Shown here one piece after another: positions 1 through 62,727 of a stretch of DNA of 62,727 bases. Position numbers and translations under genes: made by a program. The stretch spans positions 1-62,727 of the forward strand of contig JANMLN010000127.1 of assembly GCA_031372565.1 (NCBI GenBank). The letters are read 5' to 3'. Below the pieces are notes generated by a model. The model was not told the DNA's origin. It did not search any database and saw nothing but the letters and a program-made list of their open reading frames with translations. Within the stretch, counting starts at the first letter, position 1, and every line of letters starts with the position of its first letter. Origin of the DNA: Gemmatimonadota bacterium (GTDB lineage Bacteria > Gemmatimonadota > Gemmatimonadetes > Gemmatimonadales > Gemmatimonadaceae).

Positions 1-223
1 GCCGTTGTTGGTGCGGTCCGCCCCCGCCCGCCCCGGTCCCCGCCCCTTCGCGCCGGGCCCCCCCCGCTGCCCTTTTTGGGGGGGGGGGGCGCAAACAACC
101 GCGGCCCTGGCCCCCCCCCCCGCACGACACCGACGCCTTGAGGGGGGGGCCGGATGTGGCTAAGCTTCTAGGCTGTCCATCAGAACGACCCACCACGACC
201 GCCTTCGAGCATCTCAAAGCCAC

Positions 224-1795
224 ATGGCTACCGATTCGACCCTGCGTCCCGGCGAAATCAAGGACATCCTCCTCCGCGAAATCGAGGCGGCCGATCTCGG
301 CACGCTCGACGTCGATGAAGTCGGGTCCGTGCTCGAGGTGAAGGACGGCATCGCCCGCATCTACGGCCTCACCAAGGCCATGGCCGGCGAGATGCTCGAC
401 GTGCGCGCGAGCGAGACGGGCGAGAACATCACCGCCCTCGCCCTCAACCTCGAAGAGGACAACATCGGCGCCGTCATTCTCGGCGACTTCCTGCAGCTCA
501 AGGAAGGCGATGAAGTCCGCCGCACCGGGCGCGTGCTCGAAGTGCCGGTCGGTCCGGAGCTGGTCGGTCGCGTCGTGGACGCGCTCGGCCGCCCGATCGA
601 CGGCATGGGCGACATCAAGGCCACCACGACCCGCAAGGTCGAGAGCGAGGCGCCGGGCATCATCGTCCGTCAGCCCGTCAAGGAGCCCCTCCAGACCGGC
701 ATCAAGTCGATCGACGCGATGATCCCGATCGGTCGCGGCCAGCGCGAACTGATCATCGGCGACCGCGGCACCGGCAAGACGGCGATCGCGATCGACACGA
801 TCATCAACCAGAAGGGGACCGGCGTCATCTGCGTCTACGTCGCCATCGGCCAGAAGGCGTCGACGGTCGCCTCGGTGGTCGAGCGACTCAAGGAGGCCGG
901 CGCGATGGACTACACCATCATTGTCGCCGCCACCGCGTCCGACCCGGCTCCGATGCAGTACATCGCGCCCTACACGGGCTGCGCGATGGCCGAGTACTTC
1001 ATGTACAACGAAGGGAAGCCGACGTTGTGCGTGTACGACGACCTCTCCAAGCAGGCCGCCGCGTATCGCCAGCTCTCGCTGGTGCTCCGCCGTCCGCCGG
1101 GCCGCGAAGCGTACCCGGGTGACGTCTTCTATCTGCACTCGCGCCTGCTCGAGCGTGCCGCGAAGCTCCGCGAGGATGCCGACGTCGTGGACGGCGTGAA
1201 CATTCTCAAGCCGGGTGGTTCGCTCACCGCGCTCCCGATCATCGAGACGCAGGCCGGCGACGTGTCGGCGTACATCCCGACCAACGTCATCTCGATCACC
1301 GACGGCCAGATCTTCCTCGAGTCCGACCTGTTCTACGCCGGTGTCCGTCCCGCCGTGAACGTCGGCATCTCGGTGTCGCGCGTCGGTGGCTCGGCGCAGA
1401 TCAAGGCCATGTAGGGGGTCGCCGGTCGCTTGCGCCTCGACCTCGCGCAGTACCGTGAGCTCGAAGCGTTCGCGTCGTTCGCGTCGGACCTCGACGCCAC
1501 CACCAAGCGCCAGCTCGACCGCGGCGCGCGCACGGTGGAGATGCTCAAGCAGGGGCAGTACCAGCCGATGCCGGTCGAAAAGCAGATCATGATCATCTAC
1601 GCCGTCGCCAACGGCTTCATCGACGACGTCGCGGTCAACAAGGTGCAGGCGTGGGAGAAGGGGTTCCACGAGTTCATGGACACGCGTCACCCGAAGATCG
1701 GCGAAGCGATCCGCACGCAGAAGGCGCTCTCCAAGGACCTCGAGGCGGAGCTCAAGGCCGCCATCGCGGCCTGGAAGGCCGTCGCGCCGAAGTAA
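224..1795 (+). CDS. atpA: F1 ATP synthase alpha subunit, interrupted by an in-frame TAG at 1412-1414
   Basis: GDRGTGKT Walker [26 protein letters not shown]; ORFs 224..1414 and 1430..1795 share one frame ([21 protein letters not shown]). Confidence 0.95.
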
Positions 1796-1819
1796 CCGCT
1801 CCCTCCCCAGGCAACCGAG

Positions 1820-4163
<2,344 letters not shown>

Positions 4164-4165
4164 CG

Positions 4166-4411
4166 ATGCCGCTGACGGTCCAGGTGATCTCGCCGGAGCG
4201 CGTGCTGTTCGAGGGCACGTCGCCGAGCGTGACGGCGCCCGCGCACGATGGCGAGGTGGGGATCCTGCCGAGCCACGCGCCCCTGATGACGCTGTTGGGC
4301 GCGGGGGAGCTCCGGTTGGGGAGCGGCGAGCGCTTTACGGTACGGGGCGGCTTCCTGCAGGTGGCCGACGATGTGGTGCGCGTCGTGACCGAGTGGGCGG
4401 AGCAGCGCTGA
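4166..4411 (+). CDS. atpC: F1 ATP synthase epsilon subunit (short, beta-sandwich only)
   Basis: VISPER, GEVGILPSHAPL, VRGGFLQV; follows atpD. Confidence 0.92.
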   Translation: MPLTVQVISPERVLFEGTSPSVTAPAHDGEVGILPSHAPLMTLLGAGELRLGSGERFTVRGGFLQVADDVVRVVTEWAEQR

Positions 4412-4451
4412 CTTCGGGAATCACGAAGTGGTGTCGTAATGACACATTAAG

Positions 4452-4483
4452 AGGGGGAGATGACTTCTGGTCATCTCCCCTTT
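4452..4483 (+). terminator. Probable terminator hairpin after atpC
   Basis: GGGGAGATGAC-TTCTG-GTCATCTCCCC perfect 11-bp stem followed by TTT. Confidence 0.65.
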
Positions 4484-4488
4484 GTCAC

Positions 4489-4517
4489 TTGCCACATGTT
4501 CCCGAGTTCCTTACGAT
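4489..4517 (+). promoter_or_regulatory. Sigma70-type promoter candidate for first susC
   Basis: TTGCCA-17 bp-TACGAT. Confidence 0.55.
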
Positions 4518-4875
4518 TTCCCCACTGGGGGTTTCCAAGGGCCGGAAACCGCCGGACTGTGGCGTCTTCGCAATGACCGTGTGACGTGGGCGATGCTCAC
4601 GTGCCGACGGCGTGCGAGGTCGTCGCCGTTGTGCGGAGTGGAGTATCGGTTCCCGAGCGAGGGAGGATGAGCCCCACACTGAATTTGTCAGCGTGAAGGT
4701 GTTCGTTGTTGGTTCGTGGTTGTGGGAAGGTTGCCGCTGTGCAGTGGCAACGCAGGTGCGGGATGCATGTGCAGGAGTTGTTCGCGAGTTGTTCGTACGC
4801 AGTGAGTACCAGCAGTGCACGCAGCTTCATCGCAGCAGTTGTACCACCCTTTCACAGTTTCATCGAGGCAACGAG

Positions 4876-7800
4876 ATGAATATTCGGATACGGATCTTGA
4901 GCGGGATCGCGGCGTTGGCTGCGTTCGTGGGCACGAGTGCCACGGCGCAGGCACAGACGGCGACGATCAGCGGCAAGGTGGTCTCGGAGCAGGGGAATCC
5001 CCTGCTGGGGGCCAATGCGACCATCCCCGAGCTTGGGGTATCGGTCGGCTCGAACACGACGGGTATCTTCACCATCGTCATCCCCGGCGCGCAGGTGAAG
5101 AACCAGACGGTCACGCTGCGCGTTCGCGCCATCGGCTACGTGCCGATCAATCGGCAGATCGTCATCAAGGCTGGGACGCAGACGTCCGACTTCACGTTGC
5201 GCGCCGACGTGAACAAGCTCTCGCAGGTTGTCGTCACGGGTGTGACGGGCGCGACGGAAGCCACCAAGGTGCCGTTCGCCACGAACACGATCACGGCGGC
5301 CGACCTTCCGGTTCCGGCCACCAACCCGCTGACGCAGATCGCCGGCAAGGTGCCGGGCGCTGCCATCGTGTCGGCCAACGGCCGCCCGGGCGCGCAGCCT
5401 GCGGTGCTCCTCCGTGGTCCGAACGCCATCTCGGCGGCCGGTCGCGGTCAGGACCCGCTCTACATCGTGGACGGCGTCATCCTCAACGGCCCGCTCCCTG
5501 CGCTCAACCCGCAGGACATCGAGTCGGTCGAAGTGGTGAAGGGCGCGGCCGCCGCGTCGCTCTACGGCGCGCGCGCCGGTAACGGCGTCATCTCGATCAC
5601 GACCAAGTCCGGCAAGGGCCTGGGCGGCGCCGATGGCGTCCGCTTCTCGTATCGCGGTGAGTATGGCTCGAACGACATCGAGCGCCAGATCGGCATCGCG
5701 CAGCGCCACGGCATGTACCTCGACGAGACGGGCTCGCGCTTCTGCACCACGGGCAGCCTCGCGTCGGGCACGGCCATTCCCGGCCAGACCTTCGCCTGCG
5801 TGCGCACGCTCAACTACCAGGCCGAAGCGTTCCGCATCAACGACCAGGGCGGCGACTTCGCGCTGGCGCCGGCGGCGACCTTCACGCTCGATCCGGGCTC
5901 GGCCGTGACCGGTCAGCTCATCCGCAACCGCTTCCAGGCCGAGCAGTGGCCGGGGGCGACCTACAATGCGGTCGAGCAGCTGGCCCAGCCGACGGCCTTC
6001 TACATCAACAACCTCGACATGACCGGGCGGTATGCGCGCACGAGCTTCTTCGCGTCGCTCAACCAGCTCAACCAGGGGGGCGGCATCCGCGGCCTCCAGG
6101 GCTTCCGGCGTCAGTCGGTTCGCGCCAACATCGACCACTCGGTTGGCACGGACTGGAACTTCGCGATCCGCACCTACTACGCGCGCTCCTTCGAGGACGG
6201 CAACAACTTCGAGGAAGGCGGCGGTGGTGTGTTCTTCCGCCTGACCCGCGTGCCCCCGATCTCGAACCTGCTCCGCACGGACAGCAAGGGACGCGTCTTC
6301 GTTCGCAACAACCTGCAGGGCTCGGGCTCGCAGAACGACAACCCGGTCAACCTGCTCGCCTCGACCAACTACGGCCGCGAGACGGACCGCTTCATCGCGG
6401 GCACGTCGGCCCGGTACACGCCCAACAGCTGGCTCGATATCGAAGGCAACTTCTCGTATGACGCCTCGAGCCGGAACGAGAAGCTGTTCCAGGACCGCGG
6501 ATATCGCACGCCGGGCCCTGCGGCCTCGTCGGCGAACAACGGCTTCCTGAGCCGCCAGAACGTCAGCGCGGTGGCGTACAACAGCAGCCTGAACGCCACG
6601 CTGCGCAAGGATTTCGGCACGCAATTCCGCACCCGCCTCAACCTGCGCACGCTGTACGAGCAGCAGGACGGCCTGAACTTCAACCTGGCCGGCAGCGTGC
6701 TGGGCGCGACGGGCATCAACGCGCCGGGCAACATCGTTGACCAGACGCAGATCACGATCGGCGGCACCGAGACCTCGGTCCGGCAGATTTCGTACTTCGC
6801 CGGACTGAACCTGGAGTACAAGGATCGCTACATCGTGGACGCGCTCATCCGTCGCGACGGCTCGTCGCTGTTCGGGTCGGGCAATCGGTGGGCGAACTTC
6901 GGTCGCGTGTCGGGCGCCTATCGCATCACGCAGGAGCCCTGGTTCAAGGTTCCGGGCGTCAGCGAGCTCAAGCTGCGCGGGTCGTACGGCACCGCCGGTG
7001 GCCGTCCGAACTTCACGGCACAGTACGAGACGTTCAGCGTCACCAGCACGGCCATCCAGTTCGGCAACCTGGGCAACCGGTTCCTCAAGCCCGAGAACAT
7101 CGGCGAACTGGAACTCGGCTTCGATGCGGAGTTCTTCAACCGCATCGGCGTCAACTTCACCTACGCGAAGTCGCAGGCCGAAGACCAGATCCTGCTGGTG
7201 CCGTCGCCGGCCATCACCGGCTTCCGCAACCAGTGGCGGAACGCGGGCACGATCCAGAACGAGACCTACGAGGCCTCGGTCAACGTGCCGATCTTCACGG
7301 GCCGCGACCTGAGCTGGTCCGTGCGCACGATCTTCGATCGCACGCGCACCACGATCACCAAGCTCGATGTGCCGCCGTTCAACTTCGGCTCGAACTTGCA
7401 GGCGACGGATGCGGTCTTCCGCGCCACCCCGGGCCGCGCCTTCGGCGAGATCTGGGGCCGCACCTTCCTGACCGGGTGTGAGCAGCTGCCGACGGCGACC
7501 AACACGCCGGGTGGCTCGGTCAACTACCAGGCCGAGTGCTTCAATGGCAACTACTTCGCCAAGAACAACGAAGGCTACCTGTCGTACACGGGCTCGCGCG
7601 CTGGCGTGAACCCGACGAACGGCGGCCAGGGCATCACGAACAACCTGTGGAACACGGGCCTGCCCGCGGCATGGGCGCCGTGGGGCGCGCCGCTCGCCTT
7701 CGGTCACCCGATCGTGATGCGCGACAACAACGGCAGCGCGGTCATCAACCCGCTCGGCAGCTCGCTGCCCGACTACCGCGTTGCGGTGTCGTCGTCGTTG

Positions 7801-8298
7801 CAGTACAAGCGGTTCACCGGCTTCGTGCTCGTCGACGCCACGATGGGTCGCGGCATCTGGAACCAGGGCCGTTCGTGGTCCTACCTCGACTTCCTGAGCG
7901 TGGACGGTGACCAGACCGGCCGCTCGGTGCAGACCGCCAAGCCGATGTCGTACAACTACCGCGCGGGCCTGCCGGACAACGGCGCCGGCTTGGGCGGCTT
8001 CTACGACATCCTGGCCGCGAACAGCAAGATGGTCGAGAACATCAACTACGCGAAGGTGCGTGAAGTCGCACTCAGCTACCGCGTGGGCAAGGTGCAGGGG
8101 CTGTTCGGCGACTGGAACCTCTCGGTCATCGGCCGCAACCTGTACACCTTCACCGGCTACCGCGGCTTCGATCCTGAAGTCGGGTTGGCCTCGGGTTCGG
8201 GCGGCAACAACGCGGGCTCGGCGGCGATCAACGCCATCGATGCCTTCACCTTCCCGAACACGCGCAGCTTCACCTTCTCGCTCGGCACCACTTTCTGA
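4876..8298 (+). CDS. SusC/RagA-family TonB-dependent outer-membrane transporter
   Basis: Signal peptide, N-terminal extension, VVVTG, PLYIVDG, DIESVEVVKGAAAASLYGARAGNGVISITTK plug motif, C-terminal Phe; start taken at MNIRIR. Confidence 0.93.
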   Translation: MNIRIRILSGIAALAAFVGTSATAQAQTATISGKVVSEQGNPLLGANATIPELGVSVGSNTTGIFTIVIPGAQVKNQTVTLRVRAIGYVPINRQIVIKAGTQTSDFTLRADVNKLSQVVVTGVTGATEATKVPFATNTITAADLPVPATNPLTQIAGKVPGAAIVSANGRPGAQPAVLLRGPNAISAAGRGQDPLYIVDGVILNGPLPALNPQDIESVEVVKGAAAASLYGARAGNGVISITTKSGKGLGGADGVRFSYRGEYGSNDIERQIGIAQRHGMYLDETGSRFCTTGSLASGTAIPGQTFACVRTLNYQAEAFRINDQGGDFALAPAATFTLDPGSAVTGQLIRNRFQAEQWPGATYNAVEQLAQPTAFYINNLDMTGRYARTSFFASLNQLNQGGGIRGLQGFRRQSVRANIDHSVGTDWNFAIRTYYARSFEDGNNFEEGGGGVFFRLTRVPPISNLLRTDSKGRVFVRNNLQGSGSQNDNPVNLLASTNYGRETDRFIAGTSARYTPNSWLDIEGNFSYDASSRNEKLFQDRGYRTPGPAASSANNGFLSRQNVSAVAYNSSLNATLRKDFGTQFRTRLNLRTLYEQQDGLNFNLAGSVLGATGINAPGNIVDQTQITIGGTETSVRQISYFAGLNLEYKDRYIVDALIRRDGSSLFGSGNRWANFGRVSGAYRITQEPWFKVPGVSELKLRGSYGTAGGRPNFTAQYETFSVTSTAIQFGNLGNRFLKPENIGELELGFDAEFFNRIGVNFTYAKSQAEDQILLVPSPAITGFRNQWRNAGTIQNETYEASVNVPIFTGRDLSWSVRTIFDRTRTTITKLDVPPFNFGSNLQATDAVFRATPGRAFGEIWGRTFLTGCEQLPTATNTPGGSVNYQAECFNGNYFAKNNEGYLSYTGSRAGVNPTNGGQGITNNLWNTGLPAAWAPWGAPLAFGHPIVMRDNNGSAVINPLGSSLPDYRVAVSSSLQYKRFTGFVLVDATMGRGIWNQGRSWSYLDFLSVDGDQTGRSVQTAKPMSYNYRAGLPDNGAGLGGFYDILAANSKMVENINYAKVREVALSYRVGKVQGLFGDWNLSVIGRNLYTFTGYRGFDPEVGLASGSGGNNAGSAAINAIDAFTFPNTRSFTFSLGTTF

Positions 8299-8309
8299 CC
8301 CTTCGCCGA

Positions 8310-8340
8310 GAGTCCGGTGGCAGCGGTTGCCACCGGACTC
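8310..8340 (+). other. Intergenic susC-susD stem-loop
   Basis: GAGTCCGGTGGCA-GCGGT-TGCCACCGGACTC perfect 13-bp stem, no U tract. Confidence 0.7.
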
Positions 8341-8360
8341 AGGCTTCCTTCCGAGGATTC

Positions 8361-10157
8361 ATGATGCACATGTCCCGTAGGGTGTTCGCCACGCTGGCGT
8401 TGGCCGCCGTGGCGTGCAGTCCCGAAGACCAGTTGACGGTGCAGAACCCGAACAACCCCGAGACGGCCCGTACGCTGGCCCGTCCCGCGGATGTCGAGAG
8501 CTTCATCGCCGGTTCGTTCGCAACGTGGTACGACGCCAGCATGGGCGGTAGCAATGATGGCGTGCAGAACCAGATGGCCGTCATGGCCATGGAGAACGGC
8601 TCGTCCCTCGCGAACTTCGCGATGGGTCCGCGCGGCGCACTGCCGCGGTCCCCAGCCCTCAACGCGCGGCAGAACTTCGCCTCGACGCAGAACCTGAAGG
8701 AGTACAACGCCCTGTCGCGCTCGGCCGCCTCGGCTGCCCTCGGCATTGCACGTCTGGATGCCGGCGTCAACCTTGGCACCACGGCGCAGAACCAGCGCGC
8801 TCGTTCGTTCGGGTTCTTCGTGATGGGCCTCTCGCTGGGCTACCTGTCGCTCGTGTACGACTCGGCTGCGGTCACCAACCCGCAGACCGCCGCGCTCCTG
8901 CTCGCGGGCTCGCCGGCCGCGATCGATCTCGTCGGCCGCGACACGGTCCTGGCGCGCTCCATGGCGTACATGGACTCCGCGATCACGTGGGCAACGGATC
9001 CGACGACGGCGGCAGCCTTCCCGCTCCCGGCGAACTGGATTCCATCCAACGCGCTCACGAGTACGCAGTACGTGCAGCTCATCCGCTCGTTCAAGGCCAA
9101 GATCCGGGCCCAGTGGGCGCGGAACCCCACCGAACGTGCGGCCGTGAACTGGGCGCTGGTGCTGGCGGATGCGCAGGCGGGCATCACGAGCGACTTCATC
9201 CTCACGACCAACACCACGACACTGTTCAGCCCGGCGTGGCCGGTGCAGCACTACATCTACGGCACCTGGCACCAGATGCCGTACTCGATGATCGGCATGG
9301 CCGACACGTCGGGTGGCTATGCGGCGTGGATCGGTGGCGCTCCGCTTGGCGGACGCGGCATTGGCACGCCCAGCATTCCGTTCGCCATCCAGACGCGCGA
9401 CCTGCGCTTCCCGCAGCCGGCGTTCTCTGCCGCGCAGCCGACGGGTGGCTCGGTGCGTGATCAGCTCACGCGTGGTTCGGCGCCGCTCACCGGCGGTGTT
9501 GCGGGATGTTCGTTCCCGGCCACTGCAGTCGCTGGCGCACCGCCAACCTGCACGGCCGCGAATCAGATTCCGCTCGCCGTCGCGGGCGTGGCCGGTGGCC
9601 GTCCGTACTTCCGCATGCGTCCGTCCGGCGAGGATCCGTCCGCTGCTGGCTTCTTCGATTCGCAGTACGACTATTACCGGTTCCGTGCCTGGTTCAACCC
9701 GCCGTCCAACCGCAACGGGGCGTTCCCGCTGATGGTGCGCGCCGAGGTGTTGGGCTTGGTGGCCGAAGCGGCCATCCGGACTGGCAACTTCCCGGCGGCC
9801 ACGGCAGCCATCGACCTCACGCGGGTGCCCAATGGCCTCCCGTCGGTCGCTGGTATCGCTGACCTCGTCACCCCGGTTCCGGGTGGCATTCAGGGGTGCA
9901 TTCCGCGCGTACCGACCGGCGCGACCGGTCCGGTGGTGTGCGGTAACCTCCTCGAGGCCATGAAGTACGAGAAGCGTCTCGAGACGGCCTTCACGACGTT
10001 CGGCGGCTGGTTCTTCGATTCGCGTGGTTGGGGCGACCTGCCGCAGGGCACGTCGGTCCAATGGGCGGTACCTTGGCAGGAGCTCGACGCTCGCGTCAAG
10101 ACGCCGTACGACCGTCCGTTCACCGAGCTCGCCGGTCCGTCCGCGTACGGCTGGTAA
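8361..10157 (+). CDS. SusD/RagB-like nutrient-binding lipoprotein
   Basis: Lipobox-like AVAC, follows susC, RAEVLGLVAEA and YEKRLE...FFDSRGWG resemble SusD C-terminal motifs. Confidence 0.8.
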   Translation: MMHMSRRVFATLALAAVACSPEDQLTVQNPNNPETARTLARPADVESFIAGSFATWYDASMGGSNDGVQNQMAVMAMENGSSLANFAMGPRGALPRSPALNARQNFASTQNLKEYNALSRSAASAALGIARLDAGVNLGTTAQNQRARSFGFFVMGLSLGYLSLVYDSAAVTNPQTAALLLAGSPAAIDLVGRDTVLARSMAYMDSAITWATDPTTAAAFPLPANWIPSNALTSTQYVQLIRSFKAKIRAQWARNPTERAAVNWALVLADAQAGITSDFILTTNTTTLFSPAWPVQHYIYGTWHQMPYSMIGMADTSGGYAAWIGGAPLGGRGIGTPSIPFAIQTRDLRFPQPAFSAAQPTGGSVRDQLTRGSAPLTGGVAGCSFPATAVAGAPPTCTAANQIPLAVAGVAGGRPYFRMRPSGEDPSAAGFFDSQYDYYRFRAWFNPPSNRNGAFPLMVRAEVLGLVAEAAIRTGNFPAATAAIDLTRVPNGLPSVAGIADLVTPVPGGIQGCIPRVPTGATGPVVCGNLLEAMKYEKRLETAFTTFGGWFFDSRGWGDLPQGTSVQWAVPWQELDARVKTPYDRPFTELAGPSAYGW

Positions 10158-10227
10158 GCACGTGATCCGTTTGATCTCGCCTGCGTCCGTGGAGTCGGCC
10201 ACCCCAGTGGGTGGCCGGCGCCATGGC

Positions 10228-10716
10228 GTGCGCGCGTTCGCTCGCACGACGCAGGTCGGGCTCCTGGCTGTGCTGCTGCTCATGCCCACCGTGGGGTGTT
10301 ACGACGTTCGACCCACGATGGACCTGACACCGAAGCCCGATGTGGATGTGTCCCTCGACCTCACGGATGCAGGACGCATCAGTGCCGCAAACCAACTGGG
10401 ACCCGAAGTCCGGTCGGTCACTGGGCGCATCGTGTCGTCGACTGAAACCGATGTCACCCTGGCCGTGCGCGACGTTTCGTACCTGCGCGGTCAGGAAACG
10501 CACATGAGCGGTGAGTCCGTCACGTTCAAGCGGACTGAACTCTCCGCGGCTACCGAGCGGCAGTTCTCGGCCAGTCGGTCGTTGCTCCTTGCCGGGGCGA
10601 TTCTTGTCGCGGCAGGGGTCTTTGTCGGTACCCGCGGTCTCATCGGACAGGGCGGCAGCTCGCAGACCGAACCCATCTGTCCGCCCACTGGATGCAGCAG
10701 CTCGTTCCATCCCTGA
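10228..10716 (+). CDS. Uncharacterised lipoprotein with C-terminal hydrophobic segment (paralog of 22881..23333)
   Basis: Hydrophobic signal ending TVGC; start uncertain (GTG 10162 or 10228). Confidence 0.75.
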   Translation: MRAFARTTQVGLLAVLLLMPTVGCYDVRPTMDLTPKPDVDVSLDLTDAGRISAANQLGPEVRSVTGRIVSSTETDVTLAVRDVSYLRGQETHMSGESVTFKRTELSAATERQFSASRSLLLAGAILVAAGVFVGTRGLIGQGGSSQTEPICPPTGCSSSFHP

Positions 10717-10803
10717 CGGATTCTCGTTGACCCATGCTCCCAGGCTGAACACCGCACCCTCGACGCGGTGGCTGGCCTGACTCAATCCTCCGGAGTCTGA
10801 TAC

Positions 10804-11850
10804 ATGAAGATTACTCGCTACAGTGCACTTGCCCTGCTGCTGACCGCTGGCAGCGTGGCGTGCGAAAACAACACGGGCGGTACGCCGACCGTGATTCCGC
10901 CGCGCGCATACGTGCGCTACGTGAACGCCGTGAGCGACCAGAACACGCTCGACGGCCGCTTTACCGATCTGGTCGAAGGCTCGCCCAACTTCACGGGGGT
11001 GCAGTTCCGCCAGTTCACCCCGTATCAGGCCGTCGATCCGGGTGCGCGCGCCTTCTCCGTCTTCGTGAACCCGCTCACCTTCGCGGCCACGGCGACGCCG
11101 ACTCAGCAGTCGCAGATCGCGCAGTACCTCGTCAAGTCGGGCACGCTCAACGTCACGGCCGGCAAGTATTACACGGTCTATCACGTTGGCCGCTCGGGAC
11201 TCTCCTTCGCGATCCTGCCGGGTGCCTCCGACTCGATCCCGACCGGGGCAACCAACCCCGCGCTCAACTCGCTCGTCCTGGTCGAGGACGTGATCCCGTC
11301 GTTCCCGTCGCCCGCTCCCGCGCAGGTCGCGGTGCGCGTGGCGAACCTCGGTCAGGCGCCGGTGGTCGGTGACACCGCCTTCGCCAGCCTCGGCAATCTC
11401 GACATCTACGTCGATACCGGTCGCGTGACGCCGGCCGCGGTGCTCGTGACCGCGCCGCCGGTGGGCAATGCGTATGCCAACGTGCCGCCCGCTCCGGCGA
11501 CCGGCTTCGTGACTTCCTACGTAACGCTCGGCTCGCGTGCCGCCAGCGCTGCGGCGGCTGCCACGGGCCAGAACTGCCCGGCGCAGACCAACACGTTCGT
11601 GTACTGGGCGGTGCCTGCGGGCACCACGCCGGCTGCCACGAGCGCGAGCATCCGGTCGTGCATCATCGGCGTCGCCGGCACCACGACGCTCAACGGGACC
11701 GGCGGCGCGCAGACCCCGGGCTCGGTCATGACCACGTTCATCTTCCCGGCTGCGCCCAGGTTCACGCCCGCCCGGCGCCTCGGTGCGGCGTTCCGCGCTG
11801 CGGCCGTCGCCACGACGGTTGATCGCAATCCGCCGCGCACGGCTCCGTAA
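10804..11850 (+). CDS. DUF4397-like lipoprotein
   Basis: GGAG RBS, lipobox SVAC, AYVRYVNAVSD, AGKYYTVY, second VAVRVANL unit. Confidence 0.75.
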   Translation: MKITRYSALALLLTAGSVACENNTGGTPTVIPPRAYVRYVNAVSDQNTLDGRFTDLVEGSPNFTGVQFRQFTPYQAVDPGARAFSVFVNPLTFAATATPTQQSQIAQYLVKSGTLNVTAGKYYTVYHVGRSGLSFAILPGASDSIPTGATNPALNSLVLVEDVIPSFPSPAPAQVAVRVANLGQAPVVGDTAFASLGNLDIYVDTGRVTPAAVLVTAPPVGNAYANVPPAPATGFVTSYVTLGSRAASAAAAATGQNCPAQTNTFVYWAVPAGTTPAATSASIRSCIIGVAGTTTLNGTGGAQTPGSVMTTFIFPAAPRFTPARRLGAAFRAAAVATTVDRNPPRTAP

Positions 11851-11874
11851 TCGTTCGGCTCGACCTGCTGGACC

Positions 11875-11910
11875 TCGTCGCCCGCGTTCGCTCCTGAACG
11901 CGGGCGACGA
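11875..11910. terminator. Hairpin between convergent genes
   Basis: TCGTCGCCCGCGTTC-GCTCCT-GAACGCGGGCGACGA perfect 15-bp stem. Confidence 0.7.
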
Positions 11911-11915
11911 TTCGT

Positions 11916-13211
11916 TTACACCGCCACGCGGGCCAGCAACGCACGCACCAGCGCCCACGACCGGACCGTGGCGCCACGCTCCGACTCGACGACCGCGCGG
12001 GCGCGCTGGCCCACGGTGCGCCCTTCGGCCGCTCCGTCAGCGAGCCAGTGCGTGAGTCGCCGGGCCACGCTGCTCACGTCGCCCTCAGCGGCGCCCCCAC
12101 CGGCCTCCAGGAGCCGCAACGCATCTCGGCTTCGGGAATGCTGCGGCCCGAACAGCACAGGGGCTCCGAACGCCGCCGGCTCAAGCACGGAATGCAGCCC
12201 CGCCGCGTGGAAACCGCCTCCCACAAAGGCCGCGTTCGCGAGCGCGTACAGGTCGCCCAGCACCCCCATCCGGTCCACGAGCACCACGTCGGCTGCGGCC
12301 GCGCCTGCGCTCCCGATCCGGCCGCAGGACAGGGCCGCCGCGCTCGCCCACCCCTCGATTGCGGCCAGATGCGGCGCACCCAACTCATGCGGAGCGATGA
12401 TCAGGCGCGCGGTCGGCACATCGGCGCGCAGGCGCGACCAGGCGGGGAGCAACACGCGCTCGTCGGCGGGCCAGGTGGAGCCTGCGACCAGTGTCGGCCG
12501 GCCGTCGAGCAAAGGCGCCACGACGGGATGGTCGCGTGTCACGCGCTCGGCGCGCTGGGCCACCTGGTCGTAGCGGGTGTCTCCGGTCACGGAGATGGCC
12601 GTGGGCCGCACCCCTGCGGCGACCAGTCGCTCGGCGTCGTCAGCGGTGATCGCGCCCACCCGGTCGAGGCTGGCGTACGCCGAACGCAGCAGCGACCATA
12701 GGCCACCCGCGCGCCGGGAGTCCGCTCCAAGCTGCGCGCTCACGAGGCCGATCGGGACGCGCCGCGCCGAGGCCTCCTGGACGAGGACCGGCCAGACATC
12801 GGCCTTGGTGAACACGAGCGCGCTGGGGCGCAGCGCCGCGAGCAAGCGGTGTGCGTTGTGTCGCGTATCGAAGGGCAAAGCGGCCGTCACGTCCGCCGGA
12901 ACGCCGCGGGCGAACGGTTCGGCCGAGGGGCTGAACCAGGTGAAGGCGCGCAGGAGCTCCGGCATCTCTGCGGCTGCCAGCTCGAGCACGGGTCGCGCCT
13001 GCAATCCTTCGCCCACCGACGCGGCGTGCATCCAGAGGAGCGGCGCCTCGGCCCGCCGCGCGCTCTCGCCCCATGCCTCGAGGTGCGCCAGCGACGCAGC
13101 ACGCTGGGAAAAGGTGCGAGCGAGCTTGCCGCCAGCGGAGGCGGGCACGAGGTGCGCGAGTGCCTCGGCCAGTTGCATGGCCGCGAGGTAGGGCGGGACA
13201 CTCCAGGACAT
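11916..13211 (-). CDS. waaA: 3-deoxy-D-manno-octulosonic acid (Kdo) transferase
   Basis: WMHAASVGE, LPFD, VTGDTRYD, AGST, IIAPH, AFVGGG...HSVLEPA. Confidence 0.9.
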   Translation of the reverse strand: MSWSVPPYLAAMQLAEALAHLVPASAGGKLARTFSQRAASLAHLEAWGESARRAEAPLLWMHAASVGEGLQARPVLELAAAEMPELLRAFTWFSPSAEPFARGVPADVTAALPFDTRHNAHRLLAALRPSALVFTKADVWPVLVQEASARRVPIGLVSAQLGADSRRAGGLWSLLRSAYASLDRVGAITADDAERLVAAGVRPTAISVTGDTRYDQVAQRAERVTRDHPVVAPLLDGRPTLVAGSTWPADERVLLPAWSRLRADVPTARLIIAPHELGAPHLAAIEGWASAAALSCGRIGSAGAAAADVVLVDRMGVLGDLYALANAAFVGGGFHAAGLHSVLEPAAFGAPVLFGPQHSRSRDALRLLEAGGGAAEGDVSSVARRLTHWLADGAAEGRTVGQRARAVVESERGATVRSWALVRALLARVAV

Positions 13212-13232
13212 CACGAGCGGGGGAGCTCCGTG

Positions 13233-13271
13233 AAAAGAAACGCGGCGGGCGCCCGAGAGGGACCCGCCGCG
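13233..13271 (-). terminator. Intrinsic terminator of the minus-strand DUF4397-like gene
   Basis: Minus strand CGCGGCGGG...CCCGCCGCG followed by TTTCTTTT. Confidence 0.7.
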
Positions 13272-13299
13272 CTTGTGACCGCCGAAGCGGCCATGACGA

Positions 13300-14163
13300 C
13301 TACTTGTCGGCCAGAATGATCAAGCGTCCGCAATCAGCCGGCGGCGCGGCGGTCGTGCGACCGGTGGCAACGATGCCAGCCGGCACGCCGCACTGCGGCA
13401 GCCACGCCGTGGCGGAGAGCGGGTCGACCGCACGCGCCTGGCCCGGGAAGGGCGCGGCCGGGAACGGGCGGGGGTCGCCGAAGACGACCGTGCGAACCAC
13501 GGCGCCGGTGCCCGTGATGCTGCCGGTCGCGAGCGGGGTGGACGTCGCCGGAACCGCGTTGGCCAGATACACCTCGACGGTCAGGTTGCCCTGCGCCTCC
13601 GGACGGTACGCCGTCCGGGTCAGGCGACCAAGTCCGATCACGTCCGGCGTCGCGGGACGCGCGCTGCCGGTGGGGTAGATGTACACGTCGACGGCGTCGC
13701 TGGCGTTCGTGAGGTAGTCGACGCCGTTGTAGACGCGGACGAGCGAGCTATCCGCGCGCGAACCGGCTGTGTCCGGGAGTGCAACGAAGCCGTAGATCGG
13801 GGCAGGGCCCGGGAGCAACGGGTTCACGATGACGTTGCCAAACGAGATGATCGTGAACTTGCCGTCGACGCCGAGGCCCGCAACGCCACTGAAGAAATTC
13901 GACGTGGTCCCGGTGACGCGAATGGCGAGCTGGCTCGCCCACGGCACCGTCACGTACGTCGGTGTGGCGGACGAGGTCGCACCGAATGCCACCGTCGTGG
14001 TCGTGGGACCATGAATGAAATCGAGGCTGGCGGTATCGCCGGTGACGTTGACGTACCGCACCTGGGCATTGCCCGAGGCAAGGCTGGGTGCCGTCGAGTC
14101 GTCCTTGCAGCCGACGAGCGCGACGATGGCGAGTGACGCTGCGAACGAACCAAGGAGTCGCAT
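13300..14163 (-). CDS. DUF4397-like lipoprotein
   Basis: Lipobox LVGC, AQVRYVNV, second VRVYNG...AVDVYI unit. Confidence 0.75.
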   Translation of the reverse strand: MRLLGSFAASLAIVALVGCKDDSTAPSLASGNAQVRYVNVTGDTASLDFIHGPTTTTVAFGATSSATPTYVTVPWASQLAIRVTGTTSNFFSGVAGLGVDGKFTIISFGNVIVNPLLPGPAPIYGFVALPDTAGSRADSSLVRVYNGVDYLTNASDAVDVYIYPTGSARPATPDVIGLGRLTRTAYRPEAQGNLTVEVYLANAVPATSTPLATGSITGTGAVVRTVVFGDPRPFPAAPFPGQARAVDPLSATAWLPQCGVPAGIVATGRTTAAPPADCGRLIILADK

Positions 14164-14427
14164 GCGGAATACCTACGGGGTTCTAGGGTGGGAATTCAAC
14201 AAACGGCATCGGTGCACCCGACGCCGCGAGCACGGCCGCGCCGACCCGAGCAGGCTCAGGGCAGCAACGACGTGTAACGCGGAAGCCTCTAAACTCCCCA
14301 CTCCGGCCGTATCTCGCAAGGCCGTAACGAAACGGTAGTTCCGAAAGGGGGAGGCCTGGGGATTGGGCCGGCGCAGGCTCGGTTCGGTTGTTTCGCGGTA
14401 TTCGGCCCTCGGCGGTTGGCCGACTGG

Positions 14428-15099
14428 CTACTTTTTGGCGGCCTTGACCAGCATCTGGTCGATGATCTTCGTGAAGTCGGCCGCGGGCATCAGTCCGGCC
14501 ACGGCGGTGTCGCCGATAAAGAAGCTGGGGGTGCTGTTGACCCCCGCGCGCACGCCGCGCCCGGCGTCGGCGTCCACGAGCACCCGGGCCCTCTTCTGGC
14601 TGACGCACCCCCGTTGTGCGGTCAGGTCGAGGCCCGCTTTCTGGGCCAGTCCCTCGAAGACCGCCGTGGGGTCGCCCACCTGTGCCCACTGCTCCTGCGA
14701 GGCGAACAGGGCGTCGTGGAAGGCCCAGAACTTCCGCTGCGCGGCGGCGCACATGGCCGCGTCGGCCGCCGGCTGGGCGTTCTTGTGCATCGGCAGGGGA
14801 AAGTTGAGGAACGCGACACGCACCTTCCCCGTGTTCACGTAGTCCCGCCGCAGGACCTCATCGACCTGATCGTGCCACTGCTTGCAATAGGGGCACTGGA
14901 AGTCGGAAAAGATCACGACCCACACCTTGGCCTTGTCGCTGCCCAGAATACGCCCGCTGTCGGCGCGGGCGACGAGCGCCGTATCGAACAGGAGCGGTTT
15001 GGCTGGTTGCGCGGCCGGCGCGGCGGGTGCCGCAGGGCGCGCCTGCGCGCCGAGCGCGAGCGGGAGGCAGAACGTGATGAGGGCAGCGAGTCGGCGCAC
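14428..15099 (-). CDS. DsbA-family thioredoxin-fold protein
   Basis: FSDFQCPYC, NFPLPMH, GVNSTPSFFI cis-Pro loop; signal peptide from GTG 15099. Confidence 0.88.
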   Translation of the reverse strand: MRRLAALITFCLPLALGAQARPAAPAAPAAQPAKPLLFDTALVARADSGRILGSDKAKVWVVIFSDFQCPYCKQWHDQVDEVLRRDYVNTGKVRVAFLNFPLPMHKNAQPAADAAMCAAAQRKFWAFHDALFASQEQWAQVGDPTAVFEGLAQKAGLDLTAQRGCVSQKRARVLVDADAGRGVRAGVNSTPSFFIGDTAVAGLMPAADFTKIIDQMLVKAAKK

Positions 15100-15294
15100 G
15101 AGGCGTGGGGTCAAGGAAGGTGGCCAGACGCGTGGGGCGCGCCTGCAGGGCAAAATACACCGCCACCGCGCAACCGATGCGGCGAATCTTCGGTGCCGCC
15201 GGGGACGTAGTATTGTCACAAGACGCGCGCACCGATGCGGGGGTTCCGTGTCGACCGCTCTCGACCCGAACAGGAGCTCGACCTGACCGTGTGG

Positions 15295-16098
15295 ATGACC
15301 GCCGTGGTGCCGCCGCCGCTGCTCAAGGGCGTGATGGTCTGGGCGGCGTTGCAGCTCCAGCTTCCGGCCCCGACCGGGATGGTGAACGACCTGGCCGGGG
15401 TGCTCCCGGCGGCCACGGCGGCGCGTCTCGAGCGGCTCGTGACTGCCGTGCGCGCCAAGTCCGGGGGCGAGATCGCCGTCGTGACGCTGCGTGACCTGGG
15501 CGGGCGCGAGGCCGGCGATGTCGCCCTCCAGATCGGCCGTGAGTGGAAGATTGGCGCCAACGCCGACATCGGCGACAAGCGCCGCAACGCCGGTGTGGTG
15601 CTGCTGGTGGTGCCCAAGGAAACCAGCGCCGATGGGCGCGGCCGCATGTACATCGCCACCGGCCAGGGGACCGAAGGGTTCATCAACGATGCCGTGGCAG
15701 GCGATATCCGCCGCGAAGCGATGCCCCTGTTGCGGGCCGGCGACTACGCGAGCGCGATCACGCTGATGACGCAGCGGCTCTCGGAGCGCTTTGCGGCAGA
15801 GTTCGCGTTCACGCTCGACTCCATGGACCTGCAGCGCGTCGCGGCTCCGCGCGCGCCACCGCGACGCTCGAGCGGCATCACTCCCGTGTTATTCATCTTC
15901 GGCATCACGTTCATCTTCATCGTGCTCTCGATACTGTCACGTCGCGGGGGCGGGATGGGCGGCGTCTATCTTGGTGGGGGGGGGTGGTCGTCGGGTGGTG
16001 GCGGCGGATGGTCGCGCGGCGGCGGTGGGGGCGGTGGGTTTGGCGGCTTCGGTGGTGGTGGGGGCTTCAGCGGAGGAGGATCCGGTGGCGACTGGTAG
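15295..16098 (+). CDS. TPM-domain (YgcG-like) membrane protein with Gly-rich tail
   Basis: VNDLAGVL, EIAVVT, WKIG, NAGVVLLV, TM segment, GGGFSGGGSGGDW; start uncertain. Confidence 0.88.
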   Translation: MTAVVPPPLLKGVMVWAALQLQLPAPTGMVNDLAGVLPAATAARLERLVTAVRAKSGGEIAVVTLRDLGGREAGDVALQIGREWKIGANADIGDKRRNAGVVLLVVPKETSADGRGRMYIATGQGTEGFINDAVAGDIRREAMPLLRAGDYASAITLMTQRLSERFAAEFAFTLDSMDLQRVAAPRAPPRRSSGITPVLFIFGITFIFIVLSILSRRGGGMGGVYLGGGGWSSGGGGGWSRGGGGGGGFGGFGGGGGFSGGGSGGDW

Positions 16099-16123
16099 CA
16101 CGCAGGGGGTTGCACCCGCGCGC

Positions 16124-16831
16124 ATGGGCACGGACGCGCTGGTGCCGCGACTCGTCGCCGCGCTCGGCGCGTCGCTCGACGCTGTGGTGCTGTTCGGGTC
16201 GGCGGCGGGTTCCGAGCATCATCAGGCGCATTCGGACATGAATGTGCTGGTGCTGCTCTCGCGCTTCGGTCCGGGCGAACTCACGCCGGCGTTTGCGGCG
16301 GTGACGCGCGATTGGGCGGCGGCTGGGCAGCCGACTCCCCTGGTCATGACGTCGGCGGAGTTTCATCGCAGCACGGACATCTTTCCCATCGAGCTCGGCG
16401 ACATCCTGGCTCGGCACAGGGTGCTGCACGGCGAGGTGTCGTTCGCGGGGATGCAGGTGGCGGCGGCGAATCTGCGGCTCCAACTGGAACAGGAGGCGAT
16501 GGGGAAGCTGCTCAAGCTGCGGAGTGCGATCCTCGCCGCCGATGGCGATGCCGACCGGCAGCGCGCGCTGTTGGTGAAGAGCTTCTCGACGTTCATGGTG
16601 CTCTTTCGCGCGCTGGAGCGATTGGTCGGCGCGCCACCGACCGACGGATACGACGAACTGGTGGGGTCGGTTGCGGTGCGCGTCGGGTTCGACGCGGCGC
16701 CCTGGCTGGCGGTCGCACGGCACCGGCGTGGCGCGGGGCCGCTCGATGGTCCGGCCGCACTCCTGCCCGGGTACCTGGCGGGGGCGGAGAAACTTGCGGC
16801 CTTTCTGGACGTATATCCTACGGGAGCGTAG
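16124..16831 (+). CDS. Pol-beta-superfamily nucleotidyltransferase-like protein
   Basis: VVLFGSAAG...SDMNVLVL, DIFPIE. Confidence 0.7.
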   Translation: MGTDALVPRLVAALGASLDAVVLFGSAAGSEHHQAHSDMNVLVLLSRFGPGELTPAFAAVTRDWAAAGQPTPLVMTSAEFHRSTDIFPIELGDILARHRVLHGEVSFAGMQVAAANLRLQLEQEAMGKLLKLRSAILAADGDADRQRALLVKSFSTFMVLFRALERLVGAPPTDGYDELVGSVAVRVGFDAAPWLAVARHRRGAGPLDGPAALLPGYLAGAEKLAAFLDVYPTGA

Positions 16832-16873
16832 CGCGGCATCGGCCGCACGGCGTTTCCCCTTCTTCAACGGACA

Positions 16874-17467
16874 ATGACAACGATGCGACGCATCTGGCTG
16901 GCCGCTGTCGTGGCGCCTCTGGCGCTGACGGGCTGCGGGTACAACTCGATCCAGAAGTTTGATGAACAGGCGCAGGCGGCCAAGCAGCAGATCGAAGTGC
17001 AGTTGCAGCGGCGTGCGGACCTGATCCCCAATCTCGTGCAGACCGTGAAGGGGTATGCGGCGCAGGAGGAGGCGATCTTCGTGAAGGTCGCCGAGGCGCG
17101 TGCGGGGCTGCTGGGGGCCATCAAGGGGGGCGATCCGGCGCAGATGGCGGACGCCAACCAGGGGCTCACGGGGGCGATGGGGCGGTTGCTGGCGATTTCG
17201 GAGTCGTACCCGCAGCTCAAGAGCGACCAGTCGTTCTTGCGGCTGCAGGACGAGCTGGCCGGGACGGAGAACCGGATCGCGGTGTCGCGGACGGATTACA
17301 ACGCGGCGGTGCAGACGTACAACACGTACATCCGGTCGTTTCCGCAGGTGCTGACGGCGAAGGCGACGGGGGCGAAGGAGCGGACGTACTTCGAGACGAC
17401 GTCGGCGGCGGCGAAGGAGGTCCCGACGGTGGATTTCGGGAAGGGAGACGGTTCGAAGAAGCCATAG
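16874..17467 (+). CDS. lemA: LemA family protein
   Basis: QRRADLIPNLV, ESYPQLK, LAGTENRIAVSR..YN, SFP. Confidence 0.93.
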   Translation: MTTMRRIWLAAVVAPLALTGCGYNSIQKFDEQAQAAKQQIEVQLQRRADLIPNLVQTVKGYAAQEEAIFVKVAEARAGLLGAIKGGDPAQMADANQGLTGAMGRLLAISESYPQLKSDQSFLRLQDELAGTENRIAVSRTDYNAAVQTYNTYIRSFPQVLTAKATGAKERTYFETTSAAAKEVPTVDFGKGDGSKKP

Positions 17468-17577
17468 CTTTTCCCGTGGTGTAGGCGGGTCGGCTTCGGG
17501 TTTTATTCTGTTCCATTAAGATATTGTTAATCGGCTCAAGTTCTGGGGATTCCGGGGCTTGGGCCGATCTTTTCTTA

Positions 17578-17606
17578 TTGACAGCACCGTGACGGACACG
17601 TACCGT
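17578..17606 (+). promoter_or_regulatory. Sigma70-type promoter upstream of second susC
   Basis: TTGACA-17 bp-TACCGT. Confidence 0.65.
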
Positions 17607-17613
17607 CACAATC

Positions 17614-17808
17614 ATGGAACCTTACCGCCTCGGCTTTTCCGTGGGCGGCGGCGTTGGCTTCGTACCCGAAGCGGCGTCGCCCGACCGTGTATTCGGTTGG
17701 GCGACGCCTCGTTTTTTTCTTCGGAACGAGCGGCGTTTGGCCACCCAATTGGCGATCCGAGGTTCAGGCCCCGGTCCGGTGTCGCGCGGGCACGCGGGAG
17801 CCGGCTGA
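17614..17808 (+). CDS. Candidate leaderless leader ORF (64 aa)
   Basis: ATG 7 nt after the -10 box; no homology recognised. Confidence 0.3.
   Translation: MEPYRLGFSVGGGVGFVPEAASPDRVFGWATPRFFLRNERRLATQLAIRGSGPGPVSRGHAGAG
17673..17721 (+). terminator. Intrinsic terminator inside the susC leader
   Basis: GGCGTCGCCCGACCG-TGTATT-CGGTTGGGCGACGCC then TCGTTTTTTTCTT. Confidence 0.8.
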
Positions 17809-17968
17809 CGGCGATCCCCGAGAGCTGAAGGAGGGCTACGTCACGCGTACAGCTGTTGTTCGAGTAGGTGAAGTGCCGCAGGGTAGTGCAGGAGTAGCAG
17901 GCAGGAGTGGAGTGCTGGTGAGCGCCGCCGACCATCGGCGGGAAACATTCCCGGAGGAACGAGGACTC

Positions 17969-20900
17969 ATGAATCGCAACGTGTTTCGTCTGATGAGTGC
18001 GGTGGTCGCATCGGCAGTGATGCCGATGGCGGCAATTGCGCAGCAGGCGACGATCACGGGCAGCGTGCGGAACGAGCTCGGTGAGCCGCTTCGCTACGCA
18101 ACCGTGTCCGTCGAGCGCCTGAACGCAGGGGCGCAGACCAATGAGAACGGCGTCTATACCATCGTGGTGCCCGGCGCGCGCGCCGAGGGCCAGTCGGTGA
18201 CGATCACGGCCCGGTTGGTGGGGTTCAAGCCGCAGAGCCAGACCTTCGTGCTGGCGTCCGGCACGTCGACCAAGGATTTCCGTCTCGAGAAGAACCCGCT
18301 GCTCCTGGGTGAGGTCGTCGTGACGGGTTCGGGCACGACCAACGTTCGCGAGCGTCTCGCCTCGGACATTTCATCGGTCAAGTCCGAAGACATCAAGAAG
18401 TCGAACGAAGTCAACATCGTGAACTCGTTGGCCGCCAAGGCCCCGGGCGTCGAAGTGACGTCGCAGGCAGGTGATCCGGGCGCAGGCAGCCAGATCATCA
18501 TCCGCGGCATCAAGACGCTGCAGGGTTCGGCGCAGCCGCTGTTCATCGTCGACGGCGTGCCGATCGACAACTCGTCGACGTTCACCAGCCAGTCGGGCGA
18601 CATCGGCACGGTGACGACCAACCGTGCGGCCGACATCAACCCGAACGACGTCGAGTCGATCGAAGTCCTCAAGGGTGCGGCCGCCTCGATGCTCTACGGC
18701 CAGCGCGCCTCGGCCGGCGTCATCCTGATCACGACCAAGGCCGGTCGTGCCGGCGAGACCCGCTACACGCTGTCGTCGAACAACACGTTCGATGAAGTCA
18801 ACCGAACGATCCCGATGCAGTCCACGTACTGCCGCGGCAACAAGGGGGTGAATGCGGCCCCCGAGTGCGGTGGTCCGGCCTACGGCCTCGGCGCCGCGCC
18901 GCAGTCCCGCTCGTGGGGCAATGTGGTCCCGACGGGCACGCAGACCTACGATCACTTCGGTGAGCTCTTCCGCACGGGCAACACGTTCGACAACACGCTC
19001 TCCATCTCCGGTGGTGATGCGCGTCGCACATTCTTCCTGTCGGCCGGCGCGACCAACCAGAAGGGCATCATCGTCGGGCCGAACAACGAGTACAACCGGT
19101 ACACGGTCCGCCTCAAGGCGACGCAGCAGCTGACGGATGAACTCCGCATCGGCGGCAACATCAGCTACGCCGACATCCGGGCGCGCTACGTGCAGCGCGG
19201 CAACAACCTGAACTCGCTCCTCCTCGGCGCAACGCGCACCCCGCCCGAGTACAACAGCGCCAACTACGTCGATGCGGTCACGGGTGCACAGATCAGCTAC
19301 CGCCGCCCGCGCCCGATCGACATCACGCAGGACCCGGTGTACGACAACCCGTTCTGGGTCGTCAACAAGCACACCAACACGAGCAACGTCGGCCGCACGG
19401 TCGGCAACATCCTCGTGGACTACCAGCCACTCAACTGGCTCAAGGTCAACTACACCTTGGGCGCGGACTACTACGCCGACGACCGCGTGTCGGCACTGCC
19501 CCCGGGTTCGGCCGGCGACGGACTGCCCGGCCAGATCTACCAGGGCAACTACAGCAACCTGATCATCGACCATAACCTGCTCGTCACGGCGCAGCGGGAT
19601 CTGGGCACCAACGTGCAGCTCCGCGCGTCCCTCGGTCAGAACCTCAACCTGCGCCGCTTCAAGGTGCTGCAGGTCGTCGGCTCGGGCTTCTCGGATCCGA
19701 CGCTGCTCACGCTGAACAACACGATTCCGTCCAACCTGCAGCCGCAGAACTTCGAGTCGAAGATCAACATCGGCGGCTACTTCGGTCAGGTCGAGGCCGA
19801 CCTGTGGAATCAGGTCTTCCTCTCCGGCGCCGTTCGCGCCGACCAGGCGTCGACGTACTCGACGGCCAACCGCACCAACTACTTCCCGAAGCTCTCGGGT
19901 GTGTGGAACGTGTCGAACACGCTGGGCAACACCACGCAGCGCGGGGTGCTCTCCTTCCTGAAGGTCCGCGCGGCGTACGGTCAGGTGGGCCGTGAGCCGG
20001 GCGCGTACCAGACGCTCACCACGTTCGGCAACGCCAGCGGCTTCTTCGCCTACGGCGGCGGTCCCACGACCGCGACGCAGGCCGGCCAGAACGGCCTCTA
20101 CTCGAGCGGCACGCTGGGCTTCACCGACATCAAGCCGGAGATCACGTCCGAGATCGAGTTCGGCGCGGACTTCGGATTGTTCAACCAGCGCATTGACGGA
20201 TCGATCACGTACTACGATGCGCAGACGACCGACGTGATCCTGTCGGTGCCGCTGCCGAGCTCGACGGGCTTCTTCTCGATCAACAAGAACGGCGCGAAGA
20301 TCGAGAACAAGGGCGTCGAAATCAGCCTGAACGGCCGCGTCATGGAGCGCACCAACTTCCGCTGGGAAGCGGGGGTGAACTTCACGCGCAACCGGAACCT
20401 CGTGAAGGACGTGCTGGGTGCCGAGTTCGTCGGCATCGCGGGCGGCTTCGGCGCGTCGGCGGCCGTCGCGAACAATCCGCTGGGCACGTTCTACCAGACG
20501 GACTTCGTGCGCTGCCTGTACAACGTTCCCGACAACACGAACATTCAGCCCGGGTCCGGCGTGCCGGGGAACGACATCAACGCGTACTGCCGCGCGCAGG
20601 GCGCCCCGCAGGGTGCGCTCTTCATCGATGCCACCGGCTTCCCGATTGCCGACGCGCAGAACCGCTCGACCGGTGACCCGAACGCCAACTATCTGCTCGG
20701 TCTCCGCAACAACATCACGCTCTACAAGAAGCTCAGCATCTCGATGCTGGTCGACATCAGGAACGGCGCCCAGAACTGGAACGGCACACGGGGCGCGCTC
20801 CAGAGCTTCGGCAAGGCGGTCTCGACGGCGGACAAGGGTCGCGCGGTGTACAACAGCGGGACCGGTACCTACACCGGTGGCGTGCGCACCTTCGGCACCG

Positions 20901-21274
20901 ACATCTTCGAAGGGGCTGTCACGGGCCCGGGCAAGGGCACGGCGGTCTCGGTCGGCCAGAACTGGTGGCGTGACGGCATCGGCGGCGGCGTGTTTGCCGG
21001 CCCCAGTGGCCAGCTCGTGGACAACGGCGCCTTCACGCGCCTTCGTGAAATCTCGGTCGCGTACTCGTTCGATCAGCCGTGGGTCAAGAAGTCGCTTGGC
21101 CTCTCGAGCATCGACATGCGCGTCTCGGGCCGCAACCTCAAGGTCTGGACCGACTATGAAGGTGTGGACCCGGAAACGAACCTCTTCGGTGGCACGGGCA
21201 TTGGACGTGGCATCGACTACTTCAACAATCCCCAGTCGCGGTCGTGGGCCATCAACTTCACCCTCAACCGCTAA
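17969..21274 (+). CDS. SusC/RagA-family TonB-dependent outer-membrane transporter
   Basis: GAGG RBS, signal peptide, EVVVTG, QPLFIVDGVP, DINPNDVESIEVLKGAAAS.LYG, GVDPE near the C-terminus. Confidence 0.94.
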   Translation: MNRNVFRLMSAVVASAVMPMAAIAQQATITGSVRNELGEPLRYATVSVERLNAGAQTNENGVYTIVVPGARAEGQSVTITARLVGFKPQSQTFVLASGTSTKDFRLEKNPLLLGEVVVTGSGTTNVRERLASDISSVKSEDIKKSNEVNIVNSLAAKAPGVEVTSQAGDPGAGSQIIIRGIKTLQGSAQPLFIVDGVPIDNSSTFTSQSGDIGTVTTNRAADINPNDVESIEVLKGAAASMLYGQRASAGVILITTKAGRAGETRYTLSSNNTFDEVNRTIPMQSTYCRGNKGVNAAPECGGPAYGLGAAPQSRSWGNVVPTGTQTYDHFGELFRTGNTFDNTLSISGGDARRTFFLSAGATNQKGIIVGPNNEYNRYTVRLKATQQLTDELRIGGNISYADIRARYVQRGNNLNSLLLGATRTPPEYNSANYVDAVTGAQISYRRPRPIDITQDPVYDNPFWVVNKHTNTSNVGRTVGNILVDYQPLNWLKVNYTLGADYYADDRVSALPPGSAGDGLPGQIYQGNYSNLIIDHNLLVTAQRDLGTNVQLRASLGQNLNLRRFKVLQVVGSGFSDPTLLTLNNTIPSNLQPQNFESKINIGGYFGQVEADLWNQVFLSGAVRADQASTYSTANRTNYFPKLSGVWNVSNTLGNTTQRGVLSFLKVRAAYGQVGREPGAYQTLTTFGNASGFFAYGGGPTTATQAGQNGLYSSGTLGFTDIKPEITSEIEFGADFGLFNQRIDGSITYYDAQTTDVILSVPLPSSTGFFSINKNGAKIENKGVEISLNGRVMERTNFRWEAGVNFTRNRNLVKDVLGAEFVGIAGGFGASAAVANNPLGTFYQTDFVRCLYNVPDNTNIQPGSGVPGNDINAYCRAQGAPQGALFIDATGFPIADAQNRSTGDPNANYLLGLRNNITLYKKLSISMLVDIRNGAQNWNGTRGALQSFGKAVSTADKGRAVYNSGTGTYTGGVRTFGTDIFEGAVTGPGKGTAVSVGQNWWRDGIGGGVFAGPSGQLVDNGAFTRLREISVAYSFDQPWVKKSLGLSSIDMRVSGRNLKVWTDYEGVDPETNLFGGTGIGRGIDYFNNPQSRSWAINFTLNR

Positions 21275-21282
21275 CCGGACAG

Positions 21283-22737
21283 ATGACTTCATACATGAGC
21301 ACGACTCATATCCGCACCGCGCTGGGGGCCTTGGCCCTCAGCGCAGGGCTGGTGGGCTGCGTGGACTTTACCGGCCCCGGGATTGACGCGAATCCGAACC
21401 TTCCGTCCGCGGCGTCGCCGCGTCAGCTCTTCCCTGCCATCCAGGCGTTCCAGCAGGCGACGGTGCTCGGTGACCCGGCGCGCTACGTCACCATCTGGGC
21501 GCAGCAGATGATGGGCATCAACCGCCAGTGGTCCTCCATCGCCCGGTACGGGCTCGTGGACGAGAGCCTGCAGAGCTGGGGCAACTGGTACACGGGTGGT
21601 GGCTTGCTTGACCTCCGTCTCATCCAGTCCTCGTCCGCTGCGAGCGGCGACTTCAAGTTCGTCGGCATTGCGCAGACGTACGAGGCGCTGATCATGGAGG
21701 CTGCCGCCGATTACTGGGGCGACATCGTGTACAAGCGCAACGGTGTGCTGCAGGCCGTGCAGTCCAACATCCCGACACCCGCGCTCGAGCGGCAGGACTC
21801 GGTTTACGCCGACCTGCAAATCCTGCTGGACTCGGCGATCGTGAACCTTGCGGGCGCAGGCGCCGGTCCGGGACTCACGGACCTCGTCTACGGTGGCAAC
21901 ACCGCGCGATGGTCGGCGATGGCACATACGCTCAAGGCGCGCATTGCCATGCACCAGCGCAATTACGCGCTGGCCGTCACCGAGACAGCGCTGGGCATCA
22001 CGTCCAAGGCTGGCGACTACAACGGATACGCGTCAGCCACCACGGGCGAGGAGAACGGGTGGTTCCAGTTCCGTCGTAATCGTGGCACGGACATCTCTGC
22101 CGGCGATACGCTCGTGACCATGATGGCAGCTCGTGCGGACACCGTCCGCATGAAGGCGTACTTCGCTCGCTGGATCCGTCCGCAGGGAGCCGGCGTCCCG
22201 GCGCCCGTCGATACGGGCATCTTCAAGGGTGCGAAGCCCGGTGACGAGGATGACGGTACCCAATCGTGGCTCTCGGCCGCGCGCGGTGGCCCGGCGTTCC
22301 GGCAGCCGTGGGTGACGTATGACGAGAACCAGCTCATCCGTGCCGAAGCGCTGGCGCTGGCGGCTGGTGGTAGCGACGCGGCCGCCCTCGCCGCGTTGCA
22401 GGCCTACAAGACGGCGAACGGCCTCACGTTCAACTTTGCCGCTCCGGCCACTGGTGCTGCGCTGCGCCAGGAAATCATGAACGAAAAGTTCATCGCCCTC
22501 TTCCAGAATCCGGAAGTGTGGAGTGACTACAAGCGCACCTGCACGCCGAACCTTCGGCCCAACCCGACGGCCGTTGCCCCGGATAACAAGATCCCGATGC
22601 GCTTGTTCTACGACACCGGCGAGCGTCAGACGAACCCGAACATTCCGCTGCCTTCTGCGCAGCCGAGCCGCAATTTCGTCGACCGCCCCGGTGCGCCGAC
22701 GCCGTACAGCGGCGGTGCGTGCCTCGCACAGCCGTAA
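21283..22737 (+). CDS. SusD/RagB-family lipoprotein
   Basis: Lipobox LVGC, NPN, DYWGDI, QDSVYADLQILLDSAI, DLVYGGN, EKFIALFQNPEVWSDYKRT. Confidence 0.9.
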   Translation: MTSYMSTTHIRTALGALALSAGLVGCVDFTGPGIDANPNLPSAASPRQLFPAIQAFQQATVLGDPARYVTIWAQQMMGINRQWSSIARYGLVDESLQSWGNWYTGGGLLDLRLIQSSSAASGDFKFVGIAQTYEALIMEAAADYWGDIVYKRNGVLQAVQSNIPTPALERQDSVYADLQILLDSAIVNLAGAGAGPGLTDLVYGGNTARWSAMAHTLKARIAMHQRNYALAVTETALGITSKAGDYNGYASATTGEENGWFQFRRNRGTDISAGDTLVTMMAARADTVRMKAYFARWIRPQGAGVPAPVDTGIFKGAKPGDEDDGTQSWLSAARGGPAFRQPWVTYDENQLIRAEALALAAGGSDAAALAALQAYKTANGLTFNFAAPATGAALRQEIMNEKFIALFQNPEVWSDYKRTCTPNLRPNPTAVAPDNKIPMRLFYDTGERQTNPNIPLPSAQPSRNFVDRPGAPTPYSGGACLAQP

Positions 22738-22760
22738 TCTCCGGCTGACCTGAAAACCTG

Positions 22761-22797
22761 GCGGCCCGTTCCGGAGTATCTTTCCGGAGCGGGCCGC
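22761..22797 (+). terminator. Hairpin after second susD
   Basis: GCGGCCCGTTCCGGA...TCCGGAGCGGGCCGC. Confidence 0.6.
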
Positions 22798-22880
22798 TCG
22801 GCTTTGTGGTGGAACCAACGTCCACCCTCGGCGTACGACCCAGCTGACCAACCGAATCACCGACCGACCGAGGACTCTCC

Positions 22881-23333
22881 GTGAACCGCTTCCACCGCTG
22901 GCGGCGCCCGATCGCCGTGCTGCTGCTGGCCTCGCTCGGGGCCTGTCACAGCATGAGCCCGATGGGCGGCATGCCGGTCGCGAATGATCAGGCCCGCGTG
23001 CGGCTCACCGACATCGGGGCCGCGACCATGGCTCCTGTTGTGGGACCCGGAGTGACCGGCCTCCGGGGAACGATTCTCTCGATTGATTCGGCCACCGTGC
23101 GGATGAGCGTCATTGCCGTGACCGATCGCGACGGCCTCGAGAACCGGTGGCTGGGCGAGCAGGTCACGGTCAAGCGCGAGTTCATCACCGGGTTCGATCA
23201 GCGCGAGCTCAGCTACTTCAAGTCGTCGCTGGTGGTACTCGGGATCGGCGCCGGCATGTTTGCGCTCGCCTCGGTGGCGAGCGGTGGCACCGATGGCTTC
23301 CTGCGCGCGATCGGGGGGAATCAGGGACGCTGA
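22881..23333 (+). CDS. Uncharacterised lipoprotein (paralog of 10228..10716)
   Basis: GAGG RBS, lipobox LGAC, LTDIG...GP.V...GEQVTVKR, hydrophobic C-terminus. Confidence 0.8.
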   Translation: MNRFHRWRRPIAVLLLASLGACHSMSPMGGMPVANDQARVRLTDIGAATMAPVVGPGVTGLRGTILSIDSATVRMSVIAVTDRDGLENRWLGEQVTVKREFITGFDQRELSYFKSSLVVLGIGAGMFALASVASGGTDGFLRAIGGNQGR

Positions 23334-23362
23334 TCGGCGCTTCGTCATCCGTCCGATTGCGA

Positions 23363-23394
23363 ACGGGGCGGCTCCGCATCTGGAGCCGCCCCGT
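23363..23394. terminator. Hairpin between convergent genes
   Basis: ACGGGGCGGCTCC-GCATCT-GGAGCCGCCCCGT perfect 13-bp stem. Confidence 0.7.
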
Positions 23395-23417
23395 CGTGCG
23401 TGCTGCCCGAGCCCTGA

Positions 23418-23831
23418 TCAGCGAATCTCGATGAACGACCGCGCCAGCTCCTTCTCGATGGTCCAGATGACCGATTGGCCAGCCTCGAGCCGCAAGTTCT
23501 GTGTGGCCGCCGAGGCGCCGTTGCCGTAGTAGCGCGTGCCGACAGGCTGCGCGACGATCCGGATGTTGCCAGCCTGATTGACCAGCCACCGATCGAGCGG
23601 AAAGCTGGAGCGGCTCGCGGCTGAGACGCGGCCCAGGCGGTCACGCGTATCGCCACGCAGGACGAAGATGTTCATGTCGTCCCAGCCGTGGTTCTCGATG
23701 ACCAGCATGATGGCGCCGGCGTCCTCGGCCTGCGGAGGCTGGTTGCGGGCGCAGGCAGGCCCCGCCACGGCGCCACCGGCCAGCAGGGCGGCAGCGAGCA
23801 GGGCGCGCGGGCGCAGGCGGAATGGCGTCAT
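23418..23831 (-). CDS. Hypothetical exported/lipoprotein
   Basis: Basic-hydrophobic N-terminus ending GPAC; starts 14 nt after the metG stop. Confidence 0.7.
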   Translation of the reverse strand: MTPFRLRPRALLAAALLAGGAVAGPACARNQPPQAEDAGAIMLVIENHGWDDMNIFVLRGDTRDRLGRVSAASRSSFPLDRWLVNQAGNIRIVAQPVGTRYYGNGASAATQNLRLEAGQSVIWTIEKELARSFIEIR

Positions 23832-23845
23832 GGGACGGCGGTTGG

Positions 23846-25378
23846 CTAGGGAGCCGGCTTCGGGAACATCGGCGCGCCCTTGGCGACACGCCACCCGGTC
23901 GGATCGAGCGCGGCCAGCCCCGCGTGGCGCTGCGCCGCTACCGTTTCAGGACCCCCCAACTGGGTCCAGAGTTCCGCCGCCTTCCCGGGCATGAACGGAT
24001 AGACCATGACCGCGAGCCGAGCGAGCTGGCGGATCAGGGCGCCGAGCGTCTCGTCGAGTGCCGCCGCCTCGGCGGGGTCCTTGGCCTGCTTCCACGGGGC
24101 GCGGCGGTCGACGTACTCGTTGCCGCGCTGGACGCAGCTCCAGGTGTGCCGGAGCCCTTCATGCAGGAGGTAGCCGTGGCTGCCGTCCATGGCCTCGTGA
24201 TAGCGGGCGATGGCCTCGGCGTCGTCGGTGTCGAGCGCGGTGGCCGGCGCGGCAGGCACGACGCCGCCACGATAGCGCTCGACCATGGCGATGACGCGGC
24301 TCGCCAGGTTGCCGAACGCGTTCGCCAGGTCGGCATTGAAGCGGTCATCGAAGCGCTCGAAGGAGAAGTTGCCGTCGGCGTCGAACGGCACCTCACGCAA
24401 CAGGAAGTAGCGGAAGGCATCGACGCCGTAGCGGTCGATGGCCTCGCCCAGATCGAGTTTGACGCCGGCCGACTTCGAGAAGCGCTCGCCGCCGAGTTGC
24501 ACGAAGCCGTGCGCCCAGACGCGCTCAGGGAGTGGCAGTTCGGCCGCCTGCAGCATGGCTGGCCAGACCACGGCATGGAGCCGCGTGATGTCCTTGCCGA
24601 CGACGTGGAGCTGCGCGGGCCAGCGCTCCTTCCACACTTTGTCCGGGTAGCCGGTGGCGGTGAGGTAGTTGGGGAGCGCGTCGAACCAGACCCAGGTGCC
24701 CTGCGCCGATCCGTCCGACGCCGCCAACGGGAACGGGATGGCCCAGGCCAGGCGCGCGCGCGAGATCGAGATGTCTTCCAGCCCCTGCGCGATGAGGCCA
24801 AGGATCTCGTTGCGACGCGACTCGGGGGCAATGAAGTCGGGGCGCTCGGCGATCAGGCGGGAGAGGAAGCCCTGGTACTTGCTCAAGCGGAAGAAGAAGT
24901 TGCGCTCCTTCGTCCATTCGAGCGTGCGGGTGGGGTGGAGCACGCAGTGCTCGTCGACGATCTCGTCATCGCGCTTGAACAGCTCGCAGCCGACGCAGTA
25001 CCAGCCCTCGTAGGCCTTCTCGAAGAAATCGTCGGGTGAGGCGTCGGCAATGCGCTTGATGAGCGCGCGGACACCGGCCTTGTGTGCGGGATCGGTGGTG
25101 CGCATGAACTGGTCGTACGACACGCCGACGCGGTCCCACATGGCGCGGAACTGCGCGGCCACCGTATCGACGAACTGCTGCGGCTCGACCCCCTGCGCGG
25201 CGGCGGTCTGCGCGACCTTCTGGCCGTGCTCGTCCATGCCGATGCAGAGGTGCACATCGAAGCCGGCCAGCCGGTGATAGCGGGCAATGGCATCGGCGCC
25301 GATCTTCTCGAAGGCGTGGCCCAGGTGCGGCTCGCCGTTGGCGTAGTCGATCGCGGTGGTCAGGTAGAAGCGCGGCAC
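23846..25378 (-). CDS. metG: Methionyl-tRNA synthetase (short form)
   Basis: YANGEPHLGH, GMDEHGQK, VWFDAL, VGKDI, FSKS. Confidence 0.96.
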   Translation of the reverse strand: MPRFYLTTAIDYANGEPHLGHAFEKIGADAIARYHRLAGFDVHLCIGMDEHGQKVAQTAAAQGVEPQQFVDTVAAQFRAMWDRVGVSYDQFMRTTDPAHKAGVRALIKRIADASPDDFFEKAYEGWYCVGCELFKRDDEIVDEHCVLHPTRTLEWTKERNFFFRLSKYQGFLSRLIAERPDFIAPESRRNEILGLIAQGLEDISISRARLAWAIPFPLAASDGSAQGTWVWFDALPNYLTATGYPDKVWKERWPAQLHVVGKDITRLHAVVWPAMLQAAELPLPERVWAHGFVQLGGERFSKSAGVKLDLGEAIDRYGVDAFRYFLLREVPFDADGNFSFERFDDRFNADLANAFGNLASRVIAMVERYRGGVVPAAPATALDTDDAEAIARYHEAMDGSHGYLLHEGLRHTWSCVQRGNEYVDRRAPWKQAKDPAEAAALDETLGALIRQLARLAVMVYPFMPGKAAELWTQLGGPETVAAQRHAGLAALDPTGWRVAKGAPMFPKPAP

Positions 25379-25387
25379 GCGGTCAGG

Positions 25388-26707
25388 TCAGGAGGGAGAG
25401 GGACCGGCGCCCGGGCCGCGTCCGCGACGCCCACCGCGGCGCCCTCGACGGCGTCGGCGGGGCGCGGTGGCGTCGTCGGGTGCGTCGCTCGCGGGCGCGT
25501 CGGACGTGTCGGGCGACTCGTCGTCGTGGCCGTCGTCGTTCGCGGCGGTGTTCGCGGCGTTGTTCGCGGCGTCGGCGGCGATCACCGGCGGTGCGGGCGG
25601 CGGGGGCGGGGGCAGTGGCGAGCGCGTGGAGCGCGATGCGCCGCGCGATGCTTCGCGTGTGGATGCACGCGGTGCGTCACGCGTGGGCGCGCCGCGATCG
25701 GTGCGTGCGCGTGGCTCCGGCGCAGCGGGCTCCAGCGCAGCGGGCTCCGGCGCAGCGGGATCCGCAATCACGGTGTCGCTTCGTGCAGCGTCGTCGTTCG
25801 ATTCGAGCGCGGCGTCTGGCCGGACCGCCGCCGCTGGCGCACCGGTGAGTTCCGCCAGCTCGGCGATACGCACCTCGCCCTCGGCGGTTCGCAGCGTGAC
25901 GCGATCACGGAAGATGTCGACGCTGACGACCTTTTCTTCGCCGTTGGCGGTGACGAGGATCTTCCCTTCCTTGGGGAATCGCTTGCGCGCGGCCGCGTAG
26001 AAGTCGTGCTCGTATCGCAGGCAGCACATGAGGCGCCCGCACGCGCCCGAGATCTGTGACGGATTGAGTGAGAGCCGTTGCTCCTTGGCGACGCCGAGGT
26101 TGACCGGTCGCAGCTCGGTGAGCCAGGATGCGGAGCAGTACTCCCGCCCGCACCTGCCGATGCCGGACAAGCGCTTGGCCTCGTCGCGCACGCCGTACTG
26201 CTTGAGCTCGATCCGCGCGCGAAAGAGGGACGCGAGGTCGCGCACGAGTGTGCGGAAATCGATCCGCTTCTCGGCGGTGAAGTAGAACGTCAGCTTGCGG
26301 CGATCGAACTGCCATTCGGCGTCCGAGAGCTTGAGGTCGAGCTTGGCAGCACGCACCTTCTCGGCCGCCGTGCGCCGGGCCGTCTCGTCTTCGAGTCGCA
26401 GCGCGCGCTCCCGCGTGACCTCGGCCGGCGTGGCCAGGCGGATGATACGCGTTTCAGGTATGGTCGAGCCGACGCCGTGCGGCACCCCCTGCGCGCGCTG
26501 AACGGCGCGCTCGCCGGTCGCGTGCACGCGGCCCAGGTCCTCGCCGCGGTCCACGTCGACGATGACGGCAGCGCCCATCGGCGGCGGCGTGTCGAAGTCG
26601 CACCGATAGAACGCACGGCGCTGTCCCTTGAACGCCACCTCGACCAGGAACGGAGGCGCGGGGGCGAGGTCGAGCTCAGGCTCCGACGGCCAGACCGGAA
26701 GCGTCAC
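25388..26707 (-). CDS. ricT: RicT/YaaT (PSP1) family protein with low-complexity C-terminal tail
   Basis: FYFTAEKRIDFR.LV, GVRDEAK, CGREYC, ISGACGRLMCCLRYE. Confidence 0.9.
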   Translation of the reverse strand: MTLPVWPSEPELDLAPAPPFLVEVAFKGQRRAFYRCDFDTPPPMGAAVIVDVDRGEDLGRVHATGERAVQRAQGVPHGVGSTIPETRIIRLATPAEVTRERALRLEDETARRTAAEKVRAAKLDLKLSDAEWQFDRRKLTFYFTAEKRIDFRTLVRDLASLFRARIELKQYGVRDEAKRLSGIGRCGREYCSASWLTELRPVNLGVAKEQRLSLNPSQISGACGRLMCCLRYEHDFYAAARKRFPKEGKILVTANGEEKVVSVDIFRDRVTLRTAEGEVRIAELAELTGAPAAAVRPDAALESNDDAARSDTVIADPAAPEPAALEPAAPEPRARTDRGAPTRDAPRASTREASRGASRSTRSPLPPPPPPAPPVIAADAANNAANTAANDDGHDDESPDTSDAPASDAPDDATAPRRRRRGRRGGRRGRGPGAGPSPS

Positions 26708-27672
26708 TCCGCGATCGCTCCCATGCGCAGGAACTTCTCGCGGCGGCGACGCACAAGCTTGTCCGGCTTGAGGCGGCGCAGTTCGTCGAGATGCTTGAGG
26801 AGCGCATGGTGCAGGTTGCGCGCCGTCGCTTCGTTGTCGGCGTGGGCACCGCCCAGTGGCTCCGGGATGATGTCGTCGATGACCTTGAGATCCAGCAGGT
26901 CACGCGCCGTGATGCGCAGCGACTCGGCCGCCTTGGCGCGCATCTCGGGGCTCTTCCCGTCCTTCCAGAGAATGGCGGCACAGCCTTCGGGACTGATCAC
27001 CGAGTACACCGAATTGTCGAACATGAGGACGCGGTCGGCCACGCCGAGCGCGAGCGCGCCTCCCGAGCCGCCTTCGCCGATGACCGTGGCGATGATCGGC
27101 ACTTCGAGCCGGCTCATCTCGAACAGGTTGCGGGCGATCGCTTCCGACTGGCCGCGCTCTTCGGCGCCGATGCCCGCCCACGCGCCCTGCGTATCGATGA
27201 ACGTGAGCACGGGGACCTGGAACTTCTCGGCGAGCTTCATGAGGCGGAGCGCCTTGCGATAGCCCTCCGGATGCGGCATGCCGAAATTGCGCTTGATCGA
27301 CTCCTTGGTGTCGCGCCCGCGCTGGTGGCCCATGATCATGATCGTTTCGCCGTCCAACCGGGCCCAGCCGCCGATGATCGCGGCATCTTCGCGATAGAGG
27401 CGATCGCCGTGCAGCTCGATGAAGTCGGTGAAGCAGAGCCGGATGTAGTCGGCGGTGAAGGGGCGACGCGGATGACGGGCGACCTGCACGCGCTGATGCG
27501 GCGTCAGGTTGCGATAGATCTCGGCGCGCAGCTCGTCGAGCCGGCGATTGAGCGGCGCCATCTCTTCGTCGACGGCGAACTGGCGATCCCCCGCGACGCG
27601 CCGCAGCTCCTCGATCTGCTTCTCGAGTTCGGCAATCGGCTTCTCGAATTCCAGTGCAATGGCTGTTCCCAT
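26704..27672 (-). CDS. accA: Acetyl-CoA carboxylase carboxyltransferase alpha
   Basis: LEFEKPI, ARHPRRP, ELHGDR, NFGMPHPEGYRKA, GEGGSGGALA. Confidence 0.97.
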   Translation of the reverse strand: MGTAIALEFEKPIAELEKQIEELRRVAGDRQFAVDEEMAPLNRRLDELRAEIYRNLTPHQRVQVARHPRRPFTADYIRLCFTDFIELHGDRLYREDAAIIGGWARLDGETIMIMGHQRGRDTKESIKRNFGMPHPEGYRKALRLMKLAEKFQVPVLTFIDTQGAWAGIGAEERGQSEAIARNLFEMSRLEVPIIATVIGEGGSGGALALGVADRVLMFDNSVYSVISPEGCAAILWKDGKSPEMRAKAAESLRITARDLLDLKVIDDIIPEPLGGAHADNEATARNLHHALLKHLDELRRLKPDKLVRRRREKFLRMGAIAE

Positions 27673-27674
27673 GA

Positions 27675-30600
27675 TCAACTCCCGCGGACAAGTCGGACCC
27701 GTTCCTGACCGAGCAGGGCCCTGAGTTCGGTGAGCGCGGCGCCGGTGGCGGCGATGCGCAGCGTGCGTGAGCGCCAGCGGGCAGTGGCGGTGGAGCCGCC
27801 ATCGTGCCAGCGCACTTCAATGGGGGACGCGCCCGGATGTGCCTCGGCGACCGCGCGGACATCGCGCATGACGTCGGGGGCCAGCGCCGGACCACGGCCG
27901 AGTTCGATGGCGACGGCCACCGCACCCGTGCTGCGGACCTCCGCAAAGCGCTGCACGGTCTCGACGATGAACGTCGGGGTGTCGGCGCCCTGATCACGCC
28001 GCGAGTAGCCGCCCTTGATGAGCACGGGGATGTCGACCTTCACCCGGTCGCCGACGGCGGCCCATGCCTCCGGGAAGACGAGCAGCTCGGTGGTGCCGGA
28101 GAAATCCTCGACGGTCATCCGGGCGAACTCGGCCCCGGACTTCTTGGAGATCTGCTTCTTGATGGCCGTGATCACGACGCCCATGGTCATCGCGCCCTCC
28201 TGCCAGGTGCCGAGCTGTGCGACCGTGTGCGAGGCCATGAGCTCGCAGTCGGTGCGGAACGGTTCGAGCGGATGGCCGGAGATGTAGAAGCCGAGGACTT
28301 CCTTCTCGCGCGTCAGGCGCTCGGACTCCGACATGGGGGCGACGTTGGGGAGCGTCGTCGCGGTGGCGGACGGCGCGTCGCTCCCTGCGACGGCCTCGCC
28401 GAAGAGCGAGACCTGACCCGACGCGCGCTCCTCGTGCATGAAGGCGGCTTCCTGCAGCGCGCCATCGACCATCGCGAGCAGCTGCGCGCGGTGCGCGCCG
28501 CCCAGGTCATCGAGCGCGCCCGAGCAGATGAGCGCCTCGAAGACGCGCTTGTTGCAGAGCCGGAGATCGACGCGCGACGCGAGATCGTGCAGCGAGTCGA
28601 ACGGCTTGCCGGCGCGCGCGGCGAGGATCGAGTCGATGGCGCCGCGGCCGACGTTGCGGATGGCGCCGAAGCCGAAGCGGAGCCGCTTGTCGCCGATGAC
28701 GGTGAACTTGTAGTTCGACTCGTTCACGTGCGGCGCGAGCACCTCGAGTCCCAGCTCGCGGGCCTCGTTGATGTACTTCACGACCGAGTCGGTGTCGCCG
28801 ATGCAGGCGGACAGGAGCGCGGCCATGAAGTCGGCCGGGTGGTGCGCCTTGAGCCACGCCGTGTGATAGGCAACGACCGAGTACGCGACCGAGTGCGACT
28901 TGTTGAAGCCGTAGCGGCCGAAGGTCTCGATCTGTCCCGCAATGTCCTCGATGACCGCCTTGGCGTGGCCCTTGGCGACCGCCTTGGTGATGAACTTGCC
29001 CAGCTCCTTCTTGATGAGCTCGGCGTCCTTCTTGCCGACGGCCTTGCGCAGCACGTCGGCTTCGGCCAGCGAGATGCCGCCGAGCACCTGCGCGATGCGC
29101 ATCACCTGTTCCTGATAGGTGATGACGCCGTAGGTGGGCTCGAGGATCGCCTGCAGCTCGGGGAGCTGGTAGGTGACCGGCTCCTCGCCGCGCTTGCGCT
29201 TGATGTAGACCTTGTGCATGCCGGCATCGAGCGGGCCGGGGCGGAGCAGCGCGTTGGACGCGACCAGGTCGTCGAACCGGTCGCAGCGCATCGAGCGCAA
29301 CACGTCGGTGGCGAGCGGCGATTCGAACTGGAAGACGCCGGCGGTGCGACCGGCGCGCAACATGCGATACGTGGCGTCGTCGTCGAGCGGCAGCGTGTCG
29401 AGGTCGATGTCGACCCCCGACCGCGCCTTGATCGACTTGACCGCGTCGGTGATGACGGTGAGCGTCGTGAGGCCGAGGAAGTCCATCTTGAGCATCCCGG
29501 CCTTCTCGAGCGCGTTCATGTCGTACTGCGTGACGACGACCGTCTCGTCGTAATTGCCGCCCGCGCCCTTGGTCACCGGCGTGCTGGGGGGGACGTAGTC
29601 GTCGAGCGGGCCCGGCGCGATGACGACACCGGCCGCGTGCACGCCGGTGTGACGCGAGAGTCCCTCGAGCGCGATGGCGTAGTCGAGCAGCCCGGCGATG
29701 CGCTCGTCGTCCTTGTAGAGCTTCTTGACTTCCGGCAGCTGCTTGATCGCCTCGGCAACCGTGAGCGAGAAGTTCGGCGCGTTGGGAATCAGCTTGGCCA
29801 GTGCGTCCGTCTCGGCCGGGGTGAAGCCGAGCACGCGACCGACGTCCTTGATGGCCGCGCGCGACTTCATCGTCCCGAAGGTGACGATCTGGCCGACGGC
29901 ATCGCGGCCGTACTTCTGCCGCACATACTCGATGACTTCGCCGCGCCGCTCGAAGCAGAAGTCGACGTCGATGTCGGGCATCGACACGCGCTCCGGATTC
30001 AGGAAGCGCTCGAAGAGCAGGTCGAACTTGAGCGGGCAGACGTCGGTGATGCGGAGCGCGTAGGCCACGAGCGATCCGGCGGCCGAGCCGCGACCGGGGC
30101 CCACGGGAATGCCGCGATCCCGCGCGGCCTTGATGAAGTCGTGGACGATCAGGAAGTAGCCGGCATAGCCCGTCTTGGTGATGACGGCGAGCTCGTAGTC
30201 GAGGCGTTCGCGGACGTCGGCGGGGAGGACCTCGCCGTAGCGCACGCGCGCCCCCGCCTCCGAGAGGCGCACCAGCAGCGCATTCTCGCTCTCGTCGCCC
30301 TCCTCGAGCGGGAACGACGGCACGTGGTATGTCTTGCCGAAGGTGATGTCCACCGTGTCGGCGATCTTGAGCGTGTTCTCGAGGACGTCCGGCCGGTCGG
30401 GGAAGACGGCCGCCATCTCCGGCGCGGACTTGAAGTACAGCCCGTCGTCGTATTTCATGCGATCGCGGTCTTCGCGATCCTTGCCGAGTCCGATGCAGAG
30501 GAGGACGTCGTGGGCGTCGTGATCCTCGTGCTTCAGGAAGTGGGCGTCGTTGGTCGCGATGACAGGCAGCCCGAGGTCCTTTCCGAGCCGGAAGATCTCG

Positions 30601-31160
30601 CCATTGAGCTTGGCCTGGCCTTCGCTGCCGTGCGCCTGGACCTCGAGGTAGTAGCGGTCCTTGAACAGCTCGGCGTACCAGCTCGCGGCTTCCTTGGCCT
30701 CGTCGTACCGGTCGCCCATGAGGTGCGTGGCGACTTCACCGGCCAGACAGGCGGAGGAGACGATGATCCCCTCGCTGTGCTTGGCGAGCAGCTCGCGGTC
30801 GATGCGCGGGCGGACGTAGAACCCCTCGGTGTACGCCAGCGACGTGAGCTTGACCAGGTTCTTGTACCCGGTCATGTCGCGCGCGAGCAGCACGAGGTGG
30901 TAGTACGGCTTGGACCCCGGGGTACGTGCCTTGAGGCGCCGGTCCCCCGGTGCGACGTACGCCTCCATGCCGAGGATGGGCTTGATGCCCGCCTTCTTCG
31001 CCTTTTCCTGGAACTCCCAGGCGGCGTGCATGTTGCCGTGGTCGGTGATGGCCACCGCCGGCTGCTCGAACTCCTTGGCGCGAGCAATCAGCTGCTCGAT
31101 CCGGTTGGCCCCGTCCAGCAGGGAGTACTCGGAATGGCAGTGGAGGTGTACGAATCCCAT
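27675..31160 (-). CDS. dnaE: DNA polymerase III alpha subunit
   Basis: HLHCHSEYSLLDG PHP, GRGSAAGS, SMPDIDVDF, KMDFLGL, YGFNKSHS. Confidence 0.98.
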   Translation of the reverse strand: MGFVHLHCHSEYSLLDGANRIEQLIARAKEFEQPAVAITDHGNMHAAWEFQEKAKKAGIKPILGMEAYVAPGDRRLKARTPGSKPYYHLVLLARDMTGYKNLVKLTSLAYTEGFYVRPRIDRELLAKHSEGIIVSSACLAGEVATHLMGDRYDEAKEAASWYAELFKDRYYLEVQAHGSEGQAKLNGEIFRLGKDLGLPVIATNDAHFLKHEDHDAHDVLLCIGLGKDREDRDRMKYDDGLYFKSAPEMAAVFPDRPDVLENTLKIADTVDITFGKTYHVPSFPLEEGDESENALLVRLSEAGARVRYGEVLPADVRERLDYELAVITKTGYAGYFLIVHDFIKAARDRGIPVGPGRGSAAGSLVAYALRITDVCPLKFDLLFERFLNPERVSMPDIDVDFCFERRGEVIEYVRQKYGRDAVGQIVTFGTMKSRAAIKDVGRVLGFTPAETDALAKLIPNAPNFSLTVAEAIKQLPEVKKLYKDDERIAGLLDYAIALEGLSRHTGVHAAGVVIAPGPLDDYVPPSTPVTKGAGGNYDETVVVTQYDMNALEKAGMLKMDFLGLTTLTVITDAVKSIKARSGVDIDLDTLPLDDDATYRMLRAGRTAGVFQFESPLATDVLRSMRCDRFDDLVASNALLRPGPLDAGMHKVYIKRKRGEEPVTYQLPELQAILEPTYGVITYQEQVMRIAQVLGGISLAEADVLRKAVGKKDAELIKKELGKFITKAVAKGHAKAVIEDIAGQIETFGRYGFNKSHSVAYSVVAYHTAWLKAHHPADFMAALLSACIGDTDSVVKYINEARELGLEVLAPHVNESNYKFTVIGDKRLRFGFGAIRNVGRGAIDSILAARAGKPFDSLHDLASRVDLRLCNKRVFEALICSGALDDLGGAHRAQLLAMVDGALQEAAFMHEERASGQVSLFGEAVAGSDAPSATATTLPNVAPMSESERLTREKEVLGFYISGHPLEPFRTDCELMASHTVAQLGTWQEGAMTMGVVITAIKKQISKKSGAEFARMTVEDFSGTTELLVFPEAWAAVGDRVKVDIPVLIKGGYSRRDQGADTPTFIVETVQRFAEVRSTGAVAVAIELGRGPALAPDVMRDVRAVAEAHPGASPIEVRWHDGGSTATARWRSRTLRIAATGAALTELRALLGQERVRLVRGS

Positions 31161-31169
31161 GGGATTCGC

Positions 31170-31198
31170 ATAATAGATGCAGCCGGGGGTGCTGTCAA
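31170..31198 (-). promoter_or_regulatory. Sigma70-type promoter of dnaE
   Basis: Minus strand TTGACA-17 bp-TATTAT, 9 nt before the ATG. Confidence 0.75.
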
Positions 31199-31253
31199 AG
31201 GAAAACCGGCCGGATTTTCCTATCTTAAGTGCTTGACAGACAATGGGTTATAG

Positions 31254-31282
31254 CGCAAGTGCTGCGCCTGTCGGCACTTGCG
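31254..31282. terminator. Hairpin downstream of 31309..31869
   Basis: CGCAAGTGCTG...CGGCACTTGCG. Confidence 0.5.
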
Positions 31283-31308
31283 GTCCGCGGGCCCGATTCG
31301 GGGGGCCG

Positions 31309-31869
31309 TTACTTGGCCGCTGTGGGGCGCATGAACCGGTATTCGTGGCGGAACAGGTAGGCGGCCGAGGGACTGAACCGGACCTCCTTGAGGATGCGCA
31401 GGTCGGCGCTGGAGACGGTCAGCGTCTCGCGAATGTGGGCCGGCTTGTTGTCGTCCTGACTGTCCATTTCGAGGACCAGCCGGAGTGGTGCGCCAGCGGT
31501 GCCCTCGCCGGACCGATCGGTGACCGCGAAGCGGCTGCGCTTGGTCTCGTCCTTGGGGCTGCCCCAGCGCACGATCTTGGCCGTGGCGTCGAGGTCGAAC
31601 AGATCACGGTCGAGGACGGTCTTGCCGGGGCCGTCGTCGTAGGTGAAGTCGAGCACCACGGAGGCCGAATCCGCCGCCAAGGCACCCGTGAGCAGGGTGG
31701 GCAGGGTGACGAACTTCGTCGAGTCCTGATAGTCGCGATACCGCAACGTGCCCTGCCACTTGCCCGCGAGGGCGGCGTGCAGGCGCGTGGCCGGGGAGGG
31801 CGCGGGGACGGCGGCCAGGACGAGCGCGGTGGCGCACGCGATAACAGTGGCGCGGGGGATGCTGAGCAC
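31309..31869 (-). CDS. Hypothetical exported beta-rich protein
   Basis: Signal-like N-terminus, LAGKWQGTLRYRDY. Confidence 0.7.
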   Translation of the reverse strand: MLSIPRATVIACATALVLAAVPAPSPATRLHAALAGKWQGTLRYRDYQDSTKFVTLPTLLTGALAADSASVVLDFTYDDGPGKTVLDRDLFDLDATAKIVRWGSPKDETKRSRFAVTDRSGEGTAGAPLRLVLEMDSQDDNKPAHIRETLTVSSADLRILKEVRFSPSAAYLFRHEYRFMRPTAAK

Positions 31870-31935
31870 GTGGGGCGGAGTTGAAGGGTCCAGCGGGAAC
31901 GGCCGACGGTCAGACAGCCGGCTGAGCTCGAAGGT

Positions 31936-33666
31936 TCAACCGCGTGCGAGTGTTCCCGCGAAGCGGCGTCCGAGCGGTTGTGCCGTGCCGCGCGACCATG
32001 CCACCACGACAACGGCGGTGCAGGCGAGTCCGCGCAGCAGGGTGAAGCCGACCTCCCGTGCCTGGGCCGCCCAGTTGATCCCGACACCGCTCCCGGGAGT
32101 CGAGACGAGCCATGGCTCGTCGGCAATGGCGAGCCACGGCACGTGCGTGCCGTTGGCGCCGAGCGCAGTGGCGGCTACCCAGGCGGCGATGAGCAGCACG
32201 TGGCCCGCCACCTTGTGCTGGACCATCGCGTGTACGGCGAGCGAGAGCTGCGTGAGCAGCGCCACCGCGGGGAGCATGGCCAGCACGCACCAGCCGATGG
32301 TGAACCCCGGCGTCGGGACGTGCGCCGCTCCGCGGACGCGTGGCAGCGTGAACGCGACGAGGCCGAGCAGCGCGACGAGGACCGCCTGCGCGCCGTGGAT
32401 CCCGATGAGCTTGCCGAGCACGGTGGCGCTCGAGCGAGTGGGGAGGGCGTCGAGCATCCCGTCGGCGCGCAGGTCGCGCTCGCGCCAGACGAGTTCGCCG
32501 GCCCAGATGGTGGCCACGAGGATGAAGAAGAGCCGGGTGTTGGTGGTGATGGCGCGGAGGACCGCGTCCTGTTCCGCGCTGAGCGCCGGCGCGCTGGCGC
32601 TCCAGGCGTTGACCGCGCCGTTGAGGACGGCCAGCAGTGCGAGCGCGATGAAGCCCTTTTCGCGGAGCGTCGTCACGAAGGTGAAGCGGAGGGCGACGCT
32701 GACCTGGCGGCTCCAGCGTTCGGCGGAGCCTAAGCGGGCGCGTGTGGTGTCGACCGGGACGGCCGAGGGAGCAGCCTGCGAGCGCACGAGTGGCGCGGCG
32801 CGTCGTTCGGTTCCGGCGTCGCCGTTCGGGGCGAGGCCGATCGTGGCGCCACGCACTGTGGGCGCGAGTTCGAAGCGGAAGCGGCGCACCGTGACCACGA
32901 GTGCCGCGGCACCGACGCCGAGCCAGAGCGCGCGATTGGCAAGCAGCAGCGGGTCGACCGGCATGGCCGCGCGCGCGCGGGCCGCACCGGTGATGCCGCG
33001 GATGACGTGCGCGAGCGCCGCGTTGCCGAACGGGTCGAGCAGGGCGCCCAGCGAGCCGGCATCCGTCGTCGCCTCGAGCGAGAGCCCGAGCTGCCAGAGC
33101 GAGACGAGGCCGATGCCCGTGAGCAGGATAGCGAAGAAGTTGCGCGCGAGCGCCCCCACGGCGAAGAAGATCGCCGCGACGGTGAGCACGTTGGGGAGCA
33201 CGAGCAGCGCGAGCGGCCGCAGGTACGTGCCCGCGTCGAAGGGTGCCAGTTCGAGTGCCGGCGCCCACGGCATCGCCGTGCCGGCGGCGAGCCCGAGGGG
33301 AATCGCGGCGTAGACCACGAGCATGACGCCGAGTGCCCCCGTGAAGCGGCCGAGGAGATACTCGCGCGCGCTGAGGCGCGTGGTGAGCAGGAGCGCCTCG
33401 GTGCGCAGCGCCACGTCGCGCAGGACGGCAGTGCTCGCGATCATCGTCGTGATGACCGCGCCGAAGGCAGTGACGCCGGCCATCGCCTCGGCGAGGATGA
33501 GCGGCGCGTTGCGCGGGAGCGCGCCGCGGTCGCGCACGAGCTCGACGACGTGCGACGAGGTAAAGGCGAACGTCAGCAGGAAGAAGACGGCGAGATAGAG
33601 ACCTGAGAGAAATTCGCGCGACTGGAGCTGGAACTCGAAGCGGGCGAGCGCGCGCCAGCGGCTCAC
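31936..33666 (-). CDS. ABC-2-type transporter permease (two membrane halves)
   Basis: Multi-TM, ARFEFQL, YLLGRFTGA, LDPFG, AGELVWRER; GTG overlaps the ATPase stop. Confidence 0.8.
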   Translation of the reverse strand: MSRWRALARFEFQLQSREFLSGLYLAVFFLLTFAFTSSHVVELVRDRGALPRNAPLILAEAMAGVTAFGAVITTMIASTAVLRDVALRTEALLLTTRLSAREYLLGRFTGALGVMLVVYAAIPLGLAAGTAMPWAPALELAPFDAGTYLRPLALLVLPNVLTVAAIFFAVGALARNFFAILLTGIGLVSLWQLGLSLEATTDAGSLGALLDPFGNAALAHVIRGITGAARARAAMPVDPLLLANRALWLGVGAAALVVTVRRFRFELAPTVRGATIGLAPNGDAGTERRAAPLVRSQAAPSAVPVDTTRARLGSAERWSRQVSVALRFTFVTTLREKGFIALALLAVLNGAVNAWSASAPALSAEQDAVLRAITTNTRLFFILVATIWAGELVWRERDLRADGMLDALPTRSSATVLGKLIGIHGAQAVLVALLGLVAFTLPRVRGAAHVPTPGFTIGWCVLAMLPAVALLTQLSLAVHAMVQHKVAGHVLLIAAWVAATALGANGTHVPWLAIADEPWLVSTPGSGVGINWAAQAREVGFTLLRGLACTAVVVVAWSRGTAQPLGRRFAGTLARG

Positions 33667-34580
33667 GGCGCGCGGTCCGCAGCCTCGGCGCCGCCAACGG
33701 CGTCGAAGTAGGCGTCCTCGAGCGTCGGCTCGACGGCGACGGCGTCGTCGCGCGGGCTGGCCTCGGCGACCACGCGCGCGACGAGGGCGCCGCTGGCGCG
33801 GCGACGCGAGACCGGCCGCGTGCCAGCGGGCCAGGCGATGGCATCGGCCGTCCGATCGTTCCGCATCGCGGCGTCGCTTGGCACGGGGACGCGCCAGACG
33901 CGGCCGCGCAGCGGCGCGAGCAGCGCCTCGCACGAACCTTGGCGCACGAGGCGACCGCGATGCAGGATCGCGAGCGCGGGCGCGACGGCGGCGATGTCCT
34001 CGACCAGGTGCGTGGAGAGAAGGACGATGACGTCGTCGCCGATGGCGACGAGGTGGTCGTAGAGGCGGTGTCGCTCCGCGGGATCGAGGCCGCTCGTCGG
34101 CTCATCGAGGATGAGAAGCCGCGGACTCCCGATGAGCGCGATGGCGAGGCCGAGGCGTTGCCGCATGCCGCCCGAGAAGGTCCCGACCGCTTGGGCGCGG
34201 TGTTGGGCGAGGTTGACGCGCTCGAGCAGCGCCTGCACGCGGGCGCGGCGCTCGGCTTTCTCGTCGAGTCCCTTGAGCGCGGCGAAGTGATCGAGTGTCG
34301 CCTCGGCGCTCAGGTTGGGATAGAGGCCGAAGTCCTGCGGGAGATAACCGAGTTGGGCGCGCGCGGCGGAGGGCTGCGCCAGCACGTCGAGTCCGTCGAG
34401 GGTGACGGTGCCGCGCTCCGGCTGCTGCAGCGTTGCGAGGACGCGCATGAGCGTGGACTTGCCGGCGCCGTTCGGGCCGAGGAGTCCGAAGATGCCGGGC
34501 GCGAGGGTGAGCGAGACGTCGTCGAGCGCGACGGTTCCGCCGGGGTAGGTGCACGTGATGCCGCGCAGCTCGAGGGCCAC
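33663..34580 (-). CDS. ABC transporter ATP-binding protein
   Basis: GPNGAGKST, FSGGMRQR, LILDEPT, LSTH. Confidence 0.93.
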   Translation of the reverse strand: MALELRGITCTYPGGTVALDDVSLTLAPGIFGLLGPNGAGKSTLMRVLATLQQPERGTVTLDGLDVLAQPSAARAQLGYLPQDFGLYPNLSAEATLDHFAALKGLDEKAERRARVQALLERVNLAQHRAQAVGTFSGGMRQRLGLAIALIGSPRLLILDEPTSGLDPAERHRLYDHLVAIGDDVIVLLSTHLVEDIAAVAPALAILHRGRLVRQGSCEALLAPLRGRVWRVPVPSDAAMRNDRTADAIAWPAGTRPVSRRRASGALVARVVAEASPRDDAVAVEPTLEDAYFDAVGGAEAADRAP

Positions 34581-34587
34581 GGTCGGC

Positions 34588-36675
34588 TCAGGCGCCGAAG
34601 CGGCCGCGCAGCAGGGCGCGCAGGTCCACGGTGCTGGGCGGCGGCGTGCTCTCGGGAGCGGGCACGTCGTTGTCGCCCAAGGCGACGCGCTCCATTGTGT
34701 CGCGCACGCCGCGGTCGAGGAAGCGCGAGAGCTGGTCGAGGGTGTAGTCGGCGCCGCGGCGCGTGTTGTAGGAATGCAGCGGATAGGTGACGAAGAGATG
34801 ATTGCGCGCGCGCGTGGTAGCCACATACATGAGCCGGCGTTCTTCCTCTTCCTCGTCGTCGTCGCCCAAGGCGCGCGCCATCGGGAAGTAGCCATCGACG
34901 GCCCAGATGAGGAAGACGACGTCCCACTCGCGTCCCTTGGAGGAGTGCGCCGTGGAGAGCACGAGCACGTCGTCCTCTTCGTCAGCCGCGCCGGAGAGAT
35001 CCTGCGTGCCCGACGGTGGTTCGAGGGCGATGGCGCTCAGGAACGCCTGCCGCGATGGATAGCCGGCGGCGATCACCTGCAACTGGTCGAGGTCGGCCAG
35101 CCGCGGCTCGGGGCGGTCGTACTTGTCGCGGAGCAGGGCATCGTACATGGTGCGCACGCGCGCGATGTCGGCACTCACGCGCGACGTGTCCGGTGTTTCG
35201 CCCGCGCGCAGCAGCTCGAGCAGCTGCACGAGCGACGAGTGGGCGGTGCGGGCCCGCGGTGGCGGCGCAAAGCGGCCGAAGGCGCCGGAGGTCCACGCCA
35301 TGTCGGCCATCGCGCCGATGGCGGCGCGTGCGGTCTGCTCCCCGATGCCGGGCAGGAGCATGAGGATGCGGTACCAGCTGATCTCGTCGCGCGGATTCTC
35401 GAGAATGCGCAGAAAGGCGAGCACATCCTTGACGTGCGCAGCTTCGAGGAAGCGGATTCCGCCCCACTTGTCGAAGGGGATCTTGCGACGGGAGAGCTCG
35501 ATTTCCAGGTCGGCCGACATGTAGCCCGCGCGGAAGAGCACCGCCATCTCGCGGAGCGGGACGCCCTCCTCGTGCAGCTCGAGGATGCGGTCGGCGACGA
35601 AGCGGGTCTGCTGGCCCTCGTCACGCGCGGCGACGAGCCAGGGCTTCTCGCCGCCGGTGCGTGCGGTGCGCAGCTCCTTGGTGAACCGTTCGCGAGCGCG
35701 CGAAATGAGCGTGTTGGTGCAGGCCAGAATGGGCGCCGTCGAGCGGTAGTTCTGCTCGAGCGTGACGACCCTGGTGCCGGGGAACTGCACCGGGAAGTCG
35801 AGGATGTTGCGGATCGTCGCGCCGCGGAACGCATAGATGCTTTGCGCATCGTCGCCCACGACGGTGATGCGACCGTGCGCGCCGGCCAGCCCGCGGAGGA
35901 TGCGCGACTGCAGCGCGTTGGTGTCCTGGTACTCGTCGACGAGCACGTGATCCCACAAGCCGCTGATGCGCGCGGCCAGATCCGGCGCCTGCTCGAGCAA
36001 CAGCGTCCAGAAGAGCAGCAGGTCGTCGTAATCAACGAGATTGCGATCCGCCTTTCGCCGTGTGTAATCGGCCCAGATCTTGGCGATCTCCTCCTCGTAC
36101 TCCGCGAAGTTGGGATACTCCTCGTGGAGGAGGTTGTGCAGCGACTTCTCGGTGTTGACGTGGGTCGAGTAGAGGTGGTGCAGCGTTTCCTTCTTGGGGA
36201 AGCGCTTGTTCTTCGTGGCGACGCCGGAGTGCGCGCGCCCGACCTGCATCAGGTCCTCGGCGTCGGCCTGGTCCATGATGCTGAAGTCTGCGGCCAAACC
36301 CGCGGCCGGTCCGAAGGTGCGGAGCAGGCGGTGGGCCGTGCCGTGGAAGGTGCCGCCCTGCACGTGGCGTCCCTGCGCGCCGATCAGGCGCTCGACGCGT
36401 GAGAGCATCTCCTGCGCGGCACGTCGCGTGAAGGTGAGCAGCAGGATGCGCTCGGGGCGGACGCCGGTCTCGATGAGGTAGGCGACGCGATGCACCAGCG
36501 TGCGCGTCTTGCCGGTGCCGGCCCCCGCGACGATGAGGAGCGGGCTGCCCAACGCGGTGGCTCCCTCGCGCTGCTCCGGGTTCAGCCCGTCGAGGTGGTC
36601 GGGGGCGTGTTCGGAGCGCTCGGGGATGTCACGGTCGCGGTCGCGCGGGGCGTAGACGCGGGGGGCGTCGGGCAT
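34588..36675 (-). CDS. UvrD/PcrA-family SF1 DNA helicase
   Basis: AGAGTGKT, VDEYQD, VGDDAQSIY.FRGA, LEQNYRS, STAHSSKGRE, EERRLMYVATTRA. Confidence 0.95.
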   Translation of the reverse strand: MPDAPRVYAPRDRDRDIPERSEHAPDHLDGLNPEQREGATALGSPLLIVAGAGTGKTRTLVHRVAYLIETGVRPERILLLTFTRRAAQEMLSRVERLIGAQGRHVQGGTFHGTAHRLLRTFGPAAGLAADFSIMDQADAEDLMQVGRAHSGVATKNKRFPKKETLHHLYSTHVNTEKSLHNLLHEEYPNFAEYEEEIAKIWADYTRRKADRNLVDYDDLLLFWTLLLEQAPDLAARISGLWDHVLVDEYQDTNALQSRILRGLAGAHGRITVVGDDAQSIYAFRGATIRNILDFPVQFPGTRVVTLEQNYRSTAPILACTNTLISRARERFTKELRTARTGGEKPWLVAARDEGQQTRFVADRILELHEEGVPLREMAVLFRAGYMSADLEIELSRRKIPFDKWGGIRFLEAAHVKDVLAFLRILENPRDEISWYRILMLLPGIGEQTARAAIGAMADMAWTSGAFGRFAPPPRARTAHSSLVQLLELLRAGETPDTSRVSADIARVRTMYDALLRDKYDRPEPRLADLDQLQVIAAGYPSRQAFLSAIALEPPSGTQDLSGAADEEDDVLVLSTAHSSKGREWDVVFLIWAVDGYFPMARALGDDDEEEEERRLMYVATTRARNHLFVTYPLHSYNTRRGADYTLDQLSRFLDRGVRDTMERVALGDNDVPAPESTPPPSTVDLRALLRGRFGA

Positions 36676-36704
36676 GGAGCGAATATATGCCGAAGGGAAG
36701 CCCC

Positions 36705-36787
36705 TTGTCGTCCTGAGCGAAGCGAAGGACCTGCTTGTGGTGGGCGGGGCGAAAAAAGCGGGTCCTTCGCTGCGCTCAGGACGACAA
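36705..36787. repeat. Inverted pair of REP-like repeats (36705-36736 and 36756-36787)
   Basis: TTGTCGTCCTGAGCGAAGCGAAGGACCTGCTT ... AAGCGGGTCCTTCGCTGCGCTCAGGACGACAA. Confidence 0.9.
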
Positions 36788-36789
36788 CG

Positions 36790-37986
36790 TCAGCGCGATT
36801 CCGACCGGAAGCGCCAGAACGTCAGCGAGTCCCGCTTGATGCCAAGCAGGCGACGCTCGCCGGGCGCCCGGTCGTTGGTAAGCAGCTCGTGCAGGTCCGA
36901 GAGCACCGAGCCGTTGATGAACAGCGTATGGCCCAGAAAATCACCGCGCACGCGGGTCGCATCGATCGTGTCCATCTCCTTGAGCACGACGAGCGAGTCG
37001 CCACCCAGGCCCAGTCGCCAGACCCCGTTGAGCACGCGCGAGGCGCGCAGCGCTTCGTCTTCGTTGGACGCGTACACCGTGATGCGCTTGGCCTTGGGCA
37101 CGAGGCGCGGCAGCACTTCGCGGCGGAAGAAGCGGGCGTCGACATCGGGCGCGGCGAACACCGCATGGGTGATCGGCGGCACGGAGTCGCCCAGGATGCT
37201 GATGGCGCGCGAGACCACCTCGGAGCCCATGGAGTGCGCCACGAGCAGCACACGGTCGGCGTCGACGCTCGCGGGAAAGTCGCGCAGGAAGCGGGCGAGG
37301 TAGAAGCCCGCATTGCGCGCCGCCTGTTGGTCGCGGACATAGCTCGACATGGCGCCGGCCGACGGCCAGTCGAAGATCAGGACCGCGCCGTCGAGATCGG
37401 TGTCGGCGGCGATCTGCGCCGCGCGGATCGCCGCGTCCTCGAACGACACGTTGTAGCCGTGCACAAAGATGAGGAGCGAGCGCGACGCCGTCGCGGTGAG
37501 CGCATCGGTGACGGCGCGCGCGAACAGGGCGGCATTGGTGCCGCGGACGTCGCGCAGGTACATGTCCTTGGTCGAGTCGGGCTTGTACCAGAAGCGACTG
37601 ACCCGCGTGGTGGGCGGCCGGGGGGTCTCGCCCTGGCGGCGCACGGCATAGCCCGGCACGTTCACCTTCACGAGCGCGAACTGCACCGAGTCGGCGTCGT
37701 CACCGCCGAACATGTCGCCGGGGCGGTCGGTCGTGACGGAGCGGCGCAGCGTGGCCGCGAAGATGGGCACCTGCATCGCGCCCGTATCGAGCGCGGCCCA
37801 CGAACGGCGCGCGGTGGCGCGCGGAGCGGGCGGCCTGGGGGGTGGCGTTGCGGGCGCGACGACGACGGGCGCCACCACCGTTGCGGGCGCCGGACTGGGC
37901 GTGGTTGCTGGCGCAGGCGTGCCGCCGCATGCGGCGATGATGATGAGGCTGAGAGCGAACGGCGTGCTGCGCGTCAGGCGTGCCAT
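36790..37986 (-). CDS. Alpha/beta hydrolase lipoprotein (DUF900-like)
   Basis: Lipobox IAAC, FVHGYNVSF, FDWPS, AHSMG, AAPDVD. Confidence 0.85.
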   Translation of the reverse strand: MARLTRSTPFALSLIIIAACGGTPAPATTPSPAPATVVAPVVVAPATPPPRPPAPRATARRSWAALDTGAMQVPIFAATLRRSVTTDRPGDMFGGDDADSVQFALVKVNVPGYAVRRQGETPRPPTTRVSRFWYKPDSTKDMYLRDVRGTNAALFARAVTDALTATASRSLLIFVHGYNVSFEDAAIRAAQIAADTDLDGAVLIFDWPSAGAMSSYVRDQQAARNAGFYLARFLRDFPASVDADRVLLVAHSMGSEVVSRAISILGDSVPPITHAVFAAPDVDARFFRREVLPRLVPKAKRITVYASNEDEALRASRVLNGVWRLGLGGDSLVVLKEMDTIDATRVRGDFLGHTLFINGSVLSDLHELLTNDRAPGERRLLGIKRDSLTFWRFRSESR

Positions 37987-38007
37987 GCGGGGGCGGCGTG
38001 GGGAGGG

Positions 38008-38056
38008 AGAAGCAGGTCCTTCGCTGCGCTCAGGACGACGGCGCGCTCAGGACGAC
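38008..38056. repeat. REP-like repeat plus partial tandem copy
   Basis: AGAAGCAGGTCCTTCGCTGCGCTCAGGACGAC then GCGCTCAGGACGAC. Confidence 0.88.
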
Positions 38057-38063
38057 ATCGCGC

Positions 38064-38780
38064 TCACGGCGTCGGCGTGAGGAACAACGCCAAAGCTTCC
38101 GGTGACAGCTCGTCCACCGCAAGGTCGAGAATCTCCGACATCACGCCAATCGTCGCGTCCTCGACGTGCGCGCCGATCGACTCCGCCACCGGCTCGCCGC
38201 GAGCGACCAGTTCGGCGGCGATGCTCGTCATGTGCACATCCGTGATCCCGCAGGGCACCATCAGGTCGAAGAAGCTCAGGTCCGTCGTGACATTGAGCGC
38301 GAAGCCATGCCACGTCACCCACTGTCGGGCATGCACGCCGATCGACGCGATCTTGCGGCCCTCGACCCACACACCCGTCTGCCCCTTCTGCCGGCCTGCC
38401 TCGATGCCGAACCGGTCGCACACGCGCATGCACGCTTCCTCGAGCATGCGCAGGTACCAGTGCAGATCGGGCTTGTGCACTTGCAGGTCGACAATCGGGT
38501 ACGCGACCAACTGTCCCGGCCCGTGGAAGGTCACGTCGCCGCCACGCTCCGCCTCGTGCACCTCGACGCCACGGGCATCGAGCAGCGCCCGGCTGGCCGT
38601 GAGGTTCGCCTGCTTGAAGGCGCGGCCCAGCGTGATGACAGGCGGATGCTCGCACAGAATGAGCAGGTCGTTGGCGAGCGTGCCCTCGATGCGCGCACGG
38701 GCGGCGGCACGCTGGATGGCCAGCACCTCCGTCCATGGCCGCCGCCCGTAGCGAACGACGAGCAGGTCGCGCGGCGCCAC
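38064..38780 (-). CDS. lipB: Octanoyltransferase
   Basis: EHPPVITLG, RGGDVTFHGPGQ, KIASIG, HGFALN, PCG. Confidence 0.95.
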   Translation of the reverse strand: MAPRDLLVVRYGRRPWTEVLAIQRAAARARIEGTLANDLLILCEHPPVITLGRAFKQANLTASRALLDARGVEVHEAERGGDVTFHGPGQLVAYPIVDLQVHKPDLHWYLRMLEEACMRVCDRFGIEAGRQKGQTGVWVEGRKIASIGVHARQWVTWHGFALNVTTDLSFFDLMVPCGITDVHMTSIAAELVARGEPVAESIGAHVEDATIGVMSEILDLAVDELSPEALALFLTPTP

Positions 38781-38796
38781 GGCCCGGGACCCGCGA

Positions 38797-40197
38797 CTAC
38801 GCGTGGATCATGCGGCCCATCGCATCGAGCGTGGCCTCGGCGATCGCCTCGGACAGCGTCGGATGTGCATGGATCGCGAGCTCGATCTCCTCGACCGTGA
38901 ACTCGTTCTCGCGCGCGACGGCGAGCTCGTGGATCAGCTCGGTGGCGTGCGCGCCGACGATGTGCGCGCCCAGGATCTCGCCGTACTTCACGTCGCGGAT
39001 GATCTTGACGAACCCTTCGGTCTCGCCCGAGGTGCGCGCGTGGCCGTTGGCGGAGAAGGGGAACTTGCCGACCTTGTACTCGATCTTCTTCTCCTTCACC
39101 TGCGCCTCGGTCATGCCGATCGACGCGACTTCCGGATGGCAGTACGTGGCATTCGGGATGTTGCCGTAGTTCACGAGGTGATGCGACTTCCCGGCGATGA
39201 CCTCGGCCACCACCATCCCCTCGCGCTCGCCCTTGTGCGCGAGCATCGGCGGACCGGCCACGTCGCCGATGGCGTAGATGCCGGGCGCGGTCGTCTCGAG
39301 CTTCGGCGTCACCTTGATGAAGCCGCGATCGGTGAGCTGCACGCCGGCTTCCTTGAGCCCGAGGTTCTCGACGTTCGCGGCGCGGCCTGCGGCGACGAGC
39401 ACCTTCTCGAACTCGAGCTCCTGCTTGGCGCCGCCAGCCTCGAGCGAAATCTTGACGCTGTCCTTGCCGACCTTGGTGCTCGTGAGCTTCGCGGCGGTGA
39501 TCACGTCGATGCCGCGCTTCTTGAAGCTGCGCTGGACTTCAGCCGAGCTGTCCTCGTCCTCGAGCGGCAGGATGCGCGGCGCGACTTCGAGCAGCGTGAC
39601 CTTGCTGCCGAACGCCTGGAACACGTCGGCGAACTCGCAGCCCACCGCGCCGGCGCCGACGATGGCCCTCGTCCTGGGCGCCTTGTCGAGGTTGAGCGCT
39701 TCATCGCTCGAGATGACGGTGCTCGTGTTGAGCTCGAGCCCGGCCTGTGGCAGCCCCTTCACGCGCGAGCCGGTCGAGATGACCACGGCCTTGGTGGCCG
39801 TGTGCGTCTCGGTCTTGCCGTCGGCCACGACGCTGACCGACTTGCCCTTGCCCAGCGTGCCGGTTCCCTTGATCCAGGTGATCTTGTTCTTCTTGAACAG
39901 GAACTCGACCCCCTTGGAGTTCTTGCTCGAGATGTCGCGCGAGCGCTTCATGGCGACGCCGTAGTCGGTCTTGACCTCACCGGTCGTGACCCCGAACTCG
40001 GCCGCGTGCTTCACCTTGGTGGCGATGCTGGCCGCTTCGAGCAGCGCCTTGGCCGGGATGCAGCCCCAGAGCACGCAGGTGCCGCCCAATCCCTCGCGCT
40101 CGATGACGCCCACGGTGAGTCCGAGCTGGGCGCAGCGGATGGCGCCGACATAACCGGCGGGGCCGCCGCCGAGGAAGAGCACGTCGTACTGGGCCAT
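38797..40197 (-). CDS. lpdA: Dihydrolipoamide dehydrogenase (E3)
   Basis: GGGPAGY, GGTCVLWGCIP, YAIGD, HAHPTLSE. Confidence 0.96.
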   Translation of the reverse strand: MAQYDVLFLGGGPAGYVGAIRCAQLGLTVGVIEREGLGGTCVLWGCIPAKALLEAASIATKVKHAAEFGVTTGEVKTDYGVAMKRSRDISSKNSKGVEFLFKKNKITWIKGTGTLGKGKSVSVVADGKTETHTATKAVVISTGSRVKGLPQAGLELNTSTVISSDEALNLDKAPRTRAIVGAGAVGCEFADVFQAFGSKVTLLEVAPRILPLEDEDSSAEVQRSFKKRGIDVITAAKLTSTKVGKDSVKISLEAGGAKQELEFEKVLVAAGRAANVENLGLKEAGVQLTDRGFIKVTPKLETTAPGIYAIGDVAGPPMLAHKGEREGMVVAEVIAGKSHHLVNYGNIPNATYCHPEVASIGMTEAQVKEKKIEYKVGKFPFSANGHARTSGETEGFVKIIRDVKYGEILGAHIVGAHATELIHELAVARENEFTVEEIELAIHAHPTLSEAIAEATLDAMGRMIHA

Positions 40198-40234
40198 GGG
40201 AAGGCTCGGGGGTGAAAGTGTGCGGTGGCGCCCG

Positions 40235-41509
40235 TCAGTAGACGAGCATCAGCGGATTCTCGATCATGCGGCGCAGCGTCTGCATGAACCTGGCGCCGAC
40301 CGCGCCATCGATGGCGCGGTGGTCACAGCTCATCGTCACGCGCAGCACGGTGCGGGTACCCAGCGCGCCGTCGACCATGACGACCTGCTCGCTCGCGGTG
40401 CCGATGGCCAGGATGCCGCACTCCGGCGGATTGATGATCGCGGTGAACTGGTCGATGCCGAACATGCCGAGGTTGGACACGGAGAAGGTGGAACCCGTGT
40501 ATTCCTCGGGCTTGAGCTTGCGTTCGCGCGCCTTCCTGGCGAGTTCCTTGGCTTCGCGCGACAGGTCCTTCATGCGCTTCAGGTGCGCGTCGAAGATCAC
40601 CGGCACGATGAGGCCGTCGTCGGTGGCCACGGCCATCCCCAAGTGCACGCGATCGTGCTGGCGGATGCGGTCGCCCAGCCAGTGGCTGTTGACCTCGGGA
40701 TGTTGCGCGAGCGCGGTGGCGACTGCCTTGAGGAGGACGTCGTTCACCGAGACCTTGAAGTCGTCGCCCAGCTCGGCCATCGCGCGGCGGAGCTCCATGA
40801 CCTTCGAAAGGTCGTACTCGGCCGTCAGGAAGAAGGTCGGGATCGGCCCGAGCGACTCGGAGAGCCGCTTGGCGATCGTCTTCCGGATCTGCGTGAGCGG
40901 GATGTCGCGGAAGCCACCGTCGTCCTGAGCGGAGCGAAGGACCTGCTTCTGCGGTTCGCCGACAGGCGAAGCGGCTGGTGAGCTTGCGCCGGCACCGGAG
41001 AGGGCCGCTTCAATGTCCCGCTTGATGATGCGCCCGCCCGGGCCGGAGCCGGCGATGGCGCGGATGTCGAGGCCGGCGTCACCGGCGAGTCGGCGGGCGA
41101 GCGGGGAGGCGCGGTTGAAGGCTGGCGTGTCGCCCGGAGCGGAGGGAGGAGGGAGAAGCGGGTCCTTCGCTTCGCTCAGGACGACGGGGGCGCTCGCGAC
41201 GGGAGGGGGGAGAAGCGGGTCCTTCGCTTCGCTCAGGACGACGCTGGCGGTGACGGCCGAGATGTCCTCACCCGCCGCGCCAATCACGCCGAGCAGCGTA
41301 CCGACGGGTGCGGCCGTCCCCTCGGGCACCAGCCGCTTGAGCAGCACGCCATCCGCGCGGGCGACCAGCTCCATGATCGCCTTGTCGGTCTCGACCTCGG
41401 CGAGCACATCGCCCGACTTCACGACGTCGCCTTCGTTCTTGCTCCACGTCACGAGGCGCCCCTCTTCCATCGTGGGGGAGAGCGCCTCCATCGTCACTTT
41501 CGTCGCCAT
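40235..41509 (-). CDS. pdhC: Pyruvate dehydrogenase E2, one lipoyl domain; linkers contain REP-derived peptides
   Basis: ETDKA lipoyl site, ASPLARRLA...GSGPGGRI binding domain, SNLGM, DHRAIDG. Confidence 0.95.
   Translation of the reverse strand: MATKVTMEALSPTMEEGRLVTWSKNEGDVVKSGDVLAEVETDKAIMELVARADGVLLKRLVPEGTAAPVGTLLGVIGAAGEDISAVTASVVLSEAKDPLLPPPVASAPVVLSEAKDPLLPPPSAPGDTPAFNRASPLARRLAGDAGLDIRAIAGSGPGGRIIKRDIEAALSGAGASSPAASPVGEPQKQVLRSAQDDGGFRDIPLTQIRKTIAKRLSESLGPIPTFFLTAEYDLSKVMELRRAMAELGDDFKVSVNDVLLKAVATALAQHPEVNSHWLGDRIRQHDRVHLGMAVATDDGLIVPVIFDAHLKRMKDLSREAKELARKARERKLKPEEYTGSTFSVSNLGMFGIDQFTAIINPPECGILAIGTASEQVVMVDGALGTRTVLRVTMSCDHRAIDGAVGARFMQTLRRMIENPLMLVY
40919..40950. repeat. REP-like repeat inside pdhC (encodes QKQVLRSAQDD)
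   Basis: GTCGTCCTGAGCGGAGCGAAGGACCTGCTTCT. Confidence 0.9.
41154..41242. repeat. Two tandem REP-like repeats inside pdhC (57-nt period; each encodes VVLSEAKDPLL)
   Basis: AGAAGCGGGTCCTTCGCTTCGCTCAGGACGAC at 41154 and 41211. Confidence 0.92.
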
Positions 41510-41546
41510 CAGCAGTCCCTGGTGTCGGCCGGCCGCATGGGCGGGC

Positions 41547-42530
41547 TCAGTCGAGGTAGCACACGGCGCGCACCGCCTTCACCGTCTTGGCGAGGTCGGG
41601 CTTTGCGGCCTTTTCGAGCGACTTCGTGTACGGCATCGGCGTATCGGCCTGATGCACGCGGATGATCGGCGCATCGAGGCTGTCGAAACATTCGCGCTGG
41701 ATGTAGTCGACCACCTGCGCCCCCATGCCGCAGACTTCCCACCCTTCCTCGAGCACCACGGCGCGGTTGGTCTTCATGACCGTGGCCACGATCGCGGGGA
41801 CATCCATCGGGCGCAGCGTCCGCAGGTCGAGCACTTCGACCTGCACGCCGTCCTTTGCCAGCACGTCGGCGGCCTGGAGCGCCACGTTCACCATCTTGCC
41901 GTAGCTGATGATCGAGGCGTCGGTCCCGGCGCGCTTCACTTCAGCCTTGCCGAGCGGAATGACGTAGTCGGCGCTGTCGGGGACTTCGCCCTTCACGTTG
42001 TAGAGCATCTCCCCTTCGAGCACCATCACCGGATTGTCGTCGCGAATGGCCGCCTTGAGCAGGCCCTTGGCGTCGGCCGGTGTGCCCGGTGCCACGACCT
42101 TGAGTCCCGGGATGTGCGCGAGCCACGACTCCCACGCCTGCGAGTGCTGCGCGCCCAACTGCAGCGCGGCGCCGTTGGGCCCGCGGAAGACCATCGGCAT
42201 GTTGAACTGGCCGCCCGACATGTAGAGCATCTTGGCGGCCGCGTTGACGACCTGGTCGAGCGCCAACAGCGCGAAGTTCCAGGTCATGAACTCGATGATC
42301 GGACGCAGTCCCACCATGGCGGCTCCCACGCCGACGCCGGCGAAGCCGAGTTCGGTGATGGGGGTGTCGACCACGCGCATCTCGCCGAACTCCTGCAGGA
42401 GTCCCTTGGACACCTTGTATGCGCCCTGATAGACGGCGACTTCCTCGCCCATGAGGAAGACGCGATCGTCGCGCCGCATCTCCTCGCGGAGGGCGAGGTT
42501 GAGGGCATCGCGATAGGTCATGATGGCCAT
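41547..42530 (-). CDS. pdhB: Pyruvate dehydrogenase E1 beta
   Basis: GEEVAVYQGAYKVS, DTPITE, EFMTWNF, GAQHSQ. Confidence 0.95.
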   Translation of the reverse strand: MAIMTYRDALNLALREEMRRDDRVFLMGEEVAVYQGAYKVSKGLLQEFGEMRVVDTPITELGFAGVGVGAAMVGLRPIIEFMTWNFALLALDQVVNAAAKMLYMSGGQFNMPMVFRGPNGAALQLGAQHSQAWESWLAHIPGLKVVAPGTPADAKGLLKAAIRDDNPVMVLEGEMLYNVKGEVPDSADYVIPLGKAEVKRAGTDASIISYGKMVNVALQAADVLAKDGVQVEVLDLRTLRPMDVPAIVATVMKTNRAVVLEEGWEVCGMGAQVVDYIQRECFDSLDAPIIRVHQADTPMPYTKSLEKAAKPDLAKTVKAVRAVCYLD

Positions 42531-42539
42531 GGCGCCCTC

Positions 42540-43559
42540 CTACCGGTGCGCGGCGTCGGCCGCGTCGCTCGTGGTATCCACCAGCACATCCTCGTAGAGC
42601 GCTTCCGGCGGGAGTTCGGGGCTCGCATCGGCAAAGTCCCAGGCGTCCTGCACTTCGGCCTTGATCTCGGCGTCCAGCGCGGCCACTTCGTCTTCGCTCA
42701 TCTCGCCGGCTTCCTGCATGCGGGCGCGGAGCAGCGTGATCGGGTCACGCTTGAGATACTGGTCCAGCTCGGCCTTGGTGCGATAGGTGCCGCTCACCGC
42801 ATCGGACATCGAGTGACCCATGAAGCGATAGGTGCGCACCTCGAGCAGGGTGGGGGTCCCCTGCGTGCGCGCGCGGTCCACGGCGCGCGCCACCACGTCG
42901 CGCACGGCAAACACGTCCTGCCCGTCCACGACATCGCGTGCCATGTCGTAGCTGCCGGCGCGCTCGTAGATGTCGTGAATCGAGGCCGCCCGCTCGATCG
43001 CGGTGCCCATGCCGTAGCGGTTGTTCTCGATGATGTAGATGACCGGCAGCTTCCAGAGCGCGGCCATGTTGGCGGCTTCGTGGAAGGCGCCGTTGTTGAT
43101 CGCGGCCTCGCCGAAGAAGCAGGCGATGACCTGATCGCCACCGCGATACTTGATGGCGAAGCCGACGCCGGTCGCGATCGGGATGTGCCCGCCGACGATG
43201 CCGTGGCCCCCGAGAAAGTTGCGCGACTTGTCGAACAGGTGCATCGAGCCACCCTTGCCGCGCGCGCAGCCGTCCGAGCGGCCGAAGAGCTCGGCCATGA
43301 TCGACCGCGGCGACATCCCGCGCGCGAGCGCTTGCCCGTGGTCGCGATACGTGGTGATCACGTAGTCATCGGGGCGGAGCATCGAGAGCGTGCCCGTGCT
43401 GACCGCCTCCTGTCCGATGTACAGATGGCAGAAGCCGCCGATCTTGCCGAGCGCGTAGGCCTCGGCGCAGCGCTCCTCGAAGCGGCGCTGCAGGAGCATC
43501 GAGCGAAGCAACTCGCGATTGAGCTGCGCGGAGGCGGGGTCGGTCTTCTTGCGGGCCAT
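42540..43559 (-). CDS. pdhA: Pyruvate dehydrogenase E1 alpha
   Basis: IGGFCHLYIGQEA, TYRDH, GKGGSMH, ENNRY, TYRFMGHSMSD; ATG overlaps the lipA stop. Confidence 0.95.
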   Translation of the reverse strand: MARKKTDPASAQLNRELLRSMLLQRRFEERCAEAYALGKIGGFCHLYIGQEAVSTGTLSMLRPDDYVITTYRDHGQALARGMSPRSIMAELFGRSDGCARGKGGSMHLFDKSRNFLGGHGIVGGHIPIATGVGFAIKYRGGDQVIACFFGEAAINNGAFHEAANMAALWKLPVIYIIENNRYGMGTAIERAASIHDIYERAGSYDMARDVVDGQDVFAVRDVVARAVDRARTQGTPTLLEVRTYRFMGHSMSDAVSGTYRTKAELDQYLKRDPITLLRARMQEAGEMSEDEVAALDAEIKAEVQDAWDFADASPELPPEALYEDVLVDTTSDAADAAHR

Positions 43560-44485
43560 CAGGCGGTGCTCCCGGAGGCGACGCCCGCGGCCTGCACCTG
43601 CTCCCACGCATGGTAGGAGGAGCGCACGAGCGGGCCGGATTCGACGTGCTTGAAGCCCATGGCGTGGCCTTCGCGGCGGAACATGGCGAAGTCGTCGGGG
43701 GTCACGTAGCGATCGAGTGCGATGTGGTCATCCGATGGGCGGAGGTATTGCCCGAGGGTGAGGATGTCGACGTCGACGGTGCGCAGTTCACGCATCGTGA
43801 CGAGCACTTCCTCGTTGGTTTCGCCCATGCCAAGGATGATGCCCGTCTTGGTCGGGATGTCCGGGGCGATGCGCTTGGCGGTGCGGAAGATCTCGAGCAC
43901 ACGCTCGTACCGACCGCCCGGACGCGCCTTCTTGTAGAGGCGCGGGACGGTTTCGGTGTTGTGGTTGTAGATGTCGGGGCGCGCCTCGAGAACGGTGCGA
44001 ATCGAGTCGACGTTGCCCTGAAAGTCGGGCACGAGGACTTCGACCGAGGCCTCGGGGTTGTCGGCCTTGATCGCCTTGATCGTTTCGGCGAAGGCCCAGG
44101 CGCCAAAGTCGGGCAGATCGTCGCGATCAACCGAGGTGAGCACGACGTGGCGGAGCTGCATGCGCGTGGCGGCTTCGGCCACGCGCGCGGGCTCGGCCGG
44201 ATCGTACTTGGGTGGACGTCCGTGCGACACCGCGCAGTAGGCGCAGTTGCGGGTGCAGACGTCGCCCAGAATCATGAAGGTGGCGGTGCCGTGTTCCCAG
44301 CACTCGCCGACGTTGGGGCAGCGGGCCTCTTCGCAGACCGTGTTGAGGTCGAGCTCGCGCATCATCTGCTTGAGGCGCAGGTAGTTCGGACCACCCGGCG
44401 CGCGCACCTTGAGCCAAGGCGGCTTTCGCTCGGGCAGCGGCTCGGCGCGGTGCCGGCCGAGGATCTGATAGAGGGTATCGGTCAT
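43559..44485 (-). CDS. lipA: Lipoyl synthase
   Basis: CEEARCPNVGEC, CTRNCAYC, RSSY. Confidence 0.97.
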   Translation of the reverse strand: MTDTLYQILGRHRAEPLPERKPPWLKVRAPGGPNYLRLKQMMRELDLNTVCEEARCPNVGECWEHGTATFMILGDVCTRNCAYCAVSHGRPPKYDPAEPARVAEAATRMQLRHVVLTSVDRDDLPDFGAWAFAETIKAIKADNPEASVEVLVPDFQGNVDSIRTVLEARPDIYNHNTETVPRLYKKARPGGRYERVLEIFRTAKRIAPDIPTKTGIILGMGETNEEVLVTMRELRTVDVDILTLGQYLRPSDDHIALDRYVTPDDFAMFRREGHAMGFKHVESGPLVRSSYHAWEQVQAAGVASGSTA

Positions 44486-44558
44486 GGGCGAGTGGAGAAG
44501 ATATCGGCCGACGGGCGCCGAAGAAGTCCGAAGTAACCTTCTATTATTATCTAGACGG

Positions 44559-45671
44559 TTACTTGAAACGATCGGGGCGAAACGGGGTCAGATCCCACGC
44601 CGGGACCTTGCCTGTCACCCAGTCGGCGACCGCGGCGGCCGTCATCGGAGCGAGGAGGATGCCGTTGCGGGAGTGGCCTGTGGCATGGATCAACGCGGGC
44701 CAGTCGGGGTCCGGGCCCATGATGGGCAAGAAGTCCGGGGTGACGGGGCGCAGTCCGGCCCAATGGGAGTCGGGCTCGACGTTGGTCAGTGCCGGCAGGA
44801 AGGCGGCGACCGCCTCGTGCAGGGAGCGACGCGCGGTGGCGGTCGTGGTCGGGTCGAAGCCGACACGGTCCATGGTGGCGCCGACGATCGTGCGACCGCC
44901 CGGGCGCGGGACCACGTACGCGCCGGGTCCGTAGATGCAGCGGCTGGTGACGGCCACCGGGAAGCCGATCATCTCGCCACGCACTGGTTCGATCGGAAGC
45001 GTGCGAGGGAGCCCGGTCAGATGGGGTGACCAGGCGCCAGCGGCGACGACGGCCGAGGCGGCGTCATGCGACTGGCCGTCGCGGGTGCGAACGCGGACGC
45101 CTGCGGTGGGGCCGATGGCGGTGCGTTCGACGCCTGCGGCTGGGCCGGCGCGAGTCAGGCGGCGGTCGGTGCTGGGCGCGTGAAGCGCCGCGTGATCGAG
45201 TGCGTGATCGAGTGCCCGCAGCAGCGCGACGTTGTCCACGGCGCCATCGAGGAGGTGGAGCACGCCGCCGAGTGGGGCGACGAGTCCGGCTTCGAGCTCG
45301 GCGAGCGCGGACGCACCCTGCCAGTGCGGCTGTCCGGGGGCGGGGGCGCGTTGGGCGCTGGCTTCGGCGTCGTCGTGGCTCAGCGCGATGATGCCCGCCC
45401 GCGAGAGGGCCACCGGCACCGGACTCAACTCGGCCAGCGCGGCGAGATACGCTGGCCAGAGGTCGCGACCCGCGATGAAGAGGCGTGTAGCCGGGCTGTC
45501 GGCGCCTTCGGTGATCGGGGCCAGCATGCCGGCGCCAGCGGGGGACGACTCGCCGGGTTCGCGTGTGTCGAAGAGCGTCACCGAGAGCCCGCGCCTCACG
45601 CAGGCGAGCGCAACCGCCCGGCCGATGAGGCCGCCGCCGATCACGGCCACGTCAGCCGTTCGCGCCGTCAT
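44559..45671 (-). CDS. Glycine oxidase ThiO-like FAD-dependent oxidoreductase
   Basis: GGGLIG, AGAGMLAP, WAGLRP, TGHSRNGILLAP. Confidence 0.85.
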   Translation of the reverse strand: MTARTADVAVIGGGLIGRAVALACVRRGLSVTLFDTREPGESSPAGAGMLAPITEGADSPATRLFIAGRDLWPAYLAALAELSPVPVALSRAGIIALSHDDAEASAQRAPAPGQPHWQGASALAELEAGLVAPLGGVLHLLDGAVDNVALLRALDHALDHAALHAPSTDRRLTRAGPAAGVERTAIGPTAGVRVRTRDGQSHDAASAVVAAGAWSPHLTGLPRTLPIEPVRGEMIGFPVAVTSRCIYGPGAYVVPRPGGRTIVGATMDRVGFDPTTTATARRSLHEAVAAFLPALTNVEPDSHWAGLRPVTPDFLPIMGPDPDWPALIHATGHSRNGILLAPMTAAAVADWVTGKVPAWDLTPFRPDRFK

Positions 45672-45737
45672 GCCGGTGAAACTCCGGCGAGGGGCGTTCC
45701 GTAGAGACCAGCGTCACCGTACCAACGAGGCTTCGCT

Positions 45738-45965
45738 ATGCTGCGCACCATTTTTACCATCGGATTGTTCGCCCTGCTCGGGCTGTTCGCACTCAAGCTC
45801 GTGTTCGGCATCCTGGGCGGGCTGTTCGGCCTGTTCTTCGTGCTGCTCGGGGTGGCGATCAAGATCGCGATCGTGGGCGGGGCCGTGTACCTCGTGATCC
45901 GGATCGTGAGTCCGTCGACTGCCAGGCAGTTGCGCAACAAGTTCTCCGGCAGCACCGTCGTGTAA
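45738..45965 (+). CDS. Small hydrophobic membrane protein
   Basis: GAGG RBS, long hydrophobic stretch, downstream hairpin. Confidence 0.75.
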   Translation: MLRTIFTIGLFALLGLFALKLVFGILGGLFGLFFVLLGVAIKIAIVGGAVYLVIRIVSPSTARQLRNKFSGSTVV

Positions 45966-45990
45966 GGTCGCCGCGGGACACCGAACGTGT

Positions 45991-46026
45991 CACGGGGGGC
46001 CGGCTCAGGTGAGCCGGCCCCCCGTG
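45991..46026. terminator. Hairpin between convergent genes
   Basis: CACGGGGGGCCGGCTC-AGGT-GAGCCGGCCCCCCGTG perfect 16-bp stem. Confidence 0.7.
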
Positions 46027-46075
46027 GTTGTCTCCCCAGCTTGCTGACGGCGTGGCTTGCGCGGCTTTGTCGAGG

Positions 46076-46107
46076 AGAAGCAGGTCCTTCGCTTCGCTCA
46101 GGACGAC
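46076..46107. repeat. REP-like repeat
   Basis: AGAAGCAGGTCCTTCGCTTCGCTCAGGACGAC. Confidence 0.9.
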
Positions 46108-46117
46108 GGGGGTGGTG

Positions 46118-46876
46118 TTACCCCTGCACCCGGCTCGCCGCCTCGCGCAACTCGGCGCGCTTCCCCCACGCCCACTTGCCGAGCTTCACCCCATCGCGCC
46201 AGGCATCCCGCCGCGTCTCGCGCGGGCGCAGGTCGTAGCGCGGCGTCACACTCACGGTCTCGATGCGCTTGGTGTGCGGCAGCGTTGCGGCGAGCAGCTC
46301 CAGGTTCGCGGCCCACGCATCGCCGGACACCAGCGGCTTGTCGCCCGCAGCGCGGACCATGTCCTTCACGACCGCCACGCGCATCAGCCGCATCGTCGCG
46401 AACGGATCACGCACGCCGGCGAACTGCACAACAGGGCGCAACAGCCACGGTGCCGCCTTGCGCAACCGACGCACGGCCTGCGGCGCACCCGCGATCTCCT
46501 CGCGCTCGGCGAGAATCACGTCGGCGCCGCCCTCGAACCGCCTCGCGAGTTCGGGGATGTTGAGCGGCTGGTCGGTCAGGTCGCCCTCGAGCAGCACGAG
46601 CGCGTCACGGCGGGCATAGCGGGCGGTGCGGGCCACGTGACGGAAGAGCGCGTCGACGGCGTGCGCATAGCCGCGGGGCGTGGTGTCGCCAATGACGGTG
46701 AGCGGGAGGACCTCGGCGTACGGTGCCAGCACCTCGCGGGTCGCATCCGTCGAGCAGTCGTCGTAGACAACCACCTGAAAGTCGCGCGCGTACTCCCGGA
46801 ACACCTTGCGGATGGACCAGAGGAGGACGCCCACGGTCGGGGCTTCGTCGCGGACGGGGATGCAGAGGTGGAGCAC
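46118..46876 (-). CDS. Glycosyltransferase family 2 protein
   Basis: CIPVRDE, VVYDDCSTD, GYAHAV, LEGDL, GADVI. Confidence 0.8.
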   Translation of the reverse strand: MLHLCIPVRDEAPTVGVLLWSIRKVFREYARDFQVVVYDDCSTDATREVLAPYAEVLPLTVIGDTTPRGYAHAVDALFRHVARTARYARRDALVLLEGDLTDQPLNIPELARRFEGGADVILAEREEIAGAPQAVRRLRKAAPWLLRPVVQFAGVRDPFATMRLMRVAVVKDMVRAAGDKPLVSGDAWAANLELLAATLPHTKRIETVSVTPRYDLRPRETRRDAWRDGVKLGKWAWGKRAELREAASRVQG

Positions 46877-46892
46877 GGAGGGAGGGCGGGAG

Positions 46893-46961
46893 AGAAGCAG
46901 GTCCTTCGCTGCGCTCAGGATGACTGCGGAGAAGCAGGTCCCTCGCTGCGCTCAGGATGAC
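46893..46961. repeat. Two tandem REP-like repeats (37-nt period)
   Basis: AGAAGCAGGTCCTTCGCTGCGCTCAGGATGAC and AGAAGCAGGTCCCTCGCTGCGCTCAGGATGAC. Confidence 0.9.
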
Positions 46962-47011
46962 TCCGGGAAGGTATGCGCCCTCGCCTCTCCCCGGCACCGG
47001 GGCGGGAGCGA

Positions 47012-47040
47012 TTGCCCGCCCGCGCGACGGCCGATAGCAT
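47012..47040 (+). promoter_or_regulatory. Sigma70-type promoter, leaderless configuration
   Basis: TTGCCC-17 bp-TAGCAT-6 nt-ATG. Confidence 0.55.
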
Positions 47041-47046
47041 GGCCAG

Positions 47047-48654
47047 ATGCCCATCTTCTCTCGCTTTCCGCGGCGCTCCCGAGCGCCCCGCGCGACCGCC
47101 GTGCTCGGTGTCGCCCTCAGCGTCACGCTCACCGCCTGTGCCTCGAGCGGATCGAGCGTCGGCGCCGGCGCGTCGACCCCCGCCGGCATCGCGCCTACGG
47201 CCGACGAACTCCGCCGCGATCTCTACGCGTTTGCCGATGACTCGATGCGCGGTCGCGAATCGGGAACGCCGGACCAGGTGCGCGCGGCCGCCTTTCTGGC
47301 CGACCGGATCAAGGCGCTCGGGCTCGAACCCGCCGGCGACTCCGGCTACTTCCAGCGCGTACCGCTCACGCGGTCGGAGTTGAGCAAGGAGACCAGCGTC
47401 GTGGTGACGCTCCCCAACGGCACCGCGCGCGCCTTGGCCGTGGGCGCCGAGGTGGCCCCGGCGGCGTCGCTGGGCGGTGGTGGTGGGCCTGCGCCCAAGC
47501 GTTTTGCCGACGCCGAGATGGTGTTCGCGCAGTACGGCATCGCGAACAAGAAGATGGAGCGCGATGACTTTGCGGGCATCGACGCGAAGGGGAAGATCCT
47601 CGTGATGGTCCTCGACGCGCCGGCCACCGCCGATGCCGACCAGAAGACGATGTACGCGGGTCCCAACGGGATCACCGGGCGCGTGCAACGCGCGATCCAG
47701 ATGGGTGCGGCCGGCATGGTGATTGTCTGCATGGGCAAGGGCGCCGACGTGTACGGTCCGGCGTCGACGCAGTTCCTGCACTCGGTGACCGCGCGCGACA
47801 CCTCGCGCGTGCCCTCCGAGGACGAGCGCCCGCTGCCGGCCATCGTGTTCGCGTCCGAAGCGGCCGCCTCGGCGCTCGTGCCAGCTGGTTGGCCTGCCAA
47901 GCCGACGGCGCAGTATGCCCCCGGCACGCGGATGCGCATCAAGGTGGTGAGCACACGTACACAGGTGACTGACTACAACGTGGTCGGGATCGTGCGCGGG
48001 TCGGACGCCGCGATGGCCAGGACGTACGTGGCCGTTGGCGCACACCTCGATCATGATGGCATCCGCTCGGGCCAGTCGCCCGACTCGATTGCGAACGGTG
48101 CAGACGACGACGGCTCGGGCAGCGTGTCGGCGCTCGCGATTGCGCGCGCCGCGGTGCAGGGGCCGCGCACCAGGCGGTCGTGGCTCTTCGTGTGGCACAC
48201 GGCCGAAGAGAAGGGGTTGCTCGGCTCGGACTACTTCGCATCGAACCCGACCGTTCCGATGGATTCGATCGTGGCGCAGTTGAACGCCGACATGGTCGGC
48301 CGCAACGGTGACGACTCGTTGTACATCGTCGGTCCGGTGTCGGCGCCCAAGTCGCAGAGCGTGCTGCTCGGCACGATCGCCGATTCGGTGAATGCCGCGA
48401 TGCCGCGGCCCTTCACGATCGATCGCAGCTTCGATTCGCCCACGCATCCCGAGCGGATCTACTTCCGCAGTGACCACTACAACTACGCGAAGAAGGGAGT
48501 GCCCATCCTGTTCTTCACGTCGGGGCTGCACGCGGACTACCACAAGGTGAGCGATTCGCCGGAGAAGATCGCGTATCCGAAGATGGCGCGCGTGGCCACC
48601 TTCATCTGGCAGGTGGGGCTCGCGGTCGGGAATCGGATGACCCGCCCGAAGTAG
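47047..48654 (+). CDS. M28 family metallopeptidase lipoprotein with PA-like insert
   Basis: LTAC lipobox, GAHLDH, NGADDDGSG, AEEKGLLGS, NADM, RSDH, DYH. Confidence 0.92.
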   Translation: MPIFSRFPRRSRAPRATAVLGVALSVTLTACASSGSSVGAGASTPAGIAPTADELRRDLYAFADDSMRGRESGTPDQVRAAAFLADRIKALGLEPAGDSGYFQRVPLTRSELSKETSVVVTLPNGTARALAVGAEVAPAASLGGGGGPAPKRFADAEMVFAQYGIANKKMERDDFAGIDAKGKILVMVLDAPATADADQKTMYAGPNGITGRVQRAIQMGAAGMVIVCMGKGADVYGPASTQFLHSVTARDTSRVPSEDERPLPAIVFASEAAASALVPAGWPAKPTAQYAPGTRMRIKVVSTRTQVTDYNVVGIVRGSDAAMARTYVAVGAHLDHDGIRSGQSPDSIANGADDDGSGSVSALAIARAAVQGPRTRRSWLFVWHTAEEKGLLGSDYFASNPTVPMDSIVAQLNADMVGRNGDDSLYIVGPVSAPKSQSVLLGTIADSVNAAMPRPFTIDRSFDSPTHPERIYFRSDHYNYAKKGVPILFFTSGLHADYHKVSDSPEKIAYPKMARVATFIWQVGLAVGNRMTRPK

Positions 48655-48676
48655 CGGGCACGTTGGACAGACGATG

Positions 48677-48708
48677 GAGGGCGGCGCGCCGAGTGGTGCG
48701 CCGCCCTC
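48677..48708 (+). terminator. Hairpin after M28 peptidase
   Basis: GAGGGCGGCGCGCC-GAGT-GGTGCGCCGCCCTC. Confidence 0.6.
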
Positions 48709-48793
48709 TGTGCGTCTGGCACTCAACGGCAGCGAGTGCTAATGAGCCGATTGCACGCGGAACTCATGTCTGGCACGCAGGGTTCGATATCCT

Positions 48794-48809
48794 AGGCATG
48801 ACCCTTGCA
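48794..48809 (+). promoter_or_regulatory. Sigma54 -24/-12 promoter candidate
   Basis: AGGCATGACCCTTGCA: GG-N10-GC with TTGCA. Confidence 0.5.
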
Positions 48810-48879
48810 CTGTGATGGTGTTGATGTTGTTGCTGATGTGAGTGCGGCAGGTCACCTCCACCGATGAGGGAACGAGCCC

Positions 48880-49611
48880 ATGATCGTCGCCAATGTGCGC
48901 CACCGACTCACGCGCGATGACGCGCAACTCGTGCTGCGGCTGGTGAGCCGTCACGACAGCGCGACCCGTGCGGACGCCGAGGCGGCGCTGCGCGACGAGG
49001 GGATCGACCAGCTCCTCGACGACCCGCGATTGCTCGAGGGGCTGGTGCGTACACCGGACGGCGCGCGCGCGAGCCTGCCGCTCTTCTGCTACGTCGTGGT
49101 GCGTCATGCGCTGCGCGCGCAGGGGGAAACGGATCGGGCGATCTCGGACTACCTCGCCGCCATCGTGCTCGAGTTCGGGTTCCGGAAGCGCGCATGGCGC
49201 ATCGGCGACTCCGACGATGAGTCATACGACACGCTGGCGCGCTTGCTCGAGGACGCGGAGCGCGGCGATCCGCGTCGCACCTTTCTCGTGCGCGCCCATC
49301 TCGGCAACTTCGCGCTCTGGCTCTCGGGATGCTTCCCGGACCACATCGAGCACCGCCGTTGGCGGCGCGGCGGTCCCGACCTCGACTACTTCGACACGCT
49401 CGGTGCGCGCGGCTTCCGGCTGGCGGCGGACCATCGCTTGGCGGCCGAACACGGCATGGAGGCGATCTTTGCGCGGGCGGCCGACCGCTTCGTGGCGCTG
49501 CGCCTCGCGCTGAATGCCGTGAGCGATGCGCTGTTGTTTCCCCATGTGCATACGCCCGAGCGCCTGATGCGGCAGGTGCGCGACGAGAGTCGCTGGCGGT
49601 TCGCGAGCTGA
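48880..49611 (+). CDS. Conserved-looking hypothetical protein
   Basis: GAGG RBS, globular composition, HLGNFALWLSG.FP, Y...G..F..AA.H. Confidence 0.8.
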   Translation: MIVANVRHRLTRDDAQLVLRLVSRHDSATRADAEAALRDEGIDQLLDDPRLLEGLVRTPDGARASLPLFCYVVVRHALRAQGETDRAISDYLAAIVLEFGFRKRAWRIGDSDDESYDTLARLLEDAERGDPRRTFLVRAHLGNFALWLSGCFPDHIEHRRWRRGGPDLDYFDTLGARGFRLAADHRLAAEHGMEAIFARAADRFVALRLALNAVSDALLFPHVHTPERLMRQVRDESRWRFAS

Positions 49612-49682
49612 ACTCGCACAAAGGTGCGTTGCGGGGGTGGGCGGCGGGCTCGTAAACTTCGGCTTCTGCCTCCCACTCCCCC

Positions 49683-50231
49683 GTGTTCGACGACCTCAAG
49701 GCTTCCCTGCGTGACCTGATCGGCGCCCGTCTCGCCCCCGACGACCGGCGGGCGGCCGTTGCGGCTATGAAGGACGCGATCATCCGCGCCAAGATGGCGC
49801 TCGATGACCTGCGGGATGCGCTTGCCACCACCCGCAAGCGACTCGCAGCGGATGAAGCCGAGTTGGCCACCGTGGAGCGACGCAAGGCGCTGGCCGAGCA
49901 GGCGGCCGATGCCGAGACGGTCGCGATTGCCGAGCGGTTTGCCCGACCGTTGCGGGAGCGCGTGGAGGTGCAGCGGCGCAAGGCGGAGGTGCAGGCCGAT
50001 GAACTCGCGATTGCCGAGCGCGAGGTGTCGGAGATGACGCAGCAGTTGAAGCTGGCCGCGAGCGGGGCCGGGGCGACGCCGCTGCGAACGGCGACGATTG
50101 CCGACGAACTCGAGCCGGACGCGGCGCTCAGACGCGATCTCGACGGCCTGTCACGCGCGAGCGCGCGGGCCTCGGCCGAGCAGGACGCCGACGCGCGCCT
50201 GGCCGAACTCAAGCGCCGAATGGGGCAGTAG
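49683..50231 (+). CDS. PspA/IM30-like coiled-coil protein
   Basis: All-helical, amphipathic MFDDLKASLRDL N-terminus, C-terminal DARLAELKRRMG. Confidence 0.65.
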   Translation: MFDDLKASLRDLIGARLAPDDRRAAVAAMKDAIIRAKMALDDLRDALATTRKRLAADEAELATVERRKALAEQAADAETVAIAERFARPLRERVEVQRRKAEVQADELAIAEREVSEMTQQLKLAASGAGATPLRTATIADELEPDAALRRDLDGLSRASARASAEQDADARLAELKRRMGQ

Positions 50232-50236
50232 CCGTG

Positions 50237-51964
50237 ATGCGGGGCTGCCGCCACCTCGTGTTGCTGATCGGGGTGTCGGCTCCCGCGTGGGGGCAGGATA
50301 CCACGACTGCCGCGAATCGCGATCCCGTCGCGTGCGTGGGGCAGCGGATCAAGCGCGTGGAGGTGCGGTCGGCGTATCCGCTGCCGAATGGCGATCTGGA
50401 CCGGGTGGCCTGGCTCCAGCGCTTCCAGCAGAAGATCCACGCGCTCACTCGGCCGGAGGTGGTGCGCGCCTTCGTGCTGCTGGCCGAGGGGGAGAAGTGC
50501 GAGGAGCGCAGGCGGTCGGAGTCGGAGCGCCTGCTGCGCGCGCAGCCCTACATCTCGCAAGCGCGCGTGCAGCCCGTCGACGCTGGCGGTGGCGAGGTGA
50601 TTCTGGACGTCAGCGTCGTCGACGAATTCGCCATCGGTGCGGACCTGTCGCTCTCGTCGTCGAGCGCGTACGTGCGCCGCTTCTCGACCGGGAGCACGAA
50701 CCTCGATGGTCGCGGTATCTCGCTGACGGGCGGGTTTGCTGCCGGGGGTGGGTACCGCGACGAGTTCAGCCTGCGGGCGGCGTCGTACGTGATGAATGGA
50801 GCGCCGCTGTTCATGTCAGTCGCAGGGGCACAGCGTCGCATGGGCGGCGACTGGGGGGTCGAAGTTGGGGTGCCATTCCTGACGGACTTCCAGCGCATTG
50901 CGTGGCGCGCGAGCGTGGGCCAGACGGACGTGTACCTGCCGTTCGCGCGACCGGATACCGACGCGGTGTCGCTCGGGCTCCGTCGCGTGAATGCCGAGGT
51001 CGGTGTGGTGACGCGCTTTGGTCCGCCGGGTTCGCTCGTGCTGTTGGGCGCCGGACTCTCACGCGAGGCGTCGAGCACCTCGTTGCAACCCGTGGTGCTG
51101 CGTGCGAACGGCCCGATGCCGGACTCGGCCCCCGAGCTGCGCAATCGGTACGCATCGCTGGATCAACGCCGAATCGACCTTCTCTTCGGCCTTCGGCGGC
51201 TGCGGTTCACGCGCACGAGTGGCTTCGAGGTACTCGAAGGGACGGAGGACGTGGGACTCGGCCTTCAGACGGGAGTCGTGCTGTCGCGTGGGCTGGTGGC
51301 ACTCGGCTCCTCCGAGGCCGACCTGTTGCTCTCCGCCGATGCGTACTTCGGGCGAGGCGATGCCTTTCACTTCCTCCGGGTGGATGGACGCGCGCAGGCG
51401 CGCCTGCCCGACAACACGGGCATCTGGGATTCCGTATTGTGGGATTTCTCCGTGCGTGGTTATTGGCGGATCGGGCTCACGCGCACCGTTGTCGCGAGCG
51501 GAATCTGGACGGGTGGGTATCGGTCGCCTGTGCCGCTGCAGCTCACCGTGGGCGACGAGATCGGTGGCGTGCGCGGCTTCCGCAATTCGCGCCAGGCGGG
51601 CGGCGAGCGCATCGCCTTTCGCCTGGAGGACCGGTGGTACCTCGGACGCGCCTTCGGGCTGGCCGCCGTCGGCTTCGCGCCGCTGGTGGACGTCGGGTAC
51701 ATGGGGAAGCGCGACGCGCCGTTCGGGGCCGACTCCAAGCCGGCCGTGTCGATCGGGGTGAGCCTGCTGGCGGCGATTCCCCCAGCATCGCGCCGTCTCT
51801 GGCGGCTCGACCTGATCTACCGCGTCACCAGCGACGGCGCGGCGCCGCTGTGGACGATCGGCACCTCCGTGCGCGACGGATCACGCTTCGCCTTTCAGGA
51901 GCCCGCCGACCTGGAGCGCAGTCGCGCGCGCGCGGTGAGTCCCGCCCGCTACAGCTGGCCGTAG
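50237..51964 (+). CDS. Omp85/BamA-TamA-like outer-membrane protein (POTRA plus barrel)
   Basis: Signal peptide, TRPEVVR...ESERLLR POTRA-like, NLDGRG, GGVRGF motif. Confidence 0.7.
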   Translation: MRGCRHLVLLIGVSAPAWGQDTTTAANRDPVACVGQRIKRVEVRSAYPLPNGDLDRVAWLQRFQQKIHALTRPEVVRAFVLLAEGEKCEERRRSESERLLRAQPYISQARVQPVDAGGGEVILDVSVVDEFAIGADLSLSSSSAYVRRFSTGSTNLDGRGISLTGGFAAGGGYRDEFSLRAASYVMNGAPLFMSVAGAQRRMGGDWGVEVGVPFLTDFQRIAWRASVGQTDVYLPFARPDTDAVSLGLRRVNAEVGVVTRFGPPGSLVLLGAGLSREASSTSLQPVVLRANGPMPDSAPELRNRYASLDQRRIDLLFGLRRLRFTRTSGFEVLEGTEDVGLGLQTGVVLSRGLVALGSSEADLLLSADAYFGRGDAFHFLRVDGRAQARLPDNTGIWDSVLWDFSVRGYWRIGLTRTVVASGIWTGGYRSPVPLQLTVGDEIGGVRGFRNSRQAGGERIAFRLEDRWYLGRAFGLAAVGFAPLVDVGYMGKRDAPFGADSKPAVSIGVSLLAAIPPASRRLWRLDLIYRVTSDGAAPLWTIGTSVRDGSRFAFQEPADLERSRARAVSPARYSWP

Positions 51965-51968
51965 CGCG

Positions 51969-53435
51969 CTACGCCTCGACGCTCGAGGTGAGGCGCTTGA
52001 GCCACGGCACGAGCAGCAGCATCACCAAGGCCGCGCCGATCGAGGTGGCGACCGGAATCGAGTAGAACGCGGCCTGCGACGACATCCTGGCCGACACTTC
52101 GGCGAGCATGCCGGCGATCTTGTTCGCGGCCGAGTTGGACAGGAAGAAGATGCCCATCATGAGCGCGCCCAGACGGGCCGGTGCCACCTTGGTCACATAC
52201 GACAATCCGACGGGCGAGACCATGAGCTCGCCGACTTCGCTCAGCGTGTAGGTGGCCACGAGGAAGAACGCGCTGACCTTGGCGCCGCCGTCGACGCCGC
52301 GACCGGCCAACACCATGAACAGGAAGGCGACGCCGATCACGACGAGTCCCATGGCGATCTTGAGCGCCGTGCTCGGCTCCTTGCCGCGCGCGGCGAGCCA
52401 CTGCCAGAGCCCGGCCATGAGCGGCGCGAGCATGAGCAGCGCGGCGGGCTGGATGGACTGGAACCATCCGGTCGGAATCTCCCAGCCAAACACGACGCGG
52501 TCGGTGTGACGATCCGCAAAAATGTTCATCGAACTGCCCGCCTGTTCGTACGCGGCCCAGAAGAAGACGACGAAGAACACGATCAGGCAGAGGGCGATGA
52601 CGCGCTTGAGCTCTTCACCGCGTGACGACAGGATGGCCATCGCGACCGACGCGCCGATGACCGTGCCGGTCAGCACCGCCGCCCAGTCGCCGCTGCCGGT
52701 GACCCAGCCGAGTGCGAAGCCGGCCGCACCGCCCACGAGTCCGTGCCACGCCTTGAGTCCATCGGCGGAGGCTCCGGCAACCGGTGTCACGTCGGAGGCA
52801 CGCGTCTCGCCGATCCCGGGCAGGTACTTCTGCTTCCCCAACGCGTACGCGATGAGTCCGAGGGTCATGCCGACGCCAGCGGCCGCGAAGCCGTAGTGCC
52901 AGCCGACGCATTCGCCGAGCGAGCTGCAGACCAGCGGCGCGAACGTCGCGCCGAGGTTGATGCCCATGTAGAAGATCGTGAAGCCGGCATCGCGGCGTCG
53001 ATCGCCCGCGGCGTAGAGTTGCCCCACCATCGTGGAGGCGTTGGGCTTGAAGAGTCCGGTGCCGAGCACCACGAGCACCAGCCCGATGTAGAACGCCGTC
53101 ATGCCGGGCAAGGCGAGGACGAAGTGTCCGGCGGCGATGATCGACCCGCCCACCAGCAGGGCGCGGTGCGTGCCCAGATAGCGATCGGCCAGGAAGCCAC
53201 CGATCATCGGCGTGAGCCAGACCATGCCGGTGTACGTGCCATACAGGCGGTAGGCGTCGGTGTCGGACCACGCGAGCGCCTTGGTCAGGTAGAGCACGAC
53301 GAGGGCGCGCATGCCGTAGTAGGAGAAGCGCTCCCACATTTCGGCCACGAACAAGAGCCCCAGCCCGCGCGGGTGGCCGAAGAAGGCGCGGTCGTCCTGA
53401 GGCAGGAGCGCGGGAGCGTGCGCGGCAGTGGTCAC
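51969..53435 (-). CDS. POT/PTR-family proton-dependent oligopeptide transporter
   Basis: FGHPRGL, EMWERFSYYGMR, FYMGINLG, GELMVSPVGLS. Confidence 0.95.
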   Translation of the reverse strand: MTTAAHAPALLPQDDRAFFGHPRGLGLLFVAEMWERFSYYGMRALVVLYLTKALAWSDTDAYRLYGTYTGMVWLTPMIGGFLADRYLGTHRALLVGGSIIAAGHFVLALPGMTAFYIGLVLVVLGTGLFKPNASTMVGQLYAAGDRRRDAGFTIFYMGINLGATFAPLVCSSLGECVGWHYGFAAAGVGMTLGLIAYALGKQKYLPGIGETRASDVTPVAGASADGLKAWHGLVGGAAGFALGWVTGSGDWAAVLTGTVIGASVAMAILSSRGEELKRVIALCLIVFFVVFFWAAYEQAGSSMNIFADRHTDRVVFGWEIPTGWFQSIQPAALLMLAPLMAGLWQWLAARGKEPSTALKIAMGLVVIGVAFLFMVLAGRGVDGGAKVSAFFLVATYTLSEVGELMVSPVGLSYVTKVAPARLGALMMGIFFLSNSAANKIAGMLAEVSARMSSQAAFYSIPVATSIGAALVMLLLVPWLKRLTSSVEA

Positions 53436-53454
53436 GGCTGGGGGAATCGGGGGG

Positions 53455-54534
53455 TCACGCGGGACGCGAATCGGTTGCGAGGACGGGCAGATGGCGCGTG
53501 GGTGCGCGCGAGCCACCGGCCGTCTGCTGCGCGTCCCACGTGATCGTCGACGGCGGCTGCTTGAAGCAGGCAACGAGTCGGCCGGGCGCCTTGGGCTCGA
53601 GTGGCGGCACGAGGCGCGTGCAGGCGTCGTCCTTGCTCGGGTGATGGCAGCGTGGGTGGAACGGGCAGCCGCTGGGCGGATTGGCCGGTGAGGGCGGCTC
53701 GCCCGGCAACACGATGCGGCGCGCGCGCACGTTCGGGTCGGCGATGGGCACGGCGGAGCGCAGCGCTTGCGTGTAGGGGTGCAGCGGTTCGGCAAAGATG
53801 GCATCGCGCGTGGCGAGCTCGACGATGCGTCCCAGGTACATCACCGCCACGCGATCCGCCACATGCTCGACGACCGACAGGTCGTGCGCGATGAACAGGT
53901 AGGTGAGCGCCCGCTGCCGCTGCAGGTCCATCAGCAAGTTGATCACCTGCGCCTGCACCGAGACGTCGAGCGCGGACACCGGTTCGTCGAGCACGATGAA
54001 GTCCGGACCGACCGAGAGCGCACGCGCGATCCCGACGCGCTGTCGCTGTCCGCCCGAGAACTCGTGCGGGTATCGGTCGGCCCATTCGGGGCGGAGCCCG
54101 ACTTCGTCCAGCAGCGCGCGCGTGCGCGCGTCGGCCGCTGCCCCCTCGGCCAACCGATGGATCAGCAGCCCTTCCTTGACCGTGTCGCCGATCGTCATGC
54201 GCGGGTTGAGCGAGCCGAACGGGTCCTGGAAGACGAGCTGCATGCGCCGTCGCAGCGTGCGCAGCGCGGCGGGCGCGAGCGTGGCGAGCTCGATGCCGTC
54301 GAACGCAACGCTCCCGGAGGTGGGCACGTCGAGGTGGAGCAGCATGCGTCCGGTCGTGGTCTTGCCGGAGCCGGATTCGCCGACGAGCGCGAGCGTCTCG
54401 CCGCGGGCGATGTCGAGCGAGACGCCATCGACGGCGCGGATCGCGCTGGCCGGCTTGCGAAAGAAGCCGCTCGCGACGGCGAAATGGCGCGTCAGGTCGC
54501 GCGCCTGCACCAGCGGCGTGGCGGTGGTGCTCAT
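53455..54534 (-). CDS. Oligopeptide/dipeptide ABC ATPase (OppF/DppF-like)
   Basis: [32 protein letters not shown]. Confidence 0.93.
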
Positions 54535-55550
54535 GCGGACGCACCCGCGAGTCCGGCCGTCGCGCGACGCGCCGGGTCGGTCACGAGATGGCACCGCGCG
54601 ATGTGTCCCGGCGCGACTTCGACGGCCGCGGGCGCCTCCGAGGCACACTTCTCCCACGCGTGCGCGCACCGATCGCGAAAGCGGCAGCCGCTCGGCCACG
54701 CCGTGGCGGGCGGTACCGTGCCGGGAATCGCCTCGAGCCGCTCACGTCGGCTGCCCATCCGCGGCATCGCGCGCAGCAGACCCGCCGTGTACGGATGTGC
54801 CGGCGCAGCGAAGAGCGTGCGCACGGGCGCTGCCTCGACGATCTGCCCGCCGTACATCACGAGGACGCGCTGTGCCATCTCCGCCACGACGCCGAAGTCG
54901 TGCGTGATGAGCAGCACGGCACTGCCCGTTTCGGCTTGCAGCGAGCGGAGCAGATCCAGGATCTGCGCCTGGATGGTGACGTCGAGCGCGGTGGTGGGTT
55001 CGTCGGCAATCACGAGCGCGGGCGAGAGCAGCAGGGCCATGGCGATCAGGACGCGCTGCCGCAAGCCGCCCGAGAGCTGATGCGGGTAGTCGTGCGCGCG
55101 GCGAGCGGCATCGGCAATGCCGGTGCGCTCGAGCATGGCCACGGCGCGCGCCCAGGCATCGGTGCGCGACGCGCCCTCGTGGATGCGCGCGACTACCGCC
55201 ACCTGATCGCCGACGGTGAACACGGGATTGAGCGCGGTCATCGGCTCCTGGAAGATCATCGCAATGCGGCGGCCGCGCAGCTGTCGCATCTGTTCCTCAT
55301 CGAGCGCCAACAGATCGGCACCCTCGAACCGGATGCCGCTTCCCGCTTCGATGCGCCCGGGCGGATCGATGAGGCGCAGGAGCGCGAGTGCCGTGACCGA
55401 CTTGCCGCTGCCCGATTCGCCCACGAGTGCGACGGTCTCGCCACGGTCCATCGTGAACGTCACGCCGTCCACGGCGCGCGCCACGCCCGACGCTCCCCGG
55501 AAGTGCACGGCGAGGTCGCGCACGTCGAGGAGGTGCGGATCGTCGCTCAC
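54531..55550 (-). CDS. Oligopeptide/dipeptide ABC ATPase (OppD/DppD-like)
   Basis: [33 protein letters not shown]. Confidence 0.93.
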
Positions 55551-55645
55551 GCGGCGCCGCCGCGGAGATCAGTCGGGAGCATGCTCGGCATCACGTGGCT
55601 CAAGATAGGGCGCGCCCTCGCGTGCGCGAGCCGCGCGACGGTCAT
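55547..55645 (-). CDS. Candidate 32-aa mini-ORF bridging permease and ATPase genes
   Basis: ATGA overlap with the upstream stop and GTGA overlap with the downstream start. Confidence 0.4.
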
Positions 55646-56472
55646 CGCGCACCGTTGGCGCGGGTCCACGGTTCGCCGCGCTCGACGCGATCGGCGACGA
55701 CGCCAGCCGCGAGCACCGTCACCACGATGGCGATGGCGGGGAGCAACACGAGGCGTGGCGCGGTGGCGATCTGGGCGCGCCCCTCGCTGATGAGGCCGCC
55801 CCAGGTCGCGATCGGAATCTCGGCGCCCTGCCCGATGAACGAGAGCGCCGCTTCCAGCGTGACCGCGTGCGCGAATGCGAGCACGGTCGCCGCGGCGATG
55901 GTGCCCGTCACGTTGGGGATCAGGTGGCGCACGGCGACGCGCATCGTGGGCGCGCCCAGCGCGCGCGCGGCCACGGCGAAGTCGCCGCCAACCAACGCGC
56001 GTGCCCGTGCGCGCACGAGCCGGGCGAGGGCAAACCAGCCCGTCGTTCCCATGGCGACCGCGAGCCAGCCCCACGAGAGCCGTCCGAATGCGGCGGTCAG
56101 GACGATGAGCAGGAGCAGGCGCGGGACGGCGATGCCGACATCGACCACGCTCATGCACGCGCGATCGACCCAGGGGCGCGAGACGGCCGCGAGCAGGCCG
56201 ACCCCCGCCCCGATCACGGCGGTCACCGCAGCGGCCAGCACACCGAACGCCATCGAGACGCGTGCCCCGGCGATCAATCGTGCGAGCAGGTCGCGCGCGT
56301 TCTCGTCGGTGCCCAGGGGGTGGGCCCACGACGACGCCGCGCTGCGCAACGTCGCGAGATCGCCCACCCGGTTCGGGTCCACGCGCCACAGCACGGGGCC
56401 GAGCACCGCGACGCCGATCACGGCGGCGAGCACGGCGAGCGCCGGCCGCCACGAGTGAGAGGGAGCGCCCAT
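55642..56472 (-). CDS. Peptide ABC permease (OppC/DppC-like)
   Basis: HPLGTDENARD, AARALGA, RHLIPN, EAALSFIG. Confidence 0.9.
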   Translation of the reverse strand: MGAPSHSWRPALAVLAAVIGVAVLGPVLWRVDPNRVGDLATLRSAASSWAHPLGTDENARDLLARLIAGARVSMAFGVLAAAVTAVIGAGVGLLAAVSRPWVDRACMSVVDVGIAVPRLLLLIVLTAAFGRLSWGWLAVAMGTTGWFALARLVRARARALVGGDFAVAARALGAPTMRVAVRHLIPNVTGTIAAATVLAFAHAVTLEAALSFIGQGAEIPIATWGGLISEGRAQIATAPRLVLLPAIAIVVTVLAAGVVADRVERGEPWTRANGAR

Positions 56473-56473
56473 G

Positions 56474-57460
56474 CTATGACGGCTCCGTTGCGCGCCGCGG
56501 ATCGAGCCACCGATGCGCGGCATCCGCCAGCACGCCACCGCCCACGACGACCGCCGCCATCGGCACGACGCAGCCCAGCGCGAGTTGCGCATCGCGCTCG
56601 GCCAGCGCCTTGAACGCGAGCGTGCCCATGCCCGGCCACGCGAACACCTGCTCGACGATGAGCGCACCACCGGCCAAGGCGGGCAGCGCCAGTCCGGCCA
56701 GCGCGATCGTGGGGGCGAGCGCAGCCCCCCCCGCGTGGCGATACAGCAGCGCCCCCTCGCGCACGCCGCGCGCGCGTGCCGCGCGAAGGAACGGCTCGCG
56801 CCCCGCCTCGCGGAGCGCCACCCGCTGGTGGCGCGAGACCTGCGCCGCCACGATCAGGGCGAGCGTGAGCGCGGGCAACACCAGATGGCGGAGCTGCTCC
56901 GTCCAGCGGATCGCGCCTCCACCGGTGGACCACGGGTCCGAAGCGCCGGACGATGGCAGCCAGCCGAGTCGCAGGCTGAACAGCTGGATGAGTCCGAGCG
57001 CGATGATGAATTCCGGCAATGCCCACAGCGCGAGTGCGCCGCCGCCCACCCAGCGGTCCCAGCGGCTCTCCGGCGCGCGCGCCTGCACGAGCGCCACCGC
57101 GATCCCGAGTGCGAAGCCCAGCACCAGCGCGACGCCTCCCAGCCGAAGCGTGTACGGGAGCGCGCCGGCGACGGCCTCGGCCACCGGCATGCCAGCGGAC
57201 AGCGAGAAGCCGAGGTCGCCGCGCGCGGCATACGCGAACCATGCGCCGACCTTCGCGGGCAGCGGGCGATCGAGTCCCATCTGGGCGCGCACGCGCGCGC
57301 GCGCCTCGGTGGGCACGAGCGGGTCGTCTGCGCTGCTCGCGAGGGGATCGCCGGGTGCGAGATGCAGCAGCACGAGGCTGACCACGGCCACGACGAGCAC
57401 CACCAGCACACCGCGCAGCAGCGGGAGCGCGAGCGCCCGCGCGGCGCCCATGCCGCGCAT
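56474..57460 (-). CDS. Peptide ABC permease (OppB/DppB-like)
   Basis: LAPGDP, GLDRP, GDLGFS, ARARG, EQVFAWPGMG. Confidence 0.9.
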   Translation of the reverse strand: MRGMGAARALALPLLRGVLVVLVVAVVSLVLLHLAPGDPLASSADDPLVPTEARARVRAQMGLDRPLPAKVGAWFAYAARGDLGFSLSAGMPVAEAVAGALPYTLRLGGVALVLGFALGIAVALVQARAPESRWDRWVGGGALALWALPEFIIALGLIQLFSLRLGWLPSSGASDPWSTGGGAIRWTEQLRHLVLPALTLALIVAAQVSRHQRVALREAGREPFLRAARARGVREGALLYRHAGGAALAPTIALAGLALPALAGGALIVEQVFAWPGMGTLAFKALAERDAQLALGCVVPMAAVVVGGGVLADAAHRWLDPRRATEPS

Positions 57461-57472
57461 CAACGCGCCTCG

Positions 57473-59143
57473 CTACTTCGCGCCGCTCACGCGGTCGCGC
57501 GGCAATCGTTGCCCGGCCGGAATGCCCCAGTCGGCCAGCCGGGCGAACCAGCCCGTGGGCAGGAGACGCGCCGGCTGGAGCCGCGCCTGCACGGCGAGCA
57601 CCTGGCGCGGATCGTAAAGCCAGATCGCGGGGGCGTCGTCGTTGATGATGCGGAAGGCGCGTGTCCAGAGCGCGCGCGCGGCGTCGCTGTCGGATGCGTG
57701 GGCGGCCGAGTCGGCGACGGCATCGAAGGCCGGGTTCGCGTAGCCGGACCGGTTGGACCCTCCGGCGGTGAGCGCGCCGGCACTGCCCCAACTCTGGCGG
57801 ACCGTGGTGGACGGTGTGGGGTCGGTCGCAACCGAGTAGAGCGTGGCATCGAACGCGCGTTTGGTCACACGTTCGGTGAACACCGGGGGCTCCACCGACT
57901 CGATGTTCACGATCACGCCACGCTCCTTGAGCGCGGCCTGGATGAGCGTGGCGTAGCGCACGCGCGTCCGCACCGGCGCGGGAATGAGCAACGAGAAAGC
58001 GAGCGGCTTGCCGCCGCGCGCGCGCATGCCGTCGGCGCCGCGCGCCCAGCCCAGCGAGTCAAGCACGCGATCCGACTCGGCCGCATTGAATGGCAACTGG
58101 ACGAGGCTCGTGTCCTTCGGGGCGATGGCCGTCGGGACAGGACCGACCGGCACCGTCGCCATCGAGTCGAAGATCGCGCGCACGAAGCTCCGCCGGTCGA
58201 GCGCGAGCCCGAGCGCCCGGCGCAGTGCGCGGTCACCGAACAACGGATGCGGTCGCGCGGTGCCGTTGTCGTGCAGCGAGAACATGAGGTAGCCGAAGCT
58301 CAGCGCCGCATACGGCACGGTGCGGATGTCGCTGCGCCCGGCGAACTGCGCGAGCACCTCAGGCCGTACGTTGTCGAGCACGTCGGCCTCCTTTGCGAGC
58401 ATCCGGTTCACGCCAGCGGCGGCATCGCTCGAGGTCGCGAAGATGACCCGGTCCAGCTTGGCGCGTCCGGCGTAGTTGGTGGTGTCGCTGGCGAGCACGA
58501 CCTTCACGCGCGGTTCCCACGCGACGAAGCGGAAGCGACCCGAGCCCACCGGCGTGCGGGCGAACGGCGACTGGCGCAGCGAGTCGTGCGGGACGGCCCC
58601 GAGCAGGTGCTGCGGGTGGATCAGCATCTGGTACGTCGCGTCGAAGAACTGCTCGCTCGTGCGCTCGTGGAACCAGAAGATCGCGGTGAGCGAGTCGCGC
58701 ACCGTCACGGAGTCGATGTTCGCCAACAGCGGCGCGAACGGTGCACCGGTGAGCGAATCGCGATACAGGTCGAAGGTGAAGCGGACGTCGGAGGCCGAGA
58801 CCGGGCGACCGTCGTGCCAGCGCGCCCGCGCGTCGAGCGCGAACGCGATCGAGAGCGAGTCGGCGCTCCACGTCCAGGCGCGCGCGAGGCGCGGCCGGAA
58901 GCCGCGGTCGCCCACCGTGTTCATGTCGTCACCCAGATCGGCCAGCCGGTCGAACAGTTGCTGCACGACTGCCTGTCCGGTGGCGGTGGTGGTGAGGGCT
59001 GGCACGAGCACATCCGGGTCGGCCGGGGTGGCGATCACGGCCGTTCCGCCTGCCGCATCGGATGCGCCAGACGGGTCGGCGCAGGCGCTCGCGAGGAGCG
59101 AGAAGGCAAGGGCAGTCAGGGCACGGCGGCGCATCGTGGGCAT
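57473..59143 (-). CDS. Peptide ABC substrate-binding lipoprotein (family 5)
   Basis: LLASAC, PRLARAW, WHDGRPVSASDV.FT, PVGSGRF. Confidence 0.92.
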   Translation of the reverse strand: MPTMRRRALTALAFSLLASACADPSGASDAAGGTAVIATPADPDVLVPALTTTATGQAVVQQLFDRLADLGDDMNTVGDRGFRPRLARAWTWSADSLSIAFALDARARWHDGRPVSASDVRFTFDLYRDSLTGAPFAPLLANIDSVTVRDSLTAIFWFHERTSEQFFDATYQMLIHPQHLLGAVPHDSLRQSPFARTPVGSGRFRFVAWEPRVKVVLASDTTNYAGRAKLDRVIFATSSDAAAGVNRMLAKEADVLDNVRPEVLAQFAGRSDIRTVPYAALSFGYLMFSLHDNGTARPHPLFGDRALRRALGLALDRRSFVRAIFDSMATVPVGPVPTAIAPKDTSLVQLPFNAAESDRVLDSLGWARGADGMRARGGKPLAFSLLIPAPVRTRVRYATLIQAALKERGVIVNIESVEPPVFTERVTKRAFDATLYSVATDPTPSTTVRQSWGSAGALTAGGSNRSGYANPAFDAVADSAAHASDSDAARALWTRAFRIINDDAPAIWLYDPRQVLAVQARLQPARLLPTGWFARLADWGIPAGQRLPRDRVSGAK

Positions 59144-59181
59144 TGGGAGCGGGAAGAGACAGTATGACGGCTGAGGCGCGG

Positions 59182-59973
59182 CTACCGGCGCCACGTCCAC
59201 GCGTCGTCGTGATACAGACGAAGCAGAGGGGGGTCCGGTTGCGCTTCTGGTGCATCGGCATCGAGCGGCCCCGGGGCGACCCCGCTCGCCGCGGTCAGCG
59301 CCGAGCGCCACCCAGCCGCGAACGCTTCGAGCGTGGGGACGTGGCCCAAGGCAGCCCGCAGTGTGGCCGGGGGCGGAACAGCGCCGTCGCTGTCCGACGT
59401 GAGCGTGGCCAGCCTCGACTGATCGTCGTCGACCAGCACCGACCCGTGCTGCAGCAGGGCGCTGCCCTCGGCCCACTGTGCGCTCCCGGCCAGCTTGGCG
59501 CCGTTCCACACCACCTCGCCAAGGCCCGGTTCAGCGAAGCAGGGGGTCGCGCCCGGTGGACGGCTCGGACTGCGCGCCGGGGCGCGCTCGGCGGCCACAC
59601 CAAGCGCGCGCAGGGCGTTGAGCAGCAGGGCGGTCACGGCATCGTACGCCGCGCGGGGATGACCAGCCGTGGCCGGCAGCATCACCGCGTAGGTGAGTTC
59701 GCGGTCGTGGAGGATGGAGCGGCCGCCAGTAGGGCGGCGGACGACGCCGAGCCCCCGCGCGGCCAGTTGAACCGGGTCATACGCCCCCCGCGCCCGCTGA
59801 TTGCGTCCGAACGAGACCGTCGCCGGTGACCATCCGTACAGGCGCACGATCCCCTCGCCCGTCGCGGCCGCGACGCGGGCCAACGAGTGGTCGAGCGCCA
59901 TGTTGGTCGGGCCGTCTGCGGTCGGCGACTGCAGCAGGCGCCACCGGCGGACGGAAAGCACGGAAGTCGTCAC
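59182..59973 (-). CDS. Lipoate-protein ligase A / LipM-family protein
   Basis: NMALD, RLYGW, RRPTGGRSILH, CF, KLAGSAQ, LQHGS; start uncertain. Confidence 0.85.
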   Translation of the reverse strand: MTTSVLSVRRWRLLQSPTADGPTNMALDHSLARVAAATGEGIVRLYGWSPATVSFGRNQRARGAYDPVQLAARGLGVVRRPTGGRSILHDRELTYAVMLPATAGHPRAAYDAVTALLLNALRALGVAAERAPARSPSRPPGATPCFAEPGLGEVVWNGAKLAGSAQWAEGSALLQHGSVLVDDDQSRLATLTSDSDGAVPPPATLRAALGHVPTLEAFAAGWRSALTAASGVAPGPLDADAPEAQPDPPLLRLYHDDAWTWRR

Positions 59974-60151
59974 CACGGAGAAAACAAGCGGGGAACACCC
60001 GCGGCGGCCAGCGCATTCCGCTGCAGACCGAATCCGACCCGCTCGCTTAAGTTGAGGGCTTCGACCTGCGCGCGCCCGGATGGGCGGTGCGCGTCGTGGG
60101 CCGAAGTGACCAGCATGCCTTCGCGCGCACAGGCGCGCCGTTTGGAGCCTC

Positions 60152-62727
<2,576 letters not shown>

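Follow-up and report, generated by a model that had tools for sequence, protein, structure and literature searches.

The stretch of DNA analysed here, referred to as the window (62,727 nt), belongs to a Gemmatimonadaceae genome with a G+C content of ~65%; the same family was the named source of the SusC relatives returned by a protein search. The window carries adjacent susC and susD genes preceded by lemA (Table 1). A TPM-domain gene sits upstream of lemA, and metG, a PSP1-domain gene, accA and dnaE lie on the opposite strand downstream of susD. The susCD pair stands alone amid housekeeping genes. Among the neighbouring genes of the window we found neither a regulator gene nor a gene for a glycan-degrading enzyme adjoining susCD, and the window contains no tRNA or tmRNA.

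The gap of 500 nt between lemA and susC holds the element studied here, which presumably controls susC and susD (17969..22737, + strand), and contains two terminator-like hairpins in all. The first of these (17530-68) ends the lemA unit, abuts the -35 hexamer of the promoter described below and shields the susC promoter from upstream transcription. It is not kept in L001, the related locus used for comparison (42% identity).

Table 1. Coordinates of the genes and sequence features around the lemA-susC gap (positions in the window)
Feature	Position	Strand	Remarks
lemA	16874-17467		Pfam LemA
lemA 3' terminator-like hairpin and CTTTTCTTAT	17530..17578	+	18 pairs; context, outside the element
-35 hexamer TTGACA	17578-17583	+	identical in L001
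-10 hexamer TACCGT (TAnnnT)	17601-17606	+	17 nt past the -35 hexamer; identical in L001
Predicted transcript start A17614 (ATG of the 64-codon ORF)	17614..17616	+	placed from the -10 hexamer
64-codon ORF	17614..17808	+	opens where the transcript is predicted to begin; judged no conserved peptide gene
H1 hairpin	17625..17648	+	CCGCCTCGG with CCGTGGGCGG; 9 pairs, one bulge, loop CUUUU
Alternative antiterminator helix	17647..17681	+	17647-17656 pairs with 17672-17681; stacks on H2
H2 hairpin	17657..17672	+	GCTTCG with CGAAGC; 6 pairs, loop UACC
H3 hairpin, intrinsic terminator-like	17673..17718	+	stem 17673-17708, 15 pairs (12 G-C), 6-nt loop; UCG, then U7 at 17712-17718
Leader remainder	17719..17968	+	conserved hairpin 17925-17941, Shine-Dalgarno-like GGAGG (17953-57), GAGG (17961-64)
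susC	17969-21274	+	SusC/RagA type; Pfam Plug, CarboxypepD_reg
susD	21244-22737	+	Pfam SusD-like_2

Promoter, hairpins and leader upstream of susC

An initial annotation had described, ahead of susC, a TTGACA-17-TACCGT promoter with an ATG 7 nt further on, a pairing of a first and a second segment (H1), a GCTTCG/CGAAGC hairpin (H2) and a 15-bp hairpin followed by a T7 tract (H3). All of these are present at the positions it gave, and susC, which it had start about 250 nt later, begins at ATG 17969, 248 nt beyond 17721. The 107-nt RNA folds into exactly H1, H2 and H3 at -57.6 kcal/mol, leaving an unpaired 5' tail of 11 nt ahead of H1. Shuffles of the same RNA gave -40.1 ± 3.6 kcal/mol (z = -4.86), and none of 200 was as stable. 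H3 was called as terminator-like by the terminator scan in the window; the sequence after its stem is TCGTTTTTTT.

A strict scan for the sigma-70 consensus did not call the TTGACA/TACCGT site, because TACCGT shares just 3 of its 6 positions with TATAAT. Sites of the form TTGACA-16..18-TAnnnT number just two in the whole window, both strands included, and the second lies immediately upstream of dnaE; their background in the collected sequence was 31 sites in 1.97 Mb. When at least 4 of 6 matches to the -35 hexamer together with TAnnnT were required, the lemA-susC gap of both the window and L001 contained one site only. A second sigma-70-like site by this rule was found neither at 17721-17968 nor in the equivalent stretch of L001, and thus the counter-case raised by the initial annotation, a susC promoter downstream of 17721, did not turn up in sigma-70-like form.

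To place this promoter among its relatives, we drew on a profile search of genome contigs with an alignment of 28 SusC proteins, which gave at least 70 loci. Among the matches listed, the only close orthologue is L001 (SusC 85% identical), and 10 loci more have lemA immediately upstream of the SusC homologue (tblastn), which together with the window makes 12 LemA-susC syntenic loci among the matches listed. A TTGACA-16..18-TAnnnT site on the sense strand, at most 600 nt upstream of the susC start, is present in 10 of the 12, the two without it being L057 and L047. Eight of these loci, that is all but the window and L001, have the promoter type and lack the element. Since the same type of promoter stands in the same place in eight syntenic loci that do not carry the element, we conclude from the sequences that TTGACA/TACCGT is probably the susCD promoter; the gap may also contain a site for another sigma factor. 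From the comparison a workable consensus for the promoter can also be drawn: TTGACA, 17 nt, TAnnnT.

From this promoter, the predicted susCD leader is ~355 nt long in the window and 302 nt in L001 (susC ATG at 6242), whereas the eight loci that lack the element have shorter predicted leaders of 157-274 nt. The surplus of ~100 nt, at the 5' end of the window and L001 leaders, is the element itself. Leaders of 150-350 nt are usual in this SusC clade. Since the sole recognisable promoter is the susC promoter, we conclude that the element would be no gene of its own but the first part of the susCD leader. The remainder of the leader is 66% identical to L001 in its 3' part and 23-47% in its middle.

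We also examined the leaders of the related loci. Ten predicted leaders contain 8 runs of at least six T in 2552 nt versus 0.12 expected with all collected sequence as background, a count in which related loci are not independent. The L062 leader has a terminator-like site 45 nt ahead of susC; the terminator scan found none in the L005 and L003 leaders, and most SusC leaders of related loci are without one. A U run fixed at ~+100 across lineages was considered and rejected: the T runs of L039/L048 and of L063/L038 fall in different alignment columns, so their shared position does not reflect homology. A G/U-rich word such as GTTGTTCG, common to the susC leaders, was likewise rejected, as a k-mer test of 49 upstream regions showed enrichment of Shine-Dalgarno and TTGACA words only.

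Comparison of the element with L001

L001 has the same order as the window, LemA, intergenic region and SusC, and contains a homologous element. The comparison of the element covers a single species pair; SusC itself has ~13 orthologues of 73-89% identity among the relatives returned by the protein search. Identity between the window and L001 is 69% in the promoter, 71% in H1-H2 and 78% in H3, compared to 42-48% for the flanking sequence and 23-47% for mid-leader sequence. The CATG at the predicted transcript start is a small conserved island, and the distance from the -10 hexamer to the ATG is 7 nt in the window and 6 nt in L001. The initial annotation had proposed that orthologous leaders be tested for covariation, and in this single relative RNAalifold recovered H1-H3, and all 30 pairs are kept, with three changed on both sides, three on one side and none broken. 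Each hairpin has one of the changes on both sides: G-C to A-U in H1, G-C to U-A in H2 (which has one change on one side as well) and A-U to G-C in H3. Substitutions fall in 9 of 60 paired columns versus 24 of 50 unpaired ones (Fisher p = 0.0003). All six pairs touched by a change stay paired, an outcome that random placement of 9 substitutions did not reproduce in any of 20000 trials.

Conservation is lower in the loops (1 of 5 positions in H1, 1 of 4 in H2 and 2 of 6 in H3). The linker between H1 and H2 is conserved at 7 of 8 positions, the best among the unpaired stretches. A covariance model built from both sequences scored 130.1 bits on the + strand versus 28.9 on the minus strand, where H3 alone was matched. 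The G-U pairs and the weak match on the minus strand indicate that the selected object is the + strand RNA and not a DNA palindrome. This comparison argues that the element is a real, selected and lineage-restricted RNA structure downstream of a conserved promoter.

In 71 sources (the window and 70 loci; 984,655 bases) the covariance model found the full element at 17612-17721 and at L001 5937-6043 only. The remaining matches (≤24 bits) are plain terminators. A dispersed repeat of the REP or MITE kind was rejected, as there is no further copy in the 984,655 bases. Searching for relatives with a 107-aa ORF that spans the element on the minus strand gave no candidate.

L001 does not preserve all parts of H3 equally. 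Its hairpin passes the same terminator scan (5-of-8 rule) with a weaker tail, AGTTCGTTTC, and its stem is followed by AGUUCGUUUC, a poor U-tract that is T-poor at the first positions. What is conserved in L001 is, thus, the H3 hairpin and not the stop signal. Termination in L001 may be inefficient, and the conserved function could reside in the hairpins themselves.

We then asked whether the RNA belongs to a described family, as the initial annotation had suggested doing with Rfam and Infernal. Searches of the window and of seven loci at gathering score found no Rfam family, and neither did searches of the intergenic region with E ≤ 10 or of the L001 intergenic region with E ≤ 1; the best sub-threshold matches, E = 0.6 and 0.017, were to unrelated sRNA models and reflect terminator-like similarity. 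As judged from its sequence, the element RNA appears to belong to no described family. Control by a ligand, which the initial annotation had also considered, did not gain from these results, as all three loops differ between the window and L001 and Rfam gave no match.

Open reading frame and alternative pairing

The initial annotation had pointed to an ORF that begins at the promoter-proximal ATG, reads through the terminator and has five Gly among codons 7-15. We confirmed this frame, with Gly at codons 7, 11, 12, 13 and 15; in both the window and L001 it passes the terminator without a stop and ends at a TGA that aligns between the two, with a net length difference of 6 nt. Open frames of this length are common here: 724 of the 1457 ATG triplets in the window (50%) have 64 or more sense codons after them. 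Over the first 26 codons, 13 are identical in L001 and the other 13 all carry non-synonymous changes, with no synonymous ones, in contrast to LemA (45 synonymous versus 23 non-synonymous). GC3 is 0.66 for the ORF versus 0.82-0.90 in neighbouring genes, and beyond the terminator the two peptides are scarcely similar. A word-index search for relatives of the 64-aa peptide gave no candidate. HMMER against 1.84 billion representatives gave one match, to a 1454-aa repeat protein (33% summed over 13 repeats), which we judged to be spurious, a repeat artefact. Control by a meaningful peptide, and the peptide conservation that the initial annotation wished to see examined, thus found no backing in this comparison.

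The position of the Gly codons is also relevant. GGC GGC GGC (17644-17652) lies in the 3' arm of H1 and the 5' arm of the antiterminator, not in segment 1. A ribosome stalled there would mask the antiterminator and so favour termination, which would be the wrong polarity for nutrient uptake induced by starvation.

Besides its final fold, the RNA can adopt an alternative pairing. In nascent prefixes of 66-80 nt, the minimum-energy fold in both sequences is an antiterminator, in which the linker GGCGGCG(U/C)U captures the 5' arm of H3 and H2 grows to a helix of 15 pairs. Pairing of the H3 5' arm upstream gains -13.8 kcal/mol, as against -8.6 ± 3.1 kcal/mol in shuffles; the gain is marginal, being matched by 28 of 500 shuffled upstream sequences for the window and 15 of 500 for L001. 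Eight of the nine antiterminator pairs are invariant between the two sequences and one has changed on one side (U-G to C-G), with no covariation. The conservation of the linker fits a role in antiterminator pairing.

These results bear in different ways on the mutually exclusive helices of the initial annotation. Its 2:3 pairing exists and is almost invariant in L001, and its energy gain is marginal over shuffles. Exclusion of 2:3 and 3:4 held, whereas that of 1:2 and 2:3 did not, at least in the best register: there 2:3 overlaps H1 by 2 nt only, and H1 shortens from 9 to 7 pairs. The register given by the initial annotation does exclude H1, but it is weaker (-24.2 versus -32.3 kcal/mol). As 2:3 barely overlaps H1 in the best register, the predicted topology is two-state, antiterminator versus terminator, rather than the three-way trp layout. 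The attenuator-like topology as such, a terminator with a competing upstream pairing, was seen in both sequences. The terminator state, at -56.3 kcal/mol, is 24 kcal/mol more stable than the antiterminator (-32.3 kcal/mol), and in growing prefixes it replaces the antiterminator stepwise and barrier-free. Read-through would therefore need an outside factor.

Possible functions of the element

We tentatively favour the view that the element is a promoter-proximal terminator or attenuator of the susCD leader, which would also release a ~100-nt RNA. The sigma-70-type promoter (TTGACA, 17 nt, TACCGT) would start transcription at about A17614, and the nascent RNA would form H1 and H2. The 5' arm of H3, once out, would pair with the GGCGGCG linker and extend H2 to the antiterminator, which the far stabler 15-bp H3 would oust when its 3' arm emerges. 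H3 and the U7 run would halt RNA polymerase, free the ~100-nt RNA and hold susCD expression low. Expression of susCD would then require read-through, with the antiterminator held or H3 blocked; candidate agents are a protein that binds the RNA, the kinetics of polymerase or ribosome, or a second RNA.

An RNA of ~100 nt should arise whether the element is an attenuator or a small RNA gene. The latter reading, a stand-alone ~100-nt sRNA gene with its own promoter and terminator that acts by base pairing in trans while susC is transcribed from another promoter, draws on a promoter followed by three hairpins, the last of them a terminator with U7, which is the canonical layout of an intergenic sRNA, by criteria shared with the B. 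thetaiotaomicron map (PMC7366714). The structure is also under selection, and the conserved unpaired linker could serve as a seed. We nevertheless consider it unlikely, because neither the window nor L001 has another sigma-70-like susC promoter between the terminator and susC. The same promoter type upstream of susC in the eight syntenic loci without the element, the weak U-tract of L001 and the lack of a second copy in 985 kb also argue against it. In addition, pairing of the 5' tail with the susC start region, as an anti-Shine-Dalgarno in cis or in trans, was rejected: among 1000 shuffled tails each, 219 and 183 matched its energies of -14.2 and -14.0 kcal/mol, and it is thus no better than shuffles. 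Improbable, too, is a constitutive leader module without a switch, in which the hairpins would determine how stable the mRNA is, or would stop a constant share of transcripts and so damp a strong promoter, and the alternative pairing would be no more than a folding intermediate of G+C-rich RNA. It agrees with an alternative pairing that is marginal and displaced without a barrier, with loops whose lack of conservation makes no specific contact with a ligand or protein evident, and with an L001 that keeps the hairpin and not the U-tract. However, protective 5' hairpins are not known to follow an unpaired 5' tail such as the 11 nt ahead of H1, the linker is conserved though unpaired in the final fold, and a 15-bp stem with U7 right after a promoter with a consensus -35 hexamer would waste most transcripts.

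Coupling of attenuation to translation, with a ribosome on the 5'-terminal AUG of a leaderless message that either blocks the terminator, as in pyrBI, or senses the supply of Gly-tRNA, seems to us very unlikely. The ATG at the predicted start in both sequences, within the conserved CATG island, and the frame open to the aligned TGA would suit it. The substitution pattern, the GC3 and the lack of protein relatives described above speak against it, as do the frequency of equally long frames after ATG in the window and the polarity of a stall at the GGC codons, which would be of the wrong sign for a nutrient importer. Moreover, none of the eight other predicted leaders begins with a start codon. 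Possibly the coupling is of the pyrBI kind and the sequence of the peptide irrelevant, in which case the conserved CATG would be its only positive support. Hardly credible, finally, is a ligand-sensing riboswitch with H1-H2 as the aptamer. The position in a leader and a terminator with a competing helix are what it would require, but the putative aptamer is just ~58 nt of two plain hairpins, most unpaired bases as well as all loops differ between the window and L001, and Rfam matches in the window and seven loci stayed below gathering score.

Promoter-proximal terminators and attenuators are known as conditional terminators from 3'-end mapping and from the trp and pyrBI types. The element resembles these in its promoter, in a short structured leader whose G+C-rich hairpin and U run precede the first gene, and in an upstream segment that can pair with the 5' arm of the terminator. 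In contrast to them, it lacks a conserved leader peptide, regulatory codons in segment 1 and a recognisable sensor, nor does H1 serve as an anti-antiterminator in the best register. It also differs from known attenuators in being found in two genomes only and in the genes that it would control, a SusC/SusD outer-membrane pair of the Gemmatimonadaceae. Targets of protein-dependent antitermination include the ANTAR two-hexaloop motif and the RAT hairpins of BglG/LicT. The element shares with these a pair of small hairpins just upstream of, and overlapping, the terminator; its loops, however, are of 5 and 4 nt and unconserved, and there is no gene for such a regulator nearby.

Similar products are on record in Bacteroidota. 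In B. thetaiotaomicron, 5' UTR-derived and intergenic sRNAs have been catalogued by their cognate start and intrinsic terminator, and long 5' UTRs contain small ORFs that recall leader peptides (PMC7366714). The ~100-nt RNA predicted here is like these sRNAs in its size, a start shared with an mRNA and a Rho-independent terminator. It belongs to another phylum, has no sequence or Rfam relation to them, and is known from sequence alone. The DonS family consists of PUL-associated RNAs of 78-128 nt beside susC homologues in Bacteroides, which are cis-antisense and divergently encoded (PMC7366714). As with DonS, a small RNA is here physically linked to susC. Unlike DonS, the element has the strand and direction of susC and lies within the susC leader. 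An antisense RNA of the DonS kind at this locus was rejected, as both the promoter and the G-U pairs belong to the + strand, and on the minus strand the model matched nothing beyond H3.

The element is a case of a known kind, an attenuator-like leader, and not a new kind. Beyond the favoured view, SusC/SusD systems of the Gemmatimonadaceae might be under RNA-level control by premature termination in their long leaders, with read-through at the present locus set by a ribosome at the 5' AUG or by an RNA-binding factor that holds the GGCGGCG/CGUCGCC pairing; we rate this wider proposal as quite unlikely. If true, it would provide an attenuation mechanism for a SusCD system, with the present locus as its clearest example. 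In our literature searches we found no report of attenuation in a SusCD system, and nothing on susC leaders, sRNAs or start-site maps of Gemmatimonadota. Gemmatimonadota have many outer-membrane importers of the SusC/SusD type; in Bacteroidota, the known controls of such importers are protein regulators and some small RNAs (in part PMC7366714). The narrow distribution of the element limits its wider impact unless the mechanism proves general. As a selected structure and a strong terminator lie directly behind the only recognisable susCD promoter, RNA-level control of susCD may be put forward as a concrete and testable proposal for an uncultured lineage of soil and groundwater.

Promoters and leaders of the SusC loci

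In 20 of the 48 SusC-upstream regions (loci L001-L068), TTGAC[AG] or TTGCCA is followed, after a spacer of 16-18 nt, by TAnnnT. The predicted leaders are mostly 150-300 nt long, with approximate starts that derive from tblastn matches; a long leader downstream of a -35 close to consensus is therefore usual for this SusC clade. In the window itself, the only TTGACA-17-TAnnnT site besides that of the susC promoter is on the minus strand, a short distance upstream of dnaE (27675-31160, also on the minus strand). A consensus-like promoter also precedes the window's first susC, within the region 4489-4876; it predicts a leader of ~352 nt, with no terminator-like site in it. The first and second susC leaders have a few G/U-rich words in common, not a general feature.

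In five loci (L039, L061, L063, L038 and L048) the gap between lemA and susC is ~1050 nt and contains an extra conserved, coding-looking stretch, after which the susC promoter comes. This stretch, as guessed by eye, is a putative M23 peptidase-like gene. A conserved leader particular to these five loci contains a CGCGCG-N9-CGCGC hairpin and, internally, GGAGGTGCACGGA. T runs of 6-8 occur in leaders of susC orthologues without the element (L062, L039, L048, L063 and L038), and in L062 one such run, of T7, follows a terminator-like hairpin.

Features in the susC leaders and elsewhere in the window
Feature	Position	Sequence or placement
Promoter, first susC (ATG 4877)	window 4489-4517	TTGCCA-17-TACGAT
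27-nt block	window 17495-17521	TTCGGGTTTTATTCTGTTCCATTAAG; ~60 nt upstream of -35
Inverted repeat	window 17589-17609	GTGACGG-N7-CCGTCAC; promoter spacer and -10
Palindrome	L001, about 5921-5934	GACGGTACCGTC
Hairpin near susC	window 17925-17941	CCGCCG ACCAU CGGCGG; ~30 nt before Shine-Dalgarno sequence
Promoter-like site near dnaE	window 31198, minus strand	TTGACA-17-TATTAT
REP-like repeat copies	window 36739, 37993, 41139, 41196, 46061, 46878, 46915	
Terminator-like hairpin + T7	L062 9934-9963	~45 nt before susC ATG

Other repeats and hairpins in the window

A hairpin close to the susC Shine-Dalgarno sequence is kept, with a longer stem, in L001, the close syntenic relative that carries the element. 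The 5′ arm of this hairpin could base-pair with the GGCGGCG linker, the unpaired stretch between H1 and H2 of the element, to which it is complementary. Within 36709-46968 there are 7 copies of a dispersed, REP-like repeat, ~54 nt long and built around the core GAGAAGCGGGTCCTTCGCT(T/G)CGCTCAGGACGAC; 36709-36785 forms a long inverted pair. This repeat has no relation to the element in the susC leader.

Possible control at the DNA level

Upstream of the -35 of the second susC promoter lies a 27-nt block that is 81% identical between the window and L001, against 42-48% for its flanks; an upstream promoter element and a site for an activator are both possible readings. An inverted repeat spans the promoter spacer and -10, and L001 has a palindrome at the equivalent position. 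A DNA-binding regulator may use the inverted repeat as its operator, in which case susCD would be under conventional control, a reading that competes with the RNA model.

Follow-up and report, generated by a model that had tools for sequence, protein, structure and literature searches.

The pdhC gene of the soil-type bacterium analysed here, which encodes the E2 component (dihydrolipoamide acetyltransferase) of the pyruvate dehydrogenase complex, carries three copies of a dispersed 32-33-nt repeat, all of them in frame and all of them in the linkers between the domains of the protein. The explanation we favour, with a probability of roughly 0.8, is that these segments are copies of a mobile, Ssn-linked, REP-like hairpin repeat which would have become fixed in the flexible E2 linkers as tolerated passengers and would be translated along with the rest of the protein. 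Repeat copies would spread through the genome, selection would purge those that break genes, and a copy landing in a disordered, Ala/Pro-rich linker would survive. Such survival would be favoured because the unit is only about 11 codons long and because five of its six reading frames lack stop codons, each of them in no fewer than 394 of 446 units. The E2 linkers would represent permissive sites that have been struck repeatedly in the genus, and later point changes (Phe/Cys to Ser, Leu to Pro) would have made the peptides more linker-like while leaving the stem untouched. The repeat itself would be a tagged, oriented single-strand DNA hairpin, its partner being most likely a small GIY-YIG nuclease whose own gene is bracketed by the repeat. 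Read in this way, pdhC would provide a clean natural case of short mobile hairpins surviving in an essential enzyme via disordered linkers, in frame and free of stop codons, and their recurrence within one genus would represent several events, spread over two E2 paralogues and three reading frames.

Repeat copies in the linkers of pdhC

The window, i.e., the whole stretch of 62,727 nt that was analysed, was searched with the 21-nt core of the repeat, GTCCTGAGCGAAGCGAAGGAC, at up to three mismatches. Nine matches were obtained, as compared with an average of 0.02 over 100 shuffled sequences; three are located in pdhC and six outside of it (Table 1), just as the initial annotation had described for a repeat of ~32 bp. 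The peptides which it had read from the three copies, with a period of 57 nt between the first two, are encoded by the stop-free ORF, and its placement of the copies between domains is borne out by the Pfam boundaries, according to which all three copies are situated entirely within the two inter-domain linkers. The order of domains in the protein (lipoyl, peripheral-subunit-binding, catalytic) is as expected, with PF00364, PF02817, and PF00198 all scoring above their cut-offs, and pdhC orthologues were found in 41 of the 41 genomes searched. In the structure model of E2 (mean pLDDT 87.9), low values are found at residues 110-116, 124-129, 175-182, and 184-196. Confidence drops from residue 91 in copy 1, and pLDDT is below 50 at residues 110-116 in copy 2 and at 184-196 in copy 3.

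Table 1. Positions, in the window of 62,727 nt, of pdhC, its domain-coding segments, and the copies of the repeat.
Feature	Position	Strand	Basis and remarks
pdhC, PDH complex E2 (dihydrolipoamide acetyltransferase)	40235..41509	-	424 aa, intact; ORF and translation, stop-free
Lipoyl domain codons (residues 4-76)	41282..41500	-	Pfam PF00364 (Biotin_lipoyl)
E3/E1-binding domain codons (residues 133-167)	41009..41113	-	Pfam PF02817 (E3_binding); direct pair of copies on one side, inverted copy on the other
Catalytic acyltransferase domain codons (residues 200-422)	40244..40912	-	Pfam PF00198 (2-oxoacid_dh)
Repeat copy 1, linker 1, VVLSEAKDPLL (residues 90-100)	41211..41242	-	exact core (41219-41239, -); forward on coding strand
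Repeat copy 2, linker 1, VVLSEAKDPLL (residues 109-119)	41154..41185	-	exact core (41162-41182, -); forward on coding strand
Repeat copy 3, linker 2, QKQVLRSAQDD (residues 187-197)	40919..40950	+	core with 1 mismatch (40922-40942, +); reverse on coding strand
Intergenic inverted pair, forward 36710 and reverse 36762	36707..36785	.	core match
Intergenic single copy directly below lipB	38008..38039	-	core match (38016)
Intergenic single copy	46076..46107	-	core match (46084)
Two tandem intergenic copies (46901, 46938)	46893..46961	-	core match

Copy 2 begins 57 nt past copy 1, and both share a rare C at unit position 23 as well as a pyrimidine tail; they probably go back to one event that was later duplicated. 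The single mismatch of copy 3 is a rare loop base, G, by which a Ser codon is created. The purine-rich flank which had been reported beside several intergenic copies is borne out in part. In the family, 27 of 448 units are followed by a tract with pyrimidines at no fewer than 13 of 15 bases, versus 0.3% of random 15-mers, and in pdhC this tract reads as PPP. Across the whole window, no Rfam family reached its gathering score.

The repeat family and its hairpin

In the 4.44-Mb genome (201 contigs; designated G000 below), 451 copies of the repeat were counted at up to three mismatches. The unit has sharp edges (n = 435 copies) and begins with T-GTC, which is followed by the first arm of a 5-bp stem, an internal loop of the GA/GA type, the tip GC-GNA-GC, the second arm of the stem, and C-TGCTT. 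The GTC tag is near-invariant (its three bases are kept in 432, 430, and 432 of the 435 copies, respectively) and is preceded by T or C in 387 of 435 (TGTC 250, CGTC 137); 427 of the 435 have the C directly after the palindrome. Of the nine stem positions, two are G.A, and the tip consists of a GNA loop of 3 nt. As the first pair, G-C is found in 388 of the 451 copies and A-T in the cross-phylum consensus, and the tail reads CCT(GCTT) in this genome and TCT in other phyla, the core being present in many of them. Where both sides of the stem depart from the consensus, pairing is kept in 57 of 60 cases (e.g., 36 with an A-T outer pair and five with an A-T inner pair), joint changes at the GA/GA internal-loop positions are never seen, and relatives contain the stem variants ATCCT..AGGAT and GCCCT..AGGGC. 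By nearest-neighbour folding, the hairpin is not significantly more stable than expected (z -0.04 to -1.15); its support comes from the covariation, which shared inheritance within subfamilies can inflate.

Gene positions relative to the repeat were obtained with a home-made, rough gene caller, by which 370 copies are intergenic, 36 lie across gene edges, and 45 are "inside" genes; most of the latter are found within the first 60 codons, and the true start may be downstream of them. Copies are enriched after gene ends and occur as singles and inverted doublets, with direct tandem arrays being common (135 of 187 close pairs). Inverted pairs within 150 nt show the forward-then-reverse layout only, and at distances of 150-4000 nt the four orientations are evenly represented (22, 21, 20, and 18), and on this ground a composite element enclosing genes was rejected. 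Single internal copies are present in valS, in an xdh-like gene, in a dnaE2-like gene, and in an MFS transporter gene, in the last case in the part encoding the central loop; where checked, these copies are all located in regions that are variable between relatives.

Occurrence in relatives of the host

Comparison with orthologues from the same genus (G001-G005) identifies the linker peptides as lineage specific. Copies of the repeat are absent from the full-length pdhC genes of G002 and G005 and from the portion of the G004 gene available, which starts at residue 130, while five are present in the same linkers of G003, whose E2 is 86% identical, some of them at aligned positions in both. G003 is a different species with a separate assembly, and its copies have diverged flanks and variants of their own. 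For the linker-2 copy G001 is uninformative, its contig beginning 10 codons past the site. The E2 proteins compared are of similar length (424, 437, 428, and 426 aa), which implies that the copies replace linker sequence instead of lengthening the linker. The aligned linker-2 copies of G000 and G003 differ in both arms of the stem (GTCCT/AGGAC versus GCCC-/AGGGC), and two amino acids are changed as a result. A second E2 paralogue, the sucB-like gene of G005, contains four copies, two per linker, which are read as (H/R)PERSEG(S/P)A in a frame other than that used in pdhC; its orthologues in G000, G001, and G003 are devoid of repeat copies. With its copy number, its lineage-specific peptides, and this second paralogue, the family behaves as the initial annotation had proposed, namely as a dispersed repeat from which linkers of a core enzyme are built in frame. 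The relatives G001 and G003 hold 111 copies (79% complete) and 120 copies (94% complete), respectively.

The repeat is rare among E2 proteins in general, its five peptide readings being absent from the 150 closest E2 cluster representatives, and the idea of E2 as a general sink for the family is not supported. A protein search with residues 85-125 was uninformative, only the query itself passing an E value of 0.001 among 696 candidates. A second repeat family had been considered as the source of the peptides EAQGEAS-PPQEK and ATEQAPHA, which are found in linker 1 of other genera; in four genomes the underlying DNA matches other sites weakly at best, by GC-rich sequence, while its codons vary by genus, and a conserved linker motif is the reading adopted instead.

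Known repeat systems and competing explanations

REP and REPIN elements with RAYT, as reportedly described by Bertels and Rainey in 2011, are high-copy hairpins found either singly or in inverted doublets, the latter being able to form one long hairpin. The pdhC repeat resembles them in its copy number, its singles and inverted doublets, and its enrichment past gene ends, but its tag is GTC, not GTAG, and the Y1 transposase is missing: PF01797 (Y1_Tnp) was found in none of the six genus genomes (G000-G005), and a RAYT partner was discarded. A DUF559 partner was likewise rejected, none being present in G000.

The likeness to Rickettsia RPEs and to CGTC-tagged REPs, which had been pointed out in the initial annotation, is apt (PMC3733652). 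As described in PMC10969869, RPEs are palindromic, are located in frame in housekeeping genes, and are translated as an extra peptide with host function apparently kept, all of which would hold for the pdhC repeat, too. They differ in size (~100-150 bp versus 32-33 nt) and in their restriction to Rickettsia, the core of the pdhC repeat being present in many phyla and its copies in coding regions being confined to linkers or variable loops. The pdhC repeat would, by this comparison, work like the RPEs without being a member of them. For CGTC-tagged REPs, the survey of Di Nocera, De Gregorio and Rocco (2013, BMC Genomics 14:522, PMC3733652) gives the allowed tag variants CGTC, TGTC, and CCTC, a stem of 8-9 bp whose first pairs are complementary A/T, 4-5 nt in the loop, and a three-base tail of the CCA type. 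Short tagged palindromes, species-variable number, the lack of RAYT, and some intragenic copies are common to both; a tail other than CCA, the GNA triloop, frequent direct tandems, and the presence of three to five copies in a single gene set the pdhC repeat apart. Intragenic REPs, including those in E2 genes, have already been tabulated, with Additional file 3 of that survey listing REP-encoded residues in Oter_4191 (OGDH E2, 190-204), Oter_4192 (dihydrolipoamide acetyltransferase, 127-142), and Sala_1235 (PDH E2, 180-187), (PMC3733652), and the pdhC case represents a kind of selfish-DNA passenger that was known before.

A close parallel is offered by the Ssn single-strand DNA nucleases and their NTS/SRM hairpins (Chenal et al. 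2025, Nat Commun 16:2388, PMC11893778). Shared traits are an oriented hairpin with a (C/T)GTC tag upstream, a GC-GMA-GC tip, a C after the palindrome, a unit length within the 20-50 nt of such hairpins, hundreds of mostly extragenic copies, and repeats on both sides of a gene for a small GIY-YIG protein with a single domain (in G000 and G005), whereas the stem sequence of the pdhC repeat is different, with its conserved GA/GA internal loop. In NTS, cleavage depends most on the three bases that precede the palindrome and binding on the C after it; copies in genes are rare (2%), and translated ones are not mentioned (PMC11893778). Supplementary Data 4 of the same paper has three Gemmatimonadota entries, of which the rows for Gemmatimonas aurantiaca and G. 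groenlandica show a chance-level score without ssnA. The published SRM search pattern overlaps none of the 451 copies, its 27 genome matches all being elsewhere, and an Ssn-related hairpin variant that is missed by this pattern and whose core is found in many phyla would suggest that Ssn surveys may undercount. The sequence family is absent from the text and four supplement files of PMC3733652, and the motif from 12 supplement files of PMC11893778 and from the RepRanger paper. Literature searches for the repeat, as peptide or as DNA, returned nothing of relevance, and those on palindromic repeats combined with dihydrolipoamide and linker, and on Gemmatimonad repeats, nothing specific.

The candidate partner is encoded on another contig of the host (G000:C168:33500-33868). 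It is a protein of 122 aa with a GIY-YIG domain (Pfam, 40.6 bits), whose gene is preceded by two forward copies of the repeat and overlapped at its 3' end by a reverse one. Its nearest Atlas clusters are GIY-YIG proteins of 95-101 aa, and there is a weak match to PDB 1zg2; a search of NCBIfam with this protein gave no match. A homologue with 55% identity in G005 (G005:C16:25011-25292) is bracketed likewise. No small GIY-YIG gene was found in G001 or G003, though both are rich in the repeat, and around the homologues in G006, G008, G023, G025, G027, and G037 no core is present within ~1.5 kb on each side (less at contig ends). By analogy, a small single-domain GIY-YIG nuclease, which would be of the Ssn type, is the likely partner of the repeat.

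That the pdhC copies are an artefact of assembly, with repeat k-mers having been threaded into the gene or the 57-nt period having been collapsed or duplicated, so that fewer copies or none would truly exist, is considered highly improbable. Such an error might be suspected in a genome of 201 contigs with so abundant a repeat, and Logan contigs of four runs (X1-X4) over positions 40700-41500 are short pieces, every one of which ends at repeats, none bridging any copy; word depth at the pdhC copies amounts to thousands, the repeat being extremely abundant in similar samples. The apparent joints at these copies derive from other repeat pairs and are uninformative on assembly, alleles, or expression. 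Against an artefact speak the frame that stays open across three copies, the 57-nt period, which equals 19 codons, the rare variants carried by the coding copies, an unlikely choice for random threading, and the aligned copies in both linkers of G003. The k-mers and reads of current assemblers also exceed the 33-nt length of the repeat. What supports the assembly here is the contig itself together with the corresponding copies of G003. It is also unlikely that the copies have been domesticated, either for an mRNA helix that would slow translation or alter mRNA decay or as nuclease targets limiting the replacement of this segment by incoming single-stranded DNA; the latter effect has been proposed for the NTS-gene-NTS layout in Neisseria (PMC11893778). 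Pairing in the mRNA of the inverted copies around the binding-domain codons, as suggested in the initial annotation, is indeed predicted, the fold of positions 40900-41260 joining the reverse with a direct copy over ~33 bp (MFE -184.6 kcal/mol; z -6.5; equalled by none of 100 shuffles). This fold weighs little, however, since any two inverted copies would pair in this way, and with no preferred orientation among copy pairs at that distance genome-wide, the pdhC layout is expected by chance half the time. Domestication could further account for the near-perfect state of the copies (0, 0, and 1 mismatch), for a forward...reverse layout identical to that around the nuclease gene, and for the two-sided stem difference between G000 and G003, which was accommodated despite its effect on the protein; the difference may nevertheless reflect conversion by, or insertion of, another subfamily in these genomes. 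Moreover, three species of the genus manage without the copies, as far as their genes are covered, and none of the 150 related E2 representatives has them.

Less easily dismissed, though still doubtful, is the view that the repeat is an orphan CGTC/TGTC-tagged REP passenger instead of an Ssn-type element, spread by recombination, slippage, or an unrelated enzyme, with the GIY-YIG gene being incidental. CGTC REPs have been reported without a dedicated transposase (PMC3733652), the small GIY-YIG gene is missing from two of the four repeat-rich genomes of the genus, the SRM pattern fails, and many other genes of G000 are flanked by forward...reverse copies as well. On the other hand, the bracketing recurs at the nuclease homologue of G005, and the repeat has its tag, its GC-GMA-GC tip, and the C past its palindrome in common with NTS, whose nuclease needs those very positions (PMC11893778). 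RAYT was found in none of the six genomes of the genus and DUF559 was not found in the host, and dRS3 of Neisseria, itself the CGTC-1 family, has been reassigned to Ssn (PMC3733652, PMC11893778).

The passenger reading with an Ssn-type partner is retained, and an extension of it may be added as a speculation of small probability. The E2 linkers of the genus would have been repeatedly rebuilt from Ssn-type units in which stem, tag, and GA/GA loop are kept intact for the DNA partner and the free positions, namely the loop base and the base past the palindrome, are tuned to Ser and Pro, and the forward...reverse copies, in the manner of the NTS-gene-NTS layout, would mark the binding-domain module for nuclease-controlled recombination or exchange. 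If this double constraint were true, a selfish repeat would be both a source of protein linkers and a handle on domain-level gene flow. As markers of translated or mistranslated copies in annotations, the strings VVLSEAKDL, PERSEG, and LR(S/F/C)AQDD could be used.

The coding copies contain hints of later change to residues better suited to a linker, each of the two signals coming from three copies. The rare loop base G, giving Ser, is present in three of three internal reverse-frame copies versus 15 of 402 non-coding ones, and a Pro codon is created by the rare C of position 23 in pdhC copies 1 and 2 and in the valS copy, this base being present in 14 of 402 non-coding copies. The copy in the xdh-like gene is common to G000 and G001, and the G001 reading keeps Phe.

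Repeat copies within the pyruvate dehydrogenase E2 gene

The window forms contig C147 of the source genome G000 (4.44 Mb, 201 contigs, 68% G+C), and its E2 gene, pdhC, stands in what we take, by inspection, to be the gene run lipA, E1 alpha, E1 beta, E2, lipoamide dehydrogenase, and lipB. A search for the 21-nt core of the hairpin repeat at up to three mismatches yielded nine matches in the window versus 0.02 expected, namely three within pdhC and six beyond it, at the positions reported in the initial annotation. Read on the coding strand, a direct pair with a spacing of 57 nt gives VVLSEAKDPLL at residues 90-100 and 109-119, and one inverted copy gives QKQVLRSAQDD at residues 187-197; all three fall between Pfam domains. 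The AlphaFold model of the protein, which was built from 60 E2 sequences and has a mean pLDDT of 87.9, drops below 50 in the segments 110-116, 124-129, 175-182, and 184-196, while copy 1 partly carries on a predicted helix (residues 84-95). The main proposal of the initial annotation, that a dispersed repeat supplies in-frame linker sequence to E2, is right, and the finding is real. Since the direct copies have 42 nt in common with one mismatch, they are probably derived from a single insertion followed by tandem duplication.

Coordinates of the pdhC region (window positions, residues of the protein) and of further features discussed in the text
Feature	Position	Strand	Remarks
pdhC ORF	40235-41509	minus	424 aa, stop-free translation
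pdhC lipoyl domain	residues 4-76	minus	Pfam
pdhC E3-binding domain	residues 133-167	minus	Pfam
pdhC 2-oxoacid dehydrogenase catalytic domain	residues 200-422	minus	Pfam
pdhC copy 1	41211-41242	minus	direct
pdhC copy 2	41154-41185	minus	direct
pdhC copy 3	40919-40950	plus	inverted
Antisense ORF	36490-38751	plus	753 aa
Antisense ORF	41013-43616	plus	867 aa
Copy in valS	C201:15703 (L183)		residue 791 of 927
Copy in xdh-like molybdopterin subunit	C35:1962 (L184)		residue 447 of 772
Copy in dnaE2-like polymerase	C40:3608 (L185)		residue 938 of 1194
Copy in MFS transporter	C95:28926 (L186)		residue 209 of 452, central loop
Single-domain GIY-YIG gene	C168:33500-33868 (locus L168 1300-1860 = C168:33364-33868)		122 aa; only small GIY-YIG gene in G000
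sucB-like E2 of congener G005	L037 (G005:C17:4400-6600)		copies at 731, 767, 944, 986; Pfam boundaries 20-90, 128-162, 214-441

An assembly artefact is an unlikely source of the copies in pdhC. Logan contigs of four sequencing runs, all of them from one study, cover this stretch in part and end at each copy, with 65% of the sampled words contained in the best run. An artefact is argued against by the preservation of the reading frame across the copies, by their rare coding-compatible variants, by the shortness of the unit, and by a separate assembly of the same genus, G003, in which the copies are seen independently. The pairing of inverted copies in the mRNA, as suggested previously, is predicted by folding: in the region 40900-41260 (MFE -184.6 kcal/mol, z -6.5, none of 100 shuffles as good) the inverted copy would pair with one direct copy in a helix of about 33 bp enclosing the binding-domain codons, because the two are reverse complements. 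Neighbouring copies at distances of 150-4000 nt in G000 occur in all four orientations equally often, and the pdhC layout needs no special explanation.

The two long antisense ORFs, which overlie real genes, are high-G+C artefacts (codon score -0.13 versus +0.56 for pdhC); peptides in them that stem from the repeat, SFAALRTT for example, could mislead annotation.

The repeat family in the source genome

At up to three mismatches, G000 contains 451 copies of the repeat (126 exact, 195 with one, 61 with two, and 69 with three mismatches), which are spread over 107 of the 201 contigs and over both strands. When the 435 copies whose flanks are complete were aligned, the unit proved to have sharp edges and to consist of T, GTC, the 21-nt core, and CTGCTT-n-T, about 32-33 nt in total, with flanks that are unrelated to one another. 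The core is laid out as a 5-bp stem, an internal loop of GA opposite GA, a 2-bp GC stem, and a GNA loop, the variable base of which is A in 212, C in 190, G in 20, and T in 13 copies. Pairing is kept in 57 of 60 cases of two-sided stem changes versus the consensus, including 36 A-T outer pairs, 6 C-G second pairs, and 5 A-T inner pairs, and copies of the relatives have the matching stem variants ATCCT..AGGAT and GCCCT..AGGGC; at the GA/GA positions, no copy has a joint change. Nearest-neighbour folding does not single out the hairpin (z -0.04 to -1.15); to our knowledge, sheared G.A pairs and GNA triloops are outside its parameters. It is covariation among the aligned sequences, not energy, that supports the predicted hairpin.

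The copies of G000 are arranged in 141 single and 123 clustered sites, with nine copies in the largest cluster, and neighbours within 150 nt are direct in 135 cases, forward-then-reverse in 52, and reverse-then-forward in none. Of the apparently single copies, many have a partial inverted copy of the 3' half after them or, ahead of them, arrays that comprise just the 5' half. In the four runs (X1-X4, sediment metagenomes), summed contig depth rises into the thousands at 40916-40969 and 41132-41239 and about 0-20 in the flanks, so that the repeat is very abundant community-wide, beyond the source organism.

By rough gene calls from a codon log-odds model trained on long ORFs (3699 genes, 89.5% of G000), 370 copies are intergenic, 36 overlap a gene boundary, and 45 fall "inside" genes. 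Density peaks between convergent genes (93 copies in 58.7 kb), compared with 152 copies in 225 kb of tandem and 47 in 113 kb of divergent intergenic sequence. Most of the 45 "inside" copies are within the first 60 codons of the called gene and may sit upstream of the true start; a triple on contig C75 apparently reflects two ORFs fused by the model, and three-mismatch matches on C78 and C176 resemble chance. We regard as credible internal copies those of pdhC (three) and single in-frame ones in valS, the xdh-like and dnaE2-like genes, and an MFS transporter gene. At the dnaE2-like site, a decayed forward copy (HPERSAGAAS) directly precedes the in-frame one. The unit is open in five of six frames: among 446 units, stops number 1 in forward frame F0, 6 in F2, and 10, 6, and 52 in the reverse frames, while the remaining forward frame has TGA in 429.

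Variation within the genus and possible changes after insertion

E2 orthologues are present in 41 of 41 genomes searched; the 30 best loci were aligned, and a separate codon alignment was made for the genus. None of the conclusions depends on the unpublished genome G012. The E2 of G003, 86% identical to that of G000, has five copies, with a direct pair plus an inverted copy in linker 1 and one of each orientation in linker 2; pdhC copies 2 and 3 of G000 align with its second linker-1 copy and its inverted linker-2 copy. The congeners G002, G005, and G004 (gene from residue 130 on) have no copy in this gene even at five mismatches. Because the proteins are similar in length (G000, 424; G003, 437; G002, 428; G005, 426 aa), the copies replace ordinary Ala/Pro linker and do not extend it. 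A genus census, using the core with M at the loop and up to two mismatches, gave 420 copies in G000, 111 in G001, 120 in G003, 89 in G005, and two each in G002 and G004, both of which are fragmented assemblies of 85% completeness. The counter-evidence named in the initial annotation, the same E2 peptides in orthologues from genomes that lack the repeat, was not seen. Beyond the genus, the repeat is not a general E2 feature: of the 150 closest E2 cluster representatives (50% identity clusters), none has any of the five repeat peptide readings.

In G005, a sucB-like E2 paralogue (37% identical to pdhC) contains four copies read in a third frame: linker 1 has two that give HPERSEGSA, and linker 2 has two that give RPERSEGPA. 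No copy was found in the orthologues of this paralogue in G000 (C150), G001, and G003. The valS copy of G000 sits in a stretch differing in all five relatives, and the xdh-like copy, situated in a variable loop, is common only to G000 and its nearest relative G001. Several other genera of the family share a conserved peptide motif in E2 linker 1, EAQGEAS-PPQEK with ATEQAPHA further on, which was rejected as a genomic repeat on account of differing codons (L017, L020, L022, L027).

All three reverse-frame internal copies (pdhC, xdh-like, dnaE2-like) have the rare loop base G, found in 15 of 402 non-coding copies, by which the usual Phe or Cys is recoded to Ser. The forward-frame copies of pdhC (two) and valS have a rare C at unit position 23, found in 14 of 402 non-coding copies, by which Leu is recoded to Pro. 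The G003 E2 copies have the same Ser, and Pro in two of three direct copies; both recoded positions are outside the stem. The xdh-like copy of G001 still encodes Phe, which shows that Phe is tolerated and suggests that the change to Ser in G000 came after insertion. Adjustment of the peptides following insertion would be a small signal, given the few copies.

Relation to known repeats and a candidate nuclease

The pdhC copies belong to a known class, the intragenic REP/RPE-type repeats, for which E2 genes are already on record as hosts. Additional file 3 of a 2013 survey of tagged REPs tabulates REP-encoded residues in two E2 genes of Opitutus terrae and one PDH E2 of Sphingopyxis alaskensis (PMC3733652), at positions compatible with linkers. 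Added here are the multiplicity within one genus, whose E2 genes carry three, five, and four copies in three frames, a small signal that the peptides of coding copies changed later, and, probably, a link to a variant of the hairpins of the single-strand DNA nuclease Ssn, the core of which occurs in many phyla and is missed by the published pattern. The Y1 transposase of REPs (RAYT) was not found in any of six genomes of the genus, and DUF559 was not found in G000.

As described by Chenal et al. 2025 (PMC11893778), the Neisseria NTS is built, in order, of the tag (C/T)GTC, a stem that begins with AT, the tip GC-GMA-(V)-GC, the other stem arm, and a C; the three bases 5' of the palindrome are most critical for cleavage and the C following it for binding. 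The G000 repeat has the same plan, and its most conserved positions are those critical in that motif. A search of G000 gave three GIY-YIG matches. Two of these fall in long frames of 659 and 425 aa, with comparable pairs in every genome of the genus, and are presumably UvrC-like. The third, a gene for a 122-aa protein, has two forward repeat copies 80-110 nt upstream, and its last 18 codons come from a reverse copy; the same bracketing is found for its G005 homologue (55% identical), and the protein is the likely partner of the repeat. By analogy, the repeat would work like an SRM, the motif class of Ssn, and probably is one; this membership is only probable because the small gene was not found in the G001 and G003 assemblies, its homologues in six other relatives have no repeat core nearby, and the degenerate SRM search pattern published in PMC11893778 matched 0 of 451 copies.

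The 19-nt core (TCCTGAGCGMAGCGAAGGA) had no match in the literature and supplements searched. It occurs exactly in at least 126 loci (L042-L167) of species-representative genomes; by record title, the matches listed include Gemmatimonadota, Acidobacteriota, Chloroflexota, Verrucomicrobiota, Bacteroidota, Planctomycetota, Omnitrophota, Patescibacteria, Bacillota, Nitrospirota, and Proteobacteria, about a dozen phyla overall. Their consensus, cTGTCATCCTGAGCGMAGCGAAGGATCTc, has the same TGTC tag and sharp edges, and inverted pairs among these matches lengthen the stem by lineage-specific sequence.
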